From: an uncultured Anaerolineaceae bacterium
GTDB taxonomy: Bacteria; Chloroflexota; Anaerolineae; Anaerolineales; E44-bin32
NCBI GenBank assembly: GCA_964528155.1
Contig: CAZGRL010000001.1
Location: 1,523-65,522 of the forward strand
DNA: 64,000 nt
Reading direction: 5' to 3'
In this document: in pieces, positions 1 through 64,000 of the stretch
Layout: every line of letters begins with the position of its first letter
Numbering within the stretch: position 1 is the first letter of the stretch
The notes under the pieces: model-generated
What the model saw: only the letters and a program-made list of their open reading frames with translations
Told to the model about the DNA's origin: nothing
Databases searched by the model: none
Made by a program: the position numbers and the translations under genes

Positions 1-227
1 TCCCCGCGCAAGAGAGCCTCGTTGTCGAACGCCGGATAGAAGATTCGCTGGATCAGCGCTTGCGTCATCCGCCCCCCGCTCCCATGGCCGATCACCACAT
101 TCTCGTGGTGGCCGATCGGAACGGGACAGACCGGCCCTTCCATCGTTGCGCTTTGTTCAGGGACGCTCGGCACCTGGCGAGTTTGTTCGTCCTTGCTCAA
201 GCCGCGCTCCTCCCCGTCATCGGCCAT
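1..227 (-). CDS. hypE: HypE hydrogenase maturation protein, 5' part only (gene runs off window start)
   Basis: Not in the ORF track because it is cut by the window edge. Minus-strand translation from ATG 227 (alternative ATG 143) reads ...[47 protein letters not shown], a HypE-like N-terminus. The ATG overlaps the hypD stop at 217-219. Confidence 0.8.
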
Positions 228-1302
228 AGCGATAGTACGCCGCACAGGCTCCCTCAGCCGAGACCATCGTCGCCCCAAGGGGATGCTCCGGAGTGCATTC
301 GCCTCCGAAGGCGGAACAGTCGAATGGCTTCTTCATCCCCTGCAAGATTTGACCGGCGATGCACAGTGGAGACTCTTGAGGGGCGATGTCCTCCACCTGG
401 AACCGCTCTTCGGCGTCGAACGCCTGGAACTCATCGGCCAGCGCCCAGCCGCTCATCGGGATCGTTCCGATCCCCCTCCACTTGCGATCAACTTCCCTAA
501 ACACCCGCCGAATCATCGCCTGCGCCGGTCGGTTTCCCCCCTCAGTGACGGCGCGCGCGTAGGCATTTCCGACCTTGTGTTCGCCCCGTTCGAGCTGACG
601 GACCGTCGCCAGGATCCCCTGAACAATGTCGAGCGGTTCGAAGCCGGTCACGACGATCGGGACTCGGTAGGTCTCAGCGATCGTCGGGTATTCCCAATAG
701 CCCATCACCGCACACACATGCCCGGCGGCGAGGAACCCCTGCACCCTGTTGGTCGGTGAGCCAAGGATGGCTCGCATCGCCGGCGGAACGCGCACGTGTG
801 ACACCAGCACGCTGAAGTTCTTGAGCCCCTTGGCATGCGCCTGAAGTACGCTCATGGCATTTGCGGGTGCCGTCGTCTCGAAACCGATGGCGAAGAAGAC
901 GACCTCGCGGTCGGGGTTCTGCTCTGCCAGGCGGACGGCGTCCAGCGGCGAGTACACCACCCGCACGTCGCCTCCAGCAGCGCGCACGTTGAAGAGATCC
1001 TGCCCCGATCCGGGAACCCTGAGCATGTCACCGTAGGAGGTGAAGATGACCCCCGGCCGCGAGGCGATCGCCAAAGCCTTATCTATCTGCTCCAGCGGCG
1101 TGACGCAAACCGGGCAGCCCGGCCCGTGCACCAACTCGATCTCTGGAGGCAGCATTTGATCCAGTCCACTGCGAACGATCGCGTGCGTCTGTCCCCCGCA
1201 AATCTCCATCAACACCCATGGACGCGTAAGCGTTTGCCGGAGGGCCTCGAGCCCCCTCTCAACCAACGCCGGATCACGGAACTCGCTGACGTATTTCATC
1301 AA
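217..1302 (-). CDS. hypD: HypD [NiFe]-hydrogenase maturation Fe-S protein
   Basis: 361 aa ORF with FRDP near the N-terminus, the [10 protein letters not shown] motif and a C-terminal Cys cluster. It overlaps the hypC stop by 4 nt. Confidence 0.95.
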
Positions 1303-1565
1303 GCCTCGACACCCGGGGCATCCGAACGGGTCTCTTCCTCCAGGTCCACGATCTGCCGCAAGATCTCAAGCGAGGCCAAGGCTTCTTCCTCGCTCAAACG
1401 GCTTATGGCAAATCCAACGTGTATGACCGTGTATTCTCCGACGCGCGCCTCCGGCACATACTCCAGGCAGGCTTCGCGCTGCACACCGCCGAAGTCGATC
1501 TTGCCCATCTTCAGCCCGTCCGCCTCATAGATCTCGACGATTTTCCCAGGGACTCCGAGACACAT
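1299..1565 (-). CDS. hypC: HypC/HupF hydrogenase maturation chaperone
   Basis: Starts [12 protein letters not shown], with the essential Cys directly after Met. ATG 1565 is preceded by GGAGG 9 nt upstream; the track's longer ORF begins at a TTG at 1571. Confidence 0.93.
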
Positions 1566-1625
1566 AACCAAACCTCCGTACCGATCTGCTTTGCCGCGCC
1601 GCTCGTCGGCCCTTAGCCCGTCGCC

Positions 1626-3962
1626 TCAGTGCGGGACGGACGATGGACGACCGACGGCGAACGATGACAGGCGTCCTCCGAGACGGCAGATCCCGACAAC
1701 TGCCTGTCCCAGGGCCAGACCCCCATCGTTGGTTGGGACCTGGCGGTGAATGTAGACCGTGAAGCCTGATCCCTCTAGTAAGCGGACCGTGTGCTCCAAC
1801 ATGGCCATGTTTTGCCACACCCCGCCGCTCAACGCGACCTCACTCAGGCGATAGTCTTTTCTGATACGCAGGCATACGTCGAGCACCATCTCGGCCATGG
1901 TGTTGTGGAACCTGGCTGAGATGGCTTCTTTCGAGACCCCATGACGAATGTCGGCGACGATCGCGTCGATCATCGGGGTCGGGTCGATCGTGTGGTCACC
2001 GACATCGACGGGGTACTTGCCGCGCTCATCGGGATCGATACAGGCTTCCAGCTCGATCGCCGCCTGGGCTTCGTAGTTCACGCTCTGCCGCACGCCGGCC
2101 AGGGACGAGACTGCATCGAAGAGACGACCCATGCTCGAGGTCATCGGGCTGTTCAGCCCAAGCGTGATCTGGCGAAGCACGGTCTCGCGCGCCTCTTCCG
2201 TCGCCACTCCAACCGGGGGCAGGTCATCATCCCACGCTTGATCGGATTGCCTGAGCCACGCCAGAGCCACCCGCCAAGGCTGCCGAACGGCTGCCTCACC
2301 GCCGACCAATGGGACATACGCCAAGTGGTAGAGGCGGCGATACCCCTGATAGTCGGCCAGCAAGAATTCCCCACCCCAGATCGCGCCGTCTTCGCCATAA
2401 CCTGTCCCGTCGAAGGCGACCCCGATGACGGATCGTTCGCCCGAAAGACGATGCTCTGCCATGCAGGCGGCGATGTGCCCGTGGTGGTGCTGCACTCCAA
2501 CGGCCGGAAGCCCTTCAGTTTGAGCCCGCTTCAGAGCATATCGCGTCGCCATGTAATCAGGATGCATATCGTACGCGATCGCCTGCGGACGGATCCGGAA
2601 CAGGTCTTCGAAGTGAGTCGTCGCCTCCTCGAATGATTGCAGCGTCTCGTAGTTCTCCATGTCCCCGATGTGCTGGCTGACGAAGGCGTACTCGCCCCGA
2701 GTGCAGCAAAACGTGTTCTTCAATTCCCCTCCGACGGCCAGGATAGGGAACGTCTCACACGGCAGATGTACGGGGAAAGGGGCGAAGCCCCGGGCGCGGC
2801 GCGCGGGGTAGGAAACACCGCGGAACGAGCGGTATACCGAATCGTCGCAGCGGGTGCGGATTTCGCGATCGTGCATCAAGAAAGCATCGGCTAGATTGGC
2901 CAGCGACACGCGCGCCTGGTCATTTCGAGTGGCGATTGGTTCTTCGCTCAGATTGCCGCTCGTCATGACCAGCACCTGAGGCATATCGTCTCCTGGCTCC
3001 AGCAGGAGCGCGTGGAGAGGCGTGTAAGGCAGCATCATCCCCAGCGTTCCCTGCCCCGGCGCCGCGTCGACGGCGATCGTCGACCCCTCGCGGCGGGGAA
3101 GGATCACAATCGGCCTCTCGCGCGATTCCAGCAACTCCCGCGACCCGGCATCGATGAGGCAATGCTGCTCGACGATCGATGTGTCCGCCGCCATCAAGGC
3201 AAAGGGCTTGTCCACCCTCAGCTTCCGACGACGAAGTTCATCAACCGCAGCGGCATTCGAAGCATCGCATGCCAGGTGAAAGCCTCCGATACCTTTGATC
3301 GCCACGATCTTGCCTTGTCGCAACATCGCCCGAGCGTCGTGAAGCGCATCATCTCGCTCGGCCAGCCTCTGCCCGTTGCACTCCAGCCAGATGTGCGGCC
3401 CACACACCGGACATGCCACTGGTTGAGCGTGATAGCGACGGTCCGCTGGATCCTCGTACTCGGCGGCGCAGTCGGGACACATCGCAAAGGGCGCCATCGT
3501 AGTGTTCGGCCGATCGTAGGGCATCGCCTCAATGATGGTGAAGCGGGGACCACAGTTAGTGCAGTTGATGAATGGGTAACGGTAGCGACGGTCATTCGGA
3601 TCGAACAATTCGCCCAGACAATCGGGGCATATGCTCACATCGGGCGAGACGGGCTGGAATCCACCCGGAACTGCCTGGGAGCTAACGATCTCGAAAGCCG
3701 TGAAACCACCAGGCTGCTTGACCTTGAAATCGATCCGATCGATTCGGGCAAGAGGTGGGGCCTCTTCCTCCAACGCCCGCTCGAAAGCTTCGAGTGCTTC
3801 CGGGCTGCCGTCGACCTCGATGTCCACACCGGCAGATGTGTTGCAGACCCAGCCGGCCAGCCCCAGCCTTCCGGCAAGGCCATACACGAACGGACGGAAG
3901 CCGACTCCCTGTACGACGCCCGTCACGTGAACCCGGGCTCCCCGAAGCTCGCTCAACTTCAC
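1626..3962 (-). CDS. hypF: HypF carbamoyltransferase
   Basis: Acylphosphatase-like VQGVGFRPF and two zinc-finger pairs (CPDC..CTNCGPRF, CPDC..CPVCGP), followed by YrdC-like and Kae1-like regions. The start is uncertain: GTG 3962 gives a typical N-terminus, while the open frame extends to GTG 4070 and would overlap hypB. Confidence 0.9.
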   Translation of the reverse strand: MKLSELRGARVHVTGVVQGVGFRPFVYGLAGRLGLAGWVCNTSAGVDIEVDGSPEALEAFERALEEEAPPLARIDRIDFKVKQPGGFTAFEIVSSQAVPGGFQPVSPDVSICPDCLGELFDPNDRRYRYPFINCTNCGPRFTIIEAMPYDRPNTTMAPFAMCPDCAAEYEDPADRRYHAQPVACPVCGPHIWLECNGQRLAERDDALHDARAMLRQGKIVAIKGIGGFHLACDASNAAAVDELRRRKLRVDKPFALMAADTSIVEQHCLIDAGSRELLESRERPIVILPRREGSTIAVDAAPGQGTLGMMLPYTPLHALLLEPGDDMPQVLVMTSGNLSEEPIATRNDQARVSLANLADAFLMHDREIRTRCDDSVYRSFRGVSYPARRARGFAPFPVHLPCETFPILAVGGELKNTFCCTRGEYAFVSQHIGDMENYETLQSFEEATTHFEDLFRIRPQAIAYDMHPDYMATRYALKRAQTEGLPAVGVQHHHGHIAACMAEHRLSGERSVIGVAFDGTGYGEDGAIWGGEFLLADYQGYRRLYHLAYVPLVGGEAAVRQPWRVALAWLRQSDQAWDDDLPPVGVATEEARETVLRQITLGLNSPMTSSMGRLFDAVSSLAGVRQSVNYEAQAAIELEACIDPDERGKYPVDVGDHTIDPTPMIDAIVADIRHGVSKEAISARFHNTMAEMVLDVCLRIRKDYRLSEVALSGGVWQNMAMLEHTVRLLEGSGFTVYIHRQVPTNDGGLALGQAVVGICRLGGRLSSFAVGRPSSVPH

Positions 3963-4009
3963 ATCCAACCGTCCGATCACGTCATCCTTCCGCGACAATC
4001 CCCCACTGG

Positions 4010-4687
4010 TTACTCCCGATCCCGACTTGAGCCTGGTCCAGTTCCGCCTAAGGCCACCCATTCCAGCCACGCATCCAGTCCTTCACCGGTTCGGCAGGAC
4101 AGCGGGAAAGTGACAAGACCAGGGTTGAGGATCTCCACCCCGCGCTGAAAGTACTCCATGTCGAAATCGACATACGGCAGTAGATCGATCTTGTTGATCA
4201 CCAGGGCCTCGACGCCCCGATACATGGCCGGATACTTGTACGGCTTGTCATCGCCTTCGGGAACCGAGGCGATCAGGACGCTGCGGTGTGTGCCCAGCTT
4301 GAAGCTGGCCGGGCAGATCAGGTTCCCCACGTTTTCGACGATGAGCATGTCGACCGAACCCAGATCCAGAGTCTCAAGGGCCGACTTCAGCATCACCGCG
4401 TCGAGGTGGCAATCACCGCCGGTGTTGATCTGGACCGCCATCGCACCTGCCGCCCTGGCCCGGTCCGCATCAATGCTCGTCGCCACATCGCCATCGATCA
4501 CCGCCAGACGCCGGCCGCCGGCGAGACCGGCAATCGTGCGTTCGATCAACGAAGTCTTGCCGGCCCCCGGGGAGGCCATCAAGTTGTAGGAAAAGATCCC
4601 GGCTGCGTCGAGCCGCCGGCGGTTCTCCTCCGCCAGATGATCATTGGCGCTGAGGATCTTCTCGACCACCGGTATTCGCTGGCTCAT
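4010..4687 (-). CDS. hypB: HypB nickel-inserting GTPase
   Basis: P-loop SPGAGKTSL and the CH motif (GGDCHLDA), plus ENVGNLICP and NKIDL. ATG 4687 forms an ATGA overlap with the hypA stop. The track ORF's arginine-rich 52 aa N-terminal extension looks non-coding. Confidence 0.93.
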   Translation of the reverse strand: MSQRIPVVEKILSANDHLAEENRRRLDAAGIFSYNLMASPGAGKTSLIERTIAGLAGGRRLAVIDGDVATSIDADRARAAGAMAVQINTGGDCHLDAVMLKSALETLDLGSVDMLIVENVGNLICPASFKLGTHRSVLIASVPEGDDKPYKYPAMYRGVEALVINKIDLLPYVDFDMEYFQRGVEILNPGLVTFPLSCRTGEGLDAWLEWVALGGTGPGSSRDRE

Positions 4688-5067
4688 CCATCTGCTCCTG
4701 TCGAGGCGCCCACAGGTTCCCCGTCGGCTTCGACGTCGATCGCTTCGAGATTGAGTTCCTCTCCGGCAAGGACTTTCATCTGCGTTCCGCCGCATTCGGG
4801 ACACGCCAGGTCCTCGTCGGAGAGTCCATAGCGTGTTCCACAATCAACACATTCCAGCTCCGCCGGGACTCTGCGAAAGTGCAGTACGGCGCCTTCGGCC
4901 GGAGTCCCGCTGCTTATGATGTCCCAGTAGAACTGGATGGAGTCATCGACGAAGCTCGAGAGCTGGCCGATAACAAGGTGGACATCCGTGATCCGGCTGG
5001 CCCCGGCGGCCGTCGCATGCTCCACGGCGATCTTCAGCACGCTTTCGGTGATGGCGAGCTCATGCAT
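4684..5067 (-). CDS. hypA: HypA nickel metallochaperone
   Basis: Starts MHELAITESV and carries the zinc site CVDCG...CPECGG. The ATG is at 5067. Confidence 0.92.
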   Translation of the reverse strand: MHELAITESVLKIAVEHATAAGASRITDVHLVIGQLSSFVDDSIQFYWDIISSGTPAEGAVLHFRRVPAELECVDCGTRYGLSDEDLACPECGGTQMKVLAGEELNLEAIDVEADGEPVGASTGADG

Positions 5068-5248
5068 AGGCAAGGACTCCCGGTCCCAGGATACCCAGAC
5101 GGGTAGGGGTCATACAGTGGTTTATGTCACCCAAAGTCTATGGATTCACTCAGAATTGAACCTGGCCTAGCGGACCCGCAGGCCCGGCCACCGAAGGGGC
5201 GCACTGTGAGGCCCACACGGCGAGCCATGCCTCGCCCCAGCCGGAGAT

Positions 5249-5305
5249 GGGCCGAAAGAGGACGTCGGGGCGAGTTTCACTCGCCCCGACGTCCTCTTTC
5301 GGCCC
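5249..5305. repeat. Perfect 26-bp-stem hairpin (GGGCCGAAAGAGGACGTCGGGGCGAG / 5-nt loop / complement)
   Basis: Read directly: arms at 5249-5274 and 5280-5305 are exact reverse complements. It lies in the hypA-tag intergenic region and no U-tract follows on either strand. Confidence 0.85.
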
Positions 5306-5469
5306 TCTTCCCCCTCCCCCGGCATCCTGCCTGCCCAGGCCGCAGGCCAGGGAGCGGAGCGAAGCGAAGTCGAAGCAGGGGGAGAGGGATGAAGGGGCTG
5401 GGGGGTAACGGCCACAGGGTTAGGACGCGCAAGGCTCCCGGAGCCTTGACGTTGTCCGGGGCTCCACGG

Positions 5470-6057
5470 CTAGGAACTGCGGGTTCGATACCTATGGCAG
5501 AAGGCCAAGTGATCGTCGATCATGCCCACCGCCTGCATGAAGGCGTAGCAGATCGTACTCCCCACGAACCTGAAGCCGCGTTCTTTGAGCGCCCTGGACA
5601 TGGCCTCCGACTCGGGGCTGACCGTGGGCAACTCGTCCCAACTCGAAGCCGGCGGACCCTGCAGCGTCCGGTGCCCGGTGAAATCCCAGAGGAAGTGATC
5701 AAACGAGCCGCCCGCCTGCTGCAAAGCCAACACGGCCCGCGCATTGCTGACTGCGGCCTCGACCTTGAGACGATTTCGCACGATCCCCGGATCGTCAAGA
5801 AGACGATGGATCCTTCTCCGGTCGTAGCCCGCAATGATTTGCGGGTCAAATCCTTCAAAGGCAAAGCGGAAATTCTCACGCTTGTAGAGGATCGTCCGCC
5901 AGGAGAGCCCGGCCTGAAAGATGTCCAGGCTCAAATGCTCGAACAGCTCGCGATCATCATGAACCGGCCTGCCCCACTCGTCGTCGTGGTAGGCGCTCAT
6001 CAGTGCGTCGCCGTCGCCAAAGCAACGTTTCTTATCTTCCATTATCTCTTCTTTCAT
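5470..6057 (-). CDS. tag: DNA-3-methyladenine glycosylase I
   Basis: The segment RCFGDGDALMSAYHDDEWGRPVHDDRELFEHLSLDIFQAGLSWRTILYKRENFR is Tag-like throughout. An alternative start lies at ATG 6042. Confidence 0.9.
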   Translation of the reverse strand: MKEEIMEDKKRCFGDGDALMSAYHDDEWGRPVHDDRELFEHLSLDIFQAGLSWRTILYKRENFRFAFEGFDPQIIAGYDRRRIHRLLDDPGIVRNRLKVEAAVSNARAVLALQQAGGSFDHFLWDFTGHRTLQGPPASSWDELPTVSPESEAMSRALKERGFRFVGSTICYAFMQAVGMIDDHLAFCHRYRTRSS

Positions 6058-6108
6058 CGAGCGCGACCGGGATCGGTCACACTGACAACTTCAGGCATGG
6101 CGTTCGCC

Positions 6109-8493
6109 TCAGATTCGCGCCAGTTTGACGACGGTGACCCCCTCACCGCCTTCCGATTCATGCCCGCGTTCGAACGAAGCGACATATGGATTGTCTCTGA
6201 CATATTCCCGGATCGCCTGACGCAGCCGCCCGGTGCCCTTTCCGTGGATCACCCGGATGAACGGCAGCCCTGCCACGAACGCTGCATCCAGTCGACGCTC
6301 GAGTTCATCCAGGGCCTCTTCAGTCGTTCGGCCACGCAAATCAAGCTCCAGGGGAGGCGCTTGAGGCGCGACTGCTGAGACGCCTTGCCTGATCGCAGTT
6401 TGCGTGGCGCTCCGATGGATCAGTTGTTCCTCCGGCGGGCGCAGTTCATCCAGGCTGGCCTTAACCCGCAATCGCCCAACCTGGACTTCGGCGTGACTCG
6501 CTCCCAGATCTGTGATCACCCCCTCGGTCCCCAGTGTTCGTAGAAGGACGCGGTCGCCGAGCTGGAATACGAAAGACGGAGCGGCTCTGTCTTTGGTTTC
6601 TCTGGGTGTCGGCACAGCGACCTTGTCAGCCAGTACATCCACATCGTCCTGCACGTCTTCCAGTGCTTCAAGCGGCTGGCCCGCCACGGCGAGCTTGCGA
6701 CGCAACCCGCCGACCTCAGCTTGAAGCGACTCGACCGACGCCTGTGCTTCCTGACGGGCGTCCTCGAGGATGGCTCTTCGTTCTTTCTCTATTCCCGCCA
6801 GTCGTTCATCGAGCGCAGCCTCGAGCTCCTTGGCCCGCTGTCGTGCCTGCTCTGCCTCTTCGCGGGCAGCGCGTGAGGCATCGTGCTGCCGGTGGATCTC
6901 ATCCAGAAGGCTCTCAGCCTGCAGATCCTCTGGCGCCAGTCGCTCACGGGCTCGTTCGACGAGGGCTGCGTCCAGCCCAAGCCGTTCGGCGATTGCCAGT
7001 GCGTTGGAGCGGCCGGGCAGTCCGATGGTCAATCGAAACGTCGGGCGCAGGCTCTCCAGGTCGAACTCGACGCTGGCATTTCGCACTCCTACGGTGTTGT
7101 GCGCGTAGGCTTTGAGCTCCGGATAGTGCGTGGCAACAAGGGTGGTCACCTTTCGCTCGATCAGTACATCCAGGATCGCCCGCGCCAACGCGGCACCTTC
7201 TTGTGGATCCGTCCCAGCCCCCAGTTCATCAAGGACGACAAGGGATCGGGAGTCGGCGTGTCCGAGTATGTTGATGATGTTTGAGATGTGGGATGAGAAC
7301 GTCGAAAGAGATTGCTCGATCGATTGCTCATCCCCGATGTCGGCATATGCCGACTCGAAGACGCTGATCTCCGAACCGGACTCGGCCGGAATGTGCATGC
7401 CACATTGGGCCATCAGGGTCAGCAGCCCGGCCGTCTTGAGGCCTACCGTCTTGCCTCCCGTGTTGGGGCCGGTAATGACCAGAGCGAATGCGTCATCAGG
7501 CAGATCGAGGTCAATGGGGACGACATCTGTCGGATCGAGCAAGGGATGCCTGGCGCCCAGCAGACGCAGGGTTGAGCCCGGGTGCCCGGGCGCTTCATCC
7601 CTGCGGAACTCTCGCAGGATGGGCTCGGTCGCGCGCAGCTCCTCGGCGTAGCGCGCCTTGGCGAAGGCAAGATCGAGGTCAGCCAGTGCACCAACTGTCT
7701 TGTCGATGCTCTCCGACCAGCGGCCGACCAACTCAGAGATCGAAGCCAGAATCCGCCGGACCTCGTCACGCTCGGCGAGCTGCAATTCGCGAATCTCGTT
7801 GTTCAGATCGACCGCTTCAAGAGGCTCGATGAACAGCGTCGCACCCGAGGCCGACTGGTCATGGACAACTGCCTTCAATTGCCCCTTGAATTCCGCCCTC
7901 AACGGGATTACGAACCGGCCATCCCTCTGGGTGATGATCGGCTCTTGAAGCATCGGGGAAACTTTCGGGTCACCCAAAAGGCGCTGCAACTTGCCGGTCA
8001 GCCTGTCGTGCGCAACCCGCAGCTCCGTCCGAATCTCGCCGAGCCTGGCCGATGCGCTGTCGAGCACGTCCCCCCGTTCGTTCAGCGCACGTGCAATGGC
8101 ATCGACGATCTCGGCGCGCGGCTCCAGACTCTGTGCGATGGCAGCCAACGTCGGATAGGCCCTTGCGGCCTTTTCAAACAACTTCCTCAGCCTGATGGCC
8201 GACTGTAGAGTGCCCTTGACATCAAGCAACTGGGTAGGCTCAAGCACGCCGCCGTGGGAGGCCGTCGACGCCTCGGGCCGCACATCATGCGCACCGGCCA
8301 CCGACACTCGTGCATTGACGCTGAACAGACGACGGGCTTCTGTTGTCTCGGTCTGGCGACGGACCGCTTCAACCGGATCAGACGTAGGCGAGAGGTCTCG
8401 CACCGCGTCCTTGGAGGCCGAGAAGGCCGCAAACGAGGCGAGACGATCGAGGATCTTCTCCAGCTCAAGCGTGTGCAGGGATTTCGCTTCCAT
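6109..8493 (-). CDS. mutS2: Endonuclease MutS2 (MutS domain plus C-terminal Smr)
   Basis: Walker A GPNTGGKTVGLKT, a coiled-coil region and a C-terminal Smr domain (LDLRGRTTEEAL...VIHGKGTGRLRQAIREYV). The likely start is ATG 8493 (MEAKSLHTLELEKIL). Confidence 0.92.
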   Translation of the reverse strand: MEAKSLHTLELEKILDRLASFAAFSASKDAVRDLSPTSDPVEAVRRQTETTEARRLFSVNARVSVAGAHDVRPEASTASHGGVLEPTQLLDVKGTLQSAIRLRKLFEKAARAYPTLAAIAQSLEPRAEIVDAIARALNERGDVLDSASARLGEIRTELRVAHDRLTGKLQRLLGDPKVSPMLQEPIITQRDGRFVIPLRAEFKGQLKAVVHDQSASGATLFIEPLEAVDLNNEIRELQLAERDEVRRILASISELVGRWSESIDKTVGALADLDLAFAKARYAEELRATEPILREFRRDEAPGHPGSTLRLLGARHPLLDPTDVVPIDLDLPDDAFALVITGPNTGGKTVGLKTAGLLTLMAQCGMHIPAESGSEISVFESAYADIGDEQSIEQSLSTFSSHISNIINILGHADSRSLVVLDELGAGTDPQEGAALARAILDVLIERKVTTLVATHYPELKAYAHNTVGVRNASVEFDLESLRPTFRLTIGLPGRSNALAIAERLGLDAALVERARERLAPEDLQAESLLDEIHRQHDASRAAREEAEQARQRAKELEAALDERLAGIEKERRAILEDARQEAQASVESLQAEVGGLRRKLAVAGQPLEALEDVQDDVDVLADKVAVPTPRETKDRAAPSFVFQLGDRVLLRTLGTEGVITDLGASHAEVQVGRLRVKASLDELRPPEEQLIHRSATQTAIRQGVSAVAPQAPPLELDLRGRTTEEALDELERRLDAAFVAGLPFIRVIHGKGTGRLRQAIREYVRDNPYVASFERGHESEGGEGVTVVKLARI

Positions 8494-8721
8494 GGCGTGC
8501 GCAGTGTAACATGAATGAGAGGCTGCAGAACGACGGCTCCGTCGATACGCGCACGGACGGTCCACTTTTCCAGGATAGCCGGCAGCAACTTACTGGAGTG
8601 TGGGATCCAGCAAGCGGATCCTGATGCGGTCCCGCGCCGCGGGCAAGGTCCCACCAGGCTTGGTCAAGGTTTGAGTGGGTGGAGGACGCCAGACAGCGCC
8701 TGGACGTTTGACGAGAGAGAC

Positions 8722-10787
8722 TTAGAACTCGAGGAGGTCGGAGATCCCTTGCGAGATCGTTTCTTTGTTGGGGAGGATGCGATCCATCAGCCCAGCGTTG
8801 TAAGGGATGGGGCAGTCGGGCACGGCCATGCGCCTGATCGGCGCGTCGAGGTCCTTGAAACCTCTCTCCGCAAGCGTGGCCACGACCTCCGCCCCAAACC
8901 CGGTCGTGAGTGGTTCCTCGTGCACGACCAGGCCCTTTCCGGTCTTGGCGATCGAGGTCAACACTGTCTGACGATCCCAGGGGACGATCGTCCTCAAGTC
9001 AATCACCTCGACCTTGCCTGGAAAACGGTCCGCCGCTTCCAGGCACACATAGACCATGGCGCCCCAGGTCACAAGGGTGAGTTCCATTCCCTGCGTCAGT
9101 ATGGCTGCCCGGCCGAACGGAATCACATAGTCCGGACCAGGATCCGGCCGTCGGGCAACCGGCGAGTCGAGCAGCGCACGGTGTTCGAGGAACACCGTGG
9201 GGGCTTGGCCGCGCAGGGCCGCCCGAAACAGCCCAGCGGCGTCGGCCGCGTTTGAAGGTATCGCCACCCGCCATCCCAGGCTTTGTACAGAGAAGGATTC
9301 ACCGGTGACCGAATGCCACGGATCACCGATCTTCTTGCCGTGCCCAATCGGGATGCGAAGGACCATCGGCGCGGCGAACTTCCCGGCGGTTCGCCAGCGT
9401 AGGGTGCTGGCGTTGTGGATTTGCTCGGTCGCCGGATCGGCGTATTTGCGAAATTGGATTTCCGGGATCGGCAGCAGACCTGCCAGGGCCATCCCGATCG
9501 ATCGCCCAATGATCCCTTCTTCCGACAACGACGTGTCGAAGACGCGTTCGTCACCGAAGCGGGTTTGCAGCCCCATGGTGGCAGCATGGACCCCACCCTT
9601 GAGCCCGACATCCTCGCCGAAGATCAACGCCCGTGGGTTGGCCTCCAGCTCTTCTTCCATCACAGCCCGAACGCTACCAATCAGGTTCACCCTGGGAGCG
9701 GTGAGGTTGGGGGTGACTTCCGTGCGAAGTCGGCTCAGGCCGATTTCCGGCGCTACGCCTCCCATCGACTGGAGCGATCCGTCGAAGAAGACATGGTCAG
9801 TCGCCGAGTCGGGCATGGGTTCGGTCCTGGCACGCGCCTCGTCCAATGCCAGGCGTAGTTCCCATTCAACTTCGCTCCGAATGTGAGCCATCTCTTCGGC
9901 ACTCAGCCATTCCTCCAGGCGGCGGACCGGATCGCGGTCTGCTTCCTCTTGCTTACGTGTTTCACTCTTATAAGCCTGGTTATCGACGAAGGTGTGCCCG
10001 CTTAGTCGTGGGACGGTCAAACGAACCAGGCACGGGCCTTCACTTGAGCGTGTGTGTGATACCGCGGCCCTGATCAGCGACGCAGCCTGCTCAGGTTCGG
10101 TGCCGGAACCGCTGAGGATAGCCAGGTTCTGGAAAGAGGCCAGGTTGGCGGATATGTCGCCGCCGGGAGTCTGCAGCTGGCTCGGGACCGAGAGTCCATA
10201 TCCGTTGTCCTCGATGAAGAAGAGCATTGGCAGGCGCAGGGTCGTGGCGATCATCAGCGCCGACCAGAAACCACTCGAGGCCACAGATCCGTCCCCGCCC
10301 ATGGCGACGGCGATCGATCCCGCCCAGTCAGCCTCTCCAAGGACGTGCTCACGGTAACGGATCGCCTGCGCCCAGCCCGCCGCCGGCGTGTACTGGGAGC
10401 CGACGTCGCCCGAGGCCGGCAGCACGGCCGCCGCGCCTCGTGACTGCATCGAGAATATCACCCCCGCGTCCCGGCCTTCGGAGGGCCCACCGCTCCGCGC
10501 CATGCCGGCCGCCAGGGCCTCTGTGAGGGTCAGGCCTGCGGCCAGCACGAACGGACGTGAGCGGTAGTAGGTTGCGCGGCATCATGCGGGTGGTCCAGCA
10601 TGAGGGCCAGCAAGACCTGAGCCAACTCGTGCCCCCTGGCCGAAAACTGATAGGCTACCTCACCCGCGGGTGCAAGCTCGGTTTCCTCCAGGTCATCGAG
10701 TGTGCGCGAGCGCATGACCAGGCGCGCCACTTGCATCCAATCGATGTCGACCTGTGTGCCCTGCACAATTGAGCGTGTGTCCGTCAC
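8722..10787 (-). pseudogene. TPP-dependent 2-oxoacid dehydrogenase E1, fused alpha+beta subunits, interrupted by a 1-nt frame error near 10573
   Basis: ORF 10530-10787 ends ...LDHPHDAA. Shifting frame at about 10573 gives TYYRSRPFVLAAGLTLTE..., which continues seamlessly into ORF 8722-10548. That ORF contains the E1-alpha TPP region (GDGSV...FFIEDNGYG) followed by an E1-beta-like region. Confidence 0.85.
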
Positions 10788-11013
10788 CTTCCCGCTCTAA
10801 TCTTGACTATTATAGTCCGCGTTGAAGCGCTGACCGCAGGGCCCATCCTTCCCCCACAGCCGGATACAGCGCAACGGTGATGCCCGACGTTGAAGGTTGC
10901 GCCGTTCATCACTCCCCAGCTGGTGCATCAACCGTCACAATCAACTTCAGGTGGGCCAAACACCAGGCTGAAACCAGGCGGGTGGATGGTCGTTTCGATT
11001 TCTGGAGGCGCAC

Positions 11014-11886
11014 ATGCAAGACCTGACAGCTTCCTTCCTCGAGTTGATCCGCCTGACGGCGACGGATCTGCCTTCTGAAATTGAAGGCTCCTTGCGCGCT
11101 GCCCGTGACCGGGAGACGCCCGGATCGGCGGCCGCCGGTGCTCTTGATACGATCCTGGAGAACGTAGCTCTGGCGCGCCGGAACTCCACACCGATATGCC
11201 AGGACACCGGCACGCCGATCTTCTACGTTCACCACCCGGAGGGCTGGAGCACGCGAAGCTTGCGGACTCAGATCCGAGAAGCCACCGCCCAGGCGACGGC
11301 GCGGGCCTACCTCAGGCCGAACGCCGTCGATTCGGTGACCGGCAAGAACAGCGGCAATAACCTCGGAGACGACTATTTTCCTACGATCCATTTCGAAGAG
11401 ATTGAAGGCGAAGTACTGACAGTCGACCTGATGCTGAAAGGCGGTGGCTGCGAGAACGTCGGGGCTCAGCTTTCCCTTCCCAACGCCCAGCTCGGCGCCG
11501 GGCGGGATCTGGCCGGTGTCCGAAAAGCTGTGCTCGACGCAGTCTACAAGGCTCAGGGCAAGGGTTGCGCTCCGGGGATCCTCGGGGTGGCCGTAGGAGG
11601 GGACCGCGGATCGTCGTACTACGCTTCCAAAGAAGCTCTCTTCCGAAGCCTGGAGGACAAGAACCCCGATCCCAAACTGGCTGCGCTTGAGGATCAGTTG
11701 ACCGATGAAGCCAATCAACTTGACATTGGACCGATGGGCTTCGGCGGCAAGACGACCGTCCTCGGTGTCAAGGTCAAGAATATGCATCGGCTCCCGGCCA
11801 GTTTTTTCGTGTCGGTCTCGTACATGTGCTGGGCCTATCGTCGACGCAGGATGGTCGTCGATGGGTCTGACGTGACGTTTAGCTGA
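11014..11886 (+). CDS. Fe-S hydro-lyase alpha subunit (class I fumarate hydratase / tartrate dehydratase type)
   Basis: The PICQDTGTPIFYV motif and overall alpha-subunit architecture, followed directly by the beta subunit gene. Confidence 0.88.
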   Translation: MQDLTASFLELIRLTATDLPSEIEGSLRAARDRETPGSAAAGALDTILENVALARRNSTPICQDTGTPIFYVHHPEGWSTRSLRTQIREATAQATARAYLRPNAVDSVTGKNSGNNLGDDYFPTIHFEEIEGEVLTVDLMLKGGGCENVGAQLSLPNAQLGAGRDLAGVRKAVLDAVYKAQGKGCAPGILGVAVGGDRGSSYYASKEALFRSLEDKNPDPKLAALEDQLTDEANQLDIGPMGFGGKTTVLGVKVKNMHRLPASFFVSVSYMCWAYRRRRMVVDGSDVTFS

Positions 11887-11894
11887 GGGAGGGC

Positions 11895-12527
11895 TTGATG
11901 CACAACCTTGCTATCCCCATCCCGGATGACACGATCCGCGATCTCAAGGTCGGCGATCCTGTGTCGCTCTCCGGAGTGATGATCACCGGCCGGGACGCCG
12001 CCCACAAGTGGATGGTCGAGACATTCGTCAAGGGTACACGTGAGCCCCAGGGAGATGACCAGCAGATCTACGAGGCATTGAAGGAAATCCTGGCAGGTGG
12101 CGCGATCTACCATTGCGGTCCCGTTGTCGCCGGCCTGGACACACGTGAATACCGTTTTGTCGCCGCTGGGCCGACGACGAGTACCCGCGAGGAGCCGTAT
12201 CAGGGCGACGTCATGCGTCACTTCAACGTCAAGGCTGTCATCGGCAAGGGCGGCATGGGCCCGAAGACGCTGGCCGCCTGCGTGGAGGTGCCCGGCGTCT
12301 ATCTGCACGCGATCGGGGGCGCAGCTTCGCTCATCGCCCAATCCGTCCAGCAGGTGAAGACCGTCCACAAGCTTGAATTCGGCGTTCCCGAAGCGATGTG
12401 GGTGATCGAGGTCAGGGATTTCCCGGCCGTCGTCACGATGGACGCCCACGGCGGCAGCCTGCACGCCGAGGTCGAAGCCCGATCCAAAGCCAATCTGGAG
12501 AGGCTGCTGGCGGAAGGGCTCCGGTGA
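11895..12527 (+). CDS. Fe-S hydro-lyase beta subunit (class I fumarate hydratase / tartrate dehydratase type)
   Basis: GRDAAHKWM, IYHCGPVV and VIGKGGMG motifs; begins 8 nt after the alpha subunit gene. Confidence 0.88.
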   Translation: MMHNLAIPIPDDTIRDLKVGDPVSLSGVMITGRDAAHKWMVETFVKGTREPQGDDQQIYEALKEILAGGAIYHCGPVVAGLDTREYRFVAAGPTTSTREEPYQGDVMRHFNVKAVIGKGGMGPKTLAACVEVPGVYLHAIGGAASLIAQSVQQVKTVHKLEFGVPEAMWVIEVRDFPAVVTMDAHGGSLHAEVEARSKANLERLLAEGLR

Positions 12528-12768
12528 AACGCTAGGACCAATCGTCCGGGAAATACCCCTCACTTCTGCTGCCGCGCCATTCGCGGCACAATCTGCGACA
12601 GTTCGACATGCCCTTTGTGTCGGCGCTGATCGAAGCGAAGGGCCATTCCTCTGATATCATCTTCTCCGGCGCTGGACGGTTGATCCAAATCCGGCACTCC
12701 TCAAGCTGGAATAGAGAAAGTGTGATCGAGAGCCGAATGGTGCGCCTCGCTGCAAGAGGTCATGTCGA

Positions 12769-13299
12769 ATGCCCACGTCCACCCCGTTGGTCACGGTGAT
12801 CGGCAAATCCAGAGCCGGGAAGACGAGCCTGCTCGAGAAGTTGATCGCTGAGCTCAAACGGCGCGGCTATCGCGTGGGCACCATCAAGCATCACTCGCAT
12901 CCCGGCTTCGAGATCGACCAGGAGGGTAAAGACAGTTGGCGGCATGCTCGCGCTGGCAGCCAGCATGTCGTCATTGCCAGCCCCGATCGGATCGCCTCGT
13001 ACCGCTCCCTCGAGCGCGAACTCAGCCTAGACGAGATCGCCCGCACCATAGATGACGTAGATATCATCCTCACCGAAGGCTATATGCAGGCCGGCAAACC
13101 GACAATCCAGGTCGTGCGGGAGGCATACGGCCTTGAGTTGATCGGCTCGCCAGAACAGTGCTTTGCCTTCGCCACAGACGCCCAACTGGACGTGGATACA
13201 CCCTGCTTTGACTTGAACGATTCCATAGGGTTAGCCGATCTGGTTGAGCGGACCTTCCTCACTCAGGACTCACAAAGACACGATCTGACCGAAGCTTGA
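12769..13299 (+). CDS. mobB: Molybdopterin-guanine dinucleotide biosynthesis adapter MobB
   Basis: The segment VIGKSRAGKTSLLEKLIAELKRRGYRVGTIKHHSH...DQEGKDSWRH is MobB-like. Confidence 0.88.
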   Translation: MPTSTPLVTVIGKSRAGKTSLLEKLIAELKRRGYRVGTIKHHSHPGFEIDQEGKDSWRHARAGSQHVVIASPDRIASYRSLERELSLDEIARTIDDVDIILTEGYMQAGKPTIQVVREAYGLELIGSPEQCFAFATDAQLDVDTPCFDLNDSIGLADLVERTFLTQDSQRHDLTEA

Positions 13300-13571
13300 A
13301 CAGCGCCGGGACGCCATGGTGGACCGTGATACGATGGTCGGCGGGCGCACTGTCTCCCGCAGGCGGTGAGTCGTTCGGGCTCGTCTTGACCGCCCATGAG
13401 CTCGCATGAGTATTCGTCGGAGATCCGATATGCGGAGGCCAGCCACCTCGCAATTCTTGCTTTCTCGCTCTCCGTCGTGATCTTGCACTATCTATGATCA
13501 AGCCGTCTCTTGGGTGCGTAATGGGATCGTAGCCCTTGAGCCCCAACGGAGCCTTCCGCTCGAGACTCTCG

Positions 13572-13660
13572 GATGATTGCTCGCCCCTTCGGGCTCCGAA
13601 TGACACACTGGGGAGGGCTCCCGCTTCGAGGAAATGCCCGACCTTGTCATTCCGCCTGCC
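13572..13660. repeat. REP-like intergenic palindromic element (GATTGCTCGCC..CTCCGAATGACA ... TGTCATTCCG)
   Basis: Imperfect inverted arms at 13596-13605 and 13645-13654. The sequence resembles the GATTCCTCGC..CGGAATGACA class of intergenic repeats seen in many bacterial genomes (from memory). It sits in a 610-nt region with no credible ORF. Confidence 0.4.
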
Positions 13661-13910
13661 CACCTTTGCCTGCGCCACCCTGGCCCGACCGCCCGGGCGG
13701 GCAGGTGCAGGCAGACCACAGGCCAGGGAGCAGGGCCCGAAGGGACTTGGGAGGAATCATTGTGACGTTACTCTATTTGGCCGCTACCGGGTCATGAGGC
13801 GCACCTTCGGTGGGGGAATACGCTGATCGGAAACACGCCTCCCGGTAGACGAGGCTGCGCCATGAGCGCCAAGTGGGCCGCTTGAGCCAAGTGGGATAGG
13901 AGGGCAGACC

Positions 13911-14225
13911 ATGAGTGAACAGAAAGTCCGAACCGAAGAGTTCCACGTCGACGGCGATGCGCTTGTTTCCAAGATCAAGGAGCTTGTGCACGAGGGGAAC
14001 ATACGCCGCGTGACGATCAAGAACGAGGAGGGAAAGGCCCTCATCGACTTGCCCCTCACGTTGGGTGTGGTCGGCGCGATTCTGGCACCTCAATTGGCGG
14101 CGATCGGCGCCATCGCGGCCCTGGTCACGAAGTGTACGATTGTCGTCGAACGGGTCGAGGAGCAATCAGAGAAGTCGGCGAAGGATCGCGGTAGGGTTGA
14201 GGCCCCCGAGGCTGCCGGAGCCTGA
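13911..14225 (+). CDS. DUF4342-like small protein
   Basis: 104 aa. The segments FHVDGDALVSKIKELVHEGNIRRVTIKNEEGKALIDLPLTLGVVGAILAPQLAAIGAIAAL fit the DUF4342 pattern as remembered. GGAGG lies upstream of the ATG. Confidence 0.7.
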   Translation: MSEQKVRTEEFHVDGDALVSKIKELVHEGNIRRVTIKNEEGKALIDLPLTLGVVGAILAPQLAAIGAIAALVTKCTIVVERVEEQSEKSAKDRGRVEAPEAAGA

Positions 14226-14246
14226 CAGGCTCCGGCAGCCTTTTGG
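14211..14246 (+). terminator. Intrinsic terminator (12-bp perfect stem plus CTTTTGG)
   Basis: The sequence is GCTGCCGGAGCC-tgaca-GGCTCCGGCAGC followed by CTTTTGG. The stop codon of the upstream gene sits in the loop. Confidence 0.75.
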
Positions 14247-14294
14247 CGAGGGCAGCTCGTCTTCAAGGTCGATGGTCCGAGACACCCTCTACGA

Positions 14295-14780
14295 TCAGAC
14301 GCCGTGTGACTGCCGCCAGGTGATGATCTGGGCCATGTGTTCGGCCTCATGCCCATAGCTATCCTCGGCGATCCAATGCCCAAGAGGTTCACCATCCAGC
14401 CAGGGGAAGAGGCCCGGGTCGGCCAGTTCCTTGTCCGTGAAACCATCCACCCTGCGGGCCGTTTGACGGCGCACGGCGTGGAAGTCCTCCAGAACCTGGT
14501 TGAGGGCCCGATCCTTATGCATGGGATACCAGCGGGCGTTCAGTTCGTCGACCGTATCAGGGCTGAGTTGAGCCGTCGTGGGTTTGCGGCCCTGGCGAGC
14601 TTGCCAGAGAAGCGTCACCAACTCCGCTTCCCAAAGGCTCAGGTGGACCAGAATATCCTTAACGGACCAATCGCCGATCACGCCAGGTTCAACCATCTGG
14701 TCGTCGTCCAGTCCCTCCAGAGTCTTGAGCATGGCTTCACGGCTGGCATTGAGTTCAGAGAGGACTGCGGCTTTGCTCAC
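14295..14780 (-). CDS. ClbS/DfsB (DinB-like four-helix bundle) family protein
   Basis: 161 aa with WSVKDILVHLSLWE and a C-terminal ...HEAEHMAQI pattern typical of ClbS/DUF1706-type proteins. Confidence 0.7.
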   Translation of the reverse strand: MSKAAVLSELNASREAMLKTLEGLDDDQMVEPGVIGDWSVKDILVHLSLWEAELVTLLWQARQGRKPTTAQLSPDTVDELNARWYPMHKDRALNQVLEDFHAVRRQTARRVDGFTDKELADPGLFPWLDGEPLGHWIAEDSYGHEAEHMAQIITWRQSHGV

Positions 14781-15029
14781 TGGGTTGGTCTCCTGTATCA
14801 GCCTACAGACAAGGGTGCGATGAATGCGATTCGGAGCGAAGCGACCTCAGCCGATCCATCCGAAGGGGTTCTCTAGCCGAATGTTATAATAGCGGCCGCC
14901 GCGCCACCAGGGTTGGGCTGTGCAAAACATCAGGTCGACTCCGGCGCGAGGTAGACCATCGAAGCGGCATTCCAGGGAGGCCCTGCTGGCCGACTTGCTC
15001 CTCTTATTCTGAAGCGCGCGCGAGGCCTG

Positions 15030-16217
15030 ATGCCCGGCTCACCTGCAGTTCTCAGCAAAACTCCCGCATTCGAAGCGTTCATCCCCATCGTGCGCCCTAC
15101 CCTGCCCCCGTTCGAGGATGGGCTGCGCGACGAGCTAGCCGGCATCCTCGAGAGCGGCAACCTCACCAAGGGTGAGTACTTGCGCGAGTTCGAGGCGCGC
15201 ATCGCCGACTACCTCGGCGTCAAACATGCCGTCGGCGTGTCTTCAGGCACGCTCGGACTGCTTCTGACATACCACGGCCTTGCGCTCAAGGACGAGGTCA
15301 TCGTCCCATCGTTCACCTTCATGGCAACCGTGCATCCGCTCGTCTGGCTGGGCGCCCGACCGGTGTTTGTCGACATTGATCGCCACACCTGGAATGTCGA
15401 CCCGGCGAGGGTTGAAGCTGCGATCACACCCCGGACCACGGCCATCGTCGCGGTCCACAACTTCGGTAACCCGGCGCCGATCGCCGAACTAGAGCCGATC
15501 GCCTCGAATCACGGTCTCAAATTGGTCTTCGACTCGGCTCATGGATTCGGGTCCTTGCATCAGGGGCGCCCGGTCGGTCGTTTCGGCGACGCAGAAGTAT
15601 TTTCCCTGAGCCCGACCAAGTTGCTGGTTGCCGGCGAAGGCGGGATCGTCGCCACAGATGATGACAAGCTTGCGGAACATATCCGAGTCGGACGCGAGTA
15701 CGGAAATCCGGGCGACTACGGCAGCGATTTTCCGGGGGTCAACGCCAGGATGCCCGAATTCAACGCTGTCCTGGGCATCCACAGTCTGACCATGCTCGAC
15801 GAGAACGCCATTCGGCGGAATCGACTTGTCGCCGCGTATCGCGAAGCCCTGGACACGGTACCCGGGATCACCTTCCAGGAGGTCGCTCCCGGAGATCGAT
15901 GCTCATACAAAGATCTGTCGATCACTATTGACGAGAACACTTTCGGGCTTGGTCGAGACGAATTGGCTCTCGCCCTGCAGGCCGAAAACATCGATACACG
16001 CAAGTACCACGATCCACCGGTCCACATGCATAAGACCTACATCAGACAGCTTGAAGAGCAGATCGACCCACTGACAGTGACAAACGAGATTGCCGGCAAG
16101 AGCCTGAGCCTGCCGATCTGGTCTCACATGCGTTTAGAGATGGTCGAGAAAATCTGCAATGCGATCCACGGCATCCACGTTCACAGCGCCGAAGTGAAGA
16201 AGGTCCTGGCAAGCTGA
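15030..16217 (+). CDS. DegT/DnrJ/EryC1/StrS family PLP-dependent aminotransferase
   Basis: Family-typical layout (FE..ADYLGVKHAVGVSSGT, FSLSPTKLL with the PLP lysine, YGNPGDY). The sugar substrate is unknown. Confidence 0.85.
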   Translation: MPGSPAVLSKTPAFEAFIPIVRPTLPPFEDGLRDELAGILESGNLTKGEYLREFEARIADYLGVKHAVGVSSGTLGLLLTYHGLALKDEVIVPSFTFMATVHPLVWLGARPVFVDIDRHTWNVDPARVEAAITPRTTAIVAVHNFGNPAPIAELEPIASNHGLKLVFDSAHGFGSLHQGRPVGRFGDAEVFSLSPTKLLVAGEGGIVATDDDKLAEHIRVGREYGNPGDYGSDFPGVNARMPEFNAVLGIHSLTMLDENAIRRNRLVAAYREALDTVPGITFQEVAPGDRCSYKDLSITIDENTFGLGRDELALALQAENIDTRKYHDPPVHMHKTYIRQLEEQIDPLTVTNEIAGKSLSLPIWSHMRLEMVEKICNAIHGIHVHSAEVKKVLAS

Positions 16218-16235
16218 TCTGCTCGCCGACCTGCC

Positions 16236-17252
16236 CTAGTCCTCCCCAGCGATCTGAAGCACCGCCGCCCCTCTGAGCTCCCCCCGCCTCATTCGATCCA
16301 GAGCTTCGTTGGCACCCTCAAGAGGGAACCTCTGGACTTCCGTTCGGACCGGCACGCCCGGGGCAACCTCAAGCAAGTCGATGGCATCTTCTCGGGTCAG
16401 GTTGGCCACCGAGCGAACCATGCGCTCACCCCACAGGATGCTATACGGGAATGCCGGGATGTCGCTCATGTGGATCCCGCCGCATATGACTCGACCTCCC
16501 TTCACGACGGCCTTGAGCGCTGCCGGGACCAGGGAGCCTACCGGGGCGAAGATAATCGCTGCGTCGAGTCCCTCCGGCGCAGGCTGATCCGACGGGCCTG
16601 CCCAAAGCGCGCCCAATTGTCGGGCGAACTCTTGCGCCTGGACATCGCCAGGGCGGGTGAAGGCATAGACATCCATCCCGCGATGGGTTGCGATCTGAGC
16701 GATGATATGGGCCGCCGCCCCAAAGCCGTAGATGCCCAGCCTGCCGATCCCTTCCCCGGCCAGGCGCAGGCAGCGATACCCGATGAGACCGGCGCACATC
16801 AAGGGCGCCGCCTCCGCGTCGGGGTAGGCGTCCGGAACCGCGAAGACGTAGTCTTGATCGGCGACAGTGTACTCGGCGAACCCTCCATCGATCGTGTAGC
16901 CGGTGAACCCCGCCCGCTCGCACAGGTTCTCGTTCCCGCTCAGGCAGTAGCGGCACTCACCACATGTGGATCCAAGCCAGGGCACGCCGACTCGTTCCCC
17001 ACCCTTGAAGCGTTCGACCCGATCGCCGATTTTCACGACCGTTCCGATAATCTCATGCCCCGGGATCAGAGGCAATTTGGGGCTGGTCAGTTCCTGATCG
17101 ACGATGTGAAGGTCGGTGTGGCACACGCCACATGCGTGAACACGTATCAGGACCTGCCGGCTCCCCGGCTCAGGCACCTCGACCATCTTGGATTTCAACC
17201 GTTCGCCAGGGGTGGTGAGCACCATCGCCCGCATCTCATCTGGCTGATCCAT
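16236..17252 (-). CDS. Zinc-dependent alcohol dehydrogenase
   Basis: GVCHTDLH catalytic zinc motif, the structural zinc Cys cluster CGECRYCLSGNENLC and the Rossmann motif GIYGFGAAAH. Confidence 0.9.
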   Translation of the reverse strand: MDQPDEMRAMVLTTPGERLKSKMVEVPEPGSRQVLIRVHACGVCHTDLHIVDQELTSPKLPLIPGHEIIGTVVKIGDRVERFKGGERVGVPWLGSTCGECRYCLSGNENLCERAGFTGYTIDGGFAEYTVADQDYVFAVPDAYPDAEAAPLMCAGLIGYRCLRLAGEGIGRLGIYGFGAAAHIIAQIATHRGMDVYAFTRPGDVQAQEFARQLGALWAGPSDQPAPEGLDAAIIFAPVGSLVPAALKAVVKGGRVICGGIHMSDIPAFPYSILWGERMVRSVANLTREDAIDLLEVAPGVPVRTEVQRFPLEGANEALDRMRRGELRGAAVLQIAGED

Positions 17253-17342
17253 CTCTCTTCCCTTTCACTGAAGCAGCCTGTCCTCCGGCTGGGGCCTTGC
17301 CTCCGAGAGAATGCGACCCGGGCCCATCGTCAGCCAACATTC

Positions 17343-17831
17343 TCAAGCGCGGTCGGGAGGCCAGGTCTGCATGACTTGCCGCAGGATGGCGAACTCGCCG
17401 ATGTGATAAGCGTTGTGATCGGAAACCACCAGGATCTCTCGCAGCACGCTGTATCCCGGCGCATGGGGAAGATCCCCTATCAAGTCTGTCGTACGGTCTT
17501 CAACGATGGTCTCCAACGCCTGGTGGTCGGCCCGGAAGCCGGCCAGCGTGGCTTGCCAATCCGCTTGAGTGGCCTTCGCCTCTTTCGGCGGCCAGTTTTC
17601 ATCGGGCCAGGCCGGGGAGACGTGGTTCGGATCCTGTATGAATTCCAGGATATCCCATTGGGCGATCCGGAGATGCTCCAACAGGTGCCACGGCGTGTAG
17701 CTGACGCCCGGTGGAAAATCGTTGATACGGTCTTGAGGGAACTCATCGACCGCATCATCGAAGCTCATATGCGCGTGACCGCCCCGCAGGAGCTCCAGCA
17801 GCTGTGTGCGAAGAGCGCCTTCTGCATCCAT
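17343..17831 (-). CDS. DinB family protein
   Basis: 162 aa with a His-containing helix pattern (LLELLRGGHAHMSF...WHLLEHLRIAQWDIL...HNAYHIGE). Confidence 0.75.
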   Translation of the reverse strand: MDAEGALRTQLLELLRGGHAHMSFDDAVDEFPQDRINDFPPGVSYTPWHLLEHLRIAQWDILEFIQDPNHVSPAWPDENWPPKEAKATQADWQATLAGFRADHQALETIVEDRTTDLIGDLPHAPGYSVLREILVVSDHNAYHIGEFAILRQVMQTWPPDRA

Positions 17832-17976
17832 CGATGTTGTCCTCCTGTGTCAGAGTTGTCCGCGAAGCATTCACCCATGTCGATTGTAATCCTGCCCCTT
17901 GGCGTGATATGGCTATCGGAGCCTTCGATGACTACCTTTTCTAAGGTCACCTTACGATGATTTAAGGGAAGAGTAG

Positions 17977-18006
17977 TTGACTCGTCTACACGACAAGTGC
18001 TAGCAT
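17977..18006 (+). promoter_or_regulatory. Sigma-70-like promoter (TTGACT-N18-TAGCAT) with no downstream ORF
   Basis: The -35 TTGACT is at 17977-17982 and the -10 TAGCAT at 18001-18006. It points into an ORF-free stretch that ends at a strong terminator. Confidence 0.4.
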
Positions 18007-18012
18007 CGCTCT

Positions 18013-18330
18013 ACCGGAGGGGGCCCCTTGAAGCCCAGAAACGGGCGGCGGAGGATGGCCACCGAAGACAAACTGAAGTTGGCAAGCGGGTCGTATAAAA
18101 GCGAAAACCGTGAGCTGGTCGAACGACCGAAAGGTCGAAGAAGCCAGCAAGCGAGAGACCTGCTCTTGCAGCAGGATCACTCGGAAGCCAGCGTAGGGTT
18201 CTCCTGACTCTTCGGAGTCTGGAGTGAGTAGGTGGCCGGAAACTGAGCCCGGGGGTAAGCTACGAGGTGTCTCCTCTGGCGATTTAACCAGCCCAGCCTC
18301 GACGTGCTCTGTGCCGTCGAGGCCTTTTTC
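18013..18330 (+). ncRNA. Candidate structured non-coding RNA of unknown class (~320 nt)
   Basis: The stretch is bounded by the promoter above and an intrinsic terminator, and holds no plus-strand ORF. It contains a GNRA hairpin (CGACC-GAAA-GGTCG) and a UUCG hairpin (GACTC-TTCG-GAGTC). A 7-bp long-range pairing is possible between GGCCACC (18057-18063) and GGTGGCC (18230-18236). Confidence 0.35.
18296..18330 (+). terminator. Intrinsic terminator (GCCTCGACG-N10-CGTCGAGGC plus CTTTTTCC)
   Basis: 9-bp GC-rich stem followed by a T-run on the plus strand only. The neighbouring genes are both on the minus strand. Confidence 0.7.
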
Positions 18331-18354
18331 CCCCGTGTTTGGCTGACTTGAGAA

Positions 18355-18921
18355 CTAAGGAACCGCTCCGTTCACCCGGCATGCCGCGATGTAGGGCAGT
18401 TGACGGTATTGCTGGCGATAGTGCATTCCGTAACCAACGAGGAAGTCATCCGGCGCATCGAAACCGACGTAGTCGAGCGGGACCTTGATCAATCGACGTT
18501 GAGGCCGGCTCAGCAAGGCACAAACACGGAGAGAGGCCGGACCGCGCGCCTGGAGCGTCCCCAGAATATGACTCAGGGTCAAGCCGGTATCGACGAGATC
18601 CTCAACCAGCACGGCGTGGCGTCCGCCAAGGGGGATCTCCAGATCTTTGAGAACACGTACAGCGCCGTGCGTCTGCTGCGGCGGGCCGAAACGCGAGATC
18701 GCCATGAAATCCACTTCCACCGGGATCGTGAGCATCCGAAGAAGATCGGCCATGAACATGACCGTTCCCGTCAAGACGCCGATGACGACGGGGTTCTTGT
18801 CGATGTAGTCGGTGGAGAGATCGGCCGCCAACTCCGCCACCCGATGTCGAATCTGATCTTCACCGAAGACCACTGGGCCGAGCTGGGTCAAGGCGGGCCG
18901 GGCCGAGTCACCCGGCTGCAT
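18355..18921 (-). CDS. hpt: Hypoxanthine phosphoribosyltransferase
   Basis: PRPP-binding motif VLVEDLVDTGLTL and Hpt-like flanks (LKDLEIPLGGRHAV, FVGYGMHY). Confidence 0.92.
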   Translation of the reverse strand: MQPGDSARPALTQLGPVVFGEDQIRHRVAELAADLSTDYIDKNPVVIGVLTGTVMFMADLLRMLTIPVEVDFMAISRFGPPQQTHGAVRVLKDLEIPLGGRHAVLVEDLVDTGLTLSHILGTLQARGPASLRVCALLSRPQRRLIKVPLDYVGFDAPDDFLVGYGMHYRQQYRQLPYIAACRVNGAVP

Positions 18922-19300
18922 CGAAGTCCGCCGGATTGCCGATGATGTTGGGAAGATCCGCCTCCATGCCGTATTTGACCAGCAAGGCGATCATCTGCTT
19001 ACGATCGATGAGCTTGATGCTCACGTCAGGATAAAGCTGGCGCATGCGGCGGATCTTGCGGTGCTTCAGTCTGGCGAGTGTGTGCCGCAACGTGGTCAGC
19101 TCGATAAACAGACCGTGACCCGGGAGGTAGAAATCCGGAGTGATGGCCTCGAGGACGTTCCCCTCTTCGTCCGTCGCCAGGGGGAAAGTCCGCAGCTCGT
19201 ACTCCCAGACAATGCCGTAGAAACTGAGAAGCCGAGTTCGCTCGGCTTCAACCGGGTGTACAAACGCCTTCGGCGGGTTGGGGTTCTCTACAGCATCCAC
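18908..19300 (-). CDS. Hypothetical protein, possible PD-(D/E)XK nuclease-like fold
   Basis: 130 aa. ITPDFYLPGHGLFIELT resembles a PD...(D/E)x(K/T) motif. The gene overlaps the hpt start by 14 nt. The call is weak. Confidence 0.4.
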   Translation of the reverse strand: MDAVENPNPPKAFVHPVEAERTRLLSFYGIVWEYELRTFPLATDEEGNVLEAITPDFYLPGHGLFIELTTLRHTLARLKHRKIRRMRQLYPDVSIKLIDRKQMIALLVKYGMEADLPNIIGNPADFDAAG

Positions 19301-19644
19301 ATCGGGGGGAAATCTTACTTCCTGCGCAGCCGGCTGTCAAACCAAAGCGTCAATCCTGGCGTCAGAGAGAAGCGGCACCCCCATCCGTGGCCCTTCTAGG
19401 CAACTGGTTGGCCTGCCCTCAGGACCACCTGAGCCATGCGAAGGCGGCCTGGGGATCACCCTGAAGATCGCCCGGCTGCTCGCCGTTCGCAGGCCCGACT
19501 CCTGGTGATCAGGTTCGCCCGGTATCGGGGGCCCTGCGAGAGGCAGTTGGCCGGCGAGAGGTGCTCGTTGTGGCCGGCTGCGAGCGCTCCCTGCCCTCCC
19601 CGTGGGCCGAACTTGACTCCATCGCCATATGGGTATATGATTAT

Positions 19645-19674
19645 CGCGGTAACCCCAATATTCGGGTTACCGCG
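19645..19674. promoter_or_regulatory. Perfect 11-bp inverted repeat CGCGGTAACCC-N8-GGGTTACCGCG, candidate operator
   Basis: Read directly. It lies 38 nt upstream of the ArsR-family gene start, next to a TATATGATTAT -10-like stretch. Confidence 0.5.
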
Positions 19675-19711
19675 AGACAAGCATCACACTCTGGCATCGG
19701 AGGCACAAACC

Positions 19712-20827
19712 ATGCCCGCTCCCGTCAGCGACATCGTCACCCCTGCCCGGGTCGACCGGGTCATGATCGGGGTTGAACCAGCGCACAATTGCATCCAGAG
19801 CCTGTTCTTGTTGACCATGTCGGATGAGCTATCCGGTTTGAACGACTGGGTGATCCGCACGGTCGACCGGCTTTCGCCCGAAGAACGCAAGCGCAACACC
19901 GTAGTCACCCTCGGCCTGCACTACGCCGTTGTCCCCGACCGCAGTTGGTCCAGTTTCCCCGCCTACCTTGAGCATTTGGCGGCCGTGAACCCTGTCGAGC
20001 TCCGCGACAAGGTCCTGAAAACATACGCCCGCATGCCTGGGCCCGGAAGCAAGGACCACTTTCTACTTGATGAAGAGTCGGTCACGCTTGACGTCGGTGC
20101 CTGGCTGGAGAGCCCGGAGGTCTTCCTGTCCTCCCTCAGACAGCGGTTTGATGAGCCGCACATCAATCCCGAGATTGAGACCGAAGCCTACTCCTACCTG
20201 ATCGATCCCCCGGCCATGCAGACACTGATCGTCGAGCATCTGCGCTACATGTGGGAGGAGTACCTGGCGACCGAATGGGAGCGAAAGGAGCCCGTCCTGA
20301 TGGATGCCGTCAGGGCGTTCCGAGAGACGGATTTCACTCAGATGGGCAACCTGGAAGCCGCCCGCTTTGTCACCGGCCAACCATTGGACAATGAAAGCTG
20401 GCAGGCATGGCTCGAACGCGCCGAGCGGGTGATCTTCGTACCCAGCCCTCACGCTGGTCCTTATCTGGGGAGGTTCCTCGTCGGGCATGTCATGTGGGTT
20501 CTGTTCGGCGCCAGACTTCCGTCAACCTCCGGCTTGCAGACCCACGAACTGAGCCGGGCGGCGATCATCGTCCGCCTGAGCGCGCTCACCGACGATACAC
20601 GCCTCCAGATCTTGAGGATGATTGCAGACGCAGGAGAGATGCGATCTCAGGAAGTCATCGATGGACTCGGGATCAGTCAGTCAGCCGCCTCGCGTCACCT
20701 GAAACAGTTGAGCGCCACCGGCTATCTCTCCGAAAGAAGGTGCGACGGCGGCAAGTGCTATCAGTTGAGCCGCTCTGGAATCGAAGAGACGCTGGCTGCG
20801 GTTTCGAAGTTCCTTCTGGGGGACTGA
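19712..20827 (+). CDS. ArsR-family transcriptional regulator with a ~270 aa N-terminal domain of unknown function
   Basis: The C-terminal winged HTH reads LSALTDDTRLQILRMIADAGEMRSQEVIDGLGISQSAASRHLKQLSATGYL. ATG 19712 has GGAGG 8 nt upstream; the track's longer ORF N-terminus looks non-coding. Confidence 0.85.
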   Translation: MPAPVSDIVTPARVDRVMIGVEPAHNCIQSLFLLTMSDELSGLNDWVIRTVDRLSPEERKRNTVVTLGLHYAVVPDRSWSSFPAYLEHLAAVNPVELRDKVLKTYARMPGPGSKDHFLLDEESVTLDVGAWLESPEVFLSSLRQRFDEPHINPEIETEAYSYLIDPPAMQTLIVEHLRYMWEEYLATEWERKEPVLMDAVRAFRETDFTQMGNLEAARFVTGQPLDNESWQAWLERAERVIFVPSPHAGPYLGRFLVGHVMWVLFGARLPSTSGLQTHELSRAAIIVRLSALTDDTRLQILRMIADAGEMRSQEVIDGLGISQSAASRHLKQLSATGYLSERRCDGGKCYQLSRSGIEETLAAVSKFLLGD

Positions 20828-20899
20828 CAACCGTCAGCGTGTTGGCCAAACGAGCTCACATGCGGAGGGCCGGAGAGCCGACCCCCGGGAGGAAATGCG

Positions 20900-21178
20900 A
20901 TGGTTAGGTGGTCCGAAGTCATCGAAGCGCAGAGAAGGTGGAAGGATGAGATCGCACGCGCCGACGGCCGGCGCGAGTGGCGGCAACCGCGTCGCCCGGC
21001 TCGTTTGGTCATGGCCTATCGACGCGCTCTGGCTTCCTTGGGCGGGATGCTGGTCTCCCTGGGTTGTCATCTACAGTCCGGCTACCAGGCATGGACCCGC
21101 GCGGAAGAAACTCGCTTCTCATCGGGCCTGACATCCGATAGTCTCGTGGCTGAGAACAACTCTGGCCCGTGCAGGTAG
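20900..21178 (+). CDS. Hypothetical small protein
   Basis: 92 aa ORF with a GGGAGG Shine-Dalgarno 7 nt upstream, directly downstream of the ArsR gene. No recognisable motif. Confidence 0.4.
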   Translation: MVRWSEVIEAQRRWKDEIARADGRREWRQPRRPARLVMAYRRALASLGGMLVSLGCHLQSGYQAWTRAEETRFSSGLTSDSLVAENNSGPCR

Positions 21179-21529
21179 ATCCCCACTCGACCGTGACTGC
21201 CAGCGAGTCACCGTCCCCTCCTCCGTGCTGGGCGGGATCCTCGGGCGGCCGGCTCGCCCCGGACGTGTTTCTCCGCGAAAGGGAAGGCGGCCACCGAGGA
21301 TCCCCCGAGCAGAGCCCCACGGTTGAAAGCCTGCATTGCTGGCGCGACCTTGCCGAGCAGCAGGTAGCCTGAACCGCTAGGGCAGGGGATGCGCCGCGAA
21401 GAATTCCCAACTCAATCCCGTAGCTGAGATCTCCTGAGTGGGCGTATCCGCCGAGCCGCGAGGTTTGTTCCCCCCCGGCCATGCATGCCCGCCTCCCACA
21501 ACCGTGTAGAGTTCAACCGACGTCCCCTG

Positions 21530-21865
21530 ATCACATGGACCATATCGTTCGTGGATGATTCCCCTGATCGGTCCCGGCTGGGGTGACGCGGGCAGCCGTC
21601 GAAGTCAAGCCAGAAATCGATCGTTTGCCGGACAGAGACGAAGTCAACCTGTGAGATCGACTTGTCGCCGATCCCACCGTCAAAGGGCGCGTTCTCGTCG
21701 GCGGTTCCGTCGCTCCCTGCCGCCGACGGAAAGCGACCGAGTGTAGGTGCCAGCGATCAGCCCGCCGGACTGACCCGCCGCAGGGATAGACGGAGCGGTC
21801 GCCTGTCCGATTCCCCCACACGCCAACAGGCTCACCACCAGAACGAGCCCCGCGACAGCCATCAT
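21530..21865 (-). pseudogene. Remnant of a secreted esterase (LpqC/PHB-depolymerase-like) lipoprotein
   Basis: A lipoprotein signal MMAVAGLVLVVSLLACGG is followed by GLIAGTYTRSLSVGGRER, then the frame breaks. Another frame reads GSDGTADENAPFDGGIG..SISQVDFVSVRQTIDFWLDFDGC, which resembles the C-terminal part of such esterases. The catalytic middle is missing. Confidence 0.35.
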
Positions 21866-21974
21866 GCGCCGGCGAGCCTTGGCCGCCCGAGTCGAGAGAA
21901 CATCAAACCGATGGAGCCGCCTCGGCCGGGGAGCTAGTTCCAGCACTCCAGGCGTCGGAGACGGGTTGATGCCG

Positions 21975-22346
21975 TCAGTGCAGCCCATCGACGAAGTCCC
22001 TCGACTCTTTGAACCCCCGGCCGGTGTGTTCCCGGACGAGTTTGATCGCCTCGATCTTTCGCCGCCGTGCAAGCAAGGCTCGGGCTTCAGAGACGACCTC
22101 TGGCGCCACCGTATCGGCGCCCGCTCGCGGCGATTGCTCGCCCCGCTGGACGAGTAGCCACAGCAGATTGCCTCTCACCCCCGGCATGCGGGCGTCAATC
22201 GGCTCCGCCGAGCGGTCAGGTCCTGCTGAGCTATCCGGGCGCACCACATCCTGAACGGCGCTCCGCCTCCAGTCCACCAGCAAGGCCGCTACGACCGCCA
22301 GGAGCAGGGCTCCCCCGAGCAGGATGAGCAGATCCGTTGGGGTCAT
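21975..22346 (-). CDS. Membrane-anchored protein with ribosomal L7/L12 C-terminal-like domain
   Basis: An N-terminal TM helix (LLILLGGALLLAVVAALLV) and a C-terminus KIEAIKLVREHTGRGFKESRDFVDGL, which resembles the L7/L12 CTD pattern KIxxIKxxRExTGLGLKEAKxxV. Confidence 0.6.
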   Translation of the reverse strand: MTPTDLLILLGGALLLAVVAALLVDWRRSAVQDVVRPDSSAGPDRSAEPIDARMPGVRGNLLWLLVQRGEQSPRAGADTVAPEVVSEARALLARRRKIEAIKLVREHTGRGFKESRDFVDGLH

Positions 22347-22590
22347 CGCACCTCATTGCGCCAGGCGGCGCGATCGGCGATATCCGACAGATCGCCTGAG
22401 GCGCTCAGATCAGCGCTTGAGGCCTCATTCTAAGAGTCGCGTTCAGCCAGGGCAACGGAACCCTAGTCCGGCATCCTGCCCGCCGGCGCGGCTCGCAAGA
22501 AACAAGACACGCAGGATCCGCGGCAGGATTGGTCCGCGAACCCCGCGTGTTGGGTTCGGTCTGTTTTCTACAGCTCAGGGCTTCTACCGA

Positions 22591-23067
22591 CTACTCGTCT
22601 TCTCCTGTTTGATCGGACAGGTAACTTTCCAGCCCCATTTGGGCGATCTGGGAGCGCTGTTTCTCCGCCCAGTCGACGTGATCCTCTTCCATCTTGAGGA
22701 TCTTCGTCAACAGGTCAGCCGTAGCCTGATCGTCTCCCTCGTGGGCCAGGCGGATGCCGGCATTGTATGCCTTGACCGCGCCTATCTCTGCTTCCTGGTC
22801 GCCCCCGATAATCTCGGGCACATCCTTCCCGATCTTTATCGGATTGAGCTTGGACACCTGGGGAGCCCCTTCCAGGAAGATGATCCGTTCGATCAACCAT
22901 TCGGCATGATGCATCTCATCGATCGCTTGCTTCTCGATCGCCGAATGCAACTTACCGTAGCCCCAGTGAGAACACATTTCTGCGTGAACCATATATTGGT
23001 TGACGGCCGTCAATTCATCGGCCAGAAGCTGGTTCAGTACCTCGAGCATTTCTGCAGTGCTTTTCAT
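22591..23067 (-). CDS. bfr: Bacterioferritin
   Basis: 158 aa with LNQLLADELTAVNQYMVHAEM, EMHHAEWLIERI and MEEDHVDW ferroxidase-centre helices. Confidence 0.92.
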   Translation of the reverse strand: MKSTAEMLEVLNQLLADELTAVNQYMVHAEMCSHWGYGKLHSAIEKQAIDEMHHAEWLIERIIFLEGAPQVSKLNPIKIGKDVPEIIGGDQEAEIGAVKAYNAGIRLAHEGDDQATADLLTKILKMEEDHVDWAEKQRSQIAQMGLESYLSDQTGEDE

Positions 23068-23371
23068 TCGTGACCTCCGTGGTGTCGACGATGCTCATAC
23101 GAGACGAAGCACAACCAACCGCAGAATACCATCCCCCGGCTTGTGACTGTCGTCCTCGTTGGTTCCGTTCTTTCAGTATATCCGTCTTTGACCGTCCATG
23201 TCGAGCAGCTTCGGCAAATGGCGTGTACCCGGCGGTATGTCGCGCGCCGCGGAGCCGACCTGGCGTAGAGCAACAGAATTCCAGATGCATCCCGCCAAAT
23301 GAGGATATCTTCTGTCTCATTATGCCGGCCTTGATTGAAATCTCTCACAGCGGCAGTATGCCCGGCGACAT

Positions 23372-24016
23372 CTAGCCACCGAGGCGGAACGCCTGCGCGA
23401 GTACTGCGAGCAAGGTGAGGCCCGCTGCCTCTATGCTGCCACCCCATACGACGACACCGTCCTCGTGCCCTTGCATGACCAATAGTCGACGTGGCGGCTC
23501 GGACTGGACGACTTGCTGGACCTCCCTGGCCATCCTTGGAGTCCCATAAGTCGCCCCGACCGCGGTCGTGGGCAGAGCCAACTGGCGCGCCCGCCGCCAA
23601 ATCTCAGGCGAATGCACGTGCATGACACAGTATGTGTCCTCGCTGACCTCATAGACCGCCGCGTGAGTTAACGCTTCTGATGACGGCTTTATGGGGCCTC
23701 TCGCTTCGAGTCTGTTGTGGGCGATGTCCCAGCCGCTGACAACGGCGAAATGCTCCGGGCCTAGATCAACCAGGTGGCCCGTTTGAGAGCCGGTGATGAT
23801 GAACGGGGATCGATCCACGCTGTGGCCTTCATGCCGGAGCCGCAGGCTGATGTTGCCGAAGCCGAGCCCCATGTATCGCGCCGAGTCCTGGCCGAGCAAT
23901 CCCAGAAGCCGAAGCATTCTCCGCCAGGCGATGAGCTCATCCAAGCCCTCAACCTCCTTGGGCTGTCCCAGGGTAAACGCAAGCTGATACTGGATGACCC
24001 CTTCCTGGTCGCTCAT
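23372..24016 (-). CDS. Class II aldolase/adducin-domain protein
   Basis: GNISLRL...FIITGSQTG...KPSSEALTHAAVY...VMHVHS pattern. Confidence 0.75.
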   Translation of the reverse strand: MSDQEGVIQYQLAFTLGQPKEVEGLDELIAWRRMLRLLGLLGQDSARYMGLGFGNISLRLRHEGHSVDRSPFIITGSQTGHLVDLGPEHFAVVSGWDIAHNRLEARGPIKPSSEALTHAAVYEVSEDTYCVMHVHSPEIWRRARQLALPTTAVGATYGTPRMAREVQQVVQSEPPRRLLVMQGHEDGVVVWGGSIEAAGLTLLAVLAQAFRLGG

Positions 24017-24065
24017 CTTCGGTCCTGGCTCCGCGGGATCGCTCGCGGCGGCTCCGCCTTGCCAC

Positions 24066-24836
24066 TCATGGGATGAAGGTGATGAATGTCGCCTGCCACA
24101 AGCCGAGCGGTTCGATCAGCAGCCACGATACTGCGATGGCCGTAAGCGTGATTGTTATGTTGTCGATATCAGCCACTGGAAGCGATTCCACCAGCGTCGC
24201 CGCCAGGCTCACCACGGCCACGGCCACGATCGTCTCACCGAGCGCAAGCGAGGGTGTGAACCTCCCCAGTTGGCTGAAGAGCAAGAGGAAAACAATACCG
24301 AATGCAAGACCGCCAACGAACATTGCTGCCGAGCCGGCCCAGGACTTGCGGTTCGACCACGGCAGCCTGACGGGCCCCCAGCTTCTGCCGATGATATCGG
24401 CAAGTCCATCCCCGCCACACATGATCATCAGGGCCAGGATACCAACGGGGGAATTGCGCCAGAACACGACTGTCGTCGCCGCGAAGATGAGGCCGTAGTA
24501 GAGAGGGCCGCGCAGGATCTCGGCAAGGTCGCCCGTGCGGCTCATGGCGTGGACAACACCCGGATCCTGGACGATGCCTCTGGCCACGAACACCAGGTGC
24601 AAGGTGATCGCCAACGGGACGGCTGCCGCCAGCCAGCGCGAGGCCGGCGCGTGAGGGTAAAGGTTCCAGCACAAGACGAAGAAAGGGCCCGTTCCGATGT
24701 GGACGAGCTTGCGGCTGAGGTTCTTGTGGATCACCCCGCGGACAGCCAGGGCGTCCATCAGCCGTAGCCACACCAAAGCAACGAGAAGTGTGATCCCAAC
24801 TGCAAGGAGTTGGTGCAGCCAGAGCGGGAGGTGCAT
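24066..24836 (-). CDS. Polyprenol/phytol kinase-like (CTP-dependent, CdsA-related) integral membrane protein
   Basis: 256 aa polytopic membrane protein with SRKLVHIGTGP and GGDGLADIIGR motifs typical of dolichol/phytol kinase-like proteins. Confidence 0.65.
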   Translation of the reverse strand: MHLPLWLHQLLAVGITLLVALVWLRLMDALAVRGVIHKNLSRKLVHIGTGPFFVLCWNLYPHAPASRWLAAAVPLAITLHLVFVARGIVQDPGVVHAMSRTGDLAEILRGPLYYGLIFAATTVVFWRNSPVGILALMIMCGGDGLADIIGRSWGPVRLPWSNRKSWAGSAAMFVGGLAFGIVFLLLFSQLGRFTPSLALGETIVAVAVVSLAATLVESLPVADIDNITITLTAIAVSWLLIEPLGLWQATFITFIP

Positions 24837-24896
24837 TGTGCCTCCGACACATCCCGAACGTCCCGGCTCCCCCCAATTAGCCCTTCCTGGGCTGAG

Positions 24897-25064
24897 CTAG
24901 TCCTGTTTGCCGGCCTCGATCTCTTTCAGGATCTCCACATCGCGCCTAAGGTTCCGGAAACGGACGGCCAGGCTCAGAATCAAAACACCCAATCCAAGAA
25001 AGATCACACCGAAACCGAGGAGCATGTAGCTCAGTGTGTCAGGGGGAGATTGTGCGATCAGCAT
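24897..25064 (-). CDS. ccmD: CcmD-like small membrane protein (not in ORF track, 55 aa)
   Basis: My own translation gives MLIAQSPPDTLSYMLLGFGVIFLGLGVLILSLAVRFRNLRRDVEILKEIEAGKQD. It has a single TM helix followed by a basic/amphipathic tail and sits downstream of ccmC, the canonical ccmD position. Confidence 0.6.
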   Translation of the reverse strand: MLIAQSPPDTLSYMLLGFGVIFLGLGVLILSLAVRFRNLRRDVEILKEIEAGKQD

Positions 25065-25098
25065 CTCTCAAGTCTCATTCGAATAGGTATCTGACGGC

Positions 25099-25182
25099 AG
25101 ACGACGGACGTTGGACGGCGATGTGGCTCCATCAAAACGGCAACGCCCCCCATTGTCGTCCGTCGTCTATCGTCCGTCGTCC
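25099..25182. repeat. GACGACGGACG-core hairpin repeat (one forward copy, two inverted copies)
   Basis: AGACGACGGACG lies at 25099-25110. Its complement CGTCCGTCGTCT lies at 25157-25168, and CGTCCGTCGTCC at 25171-25182. The element sits in the ccmC-ccmD spacer. Confidence 0.7.
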
Positions 25183-25185
25183 GAC

Positions 25186-25887
25186 TCATTGCGCCAACAA
25201 TCTCATCTTCATCCGTTCCACGTGATCGGTGAGCGACTGCAGTCGCACCCGGTGCCAGAGCAGGGTAGCGTAGAGCACGGTGAAGGTCAGCAGGCTGAAC
25301 ATGAAAGCCTGCAGCATCCTGGGCGTCATGTCGAACGTGCCTTCGGCCGTGGGATCTCCGCTCCCGATGACGACGGGATGGATGGTGCGAAAAAGGCGAA
25401 TCGACAAGAAGGTCACCGGCACGCTCAAGAAACCGATGATCCCGTAGACCGATCCAAAACGCGCCCGACGGTCGGGGTCTTCGACCCCCTGCCGGAGCAT
25501 CACATAGGCGATGTAGATCAGCTCCATCACCGTGGCCGTCACCAGCCGCGGATCCCAGGTCCACCAGGTATTCCAGACGGGACGGGCCCAGATCGATCCG
25601 GTCACGATATTCACAAGCGTGAACACGATCCCAAGCTCGACCGAAGCCAAGGCGACGTTGTCCCATTTGCGGTCGCCCCTGGCCAGATAGATCCCCCCGC
25701 AGACCGCCGTGGTGAGGAATGCCAGCGCCCCGACCCAGCCGGCGGAAACGTGAAAATAGAACACGCGCTGAACGTCGCCCATGACAGCTTCCCTCGGGGC
25801 ATAGAACAGCACGAGGTAACACGCCACAACGAACATGGCCCCCGTGATCCAATTCAGGATTCTCAACAGTCTCGGCACCGGCTCCAT
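25186..25887 (-). CDS. ccmC: Heme exporter protein CcmC
   Basis: Polytopic membrane protein with the W-rich motif WARPVWNTWWTWDPRLV. Confidence 0.93.
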   Translation of the reverse strand: MEPVPRLLRILNWITGAMFVVACYLVLFYAPREAVMGDVQRVFYFHVSAGWVGALAFLTTAVCGGIYLARGDRKWDNVALASVELGIVFTLVNIVTGSIWARPVWNTWWTWDPRLVTATVMELIYIAYVMLRQGVEDPDRRARFGSVYGIIGFLSVPVTFLSIRLFRTIHPVVIGSGDPTAEGTFDMTPRMLQAFMFSLLTFTVLYATLLWHRVRLQSLTDHVERMKMRLLAQ

Positions 25888-25953
25888 CGAATGTCTCCTC
25901 TCCTCGAATGCAACCCTTTGAACTCTACCCCATCATCAGAATTCCGTCACGCC

Positions 25954-26694
25954 CTATTCCTCAACCACAAAGTCGAAGACCATGAACGCAGCCGCTGTGA
26001 AAATGACGTCGAAGACAATGAGCAGATTGAGCCAGGGCATGATTTCGGCTGCCTCCAGACCCTGGAGATAGCCGTTACTGGCCTTGACCGCGGCGATCAG
26101 TACCGGCAGGATCACCGGGAAGAGCAATATCGGCAACAAGACATCTCGCGTCCGGGCTTGCACGGCCATGGCCGAGAGGATGGTCCCAACCACGACATAG
26201 CCCAGCGAGCCCAGCAGGATCACGAGCAGCAGGCCCGGGTTGAACAGGCTCGTATTGTAGAGCGCACTGTAGACCGGCAAGACGATCGCTTCGACGATCA
26301 TCATGAAGGCCAGATTACCAAGCATCTTTCCGAAATACAGCGCGCTGCGATCCACCGGCACCAGCAGCAGCCCATCAAGACAGCCGCGATCCTTCTCGAT
26401 CGCCATAGATCGATTCAGACCAAGCGTTCCGGCAAAGGCAAAGGTCGCCCATAGAACGCCCGAGGTGACCGTCTCTCGCGTCCGCACGTCGAGTTCGAGG
26501 GCGAAGTTGAAGATCAGGATTACCAACAGGGCGAACACAAGCATCGCCCCGAGCAGTTCCCGGCTGCGGAGCTCCATCGCCAGGTCCTTCCAGACCACGG
26601 CACCTATGGCGCGCAGATACCCCCGCAATCGGCCTCCAAAGGACAGATCGCGCGCCGCCTGCAGCGTCCCCGGGAGCGAGGCTGCCTCAGGCAC
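25954..26694 (-). CDS. ccmB: Heme exporter permease CcmB
   Basis: 246 aa six-TM ABC-2-type permease. It overlaps the ccmA stop by 8 nt, in the canonical order. Confidence 0.88.
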   Translation of the reverse strand: MPEAASLPGTLQAARDLSFGGRLRGYLRAIGAVVWKDLAMELRSRELLGAMLVFALLVILIFNFALELDVRTRETVTSGVLWATFAFAGTLGLNRSMAIEKDRGCLDGLLLVPVDRSALYFGKMLGNLAFMMIVEAIVLPVYSALYNTSLFNPGLLLVILLGSLGYVVVGTILSAMAVQARTRDVLLPILLFPVILPVLIAAVKASNGYLQGLEAAEIMPWLNLLIVFDVIFTAAAFMVFDFVVEE

Positions 26695-27385
26695 GCGTCA
26701 ATTCTCGGTAGATCGCCGGCAGATCAGACGGCCCTATCTCGCCTCGCTGATAGGATCCGGCGACCACACCCTTGCTGAGAATGTCGATCCGCTCCGCCAG
26801 ATCATAGGTCCGGGTGAGATCGTGCGAGGTCATCAGAACCGTGCGGCCGCGTGCGGCGACCTGCTGCAAGACTTCGTCCAGCATCGCCGAGGCCTCCTGG
26901 TCGAGGCCAGTGTGTGGCTCGTCAAACAGGATTACCTGTGGATCATGCAGAATTGCCCGGCCGATCGCCAGACGCTGCTGCATCCCGCGTGAGAACTCAC
27001 GAACGAGATCGTGCCGCCTTGGCCAGAGGCCGACGGTCTTCAATACCTGGGCGATGCGATCGTCCAGATCAGGGATGGCATACATCCGTCCGTAGAACTT
27101 GAGATTCTCTTGAGCGGTCAGGTCGCCGTAAAGCAACGGCTGGTGGGAGACGACCCCGAGGATACGCCGAACATCGCCCGCCCGAGCCGGCAGACGATGG
27201 CCCCCGACACTCACTTCCCCTGCCGTCGGTCGAGAGAGAGACGCGAGAATGCGTAGCAGGGTGGTCTTGCCGGCACCGTTGGGGCCGACCAACGCCACGA
27301 ACTCGCCTTCGTCAACTTGCAGATCTAGCCCACGCAGGATCGGTTTCAGCCCGAACACCTTTACCAATCCTCGGACTTCAATCAT
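26687..27385 (-). CDS. ccmA: Heme exporter ATPase CcmA
   Basis: Walker A GPNGAGKTT, signature FSRGMQQRL and Walker B ILFDEP. Confidence 0.92.
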   Translation of the reverse strand: MIEVRGLVKVFGLKPILRGLDLQVDEGEFVALVGPNGAGKTTLLRILASLSRPTAGEVSVGGHRLPARAGDVRRILGVVSHQPLLYGDLTAQENLKFYGRMYAIPDLDDRIAQVLKTVGLWPRRHDLVREFSRGMQQRLAIGRAILHDPQVILFDEPHTGLDQEASAMLDEVLQQVAARGRTVLMTSHDLTRTYDLAERIDILSKGVVAGSYQRGEIGPSDLPAIYRELTRA

Positions 27386-29204
27386 GCTGGCTCCGCCTCA
27401 GCGCCAGGGCCCTTGCCTTCAATGCCTCACGTCGGCGGCGATACTCTCTTTGATCGAGCTCGCCAGCCTCGTAGGCCTGGTCGAGATCGGCGATCTGCTG
27501 CAGGATCGAGGGGATCTGAGTCGGCCCAACCGACGCCGGACCTTCCTCTGACACACTCTGCGCTGCAGGTCGCTGCCAGGGCCGGTACCACCACAACCCG
27601 ACGGCAACCAGCGTCAGACCAAGCACACCCAGGCCGATCGCCACGTTCGAGGTCGACAGCCCGGAACCGGCTGACGAACCCCCCTGGCCGCTGAGGGAGA
27701 AGGTCAGTGTCTGTCCGGAGGCCAGGGCCCCAAGGGTCATATTCTGATAGGAATCCCCTCCGATATTCTGCACACCAAGATCTTGCCAACCCGAGCCGCT
27801 CAGTTTGGGCCCGCCGTCCGGTAGGAGCGCCACAACCGCGGAGACTGGGAATGCCATGCTCTGCGTGAAATCCAGACTCCGCTTGTAGGGCAGATCGAAG
27901 TTGAACACGATCTGACCCGTCCCGGATCCGGGCATGAGCGGCGCGAGCACGACCACGCCTTGATCCGTGAACTGGACATCCTGACTGAGCGTGTCGCCGG
28001 GGAGACCCAGGTTCGTCGCCCCCGGAGGCAATGGGATCTCGATCGCGCCCTGGTCGCCCTCACCGACGACGGTTGCGTCGCCATTGTTGGACAGCACCCA
28101 CAGCTCCAGAACTCGGACGATGTCACCCCCGGGGAAATCGAAGATCAAGTGCAACCGATCGACCGTCACCTGACTGACATCGGAAGAGGTTTCGTAAACA
28201 ACAAGCGGTAGCGTGACATCCGGCGATGCCTGGCTAAGATGCGCGGCATCGGAGAAGTACACCACGCCTCTGTATTGCAGCGTCACCCCGAAGATCCTGC
28301 CTTCGACGATATCCAGCCCGTCGAAGGCGAAGCTGCCATCCGGCCCAAGCGTCGTGCTGGTGTCGACCGCCTGCGCGTCGGCGTCGAAGCCGACGAGGTT
28401 TACCTCGAAGTCTCCCTCGAGAGGTTGTCCGGTCGTCCCATTCGTGGCCTGACCGTGGATGCTGCCGATGGATGCGGGTGCCACCGGCGCCGTCTCAGCG
28501 CTGCCTTCCGGGAGCGTGGCGCCGAAAGCCAGGGTACGTACATACGAGGCCGCAGCCCATCGCTGATCCTCTGACAGCTTGTCGGCAAAGCCCGGCATCT
28601 CTCCACCCATGCCATCGGTGGCTGCGGCGAAAACATCTTCCAGCGTGTGCTCGGCCATGAACGTCGATGTATTCAGAGCCGGTCCGCGTGCCGTGCCCTC
28701 ACCGGAGGGACCATGACAGCTCGCACACGTGTCGGAATACATCTGTTCACCTTCACTCAAGGACGTGTCACTCATGCTGAGGCTCAGCGCGTAGGCGACG
28801 ACGTCCCAACGTTGCGCGTCGGTCAGGCTGGTGAAGGGAGGCATGAAACGATCCATCCGGCCCTGGGTCACAACCGCGTACCAATCTGCCGGTTTGGCCG
28901 TTCGTGCGAATTCCTGGTCACCGAGAGGGGATGGGGGATTCGATAGACTGGCAGCCTGCTCGCCGTCGCCCATCCCCTGGGGGCCATGACAGGGAGCGCA
29001 ACGAGTCTGGTAGATTGGCTCGCCGGCATTCGGATCGGGCGCGGTTTCGGGAGGGGAGACTTGGGCCGGCTCCGTCGGAGCGACCATGACCGGCGCGGCA
29101 GCCTGCGCCGTGGCCAGGGCCGGCGGCGGTGTCACATCCCCGGCCAACGAGCACCCGGCGAGCAGAACGCCTGTCGCCAGGATGAATACGAGAGAGCGCC
29201 TCAC
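27378..29204 (-). CDS. Diheme c-type cytochrome lipoprotein with large beta-rich domain, C-terminal TM helix and cytoplasmic tail
   Basis: Lipobox LLAGCS and two class I heme sites (CAPCHGPQGMG, CASCHGPSGEG). A ~330 aa Ser/Gly/Val-rich region follows, then a TM helix (IGLGVLGLTLVAVGLWWY) and a tail LDQAYEAGELDQREYRRRREALKARA. GTG 29204 forms a GTGA overlap with the upstream stop, and the gene end overlaps ccmA by 8 nt. Confidence 0.8.
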   Translation of the reverse strand: MRRSLVFILATGVLLAGCSLAGDVTPPPALATAQAAAPVMVAPTEPAQVSPPETAPDPNAGEPIYQTRCAPCHGPQGMGDGEQAASLSNPPSPLGDQEFARTAKPADWYAVVTQGRMDRFMPPFTSLTDAQRWDVVAYALSLSMSDTSLSEGEQMYSDTCASCHGPSGEGTARGPALNTSTFMAEHTLEDVFAAATDGMGGEMPGFADKLSEDQRWAAASYVRTLAFGATLPEGSAETAPVAPASIGSIHGQATNGTTGQPLEGDFEVNLVGFDADAQAVDTSTTLGPDGSFAFDGLDIVEGRIFGVTLQYRGVVYFSDAAHLSQASPDVTLPLVVYETSSDVSQVTVDRLHLIFDFPGGDIVRVLELWVLSNNGDATVVGEGDQGAIEIPLPPGATNLGLPGDTLSQDVQFTDQGVVVLAPLMPGSGTGQIVFNFDLPYKRSLDFTQSMAFPVSAVVALLPDGGPKLSGSGWQDLGVQNIGGDSYQNMTLGALASGQTLTFSLSGQGGSSAGSGLSTSNVAIGLGVLGLTLVAVGLWWYRPWQRPAAQSVSEEGPASVGPTQIPSILQQIADLDQAYEAGELDQREYRRRREALKARALALRRSQHD

Positions 29205-29686
29205 GCCTCTACCTGCTCCGTGACGAGAGACGCACCGCAGTGCGTGCAGAACCGGTCTCCCCCTACGACGGGCTTGCCACATTGTCCGCAGAACTCGTCA
29301 CTGGCGGGTGCGGCCGCCCGCCGCAAGCGTTTGACCTCGGCCTCGAGGTCCCATTCATCCCCCGCCGTCTCGACCGGCACCTCTCCGATGTCCTGGCCAG
29401 CAGCCTCGCCCTCGAGCCCGGCCAGTTCCCTGAGAAGCTCCGCACCTCGACCCACCAATGACGCACGCTGCGCCTGAAATTCCACCAGCGAGAGCTTGCC
29501 CATCACCTGGTCCATCTCTGCCTCGAGAATGGAGTCCAGAACCTGATCGCGCTCGGCTTTGAGGGCCGAGATGCGCCGTTCGTCGGCGCTGATCTCCGAT
29601 CCGTGCCCCTCAATCAGGGGCCGAGCGATGAAGGCGGCGGCGACGGCAAAAACGGCCAGGATGACGAATAGGGATCCGAGATCCAT
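29201..29686 (-). CDS. Membrane-anchored coiled-coil protein with C-terminal zinc ribbon (CcmI-N-terminus-like)
   Basis: The protein starts MDLGSLFVILAVFAVAAAFIARPL (TM helix), continues with a coiled-coil region and ends FCGQCGKPVVGGDRFCTHCGASL. ATG 29686 lies 2 nt after the ccmG stop. Confidence 0.7.
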   Translation of the reverse strand: MDLGSLFVILAVFAVAAAFIARPLIEGHGSEISADERRISALKAERDQVLDSILEAEMDQVMGKLSLVEFQAQRASLVGRGAELLRELAGLEGEAAGQDIGEVPVETAGDEWDLEAEVKRLRRAAAPASDEFCGQCGKPVVGGDRFCTHCGASLVTEQVEA

Positions 29687-29688
29687 GA

Positions 29689-30270
29689 TTACTCTTCCAT
29701 CGATTGGTTCACGGCCGAGACGATTTCGTCGACCGATGTATAAGGCCCGATCTTCACATGCTTCAAGCGGCCATCGCGACCGACAATGTACGTTTCCGGG
29801 ACGCCCTGCATGCGGAAGGCCTGGGAGATGCGCGTCCCCAGGTCCGGCCCGTTGGCGTAAGTGATGCCAAAGCGATCGAGGTAAGCCAGAGCCTCCGGTT
29901 CGGTATCGACGTAGTCTACACCCAGGAAGACGACATCCTGATCCTTGAGTTGCTGGTGCGCCATCTCGAGCTCCACGGCCTCCTGTTCGCACGGGACGCA
30001 CCACGAGGCCCAGAAGTTAATCACGACGACCTTGCCGCGCAGATCGGCCGTTCTTACGGTGGAGCCATCGAATGTCGTCAGTGTGAACTCGGGAGCTCGC
30101 GCCCCAACGCCGATGTGCCCCTGTTGGGTGCGAATCAGACCCAGCCCGATCACGGCCAGTAAACCGAACACCAAAGCCCAGACAAGGATCGGGCCCCAGC
30201 GTCTGGACCTGGGGACCGTTACGTCTTCAAGCGCGCTCTCGTCCGTCATGATTCGTTCCCTGGCCGCCAT
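29689..30270 (-). CDS. ccmG: Thiol:disulfide oxidoreductase CcmG/ResA/TlpA family
   Basis: A TM anchor plus a thioredoxin fold with VVINFWASWCVPCEQE. The start is ATG 30270 or ATG 30249. Confidence 0.88.
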   Translation of the reverse strand: MAARERIMTDESALEDVTVPRSRRWGPILVWALVFGLLAVIGLGLIRTQQGHIGVGARAPEFTLTTFDGSTVRTADLRGKVVVINFWASWCVPCEQEAVELEMAHQQLKDQDVVFLGVDYVDTEPEALAYLDRFGITYANGPDLGTRISQAFRMQGVPETYIVGRDGRLKHVKIGPYTSVDEIVSAVNQSMEE

Positions 30271-30301
30271 GCACGATCTTTCTAGAATCGGCTGGCGGTC
30301 C

Positions 30302-30787
30302 TCAAGACCTTCGACGCAATTCTTCTTCCAGCCGGGCGACGTATGGATCGTCGCTCGACTCACTCCCGGCCGGATGCGGAACTTCGACCGGCTTGCCCCA
30401 ACTGCGAAAGGCGCGAAACAGGATGTACGCCCCGGCCAGGAATGCGGCCGGCGGCAGGACATACACCAGCCAGTTCAGCCCTCGCGCCGGAGGCGTGGCC
30501 AGCACGCGGGCGCCGTACTGTTCAACGAAGTAGTCCTTGATCTGACTCTCGGACCAGCCGGCTGCCAGCTTGTCGCGGATGGTAGCCCGCCACTGGGCGC
30601 AAGCTTCCGTCGGGCACACGTCCAGAGGGACGTTCTCGCACACCGGGCAGTAAAGCTGGTGGGCGATCGCGTTCACCTCGTCATCCGACGGCGGTGCCGG
30701 CGGCTGGGCCGGGGCCGAGGCCATCAACAGCAATCCGAGCACGGCCGCCCCGACGATCACCAACCACTTCGACGATCCGTGCATCAA
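30302..30787 (-). CDS. ccmH: Cytochrome c-type biogenesis protein CcmH/NrfF
   Basis: A signal peptide, the motif LYCPVCENVPLDVCPTEAC, WSESQIKDYFVEQYG and a C-terminal TM helix. Confidence 0.88.
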   Translation of the reverse strand: MMHGSSKWLVIVGAAVLGLLLMASAPAQPPAPPSDDEVNAIAHQLYCPVCENVPLDVCPTEACAQWRATIRDKLAAGWSESQIKDYFVEQYGARVLATPPARGLNWLVYVLPPAAFLAGAYILFRAFRSWGKPVEVPHPAGSESSDDPYVARLEEELRRRS

Positions 30788-30796
30788 CTGATGTCC

Positions 30797-32851
30797 TCAG
30801 ATCCTGGCTACGACCGCGCGTGAGGCGGCCGTCCGTCGGGTTCTTTCGTACTCACGCGTAGGCCAGGCGGCAAGCAACGTCGCCGCGATGAAGATCAGCC
30901 CGCCCATCCACACAAAGTTGACTTCGGGGTTGTGGTAGACCTTGAACGTGGCCCCTTGCTGAGCGATCGGCTCCCATCCTACCAACAAGACATAGAAATC
31001 ATCCTGAAGCGTCGAGCGGACGCCGGGGATGGTCATGGGTTGCTGGGAGGCGTAGTAGTAGTCACGCCGCGGATGCAAATCACCGACATACTTGCCATCG
31101 CGATAGACCTGGACCACTGCCCGGGCCACGTTGCGACCATCGTTCGTGTCGAACTGGGTCAGCGATTGGTAGGTCATCGTATAGCGCCCGAGAGTCAACG
31201 ACTCGCCGCGCGCCAGCGTTCCCTGCGTTTCCGTCTGGAACATCTCGATGCCGATGATGCCGATCGCCATCAATACAACCCCCAGGTGGATGATGTAGCC
31301 CCCGTAGCGGCGGCGGTTTCGAACCGCCATACGCCACAATGCGAGCGGGAAGCTCTCCGCGTGACGCCTGTGCCGGGCCAGTGCTCCGCGCCAGAACTCC
31401 ACCAGCGTCACGATGATCACAAAGCCGATCAGCCAGTAACCGATGAGCGCGCCGACGAAGGTGACACCGTTGAGGTACAGGACGACCGGTACAACCAGGG
31501 ACAGGACGACAAGCTTCCACAGGTTGCGGCCAAGGCTCCTGCCTGAGCTCGCGCCGTAGGCCGACAGGGGAGCCACGCCCATCAACAATAAAAGCCCGAT
31601 CCACAGGGGGCCGGTGGCTCGCTCATAGAAGGGCGGCCCCACGGTGACTTTCTGGCCGGTGAAGAGCTCCGAGATCAGCGGGAAGATCACCCCCCAGAAA
31701 CAAACGATCAAGATGCCCATGAAGAGCAGGTTGTTGAGCAGGAAGAGCGATTCGCGGGCGAAGACCGAGTCCAGATGATTGTCGCCTTTCAACTCCCCCC
31801 AGCGACTGAGCAACAAGGAAACCGACACCACAAACGTCAATCCGATGAAGCCGAAGAACATCGGGCCTATCGCCGACTGGGCGAAGGCATGAACCGAAGA
31901 CAACACGCCGGAACGGGTCAGGAAGGTCCCGAAGATCACCAGTGCGTAGGTGAGAATGATCAGGAGCATGTTCCAATGCTTCAGCATGCCCCGTTTCTCC
32001 TGGATCATGACCGAGTGCAAGAAAGCGGTCCCGGCCAGCCAGGGCATGAAGGCGGCAATCTCAACCGGGTCCCATCCCCAGTAGCCACCCCATCCCAGCA
32101 CGTCGTAGGCCCAGCGACCGCCAAGGATCAAGCCCAGTGAGAGAAACAGCCAGGCGACAAGCGTCCAGCGGCGGGTGATCCGGATCCAGCGATCATCCGT
32201 CCGATGGGTGACGAGTGCGGCGATGGCGAACGCGTACGGGATCACGAACGAAACGAAACCGAGGTAAAGCATCGGGGGATGGATGACCATGCCCGGATGG
32301 CGCAATAGCGGGTTGAGGCCCTGCCCGTCCATGGGGACGAGGGGGATTGTGCCTCTGGGTTGGAATAGCGCGGCAACTTGCTGGCCATCAAGCGTCTGCC
32401 ACAGTCGTTGGAAGGGGTTTTCAAAGAAGAGCACAAGACTGATAAAGAACGCCAGCGTGACCATTGTGACCACGATCACCCAGGGGAGGAACTCTCGGTC
32501 TCGGTCCCACCGACGCAGGCTGGCGGCAGTCGCAAAGGCCGACATGAGCCACGACCAGAACACGAGTGAGCCTGCCTGGCCGCCCCACAGCGCCGTGACC
32601 TTGAGGTAGGTCGGCATCGCGTCGCTCGTCACGGAGGCCACGTACTTGATCTCGTAGTGACCGCCGACCAGCAGAGCGATGATGGAGAGCGCAGCCAATG
32701 TCACCAATGGCCAGGTCAAGAGCATGGCGTGACGGGCACTCTCGACCAGGGCGGGCTTCCACTTGACGGCGCCGTATGCCGCAGCACCCGCGCCATAGAG
32801 CGCGGCAATGAACGTCAGTACCAGTGAGAAATACCCCAGGTTAGCGAGCAT
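30797..32851 (-). CDS. ccmF: Cytochrome c heme lyase CcmF
   Basis: 684 aa polytopic protein with the W-rich motif WGGYWGWDPVE and conserved His-containing loops. Confidence 0.93.
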   Translation of the reverse strand: MLANLGYFSLVLTFIAALYGAGAAAYGAVKWKPALVESARHAMLLTWPLVTLAALSIIALLVGGHYEIKYVASVTSDAMPTYLKVTALWGGQAGSLVFWSWLMSAFATAASLRRWDRDREFLPWVIVVTMVTLAFFISLVLFFENPFQRLWQTLDGQQVAALFQPRGTIPLVPMDGQGLNPLLRHPGMVIHPPMLYLGFVSFVIPYAFAIAALVTHRTDDRWIRITRRWTLVAWLFLSLGLILGGRWAYDVLGWGGYWGWDPVEIAAFMPWLAGTAFLHSVMIQEKRGMLKHWNMLLIILTYALVIFGTFLTRSGVLSSVHAFAQSAIGPMFFGFIGLTFVVSVSLLLSRWGELKGDNHLDSVFARESLFLLNNLLFMGILIVCFWGVIFPLISELFTGQKVTVGPPFYERATGPLWIGLLLLMGVAPLSAYGASSGRSLGRNLWKLVVLSLVVPVVLYLNGVTFVGALIGYWLIGFVIIVTLVEFWRGALARHRRHAESFPLALWRMAVRNRRRYGGYIIHLGVVLMAIGIIGIEMFQTETQGTLARGESLTLGRYTMTYQSLTQFDTNDGRNVARAVVQVYRDGKYVGDLHPRRDYYYASQQPMTIPGVRSTLQDDFYVLLVGWEPIAQQGATFKVYHNPEVNFVWMGGLIFIAATLLAAWPTREYERTRRTAASRAVVARI

Positions 32852-32888
32852 TCAAGCCGTCTCCTCGTAATGTAACTACCTCAAAGAC

Positions 32889-32934
32889 GACGGACGAGGG
32901 ACGATCGACTCCCGTCTGTCGTCCCTCGTCCGTC
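32889..32934. repeat. Perfect 16-bp-stem hairpin with GACGGACG core (GACGGACGAGGGACGA-N14-TCGTCCCTCGTCCGTC)
   Basis: Read directly. It lies in the ccmE-ccmF spacer and shares the GACGACGGACG core with the element at 25099-25182. Confidence 0.8.
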
Positions 32935-32959
32935 GCCGATCCATCTTTCCCCGGTTACC

Positions 32960-33481
32960 TTAGCCTTGTTGAACCTGAGCCGGGACTTCCTCCTCGTATC
33001 GCGTCGGACACTTGAGCAGGAGTTCGTCGGCTTGGAAGACACCATCCGATCCCATTTGTCCGGTGACGATGGCCTGGGCCTCGTCACGCAAGAGATCCGG
33101 TTTGGGGCCGACGTAGACGACCTGAAGCCGCGTGGCCGTCGGATCGTTCACCGCTTTGTGCAGCACTTCCGCCAGGCCGCCCTCCCGATCGATCTCATTC
33201 ATGTCAGCCGGTACGTTGGCGATGGTGAACCTGAGAGTGAGCGTCTGGGCGTCGTATTCGATCGTGCTCCCATCCACCGCGCCCGAAATCTTGACATCTC
33301 GCCCGGCGACTGCATCCCCCTTGGTCATCAACTCGTCGATGGTCAGATAGTACTGAGCAGCGGCCTGAGTGGATGACGCGATGAGATACACGATCGCGGC
33401 CACGATGAGCAGCGCACCGATGATGAACTTGGTACGACTGGCTGATTTCGGCTCGGCCCTCAAGACTGTTCTTTCCGCCAT
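32960..33481 (-). CDS. ccmE: Heme chaperone CcmE, Cys-variant (CxxxY instead of HxxxY)
   Basis: A TM anchor plus an OB-fold region (VKISGAV...LTLRFTI...VVYVGPKPDLLRDEAQAIVTG). The C-terminal motif is LLLKCPTRY where canonical CcmE has HxxxY. ATG 33481 has GGAGG 8 nt upstream. Confidence 0.88.
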   Translation of the reverse strand: MAERTVLRAEPKSASRTKFIIGALLIVAAIVYLIASSTQAAAQYYLTIDELMTKGDAVAGRDVKISGAVDGSTIEYDAQTLTLRFTIANVPADMNEIDREGGLAEVLHKAVNDPTATRLQVVYVGPKPDLLRDEAQAIVTGQMGSDGVFQADELLLKCPTRYEEEVPAQVQQG

Positions 33482-33751
33482 TGCTCTCCCTCCGGGCCTC
33501 GCCTCAAGACGCCCTGGACCCGACAAACTGAACCGATTCTATCATTATTCCGAAGTTCGCCCTGTCGGATGAAAGTCACTTTTGCGGCCGACAACTGACG
33601 GGCTCATCCTGTGACGTGGCACACTCCGACGCCCATTGACGGCAACACCCCTTTGGATCTTTCTCGGCCTGCATTAACACTCGATGAAACCCCGGCTATG
33701 ATATCCTGAGAAGAATGAAGTGCAGCTCGCCTTCTCGGGTCTTGCGCCGGC

Positions 33752-34465
33752 GTGATCCCCAAACGAATTGATCGATATCAGATCATCGATGAGATTGCCC
33801 GAGGCGGGATGGCCACCGTCCTGCACGCCCGCGACCCGCGCTTCAAGCGCCATGTCGCCTTGAAGCTCTTGCCCCGGCCGTTCGTCGGCGATGCACAGTT
33901 CAGAGCTCGTTTCCAACGAGAGGCCCGGATGATCGCCTCCCTCGAACATGAAGCCATCGCGCCGGTTTACGACTCGGGCGAGCAAGATGGCCAACCCTAT
34001 CTGGTGATGCGGTTCATGGCTGGCGGCTCGCTTGCCGAGCGGATAGCCCGTGGGCCTATGGAAGGAAGTAGGCGGAGTCTTTGCTGAACCTGCAGGCTGG
34101 GGCCCGGGGTCAACTGCGACGTGGCCGGATACCTGACTGCCGGTCAGGCCATCCTGGCCCGCGGACGCAACGCCAGCGGCACGTGGTGGTGGATCGGATT
34201 TCCCACCGGCGACCGATCCTGCTGGGTCTCCGGCCTCTTGGTCGGCTTCAGCGGGGGCGGCGGGGGGCTCCCGGTGCTCACTCCGGGCCCAAGTTCCACC
34301 CCGGGGCCTACGGCAACCCCGGTACCACCACCTGGCGAACCCCGGCCGCCGGCCAAAACGCCCACCACCTGGGGTGACAAAGATCATCAAGACCTTCCCG
34401 CCCGAACCGGACAGCACCCCTCGCTGACCCTTACCCTGGCTCTGTGCGGGCATGGTCTGTTATGA
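33752..34465 (+). pseudogene. Ser/Thr protein kinase remnant: N-lobe, in-frame TGA, then SH3b-like C-terminal piece
   Basis: The sequence YQIIDEIARGGMATVLHARD...VALKLL...FQREARMIASLEHEAIAPVYD...YLVMRFMAGGSL is a Hanks kinase N-lobe. No HRD, DFG or APE motif follows. A stop lies at 34085-34087. The same frame then reads VNCDVAGYLTAGQAILARGRNASGTWWWIGF..GDRSCWVSGLLV (SH3b-like) and a Pro/Thr-rich tail. Confidence 0.7.
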
Positions 34466-34867
34466 TCCTATATGTGCCGTTGAGAACAAAGTGGCATAAT
34501 GACTACCTGGGTAGGGTGATTTCAGTCGACGGTCCTTGGTGACAAGCATCACTTGGCAGTATGGGTTGATCACCCTACACTTCGCCTGTAATCATGGGGA
34601 GTCTACCCCACCCAACCGGGTAGCGGTGCGGGGGCTTGCCCCCTTCGGCGTTTGCCGGACAAATTGCATAGATGTCCCCGCTCGGAGGATGATTGCCTGC
34701 GGCTGTCGGGCAATTGCCATTCCGGCCGGCTTCTGGCAGGCCTCACGACCGGCGATTCGCAGGTCTCCCGTGCCCTCCGACAAGGGGACCGATGGGGTGA
34801 TCGATCAATGGAATGGATGGTGGCCGATGCACGTATCGACAAGCGGTTCGATCGCTGAGGTGGTGCG

Positions 34868-36037
34868 ATGACGGCGCGAACCCGCCTCGGTCGGATTTCC
34901 CTGGGCATTGGCGCGGCGCTCACGCTCGCCGCCGTCGTGATAGGGCTTCGCGCCGGGGGGGCTTTGGCGGCTGGTGGGCGTGGGGCCAGGCCATCCGGGG
35001 CCCAGCCGATCCCTCCAGCCTCGGGCTCGGCTCAGGGCATCAGCAACGAATCCTGCTTCGCCTGCCACAGCACCCCTGGGCTCACCATGGATCTGCCTTC
35101 CGGGGAGCAGTTGTATCTGACTGTCGACCGCGATACGTACAACAACTCCGTCCATGGCCAGCTCGGCTACGCCTGCGTCCAGTGCCACACCGACATCACC
35201 GGATATCCCCATCCAAAGGTGGCGGCACAGACCCTACGCGAGTTCACCCTGGAGAAATACACCGCCTGCGCCGTATGCCATCAGGACAAATATCAGCAGA
35301 CGCTGGATAGCGTTCATCAGAAGGCATTGGCGGCCGGGAACATCAACGCCGCAGTGTGCACCGACTGCCATGGAGCTCACGACGTCCAGCCACCCGACCA
35401 ACCCCGCACCCGCATCCCCCAGACCTGTCAGAAATGTCACTCCCAGATCTATGACCTTTACAAGGACAGCGTTCACGGTGCGGCGCTTATCGGCGAAGGA
35501 AATCCGGACGTCCCGACTTGCATCGATTGCCATGGAGTTCACAACATCGAAGGTCCGTCGAACAGCCCCTTCCGGCTGTTCTCCCCCCAGATCTGCGCCC
35601 GCTGCCACGCCAACAAACAGTTGATGGACAAGTACGGTATAAGCACAGACGTCTTCAACACGTATGTCTCTGACTTCCACGGTACGACTGTCGTGATCTT
35701 CGAAGCCATCACTCCCGATCAACAGACCAACAAGCCCGTGTGCATCGACTGTCATGGCGTGCACGATATCCTCGCACCGAATAACCCCAACAGCACGGTG
35801 ATGAAGGCCAACCTTCTCAAAACGTGCCAGAAGTGTCATCCGGACGCGACCACGAATTTCCCCACAGCCTGGCTGAGCCACTATCGGCCCAGCCCGCAGC
35901 ATTATGCCCTGGTCTACTACGTCCAATTGTTCTATCGGATTCTGATCCCGACCGTCATTGGAGGCATGCTGGTCTTCGTCGTCGCTGATGGGGTCCGTCG
36001 GATAATGATCAAGCGGAAGGGGCGCAGCGATGAGTGA
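34868..36037 (+). CDS. Nine-heme c-type cytochrome with C-terminal membrane anchor (CbcL periplasmic-domain-like)
   Basis: Signal/TM at the N-terminus and nine CxxCH motifs counted (CFACH, CVQCH, CAVCH, CTDCH, CQKCH, CIDCH, CARCH, CIDCH, CQKCH). C-terminal TM helix ILIPTVIGGMLVFVVADGV. The GAGGTGG Shine-Dalgarno lies upstream. Confidence 0.88.
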   Translation: MTARTRLGRISLGIGAALTLAAVVIGLRAGGALAAGGRGARPSGAQPIPPASGSAQGISNESCFACHSTPGLTMDLPSGEQLYLTVDRDTYNNSVHGQLGYACVQCHTDITGYPHPKVAAQTLREFTLEKYTACAVCHQDKYQQTLDSVHQKALAAGNINAAVCTDCHGAHDVQPPDQPRTRIPQTCQKCHSQIYDLYKDSVHGAALIGEGNPDVPTCIDCHGVHNIEGPSNSPFRLFSPQICARCHANKQLMDKYGISTDVFNTYVSDFHGTTVVIFEAITPDQQTNKPVCIDCHGVHDILAPNNPNSTVMKANLLKTCQKCHPDATTNFPTAWLSHYRPSPQHYALVYYVQLFYRILIPTVIGGMLVFVVADGVRRIMIKRKGRSDE

Positions 36038-37190
36038 ATCCCGCAAGTACCTCCGCTTCCCGGTCTCCTATCGAATCGAGCACTGGATCCTGGTTACCGC
36101 TTTCACCACCCTGGCGATCACCGGGCTGGTGCAGAAGTTCCCAATGGCGGGTATCTCGGATGCGATCCTGCGCCTGCTCGGTGGGATCGATACGACGCGG
36201 GTGATCCACCATAGAGCGGCGGTCGTCCTGATGCTGGAAGCCGTGTATCACATCGGTGCCGTCGGATTCCGCCTTTTCGTCCGCCGGACACGTCTTTCGA
36301 TGCTCCCGACGATGACCGATGTTCGTGTGGCCGTGCAGGCGTTGCTCTTCAATCTGGGTCTCAGCAAAGTCCGTCCACAGCAGGGTCGTTTCAGCTTCGA
36401 AGAGAAGGTCGAGTATTGGGCGGTGGTCTGGGGCACCGTGATCATGGCGCTCACTGGCTTCATGATGTGGAACCCGATCGCCACGACCCGCTTACTCCCA
36501 GGGGAGTTTGTGCCGGCGGCGAAGTCGGCCCACGGGGCGGAAGCGGTGCTGGCCGTCCTGGCCATCATCATCTGGCACATCTACCACGTTCACGTCCGCG
36601 AACTCAACAAGAGCATGTTCACCGGTCGACTGACAGAAGACGAGATGATCGAGGAGCACCCGCTCGAGTTGGCCGATCTCAAGGCCGGTGTGGCAGAGCG
36701 TCCGGTCGAACAGCGCTTGCTTACCCGCCGCAAGCGGATTTTCTATCCGGTCTACGGCCTGCTGGCGGCGGTGATGCTCCTCGGGATCTACGCCTTTGTC
36801 GCGTTGGAGCATACAGCTGTTACCACCCTGCCGCCCGCCGAGAATGTCGTCGTCTACGCTCCGCTCACGCCGACACCTTTCCCGACGGCGCTGCCTTCGG
36901 CCACGGCACAGCCGATCACAGCGGTCACCTGGGATGGCGGGATCGGGGCCATTTTCCAGACCAAGTGCGGGACGTGCCACGGCGGGCCGTCGGGTCTGGG
37001 CGGGCTGGATCTGTCCAGCTACGCCGGCATCAGCGCCGGTGGAGTCGACGGCCCGGCGATCGTGCCTGGCGATGCCGACGCCAGCCTGCTGGTATCGAAG
37101 CAATCCGCCGGCGGTCATCCGGGGCAGCTGACCGGTGAGGAACTGGCCCTGGTCCGGCAGTGGATCGAGGCCGGCGCGCCGGAAAACTAA
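36030..37190 (+). CDS. FdnI/HydC-type diheme cytochrome b fused to a C-terminal PSCyt1-like monoheme c domain
   Basis: The N-terminus YLRFPVSYRIEHWILVTAFTTLAITGLVQKF plus four to five TM helices with conserved His fit the Ni_hydr_CYTB type. The C-terminal ~91 aa read WDGGIGAIFQTKCGTCHGG...IVPGDADASLLV...WIEAGAPEN. The gene overlaps the previous one by 8 nt. Confidence 0.85.
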   Translation: MSESRKYLRFPVSYRIEHWILVTAFTTLAITGLVQKFPMAGISDAILRLLGGIDTTRVIHHRAAVVLMLEAVYHIGAVGFRLFVRRTRLSMLPTMTDVRVAVQALLFNLGLSKVRPQQGRFSFEEKVEYWAVVWGTVIMALTGFMMWNPIATTRLLPGEFVPAAKSAHGAEAVLAVLAIIIWHIYHVHVRELNKSMFTGRLTEDEMIEEHPLELADLKAGVAERPVEQRLLTRRKRIFYPVYGLLAAVMLLGIYAFVALEHTAVTTLPPAENVVVYAPLTPTPFPTALPSATAQPITAVTWDGGIGAIFQTKCGTCHGGPSGLGGLDLSSYAGISAGGVDGPAIVPGDADASLLVSKQSAGGHPGQLTGEELALVRQWIEAGAPEN

Positions 37191-37210
37191 AACTCAGGCT
37201 CAATCGGAGA

Positions 37211-38357
37211 ATGCGCATAGAAACGTTGAGAGGGGCGATCCGGCGCTTCTACTTCCCGCCCGAAGGCTCACCCTTGTGGATCGGGCTGCTCCCGTACGCC
37301 ACGCTCGACGTGCTCAGCCTGGCGGCGCTCGTCTCAGGCGCGTACGCCTGGGATTACACCAATTCGCCTCCTTTCTGTGGCGCCGTTTGCCATACCATGC
37401 CGCCCGAATACACGGCTTGCCTGACCTCGCATCACGCCCGGGTGGATTGCGTCGAGTGCCACATCGGCCGCGGGTTCATCGCCACCCGTGTGACCCGCAA
37501 GGCGGGAGATACCAAGTACATCGTCGCTCTGGCTTTCCACGAGTATGAATTTCCGATTCGGGCGACGGACTTGAGGCCGGCCCGCGAGACGTGTGAGCGT
37601 TGCCACTTCCCGGAGAAATTCTCCGACGATAGCCTGCGTCACATTCAACACTATGCCAATGGTGTGGATAACACGCCGACGACGACTTATCTCGTCCTCA
37701 AGACCGGAGGCGGGTCGAAGCGGCAGGGCCTCGGGCGCGGCATCCACTGGCACATCGAGAACCAGGTTCACTATCTGCCGTTGGATCCCGAAGAGCAGTC
37801 GATCCCCTACGTGCGTGTCATCCAGGACGATGGTTCAGTCTCGGAATACGTCGAGTTGGGTTCAGGCATCGATCCGGCCTCGATCAACCCATCCGACTTG
37901 AAGGAGATGGACTGCATCACGTGTCACAACAGGGTCACCCACCTGATCCTCTCGCCCGAGGACACCGTCGATCAGCTCATCACCGGCAGCGCCATTTCGC
38001 AGGAAATCCCCGAATTACACGAGAAGGCCTGTCGAGGTGTACGGCGCGTCATACAGCTTGACCCAGGAGGCCATGTCAGGCATCGCCGGCCTGACATACG
38101 ATGGTGCCATTGGCTTGCTGTTCCAGAACCGCTGTGCCGCGTGCCATGGCGCGTCAGCAACCATGGGCCTCGACCTGACGTCCTACGCCACGGCCATGGC
38201 CGGAAGCAAGAACGGGCCGGTGATCGTGCCCGGTGATCCTCAGGGAAGCCTTCTTGTCCGGAAACAATCGGGGGACCAGCCCCACTTCGGACAGTTCTCA
38301 GCCAAAGAACTTCAACGAGTCGTCGATTGGATCAAGGCCGGTGCGCCTGAGAAGTAA
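37211..38357 (+). pseudogene. NapC/NirT-like tetraheme quinol dehydrogenase plus C-terminal PSCyt1-like monoheme domain, split by a +1 frame error near 38030
   Basis: An N-terminal TM helix and four CxxCH motifs (CGAVCH, CVECH, CERCH, CITCH). After ...EIPELHEKA the frame turns to nonsense, while skipping T38030 gives VEVYGASYSLTQEAMSGIAGLTYDGAIGLLFQNRCAACHG...WIKAGAPEK (ORF 38037-38357). That second part has no signal peptide of its own. Confidence 0.8.
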
Positions 38358-38446
38358 GGACCGAGCCTGCGGATTGGCGGCGAGAACGCAACAACCCGAA
38401 CTCGAAATGTCACCGGGCGTGACACGCGAAGGGAGGTGCTTCAACA

Positions 38447-38926
38447 ATGGGTGAACCGAACCGAATGGGCCGTCGCCAATTCCTGAGCACGCTGACCTGG
38501 GCGATCGGCGGGGTCATCAGCGCCGGGCTCGGCATCCCTGCCATTGCCTACATCATTGGTCCGGCGCTCCAGGGCACGGGGACCCAGAATTGGATCCGGC
38601 TGGGCTCGACAGCCAAGGTCGAACTCGGAGCCCCCACGCTTTTCAAAGCCCGAATCACCCGCAAGACAGGCTGGATCGAGAACGAGGAAGAACTCTCAGC
38701 CTACGTCAGGACCGACAACGGGCGCGAATTCGTGGCGATGTCCAACATCTGCACCCACCTCGGGTGCCGGGTGCGCTGGGTCAGCGGGCAAGGGGAGTTC
38801 TTCTGCCCCTGCCACAACGGCGTATTCGATAAGGACGGCAACGTCGTGTCCGGCCCTCCGCCGCGACCCCTCGACCGCTATGAAGTTAAGGTCGAGGACG
38901 ACGAACTGTTCATTCTGGGAGGCTGA
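38447..38926 (+). CDS. Rieske [2Fe-2S] subunit of a cytochrome bc-type complex
   Basis: Tat-like RRQFL, and the motifs CTHLGCRVRW and CPCHNGVF. Confidence 0.92.
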   Translation: MGEPNRMGRRQFLSTLTWAIGGVISAGLGIPAIAYIIGPALQGTGTQNWIRLGSTAKVELGAPTLFKARITRKTGWIENEEELSAYVRTDNGREFVAMSNICTHLGCRVRWVSGQGEFFCPCHNGVFDKDGNVVSGPPPRPLDRYEVKVEDDELFILGG

Positions 38927-38928
38927 AC

Positions 38929-39588
38929 ATGGCGGCCAGAGTCGGCGATTGGTTGGACGAACGACTGGGATGGCGGCAGGTCTGGGAAGCGATCTTCCTG
39001 CGCAAGATCCCCAAAGTCAATTGGTTCTACACCCTTGGGAGCGCGGCACTCTTCTTGGCGGTGAATCAGATTGTGACGGGGATTTTGCTCACCATCTACT
39101 ACGTCCCGACCCCCGATCACGCGTATGACAGCGTGCAGTTCATCACCGGGCAGGTCCCGGCCGGCTGGCTAATTCGAGGATTGCACCACTGGGGTGCCAG
39201 CGCCATGGTCGTCATCGTGGGCCTGCACATGTTGCGTGTGATCCTGCAAGGCTCCTACAAGTACCCGCGGGAGGTCACCTGGTTTACCGGTGTTCTTCTC
39301 TTGTTGGCGGTGGTCGGGTTCGGCTTCACCGGATACCTCCTCCCATGGGACCAGAAGGCATTCTGGGCTACGACCGTCGGCACGCGCATCGCCGGGGTGA
39401 CGCCCGTTGTCGGAGAGTGGATCCTGCGCATCATGCGCGGCGGCGAGGAACTCTCAGCGGTCACCCTGGCACGATTCTTCGGCGTACACGTGTGGGTCCT
39501 GCCGGCGGCCTTGCTGAGCCTGGTACTCGTGCACCTCTACCTTGTCATCCGGATCGGGATCAGCGCCCCGCCGAAGAGGGGGGAGTGA
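38929..39588 (+). CDS. Cytochrome b6-like subunit (N-terminal four-helix cytochrome b)
   Basis: 219 aa with NWFYTLGSAALFLAVNQIVTGILL, GLHHWGASAMVV and YLLPWDQKAFWAT, the b6/b N-terminal-domain signatures. It begins 2 nt after the Rieske gene. Confidence 0.9.
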   Translation: MAARVGDWLDERLGWRQVWEAIFLRKIPKVNWFYTLGSAALFLAVNQIVTGILLTIYYVPTPDHAYDSVQFITGQVPAGWLIRGLHHWGASAMVVIVGLHMLRVILQGSYKYPREVTWFTGVLLLLAVVGFGFTGYLLPWDQKAFWATTVGTRIAGVTPVVGEWILRIMRGGEELSAVTLARFFGVHVWVLPAALLSLVLVHLYLVIRIGISAPPKRGE

Positions 39589-39591
39589 CCG

Positions 39592-41694
39592 ATGAACGAA
39601 CAAGAAAAGAAAGAGTACCTGGAGGCCTACCACAAAGCCAAGGAAGCCGGGCCGTCGTTCTTTCCTGACGTCGTCGTCAAAGATGCCGTCGTCGCACTCT
39701 TGGTGTTCCTGGCGCTTGCGGCTCTGGCCTACTTCATCGGCGCCCCGCTCGAAGCCCGGGCCAACCCGGCCGATACATCGTACACCCCTCGACCGGAATG
39801 GTATTTCCTGTTCTTGTTCCAGTTGTTGAAGTACTTCCCGGGGAAGTTGGAGGTTATCGGGGTCATCGTCATCCCGACCGTGGTCCTCGGATTGTTGTTC
39901 TTCTTGCCATTTATCGATCGGACAGCCAAGCGACATCCCATCGGTCGGCCGATTGTCACCGCCGGCGTGACACTGGTCGTGCTCGCCGTCGGGCTGCTGA
40001 CGCTGCAGGCGGTGCGCGAGACGCCTCCGCCGGCCGACACTTCACTCGGTGATCCAACCGCCGCGCTCTACGTCACAAACTGCGCCGGCTGCCACGGCCC
40101 GTCCATCAGCGTGCCGCCCAGCACCAACCTGCACGCCGTCATCGCCCAGGGCAAACACGAAGGCATGCCGGCCTGGAACGCCGATCTCACCAGCGACGAG
40201 ATCGATGCGCTGGCAGGTTTCATCCTCTCCCCCGACGGCAGCCGCCTGTTCACCGAGAACTGTGCCGAATGCCACCAGACCTCTGAACTCGTGGCCAGCG
40301 ATCCACTTGAGCTTAGGTCAGCATTGCAGCAGGGGCCCGACTACCCACCGCACGCCGGTCTGGAAGTGCCGGCCTGGACACAAACACTCAGCCCCGAGGA
40401 GCGCACGGCGCTGCTCAATTTCCTGGTCGCCCCTGACGGGCAGCGCCTGTTCGCCATCAACTGCGCTGCGTGCCACGGACGATCCGTGTCCTTCTCGGGG
40501 GACGAAGCCACCCTGCGCCAGATCATCCAACAGGGCGGGTTGCATCTCGAGATGCCGCCGTGGCGAGAGAGATTGAGCTCGTCGGAGCTCGACATGCTGG
40601 CCAGCTATGTTGTCGACCCGTCCAACACGCCTCAAGGCCAGCAACTGTTCTCCAACTACTGCACCGAATGCCATGGGCAGCGCGTCCCGGCGGAGACTGA
40701 CGTCGAGACGGCCCGCCAGGCAATCGCCAGCGGCGGCGGGCACGAGACGATGCCCGTATGGGGAAACATCCTCACGCCCGAACAAATCGACGCGTTGGTG
40801 AGTTACACACTCGAAGCCGCTCACGGCGCGCCCCTCGAGCTGGGCCAGGATCTCTTTGCCAAGAACTGCTCCGTCTGCCACGGCGATTTCGGCGAAGGCG
40901 GGCCCAACCCAACCCGACCGGACGACATCATCGCCCCAATCAGCTCAGCCGAGTTCCTCGAGACGCGCGATGACGCCACACTGCGAGCGATCATCTCCCA
41001 GGGCCAGCCCAACTTCGGGATGTCACCCTTTGGGAACGCTTACGGAGGCCCGTTGAGCGACGAGGAGGTTGACGCTCTCGTAGCCTTCATCCGATCGTGG
41101 CAAGCAAAGCCTCCGGTGGAACTGCCTCCGGAAATCGTGAGCCGACCGCTATCGATCGAGGGTCCTGACATCTACGCCGAGGTCTGCGCGCAATGCCACG
41201 GCGTTCAAGGCGAAGGCCTGATCGGCCCATCGCTGAGCGATCCTTCGTTCCAATCCGCCAACACGGATGAGCAGATCTACAACACGATCAATGTCGGCCA
41301 CGAGGCCACAGCCATGATCGGCTGGGGAGAGATCCTCAGCGCCGACCAGATCCACCAGCTTGTGGATTACATCCGGAAGCTGGGCGGAGCAGGAGCCGCG
41401 CAAGACGCTGGCGAAGTCTCTTTTAAGAATGACGTGCTCCCCATCCTGGATGAGAAGTGCGGGATCTGTCATGGCAGCCTGGGAGGCTGGGACGCCTCGA
41501 GCCATCAATCGGTGATGGAGAGCGGGGACAATGGGCCAGTCGTGAACCCCGGAGACCCCGAAGCCAGCCTGCTCGCCCAGAAGCTCCTCGGCACTCAGAC
41601 GATTGGAGCAGAGATGCCTCCAGCAGGCCCGCTGCCGCAGGACGAAATCCAGACGATCCTGGATTGGATCAGCGCGGGCGCCTTGGACAACTGA
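39592..41694 (+). CDS. Subunit IV-like (cytochrome b C-terminal) membrane domain fused to seven c-type heme domains
   Basis: The N-terminal ~130 aa contain PEWYFLFLFQLLKYFPG (the PEWY motif of subunit IV). Seven CxxCH motifs follow (CAGCH, CAECH, CAACH, CTECH, CSVCH, CAQCH, CGICH). Six sit in tandem class I-like repeats, and the last sits in a PSCyt1-like module ending WISAGALDN. Confidence 0.88.
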   Translation: MNEQEKKEYLEAYHKAKEAGPSFFPDVVVKDAVVALLVFLALAALAYFIGAPLEARANPADTSYTPRPEWYFLFLFQLLKYFPGKLEVIGVIVIPTVVLGLLFFLPFIDRTAKRHPIGRPIVTAGVTLVVLAVGLLTLQAVRETPPPADTSLGDPTAALYVTNCAGCHGPSISVPPSTNLHAVIAQGKHEGMPAWNADLTSDEIDALAGFILSPDGSRLFTENCAECHQTSELVASDPLELRSALQQGPDYPPHAGLEVPAWTQTLSPEERTALLNFLVAPDGQRLFAINCAACHGRSVSFSGDEATLRQIIQQGGLHLEMPPWRERLSSSELDMLASYVVDPSNTPQGQQLFSNYCTECHGQRVPAETDVETARQAIASGGGHETMPVWGNILTPEQIDALVSYTLEAAHGAPLELGQDLFAKNCSVCHGDFGEGGPNPTRPDDIIAPISSAEFLETRDDATLRAIISQGQPNFGMSPFGNAYGGPLSDEEVDALVAFIRSWQAKPPVELPPEIVSRPLSIEGPDIYAEVCAQCHGVQGEGLIGPSLSDPSFQSANTDEQIYNTINVGHEATAMIGWGEILSADQIHQLVDYIRKLGGAGAAQDAGEVSFKNDVLPILDEKCGICHGSLGGWDASSHQSVMESGDNGPVVNPGDPEASLLAQKLLGTQTIGAEMPPAGPLPQDEIQTILDWISAGALDN

Positions 41695-41857
41695 CGCTCA
41701 TTGGGGAGAGGGCATCAAGCCCTGGAACATCAACCCCACGAGCGCGGAGCGGGATATAGAGCGAGGGAACGAGCCGGACGGATGACCCGGCGGCCTCCGT
41801 CTTCGACTGAGTCGGTAGACGCAGTACAGGCGGCGCATCGCCGCGAGAGAGCCTCAC

Positions 41858-43330
41858 ATGTCGACAGATCGAAGTCGATCCACAATCCCCTGGCTCCGAC
41901 ATAGCCTGCGGGCGCGGGTCGCCATCAGCGTTGCGCTTCCACTGATGCTCGCATTAGCCTCCCTGTCGATTGCCCACTACTTGCGCGGCCGCGACCTGGT
42001 CGAAAGCCAGGTTCGGATGACGGCAGCCCAGCTTGGCCAGATTCTGACAGGAAGCCTGCGTCGGGCGATGCTGGCAAATGACAATCAAATGATCACCGCC
42101 GTCTTAGAGGACGTCGGTAGTATGGAAAACATTGATCGGATCCGTATCGTCGACAGCCAGGGTGTCGTTCGCCTCGACAGCCATTCGACGGACCTCGGTC
42201 GGCAGGAGCTCACCGGCCAGCCGGGGTGCGTCGAGTGCCATGTCTACGATCCTTCTGTCCGACCGCGAGCGGTGCTCCTGACGGGCGCCGCCGGGATCTT
42301 GAGGATCGCCACACCGATCGACAATGAACTGGCCTGCCTGGGCTGTCACTCTGAGTCCCAGAGACACCTGGGTGTCGTCCTGGCCGATGTCCCGGTCCAG
42401 GCGCTCGAACAGAACTTGTTCCACGATCTCGAAATCGATCTGGCGATCTCAGTCGGCATCACGCTGCTGGTGACCATCGGGGTGTATTTGCTCATACACC
42501 GGTCGGTTGTGCGCAGAGTGGAGAGTTTCCTGCCGGCATTGGCGTCATTCGCCCGCGGCGACTTGAGCGCCCGCCTGCCGGAGCGTGGCCGCGAGCACGA
42601 CGAATTGGGGCAACTCGCCGTCGCTTTCAATCAGATGGCCGACGACCTGGAAAGGCATACCCGCGATCAGGCCGCACGAACCAGGCTGCGTCAACGCGCA
42701 ATTGTTGAGGAACGTGAGCGGATTGCCCGCGAACTTCACGACGGCATCGCCCAGCTCCTGGGATTCGTCAACAACAAAGCCATGGCCGTCCGCCTGCTTC
42801 TGAAGAAGAACCAGACCCATGAAGCCGATGATCAGCTCCAACAACTCGAGGAGGCCTCGCACGGTCTTTTCGTCGATGTCAGAGAAGCGATCATCGGCTT
42901 GAGGACCACAGACAAGGCCGGCGTCGGGCTTTCCAGCGCAGTCGAAGACTACACCCACCAATTCAGCCGACTGAGTGGGATCACGGTGGACCTCTCGATC
43001 GGCCCTGGGGTAAGGGATATTGAGCTCAACGCCGAAGTCGAGTTGCAGTTGCTGCGCATCATTCAGGAGGCCCTGACGAACATTCGCAAGCACGCCGCCG
43101 CCAGCCGCGCTTCGGTGAGCCTGCGGAGGAATGACACCAGACTCGAGTTGGCCATCACTGACAACGGCGTGGGCTTCGTGCCGGCCTCTGCGGACTCCGA
43201 CCATCAGCCCCGGTTCGGATTGAGCACCATGCAAGAGCGGGCCGAGTCGATCGGGGCGGCGTTCGAACTGGCTTCCGCGCCGGGGGCAGGCACTCGCGTC
43301 TCCGTCAACGCTCCGCTGGGGAGGAGATAG
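41858..43330 (+). CDS. Sensor histidine kinase (HAMP, HisKA_3, HATPase) with two CxxCH motifs in the extracytoplasmic loop
   Basis: Two TM helices flank a ~170 aa loop containing GCVECH and ACLGCH. HAMP (LAVAFNQMADDL), the H-box ARELHDGIAQLL and the ATPase domain (NGVGF, GLSTMQERA) follow. Confidence 0.9.
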   Translation: MSTDRSRSTIPWLRHSLRARVAISVALPLMLALASLSIAHYLRGRDLVESQVRMTAAQLGQILTGSLRRAMLANDNQMITAVLEDVGSMENIDRIRIVDSQGVVRLDSHSTDLGRQELTGQPGCVECHVYDPSVRPRAVLLTGAAGILRIATPIDNELACLGCHSESQRHLGVVLADVPVQALEQNLFHDLEIDLAISVGITLLVTIGVYLLIHRSVVRRVESFLPALASFARGDLSARLPERGREHDELGQLAVAFNQMADDLERHTRDQAARTRLRQRAIVEERERIARELHDGIAQLLGFVNNKAMAVRLLLKKNQTHEADDQLQQLEEASHGLFVDVREAIIGLRTTDKAGVGLSSAVEDYTHQFSRLSGITVDLSIGPGVRDIELNAEVELQLLRIIQEALTNIRKHAAASRASVSLRRNDTRLELAITDNGVGFVPASADSDHQPRFGLSTMQERAESIGAAFELASAPGAGTRVSVNAPLGRR

Positions 43331-43334
43331 GCGC

Positions 43335-43976
43335 ATGCGGGTCCTCGTAGCCGACGATCACTCCCTCTTCCGGGACGGCGTGGTAAGCCTGTTGGAGGCA
43401 GCCGGTTTCGAGGTCGTCGGCCAGGTGGGAGACGGTCTGGCCGCCGTCGAGTCCGCCATTGACCTGAGGCCTGACCTCGTCTTGATGGATATCACTATGC
43501 CCAAACTCAGCGGGCTGGACGCGCTTCGTCGCATGAGGGCGGAAGCTCCCGAGATCCAGGTGGTCATGCTCACCGTCTCGGACGAGGACAGCGATCTGCT
43601 TGCCGCGATCCAGTCCGGTGCCAAGGGCTACATCCACAAGAGCTTGAGTGCCCAGGAGTTCCTCGACCTGATCGGCGGGCTGGAGCGCGGCGAGGCAGCC
43701 TTGAGCCGGAAGACGGCCGCGCGCCTGATCGCCAGGCTTGGAAACAGGCCCGGGCCTGAGGACGACAGACTGCCGCGCCTCACGCGACGCGAGATCGAGC
43801 TACTCAAGCTGGTGGCCGACGGTTTATCTAACAAGGCCATCGCCCAATCGTTGTCCGTGAGCGAGAACACAGTCAAATATCACGTTCGCAACATCCTGCA
43901 AAAGCTCGGAGTTCAAAACCGGACCGAGGCTGTCGCTCATGCGATCCGCGCCGGGCTCCTCGGCCGTCGTGATTGA
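43335..43976 (+). CDS. NarL/FixJ-family response regulator (REC plus LuxR HTH)
   Basis: MRVLVADDHSLFRDG, LVLMDITMP, and LTRREIELLKLVADGLSNKAIAQSLSVSENTVKYHVRNIL. Confidence 0.93.
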   Translation: MRVLVADDHSLFRDGVVSLLEAAGFEVVGQVGDGLAAVESAIDLRPDLVLMDITMPKLSGLDALRRMRAEAPEIQVVMLTVSDEDSDLLAAIQSGAKGYIHKSLSAQEFLDLIGGLERGEAALSRKTAARLIARLGNRPGPEDDRLPRLTRREIELLKLVADGLSNKAIAQSLSVSENTVKYHVRNILQKLGVQNRTEAVAHAIRAGLLGRRD

Positions 43977-44142
43977 CTCCGGCCTCTGGCAGCCGCGAGG
44001 CTCAGCTCCCCACCCGATCGGATTCCGGGCCTACCCATCCAGGTAGTCACCCCGCAGGCGTCCGCCCACCCGAAGGGGTGCATTGAATGCTTCAGCGGAG
44101 TGTTGCCAACCAGTGTCATCTTGCGCTAATCTTCCCTCAATC

Positions 44143-44544
44143 ATGTACAGCCTCTCAATCTCGGGGGTGAGCGTGTCGCGGACGCGTGTCGTCGTCCTTA
44201 CAGCCCATTCCATGTTCACAGAGGGGATCGCCACCCGGCTGGGGCAGTACCTGGACCAGATCGAAGTGCAGGTGGTCGACAGCCGGGACTCGGACTGCTT
44301 GGTGAGTATCCGCGAGGCTCAGCCGGCAGTCATCGTACTTGAGGCCAACGACGAGAATGTCGAAAGGTTCTGCCCTCTCGACGAGATCCTTGCGGCCGCG
44401 CCTGAAGTAAGAGTTATACGGCTCGATCCGGACCTCGATCGGATCCATGTGGTCACCAGTGAGCTCCGAACCGTAGCCGGGCCGACCGATCTCATCAGCA
44501 TGCTTCTACCGCCGACATCGAACAGAGCGGGCGGATCGAAGTGA
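44143..44544 (+). CDS. Stand-alone receiver-like domain lacking the phospho-acceptor Asp (pseudo-receiver)
   Basis: RVVVLTAHSMFTEGI has TAH where REC domains have DD. PAVIVLEANDEN has E at the expected D position. VRVIRLDPD follows. The start is uncertain: ATG 44143 or a GTG near 44167. Confidence 0.55.
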   Translation: MYSLSISGVSVSRTRVVVLTAHSMFTEGIATRLGQYLDQIEVQVVDSRDSDCLVSIREAQPAVIVLEANDENVERFCPLDEILAAAPEVRVIRLDPDLDRIHVVTSELRTVAGPTDLISMLLPPTSNRAGGSK

Positions 44545-44650
44545 GACGACGGGCCCTTTGCTCGGCATGGATGGAAGGAGGTTGCCTCCGCGCGGATTCT
44601 TGCTATCCTGTGACGAAGTCCAAACGAGACCATCAGAGGAGAATGGCTCT

Positions 44651-45670
44651 ATGGGAAGAAGACTGATCATACTTGGCTTGGCTCTCGTCGGTGCGGCGCT
44701 TGTCCTATCGGCCTGTGCGGGTGCCGCGGGCCCAGCGGGCCCCGCGGGACCGCAGGGGGCTGTGGGACCTCAGGGTCCGACCGGTCCGGCCGGCGCGCCA
44801 CCGGCCGCCGCCGACCTGACGTGCACCCAGTGCCATAATGACACTACGTTGATCGACGGCAAGGCGACTGCCTGGAGCGAGTCCCTACACGGGACAGGTG
44901 AGGCCTACGTGCGGGGAACAAGCGCGGACTGCGCAGGCTGTCACTCCGGCGGCGCCTTCAGCGCCAGAATCGCCGCGGGTCTCAGCCCGGACAAGGTTGA
45001 AGCCGGCGATCCCAACCCGACGCGTCAGGATTGCCGCACCTGCCACGAGATCCACACGACATACACCTCCGCCGACTGGGCTTTGGAGACCACCGACCCG
45101 GTGGCTCTCTACGCCATCGAGGGCTCGACTTTCGACGGTGGAAAAGGCAATCTGTGCGCCAACTGCCATCAGCCACGCCGCGATTTCCCTGTCGCAGAGA
45201 ACGGCGTGATCAGTGGAATCTCCACACACTGGGGTCCACACCACGGCCCGCAGAGCGCCATGCTGCTCGGGGTAGCCGGCTCCGTTGCGGGCACCCCCAG
45301 CGCGCACTACTCGGTGGTGAAGGATACGTGCGTCGGATGCCACATGGGTGGAGACGCCGCCAATCACACGTTTGAGCCGGACGTTGCGACCTGCCAGACA
45401 TGTCACACCGATGCCACGGACTTCGACATCAACGGCGTGCAGACCGAAGTCCAGGCGATGATCACTGAACTTGGCGACAAGCTGGTTGCCGCGGGCGTGC
45501 TCAGTGAAAACAGCGCGGATGGTCACCCGACCGTAACAGAAGGCCCCGAGGCTGTCGCGACTGCTCTCTATGACTGGCTCTACGTCGCCCATGAAGACAA
45601 GAGCCTGGGCGTCCACAACCCTGCCTATACCAAGGCTTTGCTCCAGGCGGGTTTGGATGCAATGAAGTAA
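44651..45670 (+). CDS. Hexaheme c-type cytochrome lipoprotein with N-terminal collagen-like Gly-X-Y stalk
   Basis: Lipobox LVLSAC is followed by nine Gly-X-Y triplets (GAAGPAGPAGPQGAVGPQGPTGPAGAP). Six CxxCH motifs follow (CTQCH, CAGCH, CRTCH, CANCH, CVGCH, CQTCH). The C-terminal helices contain EDKSLGVHNPAY, reminiscent of NrfA-type multiheme proteins. GAGGAG lies upstream of the ATG. Confidence 0.85.
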   Translation: MGRRLIILGLALVGAALVLSACAGAAGPAGPAGPQGAVGPQGPTGPAGAPPAAADLTCTQCHNDTTLIDGKATAWSESLHGTGEAYVRGTSADCAGCHSGGAFSARIAAGLSPDKVEAGDPNPTRQDCRTCHEIHTTYTSADWALETTDPVALYAIEGSTFDGGKGNLCANCHQPRRDFPVAENGVISGISTHWGPHHGPQSAMLLGVAGSVAGTPSAHYSVVKDTCVGCHMGGDAANHTFEPDVATCQTCHTDATDFDINGVQTEVQAMITELGDKLVAAGVLSENSADGHPTVTEGPEAVATALYDWLYVAHEDKSLGVHNPAYTKALLQAGLDAMK

Positions 45671-45799
45671 TATGGCGTAGACCCGGGTCGGCACGGCGAG
45701 GCTTCGAAAGGGCTCAACGGCGAATAAGATACATCGAACGCGCTTCTGAATTCGCCACGACACGTCGGCCTTGCTTGACCCGGTTCAGAAGATAAGAAG

Positions 45800-45830
45800 A
45801 AGCCGGGCGCCATCTGGCGCCCGGCTTTTC
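45800..45830. terminator. Bidirectional intrinsic terminator (AGCCGGGCGCC-atct-GGCGCCCGGCT)
   Basis: An 11-bp GC stem is followed by TTTTC on the plus strand and by TTCTTCTTATCTTCT on the minus strand. It lies between convergent genes. Confidence 0.8.
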
Positions 45831-45960
45831 ACATGTCACGGCTCGACGCGGGCCGGGAAGGGGCAGACGCCGGAACAAGAAGTCGGGCGGCTTCACCGCC
45901 CGACCACTCGTTCAGACGAAACCTCGATGCGCGAGGACCAGGAGTTGGTCCTGCGCTGTC

Positions 45961-47208
45961 TCAATCGGCTGCCGAAGTCGCCAATTCCGGGACCGGACGA
46001 ATCTCCGGGACTTCCTCGTGATCGACGACATTCAGGTATCGCACCCCCAGCGTGAATGCCATCAAACCATAGGCGATCACACCCGCGCCGGCGAGCGCCT
46101 CGACCAGCGAGGGGAAGTAGTGTGTGTAGCGGGCTACGATCTCCTGCGGCAGATAGGTAAGGACGATCAGTTGTCCGGCCAGGTTCGTGTCCCATCGATA
46201 GGCCACTACTCCGCCGACAATCAGCCCGAGCGCGATCATCCGCACCATGGGCAACCTGCGCAGGCTCGGGCGCAACAGGATGATCATCGGGACGATGATA
46301 CCCAGGATGATCTCACCGACCCAGAAGTTGAAGGAGAGCGGCCCTTGCGTGAGCAGCTGTAATCCCTCAGTACGGCCCGGCAGATAGGTGTAGGTCATCG
46401 AAAGCGCGTCCCAGAACCTGAGGTACAGGTACGCCACAAGGACCCAACCGATGAAGCCCGAGACCTTCTCGAGCAATTCATCCCTGACTTTCACCTGCGC
46501 CGATAGCCGACCAGCAACCATTGAGGCCAGGACGGTCAGTGCCGGTCCACCAGCCATCGCCGACAGGATGAACAGGACGGACAGGTCAGGTCGATACCAT
46601 ATCGGCCTGGCCTTCAGCACGCCGTACGCCGCCCCGAGCGACGACTGGTGAAGGAGGGACAGGCCCAACCCGGCCACCGCCAGATAAGGGGCGTAGTGAT
46701 GAATGCCACTCAATACCTTCGAGACCCGCGGCCATCGGCGCTTGAACCAGGCTGCACCCCCGACGATCGGCGCTGTTTCCAGCGCCAGCACGGTCAGGTA
46801 CAGCGTGACACACATTGTGACTTCCCACAGAACGGAGTGTGGGTTCCAGAAGACCATCGGATGCCAGAATCGATCCGGCCGGCCGATATCGAGAAGCAAG
46901 GTCAGAACCGCCATCGAATACCCGATCAGACCGATGAACGTCGCCGTGCGAGCGACCGGTTGATAGCGCTTGAGATCCAGCAGATATACCGCGGCGCAAA
47001 GCAGGAAAGCGCCGGCGCTCATGGCGATCGATGAAAGATCGATGGTGATCCACAAACCCCAGGGAACCAAATCCGTCAGGTTGGTCACTACCAATCCGCG
47101 AGTGAAGACGACGCCTGCTGCGATTGCACCAAGGAGCATGAACCCGGCCAGCAGCCCGATCCAGATGTGGAAGGCGTTCCGCTTGACCCTAAGGCCGAGA
47201 GCCCTCAT
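45961..47208 (-). CDS. NrfD/PsrC-family polytopic membrane quinol-interacting subunit
   Basis: 415 aa with about ten TM helices. The LVPWGLWITIDLSSIAMSAGAF and DIGRPDRFWH motifs are typical of NrfD-like proteins. The gene overlaps the FeS subunit stop by 4 nt. Confidence 0.88.
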   Translation of the reverse strand: MRALGLRVKRNAFHIWIGLLAGFMLLGAIAAGVVFTRGLVVTNLTDLVPWGLWITIDLSSIAMSAGAFLLCAAVYLLDLKRYQPVARTATFIGLIGYSMAVLTLLLDIGRPDRFWHPMVFWNPHSVLWEVTMCVTLYLTVLALETAPIVGGAAWFKRRWPRVSKVLSGIHHYAPYLAVAGLGLSLLHQSSLGAAYGVLKARPIWYRPDLSVLFILSAMAGGPALTVLASMVAGRLSAQVKVRDELLEKVSGFIGWVLVAYLYLRFWDALSMTYTYLPGRTEGLQLLTQGPLSFNFWVGEIILGIIVPMIILLRPSLRRLPMVRMIALGLIVGGVVAYRWDTNLAGQLIVLTYLPQEIVARYTHYFPSLVEALAGAGVIAYGLMAFTLGVRYLNVVDHEEVPEIRPVPELATSAAD

Positions 47209-47981
47209 GCCGCCACCTCCCCCTTTCGGGCCTGCAAGTAGAAGACCCTGGGGCTCGTCCCCAAGTCTTCGCGCAGCCGGTAGGCCGGATACGTATCAAG
47301 CAGTCGGCTGACCTCCGACTCGGGGTCGTTGAGATCCCCAAAGACGCGGGCCTGTGTCGGGCAAGCCACGACGCAGGCCGGGGTCGCCTGGGGATCGGTC
47401 CCCGGCTTCAGCCCGAGCGCAAGCCCTCGATCGATGCGCTGGTAGCAGAAGGCACATTTCTCGACGACACCGCGCGGCCGCCGTTCGACTTCGGGCTCGC
47501 CCCATTTCGGGACTTCGGGATTTGGGCCTGTGAATTCTTCCCAGTTGAAGGCGCGGGCCCCGTATGGGCAAGCGACTTCACAGTAACGGCATCCGATGCA
47601 GCGATCGTAGTTCATCATGACGATACCGTCAGGCCGATGATAGGTCGCCTCAACCGGGCAGACTTCCACACAGGGAGCGTGCTCGCAGTGCATGCACGGA
47701 CGGGGCAGGTAGACCGGATCCCCGGCGTACGTCCCGGCCTCGATCACCCTGTTCCAGGATATGTCCGGCGGAACATCGTTGGTCGCCCGGCAGGCCATTG
47801 TGCAGTAGCCACATCCGATGCACTTGGCCTGGTCGATGACCATCCCCCAGCGATGAGAGCTGGATTCCTGTGTCTCAGAGGCTGAGGCCCGCTTCACCAC
47901 GTGCAGGCCGACCGTAGCCGAGACGCCGGCCGCCAGTGCCTTGAGGAAGCCCCGTCTGCCTACGGACTGGTCACTCATCAT
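47205..47981 (-). CDS. NrfC/DmsB-type four-cluster [4Fe-4S] subunit with Tat signal
   Basis: Tat motif RRGFLKALAAG. Cys clusters are CIGCGYCTMAC, CMHCEHAPCVEVCP, CIGCRYCEVACP and CAFC...CVVACP. The start is ATG 47981 or 47978. Confidence 0.9.
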   Translation of the reverse strand: MMSDQSVGRRGFLKALAAGVSATVGLHVVKRASASETQESSSHRWGMVIDQAKCIGCGYCTMACRATNDVPPDISWNRVIEAGTYAGDPVYLPRPCMHCEHAPCVEVCPVEATYHRPDGIVMMNYDRCIGCRYCEVACPYGARAFNWEEFTGPNPEVPKWGEPEVERRPRGVVEKCAFCYQRIDRGLALGLKPGTDPQATPACVVACPTQARVFGDLNDPESEVSRLLDTYPAYRLREDLGTSPRVFYLQARKGEVAA

Positions 47982-48903
47982 CGGCCTCTCTTTCGTCCTC
48001 GTCGCCGTCCTGGCGGAGTTGCCTGTACCAGCGCTCGAGCCACGGCGCAAGGATCATCCCGCTGGCCATGCCGATCAGCCCCGACAAGGCTGCAAAACCG
48101 ACCGGGCTGACCGGACCCGGCCCAGCCTGCACGGAGAGAGTGTCGACTGAAGCCATGGCGTCCTGGGGCTCAGGAGTCGGCTGACCCGGGTGGACCGCCA
48201 CGGGGTCATGCATCTGATAGGCATGGCAGTTGTTGCAGGTTGTCAGCCTGACAGTGAAGCTGTGATCCCGAACGGCATGCCCCTCTCCCTGTTGCCCGTC
48301 GAGGGTCGCCATGTGACAGTCGGCGCAACTCAGGCCGACCTGGCTGTGCTGGGAGTGGGTGAAGTTCGAGGCAAGGTCCTTGTGGCAGGCCGCACAGAGG
48401 GTCGAATCGTCGGCCTGTTTCAGGCCCGCCGCATGCGGGTCATGACAGCCGATGCAGTCGACCCCGATCTGTCTATGTTGGCTCGCCTGCCATTCGAACA
48501 TCGTTTCCGTGTGACAGGTGCCGCACAACGCCGCTGAACGCACGGTCGGCATCGGGTCTTTCGGATGATTGGCAGGGATCGGGCTGTGGCAGGCCTCACA
48601 GGTAATGCCTTCGGCCTTGTAGGCATCGGTCACGGGGTCGTAGCCCGTAGTATGGCAGGTCAGGCACTCGCGTGGTTGCCCCTGCTGCTCCCACGCGGCG
48701 CGGAAGGTCGGATCAACGGTGGCGTGTCCGTGGGCGCCGTTAGTCCAGGCTTCCTGGATCTCCCAGTGACAGGTCTGACACGGGATATTCTGCGAGGTCG
48801 GGGTTTGCGCCGAATCGTCGGCGCCGGCCATGGCCGCAGTGAAGAGCACCATCAGTGCGGCGATCGCAAGTCCCACACCGATCCGAAGCATCCATTTATT
48901 CAT
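47971..48903 (-). CDS. Octaheme c-type cytochrome with C-terminal membrane anchor
   Basis: Eight CxxCH motifs counted (CQTCH, CLTCH, CEACH, CGTCH, CIGCH, CAACH, CADCH, CNNCH). The signal peptide begins at MNKWMLRIGVGLAIAAL. ATG 48903 has GAGGAG 9 nt upstream. A C-terminal TM helix and an acidic tail follow. Confidence 0.88.
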   Translation of the reverse strand: MNKWMLRIGVGLAIAALMVLFTAAMAGADDSAQTPTSQNIPCQTCHWEIQEAWTNGAHGHATVDPTFRAAWEQQGQPRECLTCHTTGYDPVTDAYKAEGITCEACHSPIPANHPKDPMPTVRSAALCGTCHTETMFEWQASQHRQIGVDCIGCHDPHAAGLKQADDSTLCAACHKDLASNFTHSQHSQVGLSCADCHMATLDGQQGEGHAVRDHSFTVRLTTCNNCHAYQMHDPVAVHPGQPTPEPQDAMASVDTLSVQAGPGPVSPVGFAALSGLIGMASGMILAPWLERWYRQLRQDGDEDEREADDE

Positions 48904-48929
48904 GCTCTGCATCTCCTCACAACTCGGTC

Positions 48930-49280
48930 TCAGGCCGCCATCGGCGCTGGCATATCCCGAAACACATGACAGGTGAAGCATGTCTCGGGCAATCGACCAT
49001 CCACTTCACGGAAGACTTGCCAGCAAGGTATGTCTGCCCTTCCATAGGCCGGGCAGCTTTCTCGGTCTTCACGTGGACAGTCGTGCATTTCCCAACAGCG
49101 GATCTGGTGCGCCGCCGCACCGAGGGAATGCGCCTGCTGTCGCAGGGCTTCGCTTTCAGCCTGCCAGCGGGCATCCAGGCACCGTAGCCCCCAGGCCACC
49201 AATGCCGTCAGCCCAAGAGGGATCCCAAAACGCAGGATCAGGCCGACCACAAACGTAGCAAGTGCTGTGAGCCCTTCCAT
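48930..49280 (-). CDS. Membrane-anchored Cys-rich protein (two CW motifs, seven Cys)
   Basis: An N-terminal TM helix is followed by RCWEMHDCPREDRESCPAYGRADIPCWQVFREVDGRLPETCFTCHVF. This resembles the 'two-CW' Cys-rich sensory module as I remember it. It is the first large gene of the octaheme/FeS/NrfD operon. Confidence 0.65.
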   Translation of the reverse strand: MEGLTALATFVVGLILRFGIPLGLTALVAWGLRCLDARWQAESEALRQQAHSLGAAAHQIRCWEMHDCPREDRESCPAYGRADIPCWQVFREVDGRLPETCFTCHVFRDMPAPMAA

Positions 49281-49289
49281 CTCATCACC

Positions 49290-49412
49290 TCACCGAGATC
49301 GAACCGATCGGCTTTGCCTGTGCTCCAAGAGCGTTCCAAGGAGGAGCAGCACTCCGAACGGCAGCAAGATCCGAAGGATTGTCAGCGTGGAGACCACCAG
49401 TAGCCCTTCCAT
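49290..49412 (-). CDS. Unannotated 40-aa single-TM peptide (below ORF-track cutoff)
   Basis: My own translation gives MEGLLVVSTLTILRILLPFGVLLLLGTLLEHRQSRSVRSR. A strong AAGGAGG lies 5 nt upstream. The N-terminus is paralogous to the next gene (MEGL...ILRxxxPxG). The stop lies 9 nt before the next ATG. Confidence 0.55.
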   Translation of the reverse strand: MEGLLVVSTLTILRILLPFGVLLLLGTLLEHRQSRSVRSR

Positions 49413-49511
49413 CGGAGCCTCCTTTCCCCAGCCTTCTTATCCAGCTACATCCTAGCCCGGGCGCCATTCGCCGTAAATCCGAGGGCCACCCGATTTTCCG
49501 CTTACGGTAGC

Positions 49512-49542
49512 CGCCCCATCTTTTGACACCTAAGATGGGGCG
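49512..49542. promoter_or_regulatory. Perfect 11-bp inverted repeat CGCCCCATCTT-N9-AAGATGGGGCG, candidate response-regulator operator
   Basis: Read directly. It lies ~100 nt upstream of the 40-aa ORF, in the 430-nt spacer between the NarL-type regulator gene and the octaheme operon. A further CCCCAT half-site lies at 49547-49552. Confidence 0.45.
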
Positions 49543-49845
49543 TTGACCCCATGAAGCCTGCGGGGCGTGGAGCGGAAGTGGGTGGTTTCACCCACGCCGC
49601 AGCGATTGGTGATTGAGCCCAAGGAGCGGTCGTGCTTGAGGCAAACGAAGCCGAAGTCGAAGGGACGGGGCGTCAGAGTCTTCCCACAGCATCCCTCGAC
49701 TTCAATCTACCCGTCCGGCCTATCGGCAATGACGGGATGGGACCTGGAGAGCTTCCAGAACAAGTCTGTCAGGAGAAACGGCTTCGAAACGTGGGTTGCG
49801 TTCAGGGTGCGGGCGCGTGGTGCTGATGGGGCGGGATCGAACGGC

Positions 49846-50496
49846 TTACGCCTGGATGATCCCCTTCCGAATGGCGTACTTCACAAGCTCTGTGCGAGAG
49901 TGCAGATTGAGCTTGCGCATGATGTTCTCACGATGCCGGGCGACGGTCTTCGGGCTGATCCCAAGAGTCTCAGCGATCTCAACGTTGCTGGCGCCATCGG
50001 CCAGATGACCGAGCACCTCTCCCTCGCGTTGCGTCAGCCCGTCGAGCGCGTTCTCTTCGTGAGAGGTCGACTCCTGACTGAGGTAATCCTTGACCAGGAG
50101 CTTGGCCAGGGAGGGGTAGAGGTAGACCTCCCCGCCTGCGGCAGCTCGGATCGCCGTGAGCAGTTCCTCGGGCGCGGCCCGCTTCGGCACATAGCCACTC
50201 GCGCCGGCGTCGAGCATCTTGAAGAAGTACTCTTCGTCTTCGTGGATGGTCAATGCAACGATGGCGATCTCGGGCCGCAAAGCCTTGACCTGACGAGCGG
50301 CGTCGATGCCGGAAAGGTCCGGCAATCCGATATCCATCAGGATGACGTCCGGCCGGAGTCGATCGAGGGAATCGAGAGCCTCGCGCGCCGTCCCTGCTTC
50401 ACCCACGATATCGACATCAGGCTCGTTTTCGAGGAGCATTCTCAAGCCTGATCGCACGACAGCGTGGTCATCCACCAGCAGAAGACGAATCGCCAT
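49846..50496 (-). CDS. NarL/FixJ-family response regulator
   Basis: [26 protein letters not shown], and [43 protein letters not shown] 50496 has AGAGG upstream, and the gene overlaps the kinase gene end. Confidence 0.92.
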
Positions 50497-51967
50497 TTTC
50501 AGCCTCTGATGCTTGATTATAGGGGATCCTGACTTCGACGCGTGTCCCGGCGCCGGGAGTGGAATCGACTCGCAGCTGTCCACCAAGCAGACTCGCCCTC
50601 TCTTCCATCCCGATCAGCCCCCAGGCCCGCCGGTCAGGCGTGTCGATCCGATTCTTGTCAAAGCCGCAACCGTCATCCTCCACTTGTAGACCGACAACCT
50701 CGTCCGCGTAATCCAGGCGGACCGTCACCTTGTTCGCCTTGGCATGTTTGATGACATTGGTCAATGCTTCCTGGGCGACGCGAAACACCGTCGTCTTCAC
50801 GACGGATGGGATCGGCCTCTCCTCGCCGCGCACCTGCACACTGACCTCGAGAGGAACCCGCGACTGGATCTCGCCAGCATACCAGCGCAGGGCCGCCGGA
50901 AGCCCGAGGTCATCCAGGTGGGATGGCCGCAGATCGGAGATTAACCGCTGAAGTTCGTCCAGGGAGCGCGCCGTCAGACTCTCCAGCTGCCGCAGGTTCT
51001 TGACCCCTTTCTCGTTGTCGGTCGGAAGCATCACAGATATCCCCCGCAGCCCGAGGCCGATCGCCGTCAGTGCCTGGCCGGTCTCATCGTGGAGCTCACG
51101 CGCAATCCGTTGCCGTTCGGCCTCTTGAGCCGCGACCACGCGGCGCAACAGTTCACCTCTCAGCGCTTCCCTCCGCTGTGCCTCCTCCAGCCTTGCGGAT
51201 TGCAGCACGGCGATTTGCCTTTGGGTCTCTACCTCGAACGAACGCAAGAATCGAATGACAAACAGGGCTGCCACAACCGCGGCGACGGCGCGAACGACCT
51301 GGACCGGAACGCCGAATGTGGATTGGAACAGTTCTTGGTTGATTACGTTGGAGGGAAACAACGGGCTGGCCCGACTGAACACCTGTCCGATAAGACCGTA
51401 CCAGGCAAATGCCACCGCGGCCCATAGACTATCTCGTCCGAATTGAGCTAGGCCCGCCTGCCGGAAAGCCCGCTGCTGGGCGATCAGCCCAGCCGAGGCG
51501 AGTAACGCCGCGGGAAGCCCGAGAACATAGCGCGACCACACATCGGCCACATTCCACAGGACGCTCTCGCCTGGATAGCGACCTCGCAGCGCCATCAGGC
51601 CGAAGCCCCAGATCGCCGCCATGATCAGAGGAACCAGGAGGCTGACACGCCGCCACTGCTGCGTGGGAGCCAGGAGAGAGGCGCCGAATGCCCCCAGCGA
51701 CAGGAATGAAAACGCCAGGATCGCCAGCCTCAAGCCTTCCCAGGCCAGGCCGCCCGTGAACTGCAACGGCAAGACCTGAAGACTGAGGAACATCTCGAGC
51801 CACTCGTGAATCCCATGCAGCAGGCCGAAGCCCGCCAAAGGTCGTAGGGCGTGCCGCAGCCTCGCATCCGTCCCTCGACCCACTTCGAGGGTGATGGCCA
51901 GTCCCATGCTGAAGAACGCGAGACCGTAGAGGAAGAAGATCAGGGGGATGCCGGAGTCGTAGGACAT
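50468..51967 (-). CDS. Sensor histidine kinase with polytopic membrane-embedded N-terminal domain (HisKA_3 plus HATPase)
   Basis: About six or seven TM helices with no large periplasmic loop. The H-box is [15 protein letters not shown] and the ATPase domain carries DDGCGF and GLIGMEERA. Confidence 0.9.
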
Positions 51968-51982
51968 CTGAGGGCTGCGCGC

Positions 51983-52909
51983 CTACTGACGCAGCGGAAC
52001 GCCACAACTTCGGCAGAAGCGATCGCTCGCAGCTGCGCGCCTTCCGCAGTTGTGACAGAACACCGGCGAGGCGTCCATCTCACCCCTCTCCAGATCCGAT
52101 CGAGAAGCGGGTCGGGACGGGCGCCGCCGTCTTCGACCGGCCGCCGGCGACGCCCGTGTCAGCCGGAGGTACCAGGCGCCCCCGGCCGCTACCAGGATGA
52201 CGCCAAATGCCAACAGGACCCAGGGGATGAACTGACGAAGATCCGGCGTGCCTCCCTGCGTCGAATCGGGACTTCCCGGCGGGAGGCTGAGCAAATCTGC
52301 CGTCAGATCTGTGCTTGTCTTGACGTACGTGATGTCGATCTCGGTTCCGGATGTTCCGGAATCTATCCCCAGGTCGGCCGAGTAGTACGTCAGGCCGTCC
52401 TGTCCGACGGTTTGAGACTCGGGCGCAGGCGTGATCGTCATCTCCTCCGCTCCAATCGGCGCCTGGACCTCATAACTCATGCTCACCACGTTGGACGCGC
52501 CCGGATATGAGTATGTGAAACGCCGAAGCTGACCATCGAATACCAGCGGGCTGTAGTATTCGACTTGGAGCTGCAGGCTCTCGGTCGTGACGCTGATCAA
52601 CCCCCACTCACCGCTGACCCCACGAGTGTACTGCGCATTCACGAGATTCCCCGAGGAGTCGGTCATCGCTACCGCCAACGGATCGCCCACGGAGGCGGGG
52701 ATCGGAAGCTCCGCCACCGCCGGTAGTTCGGTGGCCGGATCAAGGCGAACACGATAGATCACCAACATCGAAGGATTGTCGTACTCCGGCCAGAGGGCTA
52801 CCTGGAACTCAGCGATGGTCGGCGGCGTTTGCGCCCTCGCCGGAAACGCCGCGACGTGCAGGGTCAACCATGTCAGCAGGATCAGAGCACGCCTTGCGCG
52901 ACGCATCAC
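51983..52909 (-). CDS. Signal peptide, beta-rich periplasmic domain, TM helix and cytoplasmic zinc ribbon protein
   Basis: The N-terminus MMRRARRALILLTWLTLHVAAFPARA is followed by a ~200 aa domain. A TM helix (IPWVLLAFGVILVAAGGAWYL), an Arg-rich linker and FCHNCGRRAAASDRFCRSCGVPL complete the protein. Confidence 0.7.
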   Translation of the reverse strand: MMRRARRALILLTWLTLHVAAFPARAQTPPTIAEFQVALWPEYDNPSMLVIYRVRLDPATELPAVAELPIPASVGDPLAVAMTDSSGNLVNAQYTRGVSGEWGLISVTTESLQLQVEYYSPLVFDGQLRRFTYSYPGASNVVSMSYEVQAPIGAEEMTITPAPESQTVGQDGLTYYSADLGIDSGTSGTEIDITYVKTSTDLTADLLSLPPGSPDSTQGGTPDLRQFIPWVLLAFGVILVAAGGAWYLRLTRASPAAGRRRRRPSRPASRSDLERGEMDASPVFCHNCGRRAAASDRFCRSCGVPLRQ

Positions 52910-52916
52910 GCCTCGA

Positions 52917-53702
52917 TCAAGCGCGGCGGTAGTAGACGATCATGCCGATTGCGATCAAAACGAGGATCGCCCCCAATACGATCAATCCGGTTACCAGGCT
53001 GATCGGCCCGGGCGCGGGCGGGATCGGTGTGGGTGCAGTCCTGACTGGGCTGAGGGTCAGGATATAGGAGGTCACATCTTCGATCTGCTTCTCGGTCAGC
53101 GGCCCGCCATTGCTATTCCCCCACGCGGGCATGGGCGAACCGCTCACACCATCGCGGATCAAACCGGCGATGTAGACTGCCGGCTGGTTCGCCGGCCATT
53201 CCTTCGCCAACGTCCGGCCGATCCGGCCCTGGCCTTTCTCCCCATGGCACATGACGCAGTTGGCCCGGTAGATGACCGCGCCCGCAGAAGGATCTCCGGC
53301 GATGTCCGGCAGGGGGTGAACAACGGGCGGTTGATACGTCGGCAGAGGTGCCAGCGGCTCGGTCCCGCCGAACGCGCCGATGATGTAGGCGGTGATGTCC
53401 GCGATGTCTTGGTCGGAGAGCGGTCCACCGTTGGCCTGACCCCAGGCGGGCATGACGCTTCCGGGGACCCCCTGGCGGATGGTTTGGCTTATCGTCGCCG
53501 AGACCTCGATCCCGGGGAAGTTATTCAGGCTCGCACCGATCCGCCCCTGCCCGTTCTCACCATGGCAGACGACGCAGTTCTCGACAAACAGTCTTCCGCC
53601 CCTTTCTGGATCAGCCGTCGCACCCTGCGCATAAGCCACTCCGGCGACAAGGACAAGACCGAACGCCACCAATACAGGCAGGGCATAACGCGCGCGCATC
53701 AC
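52917..53702 (-). CDS. Diheme class I c-type cytochrome with C-terminal TM anchor
   Basis: A signal peptide, the heme sites CVVCHGENGQG and CVMCHGEKGQG, two MPAWG axial-Met motifs and a C-terminal TM helix. GGAGGAG lies upstream. Confidence 0.88.
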   Translation of the reverse strand: MMRARYALPVLVAFGLVLVAGVAYAQGATADPERGGRLFVENCVVCHGENGQGRIGASLNNFPGIEVSATISQTIRQGVPGSVMPAWGQANGGPLSDQDIADITAYIIGAFGGTEPLAPLPTYQPPVVHPLPDIAGDPSAGAVIYRANCVMCHGEKGQGRIGRTLAKEWPANQPAVYIAGLIRDGVSGSPMPAWGNSNGGPLTEKQIEDVTSYILTLSPVRTAPTPIPPAPGPISLVTGLIVLGAILVLIAIGMIVYYRRA

Positions 53703-53818
53703 TCTCCTCCAGTTGCCCTCTCGCTGCTATAGCCAGGCGAGGCCGGGCAGTCCGATTCTACTTTCAAGCTCCAGGCAGGGACAGTGACGTTTCTCCCCGG
53801 CCGACAGCTCCAGCAATC

Positions 53819-53850
53819 GGCGCCGCCGCCTCGTGCGAAGCGGCGGCGCC
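53819..53850. repeat. Intercistronic GC hairpin (GGCGCCGCCGC-N10-GCGGCGGCGCC)
   Basis: A perfect 11-bp stem between the two diheme cytochrome genes. No U-tract follows on the transcribed (minus) strand. Confidence 0.7.
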
Positions 53851-53880
53851 GCTTTCATTCCTACACACTGCCTACGGCTT

Positions 53881-54717
53881 TCAGCGGAGTGTTTGCAGGT
53901 ACGCGATCAAGTCCGCCGCATCTTGGATTGTGAGTCGCTCTCCGTAGTTGCCCGGCATGATGTTTGGCTCGTATCCCGGCACCACGAATGCGTTCGGCAT
54001 CACGATTGACTCAAGCAGGTACTGTTCCGCCGAAGTCGCTTTCCCGGTGTACTCGGGCTGTTCGATTCGCATGGCCGCCCGATCTCCAATGCCGGGCGTA
54101 TCGCCGCTCGGAAGCCATGCCGGTCCGGTTGCCGCCAGAATATGACAGCCGACACACCCCAGATTGCCTTCGGTGAGCGCTTTACCTCGATCGGCATCCC
54201 CGGGCGGTAGCGGGACCGTGACATCCGTACCCATAGCGTTCGCCATCGGCGTCGGGGTGGGTCCGGCCGCATCCTGCAGCGCCCTGTCCTGCCAGTTCAT
54301 GATGTAGGCTACGAGCGAGTTGATCTGGTCATCTCGGAGTGGTCCTCCGAAATCCTGTGACCACGTCGGCATTCTCTGAGGATAGTTCGTGCCCTCACTC
54401 GGCACCGGCCGACCCGAGCTTATCGTCGCCCGAACATAGTCTTGCACAGTCCCGGCGAAATCGATCGCCTTCAACCGATCGCCATTGAACAGATCAGCGG
54501 CGTTGATCGCCGGGGCTACGCCCTCAATCCCCTTGCCCTGGGGCCCATGGCACGGGCGGCAGTTGTTCTCGAAAATCAGTGCGCCGGTTTCAATCTGACG
54601 AGCGTCATAGGACGTCGTGAAGTTGGCCATGCGCCGGGGCTCCCCGACGCCGACAACCGCCAGGACAATGATCGTCGCCGCAACGGCCAGCGCTCCAAGG
54701 GCAATCTGCCACTTCAT
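53881..54717 (-). CDS. Diheme c-type cytochrome with N-terminal TM anchor
   Basis: An N-terminal TM helix, the heme sites CRPCHGPQGKG and CVGCH, and MPTW/MPGN Met motifs. It begins 3 nt after the cytochrome b gene. Confidence 0.88.
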   Translation of the reverse strand: MKWQIALGALAVAATIIVLAVVGVGEPRRMANFTTSYDARQIETGALIFENNCRPCHGPQGKGIEGVAPAINAADLFNGDRLKAIDFAGTVQDYVRATISSGRPVPSEGTNYPQRMPTWSQDFGGPLRDDQINSLVAYIMNWQDRALQDAAGPTPTPMANAMGTDVTVPLPPGDADRGKALTEGNLGCVGCHILAATGPAWLPSGDTPGIGDRAAMRIEQPEYTGKATSAEQYLLESIVMPNAFVVPGYEPNIMPGNYGERLTIQDAADLIAYLQTLR

Positions 54718-54720
54718 GGA

Positions 54721-56310
54721 TTACTCTCCCTGCCCGTAGTTGCTGTCGCGATGAAGGAATGCCGTTTGGCTGAACTCATGAGGCTGCGCCGTCGCCGTAT
54801 CGGTCCAGACAACTCTGAGTGTGACCTTCTTCAAGTTCGTCTGCCAGTCCTCCACAACCATAATGCCTTGGACATCCTGGCGGTCGGAGCCTTGAACCAG
54901 ATTGATCTCGTCGTCGAAGGTGTGCAGTAGATCACGCATCGCCGGGGTGGGGGCTTGCTGCCAATCGGAGGCCTGATAGCTGCCGAAGATAAGCTGCCCC
55001 CATGGCGCCAACCGCAAAGGCCCCGGATGGGTCTGTGGCAGGAGGGCGGCCACGGCCTCCTGATCCGGCGAAGTCGGCACAGCATAGTGAGGCGTGCCCA
55101 TGTAGGAGAGCACTGCCAGCGCGATCACGGAAAGCGCCCCGGCCGAGAGTCCGATCCTGCGATCGCCATAGCGTCGGCTTGGGCCGACCTCCAGGTAGGG
55201 CAAGGCGATCAGCAGGCCGACGATGACCGTCGGGATGATGACGCCGAACATGACCTTGTCACCCAGCTTAAGCAGCCCTTGCAGCCATAAGAAATACCAG
55301 GGGGCCGTCGTATGTAGCGGCGTGACAAGAGGGTTCGCGTGCGGCTCGAGCGGTGCATGGAACACGAAGGCCGAGTAGGCGACAAGCAGAAATGTCAAAC
55401 CGCAAACGTACCAAAGCTCGCGCGTCAGTATCGTCGGCATGAAGTAGGTCCGTGTATCCATGGGAACCTTGCGCGCCGTATCTTCGCCGACGTTCTCCAC
55501 CCCGGGCGGCAGGCTGTGTCCGTGGATGATGACTTTGTAGTAGTGCACACCCAGCGCCAGGATCCCGCCCAGAGGGAGCGCGATGACGTGCAACAGGTAG
55601 AACCTCAGCAATCCGCCCGCCCCAAATTCCGGCGCCCCGCGCACGATCAGGTTCAGGTTGCGTCCGACGATCTCCGGCGGCGCGGCTTCAGCCATCGAAG
55701 CCCCGATGGTCACGGCCCACAGGCTGAGCTGATCCCAAGGCAGCAGATATCCCGAGAAAGAAAGAAATAAGGTCACACCAAGCAAGACGACCCCGGTCGC
55801 CCAGGTGAACTGACGTGGGAACTTGTATGACCCGGTGATGAACGTCCGCAGCATGTGCAGCGCCACGACGACCACCATCACCTCGGCGCCGAGCTTGTGC
55901 ATATCGCGCATCAAGCGACCGAAGGGGACATTGCTCAATATGTTGAGCATGTTGTCGTAGGCGACGAGCGGTGATGGGGTGTAGTAGATCATCAAGAACA
56001 CGCCGGTGATGATCTCGAATGCAAAGGCGTAGACGGAGAGCCAGCCCAGTCGGAAGGTCGGGTACAGACCGTCGACCAGGTTGTGATAATAGGTCGGCTT
56101 CATGTGCAGCCAGAAGCCCTCGGAATGGGGCTTGAGGCGCGGGTTCGGCCGTCCCGGAGGATCGTCGCGCAGCACACCCCTGACGTCGCTGATGTTCAGG
56201 CCGGCCGTCACGCGCGTGACGAGGTCATCGGCCTTCTCGCGCAGGGCGGGCCTCAGGCCTTTGGATTTCACCTCATCGAGAATGGGGATGTGGACACGGA
56301 ACAAGGCCAT
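54721..56310 (-). CDS. Full-length cytochrome b (b6 plus subunit IV fused) with ~130 aa soluble C-terminal extension
   Basis: The motifs GVFLMIYYTPSP, MRDMHKLGAEVMVV, YLLPWDQLSLWAVT and APWYFLWLQGLL are present. Additional TM helices and a non-membrane tail (…DWQTNLKKVTLRVVWTD…) follow. Confidence 0.9.
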   Translation of the reverse strand: MALFRVHIPILDEVKSKGLRPALREKADDLVTRVTAGLNISDVRGVLRDDPPGRPNPRLKPHSEGFWLHMKPTYYHNLVDGLYPTFRLGWLSVYAFAFEIITGVFLMIYYTPSPLVAYDNMLNILSNVPFGRLMRDMHKLGAEVMVVVVALHMLRTFITGSYKFPRQFTWATGVVLLGVTLFLSFSGYLLPWDQLSLWAVTIGASMAEAAPPEIVGRNLNLIVRGAPEFGAGGLLRFYLLHVIALPLGGILALGVHYYKVIIHGHSLPPGVENVGEDTARKVPMDTRTYFMPTILTRELWYVCGLTFLLVAYSAFVFHAPLEPHANPLVTPLHTTAPWYFLWLQGLLKLGDKVMFGVIIPTVIVGLLIALPYLEVGPSRRYGDRRIGLSAGALSVIALAVLSYMGTPHYAVPTSPDQEAVAALLPQTHPGPLRLAPWGQLIFGSYQASDWQQAPTPAMRDLLHTFDDEINLVQGSDRQDVQGIMVVEDWQTNLKKVTLRVVWTDTATAQPHEFSQTAFLHRDSNYGQGE

Positions 56311-56325
56311 CTTATCCTCCTCGGG

Positions 56326-56961
56326 TCACATCCCGCCGCCGGGCTTGGAGTTCGGCGCGCCCCGGATCAGGCGCCCGGTGTCGATCTTCAGACTCACCGT
56401 CCCGGATGGTGGCCCGACTGCCGTCCCTTCATTGCTGTTCATCTGCGGCTCCGTTCTGCCCAGGACGTTGCCGGAGCCATCTATCGCCTCGATGATAAAC
56501 AGGTCCAGATTTCGGCGGGCTGGCCCGTCAACCCGGGTGCCGGACTTGAGGTACTTCGAGCCATGACACGGGCATTCGAAGCGATCGTTCGTGTCGACCC
56601 ACTTGTACAGGCAACCCAGGTGAACACAGACTTTGTACAGGGCTTTCACGCCCGCCTCTTCGGGATAGTCGGACGGCTGACGAGGGTCAGCGAGCGTCTG
56701 CGAGCCGATATTGACCAGCCAGAAGCGACCGGCGGGGAATTCTTGCGGAGGTGTGTCGGGGGGCGGGATCTGATCCACCGGTATGGTGAACACCCCGCCG
56801 AATTCCCCTTCGCGGAAGCGAGGTAGCGCGAACCATACCGTCGCCCCTCCCGACCCGGCCAGAAAAACCGCTATGGAGATCCCCCACAGATAGTAAAGGA
56901 ACTCCCGCCGAGTCAGCGGCAAGCTCGCCCCCTGCTCGGCCGGCGCGACCGCTTCGCTCAT
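56326..56961 (-). CDS. Rieske [2Fe-2S] subunit (second bc-type complex)
   Basis: RREFL plus a TM helix, and the motifs CVHLGCLYKW and CPCHGSKY. Confidence 0.92.
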   Translation of the reverse strand: MSEAVAPAEQGASLPLTRREFLYYLWGISIAVFLAGSGGATVWFALPRFREGEFGGVFTIPVDQIPPPDTPPQEFPAGRFWLVNIGSQTLADPRQPSDYPEEAGVKALYKVCVHLGCLYKWVDTNDRFECPCHGSKYLKSGTRVDGPARRNLDLFIIEAIDGSGNVLGRTEPQMNSNEGTAVGPPSGTVSLKIDTGRLIRGAPNSKPGGGM

Positions 56962-57201
56962 CTACAATCTCCTATGCTGCAGTCAAGGTTCGGGCATTGC
57001 CTGCTCCGACATGCCGAGACAGGCAGGTAGATCCTTTGGCGAACGTCCTCGATTGAGGCATCGGAGTGGTCAGCCTTCTCCCGTGCATCCGTCGCGCAAG
57101 GGGGTCGAGATCGGCGCACGGACAGAGACAGTCCCGCTGATGTCCAGGGCCCTTCGAGGCATAGCTCCCGACGGCAGGTCAGCTTCGCCGGGAAACGATT
57201 A

Positions 57202-57230
57202 TTACTAACATATCTCATCAATGATGTCAA
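57202..57230 (-). promoter_or_regulatory. Near-consensus sigma-70 promoter (TTGACA-N17-TAGTAA) facing the Rieske/cytochrome b operon
   Basis: On the minus strand the -35 TTGACA is at 57230-57225 and the -10 TAGTAA at 57207-57202. It lies in the only AT-rich patch of the spacer, ~240 nt upstream of the Rieske start. Confidence 0.5.
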
Positions 57231-57518
57231 TTTACCGGGGTTGTCGGCCAGCAAAGTCTATCCGGCGACACGCTGCACGCCACGCCGAAGGTCTGGTCGT
57301 CTTGGGGTTGTCGGCCAGCGGGACGGGGTGATGATTGCGGCTCGCCTGGAAGGTCTCCGCCCACCGATCAGCTTGTTCCTCGCAGGCGGGTAGGTGACTT
57401 GCCATGGTCGGGGTCGGGCGGATTCGACGTTCGCGTGCGGCGGCCAGCGTGAAGCTGGGCCACACCGTCAATGCATCCGAGGTGAAGCTCCGCACTCCCC
57501 ACAGGTATAATTGCCCGC

Positions 57519-58649
57519 ATGAGCCTGCCATCTTTGCCCCCACCGGTCCTGATCCAGGAGCTACCCGAGCTTGAGTGCCTAGCCGCCAGCATCGGCGGTC
57601 AGCGACGCATCGCCGTCGACACGGAGTCGAACAGCCTATATGCCTACCGCGAGCGCGTCTGCCTGATTCAGTTTTCCACAAAGAGCTCCGACTACCTCAT
57701 CGATCCTCTGGCTATTCCCGACCTGAGTTGTCTGGCCCCGATCTTCGCTGATCCGAAGATCGAAAAGGTATTCCACGCCGCCGAATACGATGTGCTGTGC
57801 CTCAAACGTGATTTCGGCTTCAAGATGAGCAACCTCTTCGACACTCGTATCGCCAGCCGCACACTGGGACGGAAGCGATCGGGCCTGGGAGACATCCTTG
57901 CCGAGGAATTCCAGGTGGAGATCAACAAACGTTACCAGCGGGCGAATTGGGGGAAAAGGCCGTTGAGCCCCGACCTCCTGGGCTACGCCCGTTTGGACAC
58001 ACACTTCCTGCTCCCGCTGCGCGACCGTCTGGCCAAGGCCTTGCGCTCTGCCGGGCGATGGGAGGAAGCGCGCGAGGCAAGTGAGGCGGTGAAACTCGTC
58101 GAACCCGAGTCGGCGAACTTCGACCCGCAGGGATTCTGGCGCATCGCCCACGCACGCCAGATGAAGCCGGAGCAGGCGGCGATCCTGCGTCAACTCTACT
58201 TGTTGCGGGAGAAGTACGCCCGCCGCCTGGATCGCCCACCCTTCAAGGTCCTAGGGGACAAGACACTCTTCGCCATCGCCCAGGAGATGCCCCGATCGTT
58301 GGAGGCCCTGGGCAAGCTCCCCGGCATGACCTCGGGACAGCTTCGCCGCTACGGTAAGGACGTACTCGAAGCCATCAAACGCGGCCGCAATGGACCGCGC
58401 CCAAAGCCACCCTCGAATGCGCGCGTCGAGGAAGTCGTCATGTCTCGGTATCAGACACTGCGCGAATGGCGCATGCGCGTGGCCAGGACACGCCAGGTCG
58501 AGTCCGACATCGTGCTACCGCGTGATCTTGTATGGGATATCGCCCATCGAGCCCCGCGCGACCGCAAGGCGCTCAAGGAGTTGATGGAGCCCTATGAATG
58601 GCGGTTCCGGATGTACGCCGACGACATCCTTCATCTACTCTGGACCTGA
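57519..58649 (+). CDS. rnd: Ribonuclease D (DEDD 3'-5' exonuclease plus HRDC)
   Basis: The motifs IAVDTESNSLYAYRERVCLIQ, HAAEYDV and YARLDTHFLLPL are present, followed by an HRDC-like C-terminus. Confidence 0.88.
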   Translation: MSLPSLPPPVLIQELPELECLAASIGGQRRIAVDTESNSLYAYRERVCLIQFSTKSSDYLIDPLAIPDLSCLAPIFADPKIEKVFHAAEYDVLCLKRDFGFKMSNLFDTRIASRTLGRKRSGLGDILAEEFQVEINKRYQRANWGKRPLSPDLLGYARLDTHFLLPLRDRLAKALRSAGRWEEAREASEAVKLVEPESANFDPQGFWRIAHARQMKPEQAAILRQLYLLREKYARRLDRPPFKVLGDKTLFAIAQEMPRSLEALGKLPGMTSGQLRRYGKDVLEAIKRGRNGPRPKPPSNARVEEVVMSRYQTLREWRMRVARTRQVESDIVLPRDLVWDIAHRAPRDRKALKELMEPYEWRFRMYADDILHLLWT

Positions 58650-58673
58650 AAGCCGGTTATTCGGGATGAATCC

Positions 58674-60071
58674 ATGAAAATCTGGTTTCACGGTGCCGCC
58701 CAAACGGTGACCGGGTCGCGCCATCTGCTCGGGATCAACAGGCATCGGCTGCTCCTCGATTGCGGGCTGTACCAAGGCCATCGTCACGACACATACGAGC
58801 GCAATCTCAACTTCCCTTTTGAGCCTGCCTCGGTCGACGCGGTGATCCTCTCGCACGCCCACATCGATCATTGCGGCAATCTGCCCAACCTCGTGCGCCA
58901 GGGATACAAGGGGCCCATCCACGCCACTCACGCCACCTCCGACCTGGCCGGGATCATGATGCGCGACGCCGGGCACATCCAAGAGGCGGACACTGCCTAC
59001 CTCAACAAGAAACTCAAGCGGCGGGGCGAGCCGCTGGTCGACCCGATCTACACCGGAGCCGACGCCGCAGCCGCAGCCCGCTATCTCACCAGCCATGACT
59101 ACGATCAGCCTTTCGAGCCGGTCCCCGGCGTCTCGGCGGTGCTGGTCGACGCCGGTCACATTCTCGGCTCGGCGGGTGTAGTGCTGGACGTCCAGGAGCG
59201 CGGCCGATCGCTTCGTTTGATGTTCTCGGGCGACATCGGCAGGCCGGGGATGCCCCTGGTGCGCGATCCGATCCTGCCGAATGAGGTCGACTACTTGATC
59301 ATGGAGTGCACCTACGGCGACCGCACGCATGATGCGCCTGCCCAGGCCTATATCGCCCTACACGATCTCGTCGGGCGCACGATCGACCGTGGCGGCAAGG
59401 TGATCATCCCCGCCTTCGCCGTCGGCCGCACCCAGGCTCTGGTCTACTACCTGCATCAGATGTTCGAGCGCGGCGAGCTCCCGCGCGTCCCGGTGTACGT
59501 CGACAGCCCGCTGGCCATCAACGTCACGGCCATCTTTCGCGAGCACCCCGAGTGCTTCGACTCTGAGACACACGCATTCATGCAAGCCGATCCGCATGGC
59601 GCTGCTCTGGGGTTCGATATGCTGACCTACACGCTCTCGGTCAACGACTCGAAGGCGATCAACGAACGGCCCGGACCAATGGTCATCATCTCAGCCTCGG
59701 GGATGGCGGAGACCGGACGCATTCTGCATCATCTGCGCAACAACATTGAAGACGAACGCAACTGTATCCTGATCACCTCATGGATGGCACCTCACACCCT
59801 GGGACGGCGCCTGGCCGAGGGCGAGAAACAAGTGCGCATCTTCGGAGAAGGTTTCAACGTCCGCGCCGAAGTCGGCACGATCGACGGATTGTCCTCGCAC
59901 GCCGACAGCGATTATCTGTTGACCTACGCGCAGCGGGCCGGGGGAAGACTGAAGGGAATCTTCCTCGTCCATGGTGAAGCCGGACCGGCTGAAGCGCTGA
60001 TGACGCATATGAAAGAAGCCGACCTGCCTCCGGTTTCATTCCCGGCGCTGGGTGACGAAGTCGAAATCTGA
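58674..60071 (+). CDS. MBL-fold beta-CASP family RNA-metabolising hydrolase
   Basis: The motif ILSHAHIDHCGNLP (HxHxDH) is present, with beta-CASP motifs later (ECTYGD, GLSSHAD, VHGE). 465 aa. Confidence 0.85.
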   Translation: MKIWFHGAAQTVTGSRHLLGINRHRLLLDCGLYQGHRHDTYERNLNFPFEPASVDAVILSHAHIDHCGNLPNLVRQGYKGPIHATHATSDLAGIMMRDAGHIQEADTAYLNKKLKRRGEPLVDPIYTGADAAAAARYLTSHDYDQPFEPVPGVSAVLVDAGHILGSAGVVLDVQERGRSLRLMFSGDIGRPGMPLVRDPILPNEVDYLIMECTYGDRTHDAPAQAYIALHDLVGRTIDRGGKVIIPAFAVGRTQALVYYLHQMFERGELPRVPVYVDSPLAINVTAIFREHPECFDSETHAFMQADPHGAALGFDMLTYTLSVNDSKAINERPGPMVIISASGMAETGRILHHLRNNIEDERNCILITSWMAPHTLGRRLAEGEKQVRIFGEGFNVRAEVGTIDGLSSHADSDYLLTYAQRAGGRLKGIFLVHGEAGPAEALMTHMKEADLPPVSFPALGDEVEI

Positions 60072-60168
60072 TATAGTAGGAATCCATCCGGCATACAGGG
60101 CGCATGAGTTCGGTTTGTCCGTGTGAACGGCGCCCTTCAAGCTCAAGCCACAAATGCTCGGAAATCAT

Positions 60169-60256
60169 GGAGAGGTGCCGGAGTGGTTGAACGGGGCGGT
60201 CTCGAAAACCGTTGTGGTCCTTTGGGCCACCGTGGGTTCGAATCCCACCCTCTCCG
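60169..60256 (+). tRNA. tRNA-Ser (anticodon CGA)
   Basis: Folded by hand. The acceptor stem is GGAGAGG/CCTCTCC with discriminator G. The anticodon arm is GCGGT-CTCGAAA-ACCGT, placing CGA at positions 34-36. It has a long variable arm and a GGGTTCGAATCCC T-arm, and no encoded CCA. Confidence 0.9.
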
Positions 60257-60554
60257 CTGAATTGCGATAGATCGGCCTTGATCTTCGTGACCGGCCGCCG
60301 AGGTGGACAAGGCTACAGGTCGGCCAAGGCCACTCCATATTGACTCGACACGATCCCCCCCGTCCGCCGGTGCTCTGAAGAGCGCCGACTCTTCTTTCGC
60401 TCGTCGAACGGTCACAGCCCTGAGTTGCTCTCACAAGTTGGCATGAGTCCGCCAAATCCGCTTGACCCGGCTTTGGGAGTAAGATACCGACCAGGACCAA
60501 GAACGGACGATCAGGAATTCCTGACCTGAGATTCATGGAGAAAGAGAAACAGAA

Positions 60555-62009
60555 ATGACATCGACCGCAGACATCGGCCTCATCGGTCTGGCCGTAATGG
60601 GCCAGAATCTGGCGCTCAACATGGACGATCACGGCTTCACCGTGGCCGTCTTCAATCGCACCGTAGCCAAAGTCGATCGGTTCCTGGCCAACGAGGCCAA
60701 GGGGACGAAGATCCTCCCCACGCATTCCATGGAGGAACTTGTTGGCACACTGAAAAAGCCACGCCGGGTGATGCTGATGGTCAAGGCCGGTCCGCCGGTG
60801 GACGGGATGATCGAGAAATTGACTCCGCTGATGGAGCCCGGCGACATCATCATCGACGGCGGGAATTCACACTACCCCGACAGTACCCGCCGCACGAAGG
60901 AGCTCGCCGAGAAAGGATTGCTCTTCATCGGAACCGGAGTGTCCGGCGGCGAAATCGGCGCCCGCTTCGGCCCGTCGATCATGCCCGGTGGCTCGCCTGA
61001 GGCCTGGCCTCACGTCAAGTCCATCTTCCAGGCGATCGCCGCCAAGGTGGCCGACGGCTCACCCTGCTGTGATTGGGTCGGCGAAGAGGGAGCCGGACAC
61101 TTCGTCAAGATGGTCCACAACGGCATCGAATACGGTGACATGCAGCTTGTGTGCGAGGCCTACGACATGATGCGGCATGGACTGGGCATGCCCCTGGAGG
61201 ACATCGCCGACGTCTTCTCCAGATGGAACGCCGGCCGACTCAATTCGTACCTGGTCGAAATCACGGCCGACATCTTGAGGCACAAGGATGAAGACGGAGC
61301 GCCGCTCCTGGACAAGATCCTGGACACCGCCGGCCAAAAGGGAACAGGGAAGTGGGCCGCCTCCGCCGCGCTGGAAAACAGCATCCCCCTGACGCTCATC
61401 GGTGAGGCCGTTTTCGCCCGCGATCTCTCTGCCCTGAAAGCTGAGCGAGTGGCGGCCTCGGCCGAGCTCGGCTCGCCCACCACCGCCTTCGAAGGAGACG
61501 CGCCGGCCTTCATTGATGATTTGGAAAGCGCGCTCTATTCGTCGAAGATCGTCTCGTACACTCAGGGTTACATGCTCATGCGAGCCGTCTCACAGGAGCT
61601 GGGCTGGAACCTGGCGTACGGCAACATCGCGCTGATGTGGCGCGGCGGCTGTATCATCCGGGCGGCGTTCCTGGACGATATCAAGGCCGCCTTCGATCGG
61701 CAGCCCGACCTGGTCAATCTGCTTCTCGATCCATCCTTCAGATCGAAAGTGGCAGAAGGCGAGGACGGGTGGCGGCGAGTCGTCGCGGCCGCCGTCACGC
61801 GGGGGCTTCCGGTACCGGCGATGTCGACCGCGTTGGCTTTTTATGACGGCTATCGCCGTGAGCGCCTGCCGGCGAACCTGCTTCAGGCACTAAGAGACTA
61901 CTTCGGCGCGCACACCTACGAGCGCGTCGACAGACCACGCGGCGAGTTCTTCCACACCAACTGGACCGGAGAGGGAGGCGATGTCACGGCGGGTTCGTAC
62001 AATGCGTGA
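60555..62009 (+). CDS. gnd: 6-phosphogluconate dehydrogenase, decarboxylating
   Basis: The motifs IGLIGLAVMGQNLALN, MVHNGIEYGDMQL and GTGKW are present. 484 aa. Confidence 0.93.
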   Translation: MTSTADIGLIGLAVMGQNLALNMDDHGFTVAVFNRTVAKVDRFLANEAKGTKILPTHSMEELVGTLKKPRRVMLMVKAGPPVDGMIEKLTPLMEPGDIIIDGGNSHYPDSTRRTKELAEKGLLFIGTGVSGGEIGARFGPSIMPGGSPEAWPHVKSIFQAIAAKVADGSPCCDWVGEEGAGHFVKMVHNGIEYGDMQLVCEAYDMMRHGLGMPLEDIADVFSRWNAGRLNSYLVEITADILRHKDEDGAPLLDKILDTAGQKGTGKWAASAALENSIPLTLIGEAVFARDLSALKAERVAASAELGSPTTAFEGDAPAFIDDLESALYSSKIVSYTQGYMLMRAVSQELGWNLAYGNIALMWRGGCIIRAAFLDDIKAAFDRQPDLVNLLLDPSFRSKVAEGEDGWRRVVAAAVTRGLPVPAMSTALAFYDGYRRERLPANLLQALRDYFGAHTYERVDRPRGEFFHTNWTGEGGDVTAGSYNA

Positions 62010-62057
62010 GACTGCCCTTCCAAATCTCCGGCGGACGTTTGGCAGTCAGTGAAATCA

Positions 62058-62087
62058 AATGGCGGTGGGCCTTTGCCCACCGCCATT
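62058..62087. terminator. Bidirectional terminator hairpin (AATGGCGGTGGGC-cttt-GCCCACCGCCATT)
   Basis: A 13-bp perfect stem between convergent genes. T-rich sequence follows on the minus strand (TTGATTTCAC), and weaker T-content follows on the plus strand. Confidence 0.7.
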
Positions 62088-62123
62088 CGCTTGCCTTGTC
62101 CTCTTCGCGCACTAAGGATCTCG

Positions 62124-64000
62124 TCAGCGAACCTCGATCAATACTGCGCGGACTACCGTCCTGCGCAGGTAGGATTCGCTGGCTTCATCATACAGGCTGC
62201 AAGTCATCAGTGTCAGCCAATCAAGCGTCTCGTGTCGAAGCACCGAGCGGTCGGTCGGTTCGACGCTGCTGACCTCGCGCACCTCATAGATGTAGTCCCG
62301 ACCGTACGCATGCACCGCCAACCGCTCACCCCAGCCGAGCCCGCCCAGGCCGGCGAACGGACCGGGCAGACCATCCGACGTGTAGGCGTGCGCAGTCAAC
62401 ACGGTATTGCCACGCCAGGTTGGGTAAGCCGTTCCTTCCAGCCAGCCGGCCTGACGATGAAGCCACGAGAGGTCCCATCCCGACTCGTCCAGCGGGACAC
62501 CCACGATCGGAACGACAACTCCGAGGCGCGGGATCTCCAGCCACAGCCCTCCCAGGTTGGTGTAGATGCCTGGATCATCCGGCACGTCTGTCACGCGGTC
62601 AGGCGCATATCCCGTCGCCGGGAGAGCGGCGACGGCCGCCACGGTGATCTCAGCCGTAGCGCTGACCCCGTAGACGTTGACCGGATCTCCTGGATCGTAC
62701 GTTCGCTCAACCGAAAGCGTGTTATGGCCGGACTGAGGAGAGGACACACTGCCGGGCAGGCTTGACCACTCCAACAGAGCCTGGTTCGTCAGGATGCTCC
62801 CGGGGCTGACACTGCCCAACACCGCCTGGAAGCGAACCTGACTGCTCGACCCGAGTGGGAAATCGTCCCAGCCCACGCTCAAGGCGGGTGCTGATCCGTC
62901 GTCGATGTCGTCCGGTTCAAGGCCGACGCCGGTCCATGCAAGCGAGCCGGCGACGTACGTCAATCCGGCAGGAATACTGTCGTCCAGGACAAGATCGAAG
63001 GCGTCGGCATCGCTGGCCCCGGTTTGGGCCAGATCGAGGGTGAAGGTGATCGTTTCGCCGGCCATTGCCACCGTCGGGGAGGCGCTCTTACTCAGACTCA
63101 GGTGTGGCTCAACCACGGTCACATTGGAAGCGGCCGCGCTGAGCGATCCATCCTCCCATTCCCAGGTGATCCCGTTGTTCAGATCGACACCCCGGATGTT
63201 GCCGGCGTTGTTCAAGACGACGGCGGTGTAGCGCACGGTCAGCGATTGCGAAGTTCCCGTTGGATTTCCCACGTCGCCGAAATCAAAGCTCACCCGTCGA
63301 CCCTGATCAGCAGCGGCCCCACTCCCTCCCGGCTCCTCACTGACTGTCGGCGAATCGCAGACATCGTCGAATGTTCCCACAGAAGTCGTGAGCGAGACTG
63401 ACGAAGGTGTGATGCTCTCACAGGCTACAAAGGCCAGGCCTCGATCCATTACGTCGGTCAGTGACATCTCGACCATAGTCCCCGGGGCGCTCCCAAGCAC
63501 CACGCTGTATGTGAGGATCTCACCGATCGCTGCGTCAGGAAGGTCCGTGAACGTCTGACTTGAGCCGGCGATCGATTTGCTCACTCCAACGATCGTGACC
63601 GTAGCACTATCGCTGTCGCTGACGGCATTCCCATCGTCATCGGTGCCGGAGGCTGTCACAGTGTCGGTCTCGCTGTCCCCTGCAGTTCCGGTCACACTGG
63701 CGCTGAAGACGCATTGATAGAAGCCGCCCGCAGCGATCGTCTGAGGCACGCCGCACGTCCCCAGGCCGTCGAGATCACCGTGGATCGAATCCGTCAGACT
63801 GGCGATCGTGACACTGTCGACCGCGCTGGAGTTATCAACTCGTACTGTGAAATCCACACTTCCACCAGGTGTGGGCAGACTGGTATGGGACGGGGTCTTG
63901 GTGACCGCGATCGAGGAGGGGACATCATTGATGTCGACATCGGCGCTGTCGTCGTCCGTGGCTGTGTTCGTCTCGTTGTCGGAGACCTCGGCCGTGACGG
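62124..64000 (-). CDS. Large repeat-rich surface protein (DUF11-like repeats) ending in LPATG plus a sortase catalytic domain; 5' end outside window
   Basis: The frame stays open to the window edge. Repeated Thr/Val/Asp-rich Ig-like segments lead to ALPATGYAP (62610-62624). A sortase-like domain follows: WLEIPRLGV..., GNTVLTAH, LTLMTCS (Cys at 62199-62201) and RRTVVRA. Confidence 0.8.
   Translation of the reverse strand, partial: VTAEVSDNETNTATDDDSADVDINDVPSSIAVTKTPSHTSLPTPGGSVDFTVRVDNSSAVDSVTIASLTDSIHGDLDGLGTCGVPQTIAAGGFYQCVFSASVTGTAGDSETDTVTASGTDDDGNAVSDSDSATVTIVGVSKSIAGSSQTFTDLPDAAIGEILTYSVVLGSAPGTMVEMSLTDVMDRGLAFVACESITPSSVSLTTSVGTFDDVCDSPTVSEEPGGSGAAADQGRRVSFDFGDVGNPTGTSQSLTVRYTAVVLNNAGNIRGVDLNNGITWEWEDGSLSAAASNVTVVEPHLSLSKSASPTVAMAGETITFTLDLAQTGASDADAFDLVLDDSIPAGLTYVAGSLAWTGVGLEPDDIDDGSAPALSVGWDDFPLGSSSQVRFQAVLGSVSPGSILTNQALLEWSSLPGSVSSPQSGHNTLSVERTYDPGDPVNVYGVSATAEITVAAVAALPATGYAPDRVTDVPDDPGIYTNLGGLWLEIPRLGVVVPIVGVPLDESGWDLSWLHRQAGWLEGTAYPTWRGNTVLTAHAYTSDGLPGPFAGLGGLGWGERLAVHAYGRDYIYEVREVSSVEPTDRSVLRHETLDWLTLMTCSLYDEASESYLRRTVVRAVLIEVR

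Follow-up and report, generated by a model that had tools for sequence, protein, structure and literature searches.

A conserved respiratory gene island of Anaerolineales combines a CbcL-like gene pair, a decayed ImcH-like gene and a Rieske/cytochrome b6-type complex

Introduction

Sediments, digesters and wastewater harbour abundant Anaerolineales, a group rich in multihaem cytochromes. To our knowledge the route by which electrons leave their quinone pool is uncharacterised. We analysed a 64,000-nucleotide stretch of DNA from an uncultured Anaerolineaceae bacterium, here called the window, in which an earlier note had pointed to a packed block of genes for three different quinol-oxidising modules whose membrane subunits end in the same monohaem domain. 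This raises the question of what the block encodes, and whether the three modules form one system that exits through a shared domain or several systems side by side.

Results

The block consists of six co-directional reading units on the + strand, referred to here as g1 (34868-36037), g2 (36030-37190), g3 (37211-38357), g4 (38447-38926), g5 (38929-39588) and g6 (39592-41694). Frame analysis gave an 8-nt overlap between g1 and g2 followed by gaps of 20, 89, 2 and 3 nt, in agreement with the tight packing noted before. Matches to Pfam, NCBIfam and PDB entries back the module types that had been assigned from the sequence (cytochrome b, NapC/NirT, Rieske, cytochrome b6 and subunit IV), and the nine and seven CxxCH motifs that we counted in g1 and g6 agree with the haem numbers given earlier. 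Scans of the block for promoters and terminators stayed at chance level.

We found that the block recurs in relatives at 88%, 81% and 66% identity, together with genes for a HisKA_3 kinase and a NarL-type regulator. In other relatives the order is permuted, for example to g1-g2-g4-g5-g6-g3. Among 80 species genomes, g1 lies directly upstream of g2 in all 80, and a full-length g3 is within reach of this pair in 40. The bc trio (g4-g6) is linked to g1-g2 in 13 of the 80, each of which has g3 as well (13/13); g1-g2 stands without the trio in the other 67. Two further loci join an ImcH-like gene to Rieske, b6 and subunit IV genes and have neither g1 nor g2 (ImcH-like gene with the trio in 2/2). 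The claim that three quinol-dehydrogenase types share one packed block is supported, and the block is a conserved respiratory gene island of Anaerolineales (Chloroflexota).

The kinase gene (41858..43330, +) adjoins the block in relatives too. It encodes a sensor histidine kinase with the Pfam domains HAMP, HisKA_3 and HATPase_c, and its extracytoplasmic sensor domain has two CxxCH motifs (residues 124 and 160, between TM helices 21-39 and 195-213), both of which are kept in the orthologues of five relatives (L001, L003, L004, L010 and L021). A match to the Mcp40H-20 sensor was weak (23.7 bits). The paired gene (43335..43976, +) encodes a NarL/LuxR-type response regulator, as judged by Pfam matches of its orthologues, which contain Response_reg and GerE and share 63-91% identity with the protein encoded here. 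This dihaem-sensor kinase and its NarL-type regulator may set the expression of the modules. The window also holds a second Rieske/b complex, a multihaem-FeS-NrfD module and ccm genes.

The first gene, g1, encodes a membrane-anchored nonahaem cytochrome c with an N-terminal signal or anchor (TM helix 7-25) and a C-terminal TM helix (358-376). Its Pfam matches are Cytochrome_C7, Paired_CXXCH_1 and MtrC/MtrF. Nine CxxCH motifs are present in 70 of 80 orthologues, and a W..H..P motif ahead of the C-terminal helix is conserved among them. The g1 protein is similar to the c part of a CbcL-like module. Its neighbour g2 encodes an FdnI/HydC-type dihaem cytochrome b (PF01292, 56.4 bits; PDB 1kqf_C, E=2.4e-6) with a monohaem tail (PSCyt1, 36.0 bits). 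The g2 protein falls below the cut-offs of the equivalog models for FdnI/HydC, with 59 bits against TIGR01583, whose cut-off is 115.85. His18, His60, His74, His168 and His183 are invariant in 17 homologues, and the protein closes with a fifth TM helix (241-259), a Pro/Thr-rich linker and the tail (36915-37187). Thus the nine CX2CH motifs of a CbcL-type periplasmic c part are found in g1 and the HydC/FdnI-like dihaem cytochrome b membrane part in g2; however, the c and b parts are not fused in one polypeptide in any of the 80 genomes.

The third gene had been described as a tetrahaem NapC/NirT protein that runs through to its tail. We found that the NapC/NirT part lies in frame 2 and meets a stop at 38236, whereas the tail (38037-38357) lies in frame 0. 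The former (37211..38236, +) is what remains of the N-terminal region of an ImcH-like cytochrome of the NapC/NirT family, with a TM helix, a CX3CH motif, three CxxCH motifs and a PF03264 match of 37.2 bits. The orphaned C-terminal part (38031..38357, +) carries a tail at 38082-38354 in frame 0 (PSCyt1, 34.8 bits). Alignment with intact orthologues revealed one extra T at 38030, which shifts the frame, and a 558-bp in-frame deletion with its junction at 38096/38097, which removed 186 codons and three to four haem motifs. In intact relatives the deleted segment is flanked by a CCTGAC direct repeat. The N-terminal part is 80% identical to residues 1-271 of the 565-residue orthologue of L001, and the C-terminal part is 77% identical to residues 476-565 of the same protein. 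The source genome's gene call is a 341-residue product that lacks the tail (P0393).

The orthologues of g3 are ImcH-like nonahaem proteins of 562-593 residues, with one CX3CH, six CX2CH, one CX4CH and the CX2CH of the tail, and one of them matched NrfH (2j7a_C) at E=1e-6. This comparison shows that the supposed tetrahaem protein is the stump of a nonahaem protein. The CX3CH beside a TM helix that marks ImcH-type proteins is still present in the window copy (TM 24-42, CGAVCH at 56-61, PF03264 at 37 bits), but the five to nine further CX2CH motifs are found in the orthologues and not here, where three remain in frame. From these alignments we conclude that g3 in this genome is a pseudogene, inactivated by the frameshift and the 186-codon deletion. 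Among close relatives the gene is intact in L004 and absent from L091. Only two membrane subunits end in a tail in this genome, rather than the three that had been claimed, because g3 is frameshifted ahead of its tail.

Other origins of these lesions were considered. A programmed +1 frameshift at 38030 was rejected because 119 of the 120 best homologues are uninterrupted, at 562-593 residues, and also because the site is 66 nt from the deletion junction. Assembly collapse behind the 558-bp deletion was judged unlikely, since the flanking repeat is only 6-7 bp long and L091 is without the whole gene. The extra T could itself be an assembly error, in which case a shortened, in-frame pentahaem g3 of 382 residues might still be made.

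The remaining three genes provide the parts of a Rieske/b6-type complex: the 2Fe-2S boxes, a split cytochrome b with its ligand histidines and a subunit IV with a Qo motif. The Rieske iron-sulfur subunit g4 has an N-terminal TM anchor (PF00355, 46 bits; TM_PetC) and the motifs CTHLGC and CPCHN, and scores 84 bits, below cut-off, against the NF010001 model of the b6f iron-sulfur subunit. The split, b6-type cytochrome b g5 has four TM helices (PF00033, 175 bits) and scores 240 bits against NF002990 (cytochrome b6) and 217 bits against the ExtP model, both below their cut-offs. In g6 a subunit IV (PF00032, 44 bits) with three TM helices and a PEWY Qo motif is continued by six class-I cytochrome c domains and a monohaem tail (41407-41691), making a heptahaem protein with seven CxxCH motifs. 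Cytochrome_CBB3 matched six stretches of it (218 bits), and 2,855 homologues of about 700 residues were found.

The tails of g2, g3 and g6 (tails 1, 2 and 3) had been called clear paralogues, and BLASTP bears this out: tail 1 is 52% identical to tail 2 (E=3e-31) and 38% identical to tail 3 (E=2e-17). In contrast, the other class-I cytochrome c domains of the window match the tails in the haem-motif stretch alone, at E values of at least 1e-4. The assignment to PSCyt1 (PF07635, gathering cut-off 22 bits) held: tails 1 and 2 score above the cut-off, and tail 3 is just under it at 21.6 bits, but many g6 orthologues are flagged PF07635. A profile of the tails matches 34,355 cluster representatives of many architectures, and PSCyt1 is found in 72 of its 73 top matches.

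It had also been argued that PSCyt1 is normally the N-terminal module of PSCyt/PSD proteins and is out of place on a respiratory subunit. Our data do not support either view. Among the 73 best matches, PSCyt2 occurs in eight, PSD1 in three and Ni_hydr_CYTB in 14; therefore the PSCyt2/PSD1 context does not define the family. All g2 homologues among the matches listed (120 of 4,287, E<=1e-5) combine PF01292 with PF07635. The tails studied here are C-terminal.

To call the tails the same domain is nevertheless too strong. They fall into three orthologous clades sorted by host gene, and tail identity within a genome equals tail identity between genomes. The three tails are ancient paralogues. Gene conversion that keeps the tails alike was rejected, since it does not fit equal identities within and between genomes. 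A profile of 36 tails matched the Fe(II) oxidoreductase FoxE (5mab) at E=2.3e-16, the haem-alphaII domain of hydrazine synthase alpha (5c2v) at E=8e-5 and cytochrome c6 (3dmi) at E=1.3e-4, and PccH (4RLR), an electrode-uptake cytochrome, was matched as well. An AlphaFold2 model of tail 1, made from a three-sequence alignment, was poor (pLDDT 58).

The clades also differ in their predicted haem ligands. An invariant His of the cytochrome-b and ImcH-type tails aligns with the His that serves as distal ligand of a bis-His haem in 5c2v, and this is the only His outside CxxCH in the aligned 5c2v stretch. The subunit-IV tails have MPP instead (13/13). In hydrazine synthase the alphaII haem sits in a type-I fold and has bis-His ligation and an Em of about -330 mV (PMC12607021), and FoxE has Met as its distal ligands (PMC10654088). 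We infer that the sixth ligand would be His in the cytochrome-b and ImcH-type tails and Met in the subunit-IV tail, so that the three tails are probably not redox-equivalent.

Discussion

Our data suggest that the island encodes parallel membrane quinol:cytochrome c oxidoreductases rather than one novel enzyme. The reading that we favour, at a probability of about 0.55, is that these oxidoreductases carry tethered exit haems and serve as alternative exits according to acceptor potential. Module A (g1 and g2) would be the two-gene equivalent of Geobacter CbcL. Module B (g3) would ancestrally be an ImcH-like NapC/NirT-family nonahaem quinol dehydrogenase, inactivated here. Module C (g4-g6) is a b6-type Rieske/cytochrome b complex with subunit IV fused to six class-I haem domains. 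Each membrane protein is predicted to end, past a flexible Pro/Thr- or Gly/Ala-rich linker at the outer face, in a FoxE/PSCyt1-type monohaem domain, which may act as a tethered electron-exit carrier. In monoderm bacteria fused or lipid-anchored cytochromes c replace soluble cytochrome c, and the Chloroflexota are a monoderm phylum; the tails would be the counterpart of such cytochromes. Tails A and B are predicted to be bis-His and of low potential, as would suit multihaem dehydrogenases; tail C is predicted to be His/Met, with a higher potential that would fit the high-potential chain in a Q-cycle complex. If these predictions are right, electrons would leave the menaquinol pool through one module or another depending on the potential of the acceptor, the role that ImcH, CbcL and CbcBA have in Geobacter.

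The island offers candidates that earlier surveys missed: the split CbcL-like pair present in every genome examined, its ImcH-like partner and the heptahaem-tailed Rieske/b complex. If His and Met do set different potentials, the tails would be a compact natural case of one domain re-tuned for low- and high-potential exits, and Geobacter-style potential-dependent respiration would become testable in a monoderm phylum. The intact, broken and absent copies of g3 in close relatives are a ready-made natural knockout.

The earlier note had proposed that the shared tail docks or exits to one periplasmic acceptor chain; the modules would then form a single supercomplex or funnel, with the 9-haem or hexahaem wire as one example of such a chain. 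Tight co-directional packing, linkage that recurs even when gene order is permuted, and one tail family on all three membrane modules speak for it, and flexible linkers would let the tails reach a common partner. However, the tails separated into paralogues long ago and differ in their predicted distal ligand (His or Met), g1-g2 mostly occurs apart from the bc trio, the trio and an ImcH-like gene occur apart from g1-g2, and one module is evidently dispensable, being pseudogenised here and deleted in L091. We consider such a supercomplex unlikely. The opposite reading, that the modules are mere neighbours piled up as independent respiratory operons beside cytochrome c maturation genes in a part of the genome rich in cytochromes, draws on the crowding of the window with other respiratory modules, the usual separation of g1-g2 from the trio and the 89-nt gap ahead of the Rieske gene. 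It is very unlikely given that the ImcH-like gene stays with the trio at all linked loci despite rearrangements, that one kinase/regulator pair accompanies the block and that the modules have a tail family in common.

The direction of electron flow might also be reversed, with FoxE-like tails and multihaem chains as entry points for electrons that come from Fe(II), an electrode or a partner cell, the CbcL/MtoC-like and ImcH-like modules reducing the quinone pool, and the Rieske/b complex perhaps running in reverse, a mode that has been proposed for iron oxidisers. Among solved structures FoxE is indeed the best match of the tail, PccH is matched too, and MtoC/MtrH of Fe(II) oxidisers, for which a role as quinone reductases has been proposed, belong to the CbcL family (PMC6295460). 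Nevertheless we regard uptake as improbable. The block contains no Cyc2, MtoAB or other known marker of Fe(II) oxidation, the kinship with FoxE goes no further than a class-I fold subfamily and does not imply substrate, and the Qo motif of g6 is an ordinary PEWY rather than the APWY linked to reverse-running complexes (PMC4122944). A further reading makes the ImcH-like protein an obligate partner of the b6-type complex rather than a dehydrogenase in its own right, because it accompanies that complex in every linked locus (the 13 and the two others); together with the CbcL-like pair the two could form a potential-gated switchboard whose tethered bis-His and His/Met monohaem arms would physically pass electrons between the Q-cycle complex and the non-Q-cycle dehydrogenases. 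This we hold to be quite unlikely; if true, the arrangement would be undescribed for any respiratory chain.

We did not find the block described in the literature on PSCyt1, on Anaerolineae and ImcH or on subunit IV/multihaem fusions in Chloroflexi. The island is an undescribed variant assembled from known parts and not a new kind of system. The likeness of g1-g2 and g3 to CbcL and ImcH is one of architecture and shared Pfam families only. CbcL of Geobacter sulfurreducens (GSU0274) is a quinol oxidase of the inner membrane that serves low-potential extracellular acceptors. Like g1 plus g2 it has nine CX2CH motifs followed by a HydC/FdnI-type dihaem cytochrome b, in identical order, and six TM helices in total if the g1 anchor is counted with the five of g2. 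Unlike CbcL, the pair is split into two overlapping genes, g1 has its own C-terminal anchor, as CbcA has, and g2 adds a TM helix, a linker and the monohaem tail. No CbcL homologue from Chloroflexi appears in the survey by Zhong & Shi (PMC6295460). CbcBA likewise consists of separate b and c subunits, of which c is held in the membrane by a C-terminal TM helix (bioRxiv 10.1101/2021.04.15.440034), with a conserved His comparable to the one near the g1 helix, but it has seven haems rather than nine and is under sigma-54/BccR rather than HisKA_3/NarL regulation; its authors report no sequence homology between CbcB and the b domain of CbcL. Geobacter requires ImcH at potentials above -0.1 V and CbcL at lower ones (bioRxiv 10.1101/2021.04.15.440034).

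An atypical CX3CH beside a TM helix and five to nine CX2CH motifs are typical of ImcH homologues, and the one from Anaerolinea thermophila has a single TM helix (PMC6295460), as does g3. Geobacter ImcH (GSU3259) and A. thermophila-type homologues share with g3 the NapC/NirT-like start, the CX3CH by the TM helix and several CX2CH motifs; unlike ImcH, the g3 orthologues add a CX4CH and a PSCyt1-type tail, and the window copy is broken. The Rieske/b complex compares with those of the anammox bacterium Kuenenia, which also has several bc complexes and likewise places a Rieske/b core and multihaem c-type partners in one cluster. Unlike those complexes, the one here lacks HAO-like and NAD(P)-binding subunits and has its class-I domain chain fused to subunit IV. 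Set against a further known system with one haem domain, it has seven, of which the last is of the FoxE/PSCyt1 subfamily, and genes for an ImcH-like protein and a haem-sensor kinase are linked to it. The tails themselves belong with FoxE (5MAB), haem-alphaII (5C2V) and PccH (4RLR) to one class-I subfamily recognised by Pfam PSCyt1/PccH, with an N-terminal helix, CxxCH, GGL.L, PGD..S.L and a C-terminal WI.AGA helix in common. FoxE, haem-alphaII and PccH are soluble or part of an enzyme, whereas the tails are linker-tethered C-terminal modules on membrane quinol dehydrogenases.

Organization of the six-gene block

The block occupies 34868-41694 on the plus strand, and its six co-directional reading units (g1-g6) are separated by an 8-nt overlap followed by gaps of 20, 89, 2 and 3 nt, which bears out the spacing recorded in the earlier note. 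g1 (34868-36037, +) encodes a 389-residue cytochrome c with nine CxxCH motifs, an N-terminal anchor and a C-terminal transmembrane (TM) helix. At its C-terminus (35940-36037) a W..H..P motif lies directly before this helix and is kept in at least 80% of 81 orthologues. By analogy with a suggestion made for CbcA in Geobacter, this motif could supply a ligand to a b haem of g2. g2 (36030-37190, +) encodes a 386-residue FdnI/HydC-type cytochrome b (PF01292, 56 bits) whose closest solved relative is FdnI (1kqf_C, E=2.4e-6) and whose His residues are invariant in 17 homologues. The cytochrome b part is followed by a fifth TM helix, a Pro/Thr-rich linker and a 90-residue monohaem domain (tail1). The last three genes, also on the plus strand, form the bc trio: a Rieske protein with CTHLGC/CPCHN (g4), a split cytochrome b6 (g5; PF00033, 175 bits) and a subunit IV whose Qo motif is PEWY (g6). 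In g6, subunit IV continues as a fusion into six class-I cytochrome c domains and a terminal monohaem domain (tail3), with seven CxxCH motifs altogether.

The third gene reads as a pseudogene

The NapC/NirT-like frame of g3 (+) runs from an ATG at 37211 to a stop at 38236, and its tail (tail2) is encoded in a different frame by an ORF at 38037-38357 (+). Each of the orthologues (88%, 81% and 66% identity) is one uninterrupted protein of 564-565 aa. When aligned at the DNA level with intact relatives, g3 of the window has one additional T at 38030 and is missing 558 bp (186 codons) downstream of 38096. Since a CCTGAC direct repeat bounds this stretch at both ends in intact relatives, the loss has the signature of a slippage deletion. 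The deleted segment held three CxxCH and one CX4CH of the nine haem motifs of the intact protein, which are a CX3CH adjoining the single TM helix, six CX2CH, one CX4CH and the CX2CH of the tail. Searching with a repaired protein of 381 aa (382 aa in the conceptual product), we found that 119 of the 120 best homologues were 562-593 aa long; the only short protein was the source genome's own 341-aa call, which has no tail. In L091, the locus of a closer relative whose g6 is 96% identical, g3 is wholly absent and the Rieske gene lies ~180 nt after g2. Thus g3 forms a series of intact, broken and absent.

We read g3 of the window as a pseudogene from its sequence. The single-base insertion may be an assembly error, in which case an in-frame pentahaem stump would remain. 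Just upstream of g1, a protein-kinase fragment (33752-34087, +) covers positions 1-91 of the 263-position Pkinase model and is followed by ORFs in other frames; this second remnant reflects either local gene decay or error-prone assembly. The earlier note, largely right in what it observed, had counted g3 with its tail as a third module and missed that one of the three is a pseudogene here.

The tails are old paralogues of a widespread domain

The three tails, taken earlier for clear paralogues, are indeed so: tail1 matches tail2 at E=3e-31 (52% identity) and tail3 at E=2e-17 (38% identity), while matches to the other class-I cytochrome domains of the window are limited to the haem-motif stretch. 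Against the Pfam PSCyt1 model, with its cut-off of 22 bits, tail1 and tail2 reach 36.0 and 34.8 bits and tail3 falls just short at 21.6 bits. Their sameness had been overstated. In 13 genomes that each carry all three tails, the tails split into three clades by host gene, with cross-class identities of ~46% between cytochrome b and ImcH-like tails and 34-36% between either and subunit IV. These identities are equal within and between genomes, therefore the duplications are old and no homogenisation of the copies is under way.

The earlier note had also treated PSCyt1 as out of place at the end of a respiratory subunit, but such tails are not unusual. We found 4,287 proteins matching g2 at E<=1e-5, and all 120 of the matches listed combine PF01292 with PF07635, many with one or two extra cytochrome domains. 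A profile of the three tails found 34,355 cluster representatives (E<=1e-3); among the 73 top matches, PSCyt1 occurred in 72, Ni_hydr_CYTB in 14, PSCyt2 in eight and PSD1 in three. The best matches to the tail profile are proteins in which the domain is repeated in tandem up to eight times. Across the loci examined, g2 carries zero, one, two or three tandem tail copies; the g2 homologues of L009, L018, L059, L062, L068 and L081 have two or three copies or none.

A profile built from 36 tails matched both haem domains of FoxE (5mab, E=2.3e-16), the haem-alphaII domain of hydrazine synthase (5c2v, E=8e-5), cytochrome c6 and PccH. A His in a (G/P)H(P/F)GQ loop is present in every cytochrome-b and ImcH-type tail, and this His aligns with the sole non-CxxCH His inside the aligned 5c2v stretch; haem-alphaII is bis-His ligated, with a type-I fold and an Em of ~-330 mV (PMC12607021). 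All subunit-IV tails have MPP where the other two classes keep His, resembling the Met ligands of cytochrome c6 and FoxE (PMC10654088). This suggests that the tails of the two multihaem dehydrogenases would be bis-His and of low potential, and that on the Rieske/b complex His/Met and of higher potential. The quality of the predicted tail structure was too poor to inform haem ligation.

Conservation of the block

A synteny scan that took a single genome for each species yielded 80 loci. They come almost entirely from Anaerolineales or other Chloroflexota and include the isolate Anaerolinea thermolimosa IMO-1 (L066), in which g1-g2 is the sole part of the block. g1 lies directly upstream of g2 in all 80, and full-length g3 occurs in the examined flanks of 40, immediately downstream in 24 and upstream in seven. 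The b6-type trio is close by in 13 loci, three of which are arranged as g1-g2-g4-g5-g6-g3. All 13 trio loci also have g3. Two more loci combine an ImcH-like gene with Rieske, b6 and subunit IV (plus kinase/regulator) without g1-g2. The conserved units are therefore the g1-g2 pair and, separately, the ImcH-like gene with the bc trio, and the full block is one way in which these two recur together.

A putative redox sensor and further respiratory genes

Downstream lie a histidine kinase (41858-43330, +) and the NarL-type regulator paired with it (43335-43976, +). Two CxxCH motifs, at residues 124 and 160, lie in the extracytoplasmic domain of the kinase between its two TM helices, and both are kept in orthologous kinases down to 47% identity. 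The kinase also weakly matches Mcp40H-20_sensor, a haem-c sensor domain of the Geobacter type (23.7 bits). From these features it is probably a dihaem redox sensor.

A multihaem cytochrome (44558-45670, +) is followed by an ACIII/Qrc-like quinone-interacting module (45961-48981, -) of multihaem cytochrome, 4Fe-4S protein and NrfD-type membrane subunit; a close relative (L090) has the same neighbours. A second HisKA_3-type sensor kinase (50468-51967, -) stands between the two respiratory clusters. A second Rieske/cytochrome b complex (52917-56961, -) comprises a Rieske protein (56326-56961), an unsplit cytochrome b of 528 aa (54721-56310) and two dihaem class-I cytochromes (53881-54717 and 52917-53702). 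The pattern P.W[YF], used as a simple search for a Qo motif, had no match in this cytochrome b. On the other side of the block, the System I cytochrome c maturation genes (25954-33526, -; ccmA, ccmB, redoxin, ccmH, ccmF, ccmE) include one (27378-29282) whose 633-aa product has two class-I haem domains. In two relatives (L003, L092) the block is likewise flanked by these ccm genes.

Proposed function and comparison with known systems

We infer that the modules would work as parallel quinol:cytochrome c oxidoreductases, each with an exit haem that a linker tethers on the membrane's outer face. They would be used at different acceptor potentials, and may be controlled by the neighbouring kinase. 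Sequence comparison shows the domain identities, the paralogy of the tails, the synteny and the decay of g3; haem ligation, the direction of electron flow and a division of labour between the modules are predictions. We give a lower probability to three other readings: that the modules form one supercomplex sharing an acceptor, close to the earlier proposal of one periplasmic acceptor chain; that the island runs in the electron-uptake or Fe(II)-oxidising direction; and that the adjacency of the modules is meaningless.

The island combines known module types into a widespread variant, of which literature searches found no published description. In the CbcL description of Zhong & Shi (PMC6295460), nine CX2CH motifs precede a HydC/FdnI-like dihaem b that has six TM helices. 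g1 and g2 together have the architecture of that description but are split into two genes, and the c-part, g1, has a C-terminal anchor helix of its own, like CbcA. Intact g3 orthologues fit the ImcH description in the same work, an atypical CX3CH beside a membrane helix plus 5-9 CX2CH, with a single TM helix in the Anaerolinea thermophila homologue; for Chloroflexi that work counted zero CbcL homologues and one ImcH homologue (PMC6295460). Geobacter uses ImcH, CbcL and CbcBA for acceptors of decreasing potential (bioRxiv 10.1101/2021.04.15.440034).

Follow-up and report, generated by a model that had tools for sequence, protein, structure and literature searches.

The window analysed here, a stretch of 64,000 nucleotides from an uncultured Anaerolineaceae bacterium, harbours two adjoining genes for a nine-haem cytochrome c (P0001, the c subunit) and a dihaem cytochrome b (P0002, the b subunit), and this pair stands first in an operon with a NapC-like cytochrome gene and a Rieske/b6 complex (Table 1). 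From 34868 to 41694 the genes are closely packed with no terminator-like sites in between, and the ATG of the b gene sits, in a different frame, within the final codons of the c gene, just as an earlier note on this DNA had described it; the 8-nt overlap is kept in relatives (L003-L006) at 62-65% identity. L005 and L006 moreover share the arrangement of the window, with Ccm genes beside the pair and a Rieske/b6 operon. Among the neighbours of the pair, which are cytochromes, we found no FdnG/FdnH, molybdopterin or FeS subunit genes. A 259-aa ORF between ccmE and the pair (33674-34453, minus strand) was treated as spurious because it has neither a Pfam match nor conservation in relatives. Elsewhere the genome encodes two O2 reductases, one a haem-copper oxidase and the other bd-like. 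Across the relatives the pair recurs as a self-contained unit amid varying cytochrome neighbourhoods, and its commonest neighbour is a sensor kinase of the HAMP/HisKA_3 type with CxxCH.

Table 1. Features of the c/b cytochrome pair and its surroundings in the window.
Feature	Position	Strand	Remarks
System I cytochrome c maturation genes (CcmE, CcmF, thioredoxin-like)	27378..33526	-	divergent; needed to attach c haems
Nine-haem cytochrome c subunit (P0001)	34868..36037	+	389 aa; N-terminal signal/anchor helix, 9 CxxCH, C-terminal TM helix
Stretch with the nine CxxCH motifs of P0001	35054..35839	+	residues 63-324
C-terminal TM helix ('TM0') of the c subunit, equivalent to CbcL TM1	35930..35998	+	about residues 355-377
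Overlap of c-gene stop and b-gene start	36030..36037	+	8 nt, ATGAGTGA; Shine-Dalgarno-like GGAAGGGG upstream
Cytochrome b subunit (P0002)	36030..37190	+	386 aa; FdnI-type four-helix dihaem b domain, fifth TM helix, Pro/Thr linker, PSCyt1 monohaem c domain
Span of b-haem ligands H18, H60, H168, H183 and invariant H74 in P0002	36081..36578	+	alignment to 1kqf_C
Fifth TM helix of P0002, equivalent to CbcL TM6	36750..36806	+	carries C-terminus to outer face
PSCyt1-type monohaem c tail of P0002	36927..37187	+	CGTCH at residues 313-317
NapC/NirT-like cytochrome gene	37211..38357	+	frame break ahead of its PSCyt1 tail
Rieske protein, cytochrome b6, subunit IV fused to seven c-haem domains	38447..41694	+	
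HAMP/HisKA_3 sensor kinase (two CxxCH) and LuxR-type response regulator	41858..43976	+	

Recounting the c subunit gave exactly nine CxxCH motifs, the number reported earlier, at residues 63, 103, 134, 164, 187, 218, 243, 292 and 320, and a motif count over the whole ORF returned neither CxxCK nor CxxxCH. The resulting spacing of 40, 31, 30, 23, 31, 25, 49 and 28 recurs in relatives, split and fused alike. Since the histidines that are invariant across 46 homologues comprise the nine in CxxCH together with nine distal ones (H96, 115, 150, 171, 203, 225, 271, 299 and 338), all haems of the c subunit can be bis-His. Its C-terminal TM helix, which the earlier note had also recognised, is followed by a basic tail (RRIMIKRKGR) compatible with a cytoplasmic C-terminus, and carries a Phe at the TM0/TM1 position where CbcL, MtoC and the sister clade have His; a conserved Asp lies four residues beyond this position. 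The AF2 model of the c subunit reached a pLDDT of 83. A sequence search of the PDB found no solved CbcL-type structure and returned a 278-aa 'cytochrome c' (28pb_A) as a weak match.

The b subunit matches Ni_hydr_CYTB (PF01292, 4e-15) and, with its tail, PSCyt1 (1e-8), and it hits the FdnI model TIGR01583 at E 5e-16 with 59.2 bits, which is under the curated cut-off of 115.85. In a full-length alignment its H18, H60, H168 and H183 fall on H18, H57, H155 and H169 of Escherichia coli FdnI, the gamma subunit of formate dehydrogenase-N (PDB 1KQF chain C), so that all four haem ligands are kept; together with H74 they are invariant in 42 homologues. The menaquinone-site loop of FdnI aligns as well, and the AF2 model, albeit of only moderate quality (pLDDT 68), has 1kqf_C as its top PDB fold match (TM-score 0.75 on the target), which bears out the proposed HydC/FdnI-type dihaem protein. 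Unlike FdnI, the b subunit has a fifth helix, preceded by RRKR in agreement with the positive-inside rule, and a haem-c tail with the single CxxCH of the protein (residue 313), whose likely distal ligand, H363, is likewise invariant in the 42 homologues. In place of FdnG/FdnH its partner is a multihaem cytochrome on a one-helix anchor; FdnH, too, is anchored by one helix. The tail itself, correctly described before as an addition relative to CbcL, is paralogous to those of two other proteins in the operon, the NapC-like protein (52% over 92 aa) and subunit IV (38%).

Members of the CbcL/MtoC/MtrH superfamily combine a HydC/FdnI-type b domain with a preceding c domain that has 3-23 CxxCH (Zhong and Shi 2018, PMC6295460). 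The pair has the dihaem b domain with its His ligands, a homologous multihaem c domain and six helices, whereas the single fused polypeptide is here replaced by two overlapping ORFs. Similarity to CbcL, anticipated by the earlier note, is significant for both parts: against ORFs picked by the published haem-position signature of GSU0274, which serve as the CbcL reference in place of GSU0274 itself, BLASTP gave 28% identity and E 3e-36 for the c subunit, with nine haems aligned one to one, and E 2e-16 for the b subunit. Both alignments are collinear, at an identity of only 27-28%. Either protein has the CbcL frame as its best genome-wide match in three genomes of the Desulfuromonadales type, and phmmer relates the c subunit to c domains from fused c+b proteins at E 1e-57 to 1e-137. 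CbcL TM1 has its counterpart in the C-terminal helix of the c subunit, and TM2-6 are matched by the five helices of the b subunit; this 1 + 5 set is spaced as in GSU0274, where the TMs start at 285, 351, 399, 477, 511 and 589. Judged by these alignments, both proteins are true, collinear homologues of CbcL, and the thousands of homologues that each of them has mean that the pair is not a product of chance.

Next to CbcL (GSU0274, Cbc1) of Geobacter sulfurreducens and its Desulfuromonadales orthologues, the pair is alike in its nine alignable c haems, its FdnI-type dihaem b domain, the order and spacing of the six TM helices, the placement of c before b and the absence of a FeS, flavin or molybdopterin partner. 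It differs in being made of two polypeptides rather than one, in lacking the TM1 His, in having the PSCyt1 monohaem tail and in its Chloroflexota host and Rieske/b6 operon context. Haem spacing, which the earlier note had proposed to compare, runs 23, 25, 23, 24, 29, 28, 43 and 28 in CbcL; the first four haems of the c subunit are wider apart, and all nine find their counterparts. MtoC/MtrH, from Beta- and Gammaproteobacteria that oxidise Fe(II) or reduce Fe(III), belong to the same superfamily and share nine haems and part of the spacing (40 ... 31, 25 ... 28) with the pair, yet they are fused, group with CbcL and sit in porin-cytochrome clusters (mtrAB/mtoAB), of which there are none here.

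In a maximum-likelihood tree of b domains the window falls into a Chloroflexota clade (99) within a clade of 44 rows that is mostly split (36 split, 8 fused), and CbcL (98) and MtoC (95) lie together in another clade (99). Joining the clade of the pair with CbcL was rejected by an AU test (p-AU 0.0038), a value that comes from a tree built by a quick method and from a group named after that tree was seen. The idea of a split CbcL therefore stands only in part: the two proteins are collinear homologues with haems in one-to-one correspondence, but by this tree the pair is neither a split orthologue nor a fission product of CbcL and belongs instead to a separate clade, mainly of split forms, within the CbcL/MtoC/MtrH superfamily. 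On this tree split and fused states interchanged at least 14 times, and the clade of the pair itself contains collinear natural fusions, including P0244/P0393 from Anaerolineae at 57-59% identity as well as P0255, P0357 and P0360. The large sister clade, in which two separate genes are the rule, covers Chloroflexota, Myxococcota, Acidobacteriota, Nitrospirota, Tectimicrobiota and Binatota; with split forms so common in many phyla, the split state is no peculiarity. Within the class of the window, 116 of 301 sampled genomes (about 40%) have the module. As for other classes, a search around a Chromatiales-titled record returned 13/19-haem forms in 251 of 401 genomes but no MtoC, that class evidently not being Gammaproteobacteria, and one around a Steroidobacteraceae record recovered the MtoC/MtrH clade. 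The one systematic survey that we came across covers fused proteins only, none of them from Chloroflexi (PMC6295460), and our literature searches, which paired CbcL with Chloroflexi or Anaerolineae or were aimed at split forms, did not turn up a description of the pair. It is, in sum, a real, common and unstudied variant of a known module and not a new kind of system.

What might the pair do? The explanation we favour, and hold to be reasonably probable, is a membrane 'bc' cytochrome that consists of two subunits and belongs to the CbcL/MtoC/MtrH superfamily, with menaquinol:cytochrome c electron export as its most likely function. Translational coupling and the natural fusions suggest that the two subunits form a complex. 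The c subunit would be exported, loaded with nine bis-His haems by the neighbouring Ccm system and kept on the outer face of the cytoplasmic membrane by its C-terminal helix. The b subunit may be envisaged as a four-helix bundle of the FdnI type, in which two b haems are stacked from one side of the membrane to the other, plus a fifth helix that places the tethered monohaem cytochrome c outside; homology with FdnI puts a putative quinone site near the cytoplasmic-side haem. Menaquinol would then be oxidised at the inner face, the two b haems would conduct electrons across the membrane with the aid of the membrane potential, and the nine-haem wire and the tethered haem would hand them on to other cytochromes or acceptors outside the cytoplasm, making the pair a low-yield, CbcL-like route of electron export. 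For CbcL, genetics identified a low-potential menaquinol oxidase with an argued cytoplasmic-side quinone site (bioRxiv 10.1101/2022.08.31.506072, 10.1101/2021.04.15.440034); with the pair outside the CbcL clade, any transfer of function from it is indirect. A hallmark of CbcL proper is that acceptors below about -0.1 V are not respired without it. Moreover, electrons need not leave the cell, as the genome has haem-copper and bd-like oxidases. Since it has these O2 reductases and since the pair heads a Rieske/b6 operon, we regard the extracellular or metal electron transfer suggested by the earlier note as a possibility only.

Electrons might also run the other way, from low-potential donors outside to menaquinone, which would be reduced at the cytoplasmic face as in the proton-motive redox-loop arm of Fdn-N and passed, as quinol, to the Rieske/b6 complex and an oxidase. 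The prototype, FdnI in Fdn-N, does work in this inward direction, and the Rieske/b6 complex in the same operon and the haem-copper oxidase of the genome would suit such a scheme. In addition, MtoC/MtrH relatives in Fe(II) oxidisers were proposed to act as quinone reductases, with MtoC relatives operating in reverse of CbcL (PMC6295460). However, inward flow against the membrane potential calls for donors with potentials below about -0.1 V, and near the pair there is no gene for an enzyme that would supply one; the linkage to Rieske/b6 is absent from most relatives; and the relative that has been characterised, CbcL, is a quinol oxidase. So to us reverse flow, although it has some points in its favour, seems unlikely.

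The PSCyt1 tails raise further options. With three paralogous tails in one tightly packed operon, and an identical arrangement in L005/L006, the pair could be an accessory part of a supercomplex, linked through the tails to the Rieske/b6 complex and the NapC-like protein in a manner reminiscent of anammox bacteria with their multihaem-decorated Rieske/b complexes. Against this, Rieske/b6 adjoins the pair only in its nearest relatives and in L047/L055, other relatives have the pair alone or beside NrfD-type modules, and some fused single-chain forms do without a nearby Rieske gene, all of which makes a supercomplex very unlikely. Alternatively, and still quite unlikely to our minds, the paralogous tails may serve as a shared tethered carrier for the CbcL-type b subunit, the NapC-like protein and subunit IV of Rieske/b6, wiring these modules to each other or to one acceptor. 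Chloroflexota are usually taken to have no periplasm enclosed by an outer membrane. If the shared carrier existed, the cell could switch, within one operon and under a haem-sensing kinase, between a low-yield cytoplasmic-side quinol oxidase (the pair) and a Q-cycle complex.

There is next to no chance that the nine-haem protein is a catalytic enzyme of the HAO, ONR or NrfA kind on a b-type anchor: a Pfam match to Cytochrom_C552 (PF02335) stays below threshold, and the best fold matches of its model, HAO (6t5e, E 1.5e-3, TM 0.36; 0.32-0.36 for HAO matches) and MtrA, were rejected as evidence of membership because they are weak (TM-scores below 0.5, rmsd 11-12 A, 14-16% identity), whereas CxxCK is missing, each haem has an invariant distal His and the c domains of CbcL show far stronger homology. 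Equally far-fetched is a pair of the CbcBA type (GSU0593/0594), the other split b + c cytochrome of Geobacter sulfurreducens, whose authors noted Chloroflexi relatives and which, too, has separate b and multihaem c subunits with a C-terminal helix anchoring c; by its published features CbcB is of a b family unrelated by sequence, with three His and a fourth from the anchor of the seven-haem CbcA, whereas the window b subunit holds all four ligands, its nine-haem partner has no His in the anchor and, in Geobacter-type genomes, the CbcL frame is the sole significant match of the b subunit.

Returning to electron export by a CbcL-type module, the pair is not to be read as proof of metal reduction, since it lies outside the CbcL/MtoC clades, lacks one His (the TM1 residue, one of those discussed for the CbcL potential switch) and stands beside respiratory genes of aerobic type. 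On the b subunit the haem-c tails vary from 1 to 10 haems; almost confined to the Chloroflexota clade, they are a lineage-specific elaboration. CbcL-type proteins are used to infer from genomes that electrons can be exported from the quinone pool. Given that the two-gene form is the usual one in the sister clade and occurs in about 40% of the sampled genomes of the window's class, surveys based on fused proteins therefore under-count this capacity.

The two overlapping genes that an earlier note had read as a CbcL-like protein in two parts are, in every element of what it had observed, as it described them. Translation of the first gene (c subunit) gives exactly the nine CxxCH motifs that had been counted (residues 63, 103, 134, 164, 187, 218, 243, 292, 320), no CxxCK or CxxxCH anywhere along its length, an N-terminal hydrophobic helix and a C-terminal transmembrane helix of its own (~355-377), which is followed by a basic tail. 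The ATG of the second gene (b subunit), at 36030, indeed lies within the last codons of the first, the overlap being 8 nt (ATGAGTGA). That its product is a dihaem membrane protein of the HydC/FdnI type is borne out by matches to Pfam Ni_hydr_CYTB (4e-15) and the NCBIfam FdnI model TIGR01583 (5e-16, under its cut-off) and by an alignment to E. coli FdnI (PDB 1KQF chain C) that spans the b domain in full and in which all four haem ligands are present (H18, H60, H168 and H183, equivalent to FdnI H18, H57, H155 and H169). These four and H74 are invariant among 42 homologues, as are C313, C316, H317 and H363 of the extra monohaem tail, also seen earlier and matching PSCyt1 (1e-8). An AlphaFold2 model of the b subunit (pLDDT 68) has a small helical domain besides five long helices and leaves the Pro/Thr linker disordered; its sole significant PDB fold match is FdnI (TM-score 0.75 on target), hydrogenase-1 cytochrome b coming next. 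Because basic residues precede helices 1 and 5 and also sit between helices 2 and 3, the sequence fits an N-in topology with the tail outside.

Features of the window, with coordinates in nucleotides
Feature	Position	Strand	Translation
Gap between ccmE and the pair	33527-34867		
ORF within this gap	33674-34453	-	259 residues
Nine-haem cytochrome c subunit	34868-36037	+	389 residues
Cytochrome b subunit	36030-37190	+	386 residues
PSCyt1 monohaem tail of FdnI-type b	36927-37187		
NapC/NirT-like gene	37211-38357		
PSCyt1 monohaem tail of NapC-like protein	38088-38354		
PSCyt1 monohaem tail of Rieske/b6 subunit IV	41392-41691		
HAMP/HisKA_3 sensor kinase	41858-43330		

In the homologue alignment, the c subunit carries nine invariant His besides those of the CxxCH motifs and, because this amounts to one extra His per haem, we read the protein as a bis-His electron wire rather than a catalytic enzyme. 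A fold search with its model (pLDDT 83) found no close solved relative; the best matches, HAO and MtrA (TM 0.3-0.45, rmsd 9-12 A), were put down to generic multihaem packing, and kinship with either was set aside.

As for CbcL itself, GSU0274 (619 aa) has its CxxCH motifs at positions 34, 57, 82, 105, 129, 158, 186, 229 and 257 and six transmembrane helices starting at 285, 351, 399, 477, 511 and 589 (Zhong and Shi, PMC6295460). This helix pattern equals the 1 + 5 helices of the window pair, and the last five haems are spaced alike, whereas the first four are wider apart in the window. Our reference was not GSU0274 but ORFs with its exact published haem signature, taken from 401 genomes in the phylum of a deltaproteobacterial relative; three such loci, L118, L119 and L120, encode ~618 aa with spacing 23, 25, 23, 24, 29, 28, 43, 28. 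Against the L119 protein, BLASTP aligned the c subunit at 28% identity over 307 residues (E 3e-36), all nine motifs pairing one to one, and the b subunit at 27% over 224 residues (E 2e-16). In the three genomes carrying such a gene, its frame was the top six-frame match of both window proteins, with runners-up at 1e-10 (c protein) and 0.008 (b protein). Judged by these BLASTP and best six-frame matches, the pair is homologous to CbcL and collinear with it.

Homology does not extend to grouping with CbcL. In an unrooted tree built by maximum likelihood from 172 b domains (quick search with SH-aLRT support), the window falls within a Chloroflexota clade (22 rows, support 99) nested in a 44-row clade (87) together with the split pairs of other phyla, while CbcL (98) and MtoC/MtrH (95) share a separate 39-row clade (99). 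Constraining the Chloroflexota clade and CbcL as one was 98.8 log-likelihood units worse (p-AU 0.0038, for a group defined only after inspection of the tree). So the CbcL-like parts in two genes stand as homologous and collinear, but not as a member of the CbcL group. Switches between split and fused forms number at least 14; the 44-row clade comprises 36 split and 8 fused members, the latter at about four separate places. Because locus sampling was biased by the way of fetching and the tree is unrooted, we name neither form as ancestral.

A further difference lies in the c-subunit anchor helix. Where CbcL, MtoC and the sister clade have a His, the Chloroflexota clade, window included, has Phe or Leu, with a conserved Asp four residues on; in CbcL this 'fifth His' was discussed as a possible redox switch by Joshi et al. 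The pair is not of the CbcBA kind: CbcB takes one His from the anchor of CbcA, a seven-haem protein (literature on Geobacter CbcBA), and the window anchor has no His.

With the c protein as query, an exhaustive HMMER search returned 4063 representatives at E < 1e-3 (603 at < 1e-30), including fused c+b proteins with identical nine-haem spacing. Among 80 loci from a scan of species genomes, split pairs with the spacing of the window occur in Chloroflexota (Dehalococcoidia included), Myxococcota, Tectimicrobiota, Acidobacteriota and Binatota, and with 13 haems in Nitrospirota; fused 11-, 13-, 17- and 19-haem forms predominate in Ignavibacteriota, Bacteroidota, Acidobacteriota, Gemmatimonadota and others, in agreement with the published table (Zhong and Shi, PMC6295460). 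The MtoC/MtrH type was also recovered (spacing 41, 22, ~53, 28, 31, 25, 30, 28). In one class, evidently of the Ignavibacteria/Bacteroidota kind, the family occurs in 251 of 401 genomes (e.g. L045, L042, L054, L075), often as a fused 13-haem form in tandem with a split or fused 19-haem form. A long-branched clade of split pairs from Gammaproteobacteria-class genomes (L129, L130, L132, L134, L135, L138, L143) has a seven-haem c (spacing 38, 67, 24, 35, 54, 36) and a b of ~317 aa, a pattern with no counterpart in the published CbcL/MtoC/MtrH table. One 63%-identical b-subunit homologue, P0194, bears the NCBI name of a 'Candidatus Hodarchaeota archaeon' MAG, probably a mis-binned contig since the other homologues are bacterial in distribution.

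One of the places where fused forms arise in the 44-row clade is an Anaerolineae fusion (P0244/P0393), which is 57-59% identical to both window proteins and collinear with them, about 25 lysine-rich residues serving as linker. Such natural fusions offer 'Rosetta stone' evidence that the two proteins may form one complex. Haem-c tails on the b subunit, with 1, 2, 4, 6, 8 or 10 CxxCH, are confined to the Chloroflexota clade, whose single tailed member from elsewhere is an Acidobacteriota fusion (L033); b genes of the sister clade (240-290 aa) end right after the fifth helix, like CbcL. Where tails carry 8-10 CxxCH in other Anaerolineae (L016 7030-9021, L031 7003-8763, L020 7051-8799, L027 7006-8706), c haems on b alone exceed those of the nine-haem partner in tally.

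In the window, the pair heads a tightly packed block of genes for a NapC/NirT-like cytochrome, a Rieske protein, cytochrome b6 and a subunit IV with seven c-haem domains fused, followed by a kinase with two CxxCH and a response regulator; divergent ccm genes lie upstream and further multihaem/NrfD genes downstream. The three PSCyt1 tails are paralogous (b versus NapC-like, 52% over 92 aa; b versus subunit IV, 38%). This layout recurs in a relative at 62% identity; in another, at 65%, the pair adjoins a collagen-like multihaem protein and an NrfD module, and the Rieske genes are absent. Across loci, few pairs are linked to Rieske/b6, NapC-like or NrfD modules often lie nearby, and the most frequent neighbour of all is a HisKA_3 kinase, the HAMP/HisKA_3 type ranking top in the Chloroflexota clade and the sister clade alike (e.g. 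L005 16419-17966; L009, L014, L047, L007). The window kinase and its closest homologue have two CxxCH in the outer loop, several others one. The NapC/NirT-like gene, likely starting at ATG 37211 and not GTG 37160, matches residues 19-282 of a 573-aa homologue (L006) in one frame and its PSCyt1 tail (485-572) in another; ~180 middle codons with three haem motifs are absent, and the frame shifts near 38010-38030. Genuine decay or deletion may lie behind this, or else a fault of the assembly. The 1.3-kb gap ahead of the pair looks non-coding, since its 259-aa ORF has neither a Pfam match nor conservation in relatives.

Building on the observed architecture, haem ligands, topology signals, homology, conserved translational coupling and natural fusions, we envisage a CbcL-like assembly whose c-subunit anchor would pack against the four-helix bundle in the manner of the FdnH anchor on FdnI, with a quinone site, after FdnI, on the cytoplasmic side. 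Electrons from menaquinol would pass outward across the membrane via the two b haems to the nine-haem wire and the tethered haem; protons would be released inside, the membrane potential would help, and little energy would be conserved, but low-potential acceptors would come within reach. CbcL is understood as such a low-yield route (10.1101/2022.08.31.506072; 10.1101/2021.04.15.440034). To our minds, outward export from menaquinol is probably what the pair does. Reverse flow, in which quinone would be reduced as it is by Fdn-N and as has been suggested for MtoC, would suit the Rieske/b6 complex downstream in the same operon, and we regard it as rather unlikely. An extracellular final acceptor is putative, and the pair alone, from which extracellular or metal electron transfer had been suggested, should not be read as evidence of metal respiration.

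The genome has a single PF01292 gene, one haem-copper oxidase and one bd-like oxidase; NrfA was not found in it. We found no description of the pair in Chloroflexota in the literature searched, and a 2018 survey, all of whose table entries are fused proteins, lists zero CbcL-family members in Chloroflexi (Zhong and Shi, PMC6295460). Of 301 sampled genomes of the class, 116 have a gene closely homologous to that of the b subunit (93 of 221 of high quality; 65 of 175 genera); within families, its presence is nearly all-or-none. The pair is a real and common relative of CbcL, made of two subunits and bearing a tethered haem, and is of moderate interest.

Follow-up and report, generated by a model that had tools for sequence, protein, structure and literature searches.

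The usual picture of Rieske/cytochrome b complexes is one of electron transfer to a one- or two-haem subunit and on to a diffusible carrier. QcrABC, the b6c complex of Bacillus, has a split cytochrome b and the gene order Rieske, cytochrome b, fusion; its QcrC carries one class I cytochrome c at the C-terminus of subunit IV, on the outer face. The cytochrome b of Bacillus has the CxGG haem-ci site in the form YCFGG (PMC4122944). The PEWY-cyt c clade combines PEWY with a C-terminal class I cytochrome c fusion (Kao & Hunte 2014, PMC4122944). The short cytochromes b of Rubrobacter and Conexibacter are reported to have TLGS in place of CxGG (PMC4122944, PMC5600118). In the anammox complexes Kuste4569-4574 and Kustd1480-1485, which show a b6-like split, the outer partner is a hexa- or octahaem cytochrome replacing cytochrome f, and one anammox organism has several Rieske/cytochrome b complexes (PMC12954380).

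The DNA analysed here (the window) is a stretch of 64,000 nucleotides from an uncultured Anaerolineaceae bacterium. At 39592-41694 on the + strand it contains a single open frame of 700 aa, translated without a stop, in which subunit IV is followed by seven haem-binding domains (D1-D7). The split cytochrome b, the order Rieske, cytochrome b, fusion, and the class I cytochrome c joined to the C-terminus of subunit IV on the outer face (based on the Pfam architecture) are shared with Bacillus QcrC. The likeness extends to a host of the monoderm type, with no soluble cytochrome c pool. The differences are seven haem domains against one in QcrC, TLGS in cytochrome b where Bacillus has CxGG, PEWY where Firmicutes have PDWY, and multihaem cytochromes as neighbours. 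By motif and architecture the protein resembles the PEWY-cyt c clade, PEWY and the C-terminal class I fusion both being present, and in the replacement of CxGG by TLGS its complex resembles the short cytochromes b of Rubrobacter and Conexibacter. The fusions in Kao & Hunte 2014 and PMC5600118 have one class I domain, and those papers mention no seven-domain tail, no insert like D1-D4 and no PSCyt1-like end.

Three further systems are partly similar. The actinobacterial dihaem QcrC of bcc-aa3 also relays Rieske electrons through tandem class I domains without a soluble carrier. Unlike the protein described here, it is a separate subunit with its own anchor and two haems, and it docks the aa3 oxidase. 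The dihaem QcrC model NF050122 gives 80.3 bits against a cut-off of 200, and matches D5-D6 only (aa 412-597). The anammox complexes are alike in being b6-like split complexes with a multihaem partner on the outer face and in the presence of multiple cytochrome b complexes per organism. However, they have separate multihaem subunits of the packed type, a five-helix subunit IV, haem ci, and an NAD(P) oxidoreductase module. CbcL, ImcH and ExtPQ of Geobacter are likewise alternative quinol-oxidising membrane modules feeding a multihaem network, although they have neither a Rieske protein nor a class I haem tail. Cytochrome b scores 217 bits on ExtP (cut-off 290) and subunit IV 25.7 bits on ExtQ (cut-off 150).

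The protein belongs to a known kind, the subunit IV-cytochrome c fusions, of which the seven-haem form is a variant. A literature search for a haem tail of more than two domains on subunit IV found no description, and the seven-haem variant is apparently undescribed. A literature match to the term "heptaheme" (PMC13013709) concerns MmcA of Methanosarcina, which is unrelated.

Gene organisation and partner subunits

The gene is the third of a tightly packed operon encoding Rieske, split cytochrome b and subunit IV. Its start codon lies 4 nt past the stop codon of cytochrome b in the list of open reading frames.

38447..38926, + strand, Rieske [2Fe-2S] subunit, 159 aa (Pfam Rieske, 46 bits, and a PetC transmembrane anchor)
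38929..39588, + strand, split (four-helix) cytochrome b, 219 aa (PF00033, 175 bits)
39592..40038, + strand, subunit IV module, aa 1-149 of the 700-aa protein (PF00032, hydropathy, PEWY motif)

The Rieske subunit has a twin-arginine signal, RRQFL, and the cluster boxes CTHLGC and CPCHNGVF; the second box is conserved as CPCHN(G/A)xF in 18 loci. Each of the 17 related loci contains Rieske motifs a short distance upstream of the fusion gene, together with a cytochrome b gene. Gene order and Pfam support membership of a Rieske/split-cytochrome-b operon.

Subunit IV is recognised by PF00032 (cytochrome b C-terminal/PetD) with 44.4 bits at aa 57-144, against a cut-off of 20.7. The hydropathy profile shows three hydrophobic spans, taken as transmembrane helices, before aa 145. 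The Qo motif PEWY follows the first helix at aa 68-71 and is invariant in 63 homologues. The N-terminus and the loop DRTAKRHPIGRP contain basic residues. The C-terminus of subunit IV would lie on the positive (outer) side, because of the positive-inside rule and the need for Ccm-dependent haem attachment.

The term "b6-type", used for the complex in the preliminary description, fits the split gene layout only. Cytochrome b gives 240 bits on the cytochrome b6 model NF002990, below the cut-off of 325. TLGS stands at the CxGG haem-ci position, as in 16 of 17 related loci (ALGS in the other), so no covalent haem ci is expected and the complex is not a true b6f. Membership of true b6f complexes is also rejected on the PetD equivalog TIGR01156, on which subunit IV has 36.9 bits against a cut-off of 127. 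Cytochrome f is absent from the three-gene operon, whose c-type part is the class I tail.

Haem-binding domains

Seven CxxCH sites are located at aa 164, 224, 291, 357, 426, 532 and 623. Pfam reports six PF13442 stretches in the tail and PSCyt1 at aa 623-679. Pfam, motifs and hydropathy agree with the architecture first proposed, a PEWY-containing subunit IV followed by six class I domains and a PSCyt1-like domain, with seven CxxCH.

40039..40824, + strand, D1-D4, aa 150-411, mini class I cytochromes c (pairwise alignment, domain tree)
40825..41142, + strand, D5, aa 412-517, full-size class I domain (PF00034 stretch, aa 416-502)
41143..41415, + strand, D6, aa 518-608, class I domain, c6/c552-like (best PF13442 stretch, aa 523-594)
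41416..41694, + strand, D7, aa 609-700 and the stop codon, PSCyt1-like monohaem domain

D1-D4 are 60, 67, 66 and 69 aa long, with CxxCH at aa 164, 224, 291 and 357, and are 32-46% identical in pairs (z 11-29). D5 has CxxCH at aa 426 and Met477, and is followed by a Pro-rich linker. D6 has CxxCH at aa 532 and Met575, and the Gly/Ala-rich linker behind it varies within the family; its match in the PDB is cytochrome c-552 of Kuenenia (7o38). D7 has CxxCH at aa 623 and Met675. It scores 21.6 bits for PSCyt1 (PF07635), just below the cut-off of 22, and is 40% identical to a neighbour's domain that scores 36 bits. Several homologues have a precomputed PF07635 match.

The axial Met is invariant in six of the seven domains, among them D1 (192), D3 (321) and D4 (387) in the columns of the homologue alignment. 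The exception is D2, where Val occupies this position and His254 is invariant; the haem of D2 is probably bis-His. The (M)P.W motif assigned earlier to six domains has V, not M, in D2. Its spacing from CxxCH, given as 40-50 residues, applies to D5 and D6 (43-51), but is 28-35 residues in D1-D4. The all-against-all local alignment that had been proposed was run against shuffles: all pairs among D1-D6 are related (z = 5-29), while D7 is only weakly related to them (z about 1-5).

An AlphaFold2 model of the whole protein, built without haems, has pTM 0.28, mean pLDDT 68 and low inter-domain confidence, and therefore gives no haem spacing or chain geometry. Foldseek against the PDB returned matches only to single class I domains, dihaem QcrC (with mycobacterial and corynebacterial structures among them) and CcoP, and no solved structure of a subunit IV-cytochrome c fusion turned up when the PDB was searched by sequence.

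Modular history of the tail

The six class I domains had been taken for serial duplications. They do not form one series. A 444-aa relative (P0142) is collinear with the protein as subunit IV-D5-D6-D7 and lacks D1-D4, which indicates that D1-D4 are one inserted block. In the domain tree D1-D4 form their own clade (support 0.84), and every domain position is a separate clade. D5 clusters with the first, membrane-proximal domain of 2- and 3-haem relatives (support 0.92), and is placed by this tree as its orthologue. By sequence the tail is modular, with D5 and D6 assigned as older paralogues common to the 2- and 3-haem relatives. The haem number among relatives ranges from 2 to 8: the 6-haem relatives P0128 and P0141 are without D6, and one 8-haem relative has an additional D5-like domain. 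A simple six-fold duplication series is rejected by the collinear relative, the domain tree and the domain mapping. The tail was built stepwise, from an older core D5-(D6)-D7 to which the shortened D1-D4 were added later as an insertion between the last helix and D5.

Distribution and conservation

Of 401 genomes sampled from the same order, 61 have strong matches (E <= 1e-100); they represent 36 of 124 genera. About 50 of the 61 are near full-length, and none has an internal stop. Seven CxxCH are present in 116 of the 120 nearest database homologues (62-96% identity, about 700 aa). The seven-haem subunit IV is real and conserved.

The preliminary description had considered a missed stop or a frame error in the reads. 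The probability that the fusion is an assembly or frame artefact, joining a PetD-like gene to separate cytochrome c genes, is negligible. No support for it was found. In one relative (G480) the gene is in two pieces, with 5 and 2 CxxCH. An artefact or missed stop is rejected by the continuous frame here, by dozens of independent genomes in which the gene is free of internal stops, and by proteins of about 700 aa in hundreds of metagenomic clusters.

It had also been considered that the architecture might already be common and characterised. It is common in databases, but apparently uncharacterised: the database names are generic ("c-type cytochrome", "mono/diheme cytochrome c family protein"), and no paper was found. 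The view that seven haems on subunit IV are unusual is supported.

Neighbouring genes

The operon lies among genes for multihaem cytochromes, cytochrome c maturation and regulation.

29689..33526, - strand, cytochrome c maturation: thioredoxin-like protein, CcmF and CcmE (Pfam; same neighbours in locus L004)
34868..37190, + strand, 9-haem cytochrome c (389 aa) overlapping a cytochrome b561-type protein (386 aa) with a PSCyt1 end (Pfam)
37160..38357, + strand, NapC/NirT-like cytochrome, directly upstream of the Rieske gene, broken (PF03264)
41858..43976, + strand, NarX/NarL-type two-component pair (Pfam, NCBIfam)
44558..45670, + strand, 6-haem cytochrome (370 aa), downstream (Pfam; counterpart in locus L024)

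The Ccm genes are needed for attaching the seven haems. The pair at 34868..37190 is a predicted quinol-oxidase-type module. The two-component kinase has two CxxCH, and the same kinase follows the gene in loci L014, L015 and L024.

Related loci share much of this neighbourhood. Of the 17, 12 have a 7-haem NapC/NirT-like gene immediately preceding the Rieske gene, 10 have an orthologous 9-haem gene upstream, and 13 have a 10-haem gene (about 730-820 aa), which is absent from this window. At every locus examined there was no oxidase beside the operon, and multihaem cytochromes almost always adjoin it.

Orthologues of the broken NapC/NirT-like gene have 564-585 aa and 7 CxxCH. Compared by tblastn with the 564-aa orthologue in L024, the copy here lacks residues about 275-477, and its PSCyt1-like tail is in another frame. 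A collapsed D1-D4-like repeat was considered as the origin of this break and rejected: the missing part contains motifs of the packed multihaem type, which bear no relation to D1-D7.

D7 shares 38-40% identity with two other C-terminal domains, whose coding regions are 36912-37187 and 38079-38354. These two D7-like domains end neighbouring membrane cytochromes of the quinol-oxidase type.

The carriers have other respiratory genes as well. The window itself also encodes a conventional complex with a long cytochrome b and dihaem cytochromes c, separate from the seven-haem operon. Two to six cytochrome b genes are present in 9 of 10 near-complete carriers. In carrier G727 the long cytochrome b gene is 2.6 kb from a haem-copper oxidase, and the seven-haem operon is about 350 kb away. 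In carrier G607 (90% complete) a single cytochrome b gene was seen, and the complex may therefore serve general respiration there.

Proposed function and alternatives

The 700-aa protein would serve as both subunit IV and the cytochrome c subunit in a quinol oxidoreductase of the Rieske/split-cytochrome-b type, whose substrate is most likely menaquinol. We consider that it forms a hard-wired, energy-conserving outlet from the quinone pool to tethered multihaem cytochromes outside the membrane, with a probability of roughly 0.6. The three helices would complete the Qo site (PEWY), and the seven covalently haem-loaded domains on the outer face would replace cytochrome c1 or f. Electrons from quinol would enter the Rieske cluster, reach the membrane-proximal haem of D1 or D5, and travel from haem to haem as far as the distal domains D6 and D7, which are flexibly linked. 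From there they would pass to the tethered multihaem cytochromes of the same conserved gene island, the acceptors being redox partners outside the membrane and not a free soluble cytochrome. D7 may be a hand-off domain common to the two neighbouring quinol-oxidase-type proteins. The intact gene, its domain composition, its modular origin, its conservation and its synteny are established from the sequences; in this scheme we infer the direction of flow, the partners and the domain at which the Rieske protein docks.

Several observations stand against such an outlet. Class I domains with His/Met ligation typically belong to high-potential chains of aerobic or denitrifying respiration and not to the low-potential multihaem networks of metal reduction. 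The partner NapC/NirT-like gene is broken here and the 10-haem gene is missing. All 11 carriers checked have a haem-copper oxidase, and G607 has one cytochrome b gene. The same oxidases, the single cytochrome b gene of G607, the class I domains with invariant Met ligands, and the resemblance of D5-D6 to the actinobacterial dihaem QcrC (NF050122) and CcoP all favour another explanation, namely that in ordinary aerobic or denitrifying respiration the tail takes the place of soluble cytochrome c as a built-in carrier, feeding electrons directly to haem-copper oxidase or nitrogen-oxide reductases in the manner of actinobacterial bcc-aa3 supercomplexes or Bacillus QcrC. The extra domains would then merely extend the reach or offer several docking sites. 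We regard this as rather unlikely, given that multihaem cytochromes and not oxidases adjoin the operon, that most carriers have further cytochrome b genes, and that the gene adjoining the oxidase in G727 is the conventional long cytochrome b gene. Because the oxidase is found in 11 of 11 carriers, its co-occurrence failed to separate the rivals.

Electron flow through the complex could also be reversed or bidirectional, with the haem chain taking electrons from extracellular or wall-bound donors, such as Fe(II) or a syntrophic partner, and passing them via the Rieske/cytochrome b core into the quinone pool, comparable to the uphill bc1 pathway of iron-oxidising acidophiles. The conserved tie to multihaem cytochromes suits this reading as it does the outlet, high-potential class I domains would suit electron uptake, and sequence fixes no direction. 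Still, it seems improbable: the general Pfam annotation of the neighbourhood includes no recognised iron-oxidation marker, and the Rieske box CPCHNGVF is without the Ser and Tyr that raise the Rieske potential, which fits a low-potential, menaquinol-oxidising enzyme. That the seven haems mainly store charge, as a membrane-bound capacitor buffering the Qo site under fluctuating acceptors and not as a directed wire, is hardly credible. A store would tolerate the variation from 2 to 8 haems among relatives more readily than a wire that depends on precise docking. However, across many genera each domain position forms its own orthologous clade with invariant ligands, and the distal D7 is common to other membrane modules, so specific interactions are favoured over a capacitor.

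Implications

A wider reading of the gene island as the outlet's surroundings can be offered tentatively. The island may give the menaquinone pool of a wall-bounded, filamentous member of the Chloroflexota a three-gear exit, by which electrons are transferred beyond the membrane. Its gears would be a CbcL-like cytochrome b561 module, a NapC/NirT-like module and the Q-cycle Rieske/cytochrome b complex. Each gear would finish in the same PSCyt1-like hand-off domain, so that all three would converge on one tethered multihaem set. If so, the seven-haem tail would let a proton-motive complex III join extracellular respiration, and the inserted D1-D4 block, in which the D2 haem is probably bis-His, might set the reach or gate the flow.

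Here the membrane subunit itself carries seven haems. The order is abundant and mostly uncultured, and many of its genera keep this arrangement. The natural variants with 2, 3, 6, 7 and 8 haems are a ready-made deletion series on chain length. To our knowledge, current models of extracellular respiration do not include a direct coupling to the Q-cycle. If the tail wires the complex to multihaem proteins, there would be a direct link between Q-cycle energy conservation and electron transfer outside the membrane.

The gene, its operon and its occurrence

The seven-haem gene was translated as a single frame of 700 codons without interruption. It lies behind two other genes:

38447–38926, forward strand: Rieske gene, 159 aa, the first of three packed genes
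38929–39588, forward strand: cytochrome b gene, 219 aa, starting 3 nt past the Rieske gene
39592–41694, forward strand: seven-haem gene, 700 aa, subunit IV fused to seven cytochrome c domains, starting 4 nt beyond the stop of the cytochrome b gene

With intergenic gaps of 3 and 4 nt, the three genes are tightly packed and are probably translationally coupled. The Rieske protein carries a twin-arginine signal and the boxes CTHLGC and CPCHNGVF. In the seven-haem protein, Pfam identifies PF00032 (cytochrome b C-terminal/PetD) at aa 57–144, PF13442 (class I cytochrome c) in six stretches, and PSCyt1 at aa 623–679, the last being sub-threshold (21.6 bits against a cut-off of 22). PEWY is found at aa 68, there are three hydrophobic spans ahead of aa 145, and CxxCH is seen at aa 164, 224, 291, 357, 426, 532, and 623. 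Based on the Pfam architecture, the CxxCH and PEWY positions and hydropathy, the preliminary description of this protein as subunit IV with six class I cytochrome c domains and a PSCyt1-like domain is correct, save for the spacing from CxxCH to the following motif, claimed to be 40–50 residues and actually 28–35 in the first four domains.

The 120 nearest database homologues, whose names are generic and two of which are labelled "Anaerolineales bacterium", are ~700 aa long and 62–96% identical, and 116 of them have exactly seven CxxCH. Within the same order, sampled at one genome per species, 61 of 401 genomes have a match at E <= 1e-100; they represent 36 of 124 genera and 9 of 18 families. 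Some 50 of these 61 matches span nearly the whole protein, and none contains an internal stop. In an even sample of 401 genomes from the whole phylum, a full-length match is seen in the source genome and one other only. The open frame, the ~700-aa homologues and the stop-free matches across genomes rule out an artefactual fusion. At locus L022 (genome G480), the seven-haem gene is split into two pieces with 5 and 2 CxxCH. At another related locus, L023 (G543:C9), a 907-aa ORF joins cytochrome b, subunit IV and all seven haem domains in one protein, with PEWY at aa 275.

Anatomy of the haem tail

The domains are numbered D1 to D7 from the membrane part outward, D7 being PSCyt1-like. With borders set 14 residues before every CxxCH, their lengths are 60, 67, 66, 69, 106, 91, and 92 aa. 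The kinship of the repeats proposed in the preliminary description is borne out by all-against-all alignment: all pairs among D1–D6 align above shuffled controls (z = 5–29). D1–D4 are the most similar to one another (32–46% identity, z = 11–29), and D7 shows weak kinship to the other domains (z about 1–5). The segment from haem site to Met helix is ~40 residues shorter in D1–D4 than in D5 and D6.

Across 63 aligned homologues, Met192, 321, 387, 477, 575, and 675 do not vary. D2 (40219–40419, forward strand) has Val at the Met position and is the sole domain without an axial Met, while His254 in its YPxH insertion is invariant in 63/63. These facts indicate that the D2 haem is probably not His/Met-ligated. 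It may be a bis-His haem of lower potential in mid-chain.

There are no linkers between D1, D2, D3, and D4. D5 is followed by a Pro-rich stretch, and D6 by a Gly/Ala-rich one that differs between family members. The AlphaFold2 model (mean pLDDT 68, pTM 0.28) supports helical class I-like domains, but not the domain arrangement.

Modular history of the tail

A search with the subunit IV module alone (aa 1–150) against 50%-identity representatives gave 2375 matches at E <= 0.001. Among the best 150 of these 2375, split-type proteins with 0, 1, 2, 3, and 4 CxxCH number 39, 25, 25, 7, and 5, and those with 5, 6, 7, and 8 number 1, 3, 2, and 1; some low counts are likely fragments. Mapping onto D1–D7 and pairwise alignment gave the following domain make-up of relatives:

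P0142, 444 aa, three haems: subunit IV–D5–D6–D7, 54% identity over D5–D7, no space for D1–D4
P0128 and P0141, six haems: D1–D4, D5, and D7, without D6
P0133, eight haems: D1–D4, D5, an additional D5-like domain, D6, and D7
many other relatives, two haems: D5 + D6 or D5 + D7

In a maximum-likelihood tree of 118 domains, every position forms its own clade (support 0.91–0.95 for D1–D4). D1–D4 group together (0.84), and D5 groups with the membrane-proximal domain of two- and three-haem relatives (0.92). Together, the domain make-up and the tree indicate that the tail is an older D5–(D6)–D7 core with a later-inserted D1–D4 block, and that duplications generated this block ahead of the family's diversification. 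P0219, a different protein of 900 aa with seven haems, consists solely of long D5/D6-like domains (78–133 aa) without D1–D4 mini-domains. Its make-up indicates an independent seven-haem subunit IV fusion, and that tail expansion occurred more than once. Other members of the order have ordinary forms, subunit IV or whole cytochrome b with two haem domains.

Class of the complex and known systems

The partner cytochrome b has the split gene layout of b6f. It has TLGS at the site of the haem ci-binding CxGG of b6f and Bacillus; TLGS is seen in 16 of 17 related loci and ALGS in one. The short cytochromes b of Rubrobacter and Conexibacter have the same TLGS (Dibrova et al. [quoted passage not shown] Against the NCBIfam equivalog models of b6f subunit IV, cytochrome b6, ExtP/ExtQ, and actinobacterial QcrC, every score stays under the cut-off. 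TLGS in place of CxGG and these scores rule out b6f, and indicate that the complex is akin to the subunit IV–cytochrome c fusions. Ser and Tyr in the Rieske box raise the potential in high-potential enzymes. The box here lacks both, which suits menaquinol as the substrate.

Bacillus QcrC and the PEWY/PDWY-cyt c clades already provide examples of a class I cytochrome c fused to subunit IV or cytochrome b. In anammox bacteria, Rieske/cytochrome b complexes are known to have multihaem partners, but these are separate subunits of another fold type (PMC12954380). General surveys go no further than reporting an abundance of multihaem cytochromes in Anaerolineae (bioRxiv 10.1101/2021.08.23.457424) and the presence of bc complexes in Chloroflexi (PMC5826079). 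No account of a class I tail with seven domains, of the D1–D4 insert or of the shared PSCyt1-like end turned up in our literature search.

Gene neighbourhood

The window is a cytochrome island. Around the operon are:

upstream, forward strand: nine-haem cytochrome, its gene overlapping that of a cytochrome b561-type protein with a C-terminal PSCyt1 domain (Pfam)
6–10 kb upstream of the seven-haem gene: CcmE, CcmF, and a thioredoxin-like gene
37160–38357, forward strand: NapC/NirT-like cytochrome, immediately upstream of the Rieske gene, damaged here
downstream, forward strand: NarX/NarL-like pair, its NarX-like histidine kinase (41858–43330, forward strand) with two CxxCH
downstream of the seven-haem gene: six-haem protein
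downstream, opposite strand: octahaem/FeS/NrfD-like set

D7 shares 38–40% identity with the domains at the C-termini of the cytochrome b561 protein and the NapC/NirT-like protein, so that three membrane modules have their terminal domain in common. Orthologues of the NapC/NirT-like protein have 564–585 aa and 7 CxxCH. In the window, the parts corresponding to orthologue residues 2–274 and 478–564 lie in different frames, 53 nt apart, and about residues 275–477 are missing (~200 residues with three haem sites). Such a loss exceeds a single-base frameshift; it reflects a genuine deletion or else faulty assembly. In 12 of the 17 related loci, a 7-haem NapC/NirT-like gene (~565 aa) lies immediately upstream of the Rieske gene; nearby are a 9-haem gene in 10/17 and a 10-haem gene (about 730–820 aa) in 13/17. 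The kinase counterparts at loci L014, L015, and L024 (493–513 aa) also contain two CxxCH, suggesting that the island has a redox sensor based on haem. Beside the ccm genes, a 634-aa protein (27378–29282, reverse strand) carries a pair of class I cytochrome c domains towards its N-terminus and no Pfam match at E <= 1e-5 in the remainder.

Proposed electron path and other respiratory complexes

The protein has a subunit IV with the Qo motif and seven haem sites with conserved ligands, and haem-attachment genes lie nearby. The predicted topology places the tail outside the membrane. Quinol would be oxidized at Qo, with one electron passing via the Rieske cluster to a membrane-proximal c haem. It would then run down the haem chain into D6 and D7, which are loosely linked, and from there reach tethered multihaem cytochromes. 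The first acceptor could be either D1 or D5. D1 directly follows the last helix here. In the shorter, older forms it is D5 that comes next to the helix, so D1–D4 could alternatively form a side arm.

A second, conventional Rieske/cytochrome b complex is also encoded in the window:

52917–56961, reverse strand: whole complex, comprising Rieske, long cytochrome b, and two dihaem cytochromes c
56326–56961, reverse strand: second Rieske protein, 211 aa
54721–56310, reverse strand: long cytochrome b, 529 aa, a single protein with both PF00033 and PF00032
reverse strand: two dihaem class I cytochromes c, 278 and 261 aa
50468–51967, reverse strand: HisKA_3 kinase gene, further along the strand from the complex

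Among the genomes carrying the seven-haem gene, 9 of 10 near-complete ones have 2–6 cytochrome b genes. G572, G580, G743, G737, G451, G530, and G480 each have four to six PF00033 genes, unusually high for Rieske/cytochrome-b-type modules. Other contigs of the source genome encode one haem-copper oxidase and a bd-like oxidase. A haem-copper oxidase is present in all 10 near-complete carriers examined, in none of them near the seven-haem operon. In the carrier G727, a long cytochrome b gene lies 2.6 kb from the oxidase gene, with the seven-haem operon about 350 kb away. The picture fits a division of labour, and the seven-haem complex may also feed the oxidase.
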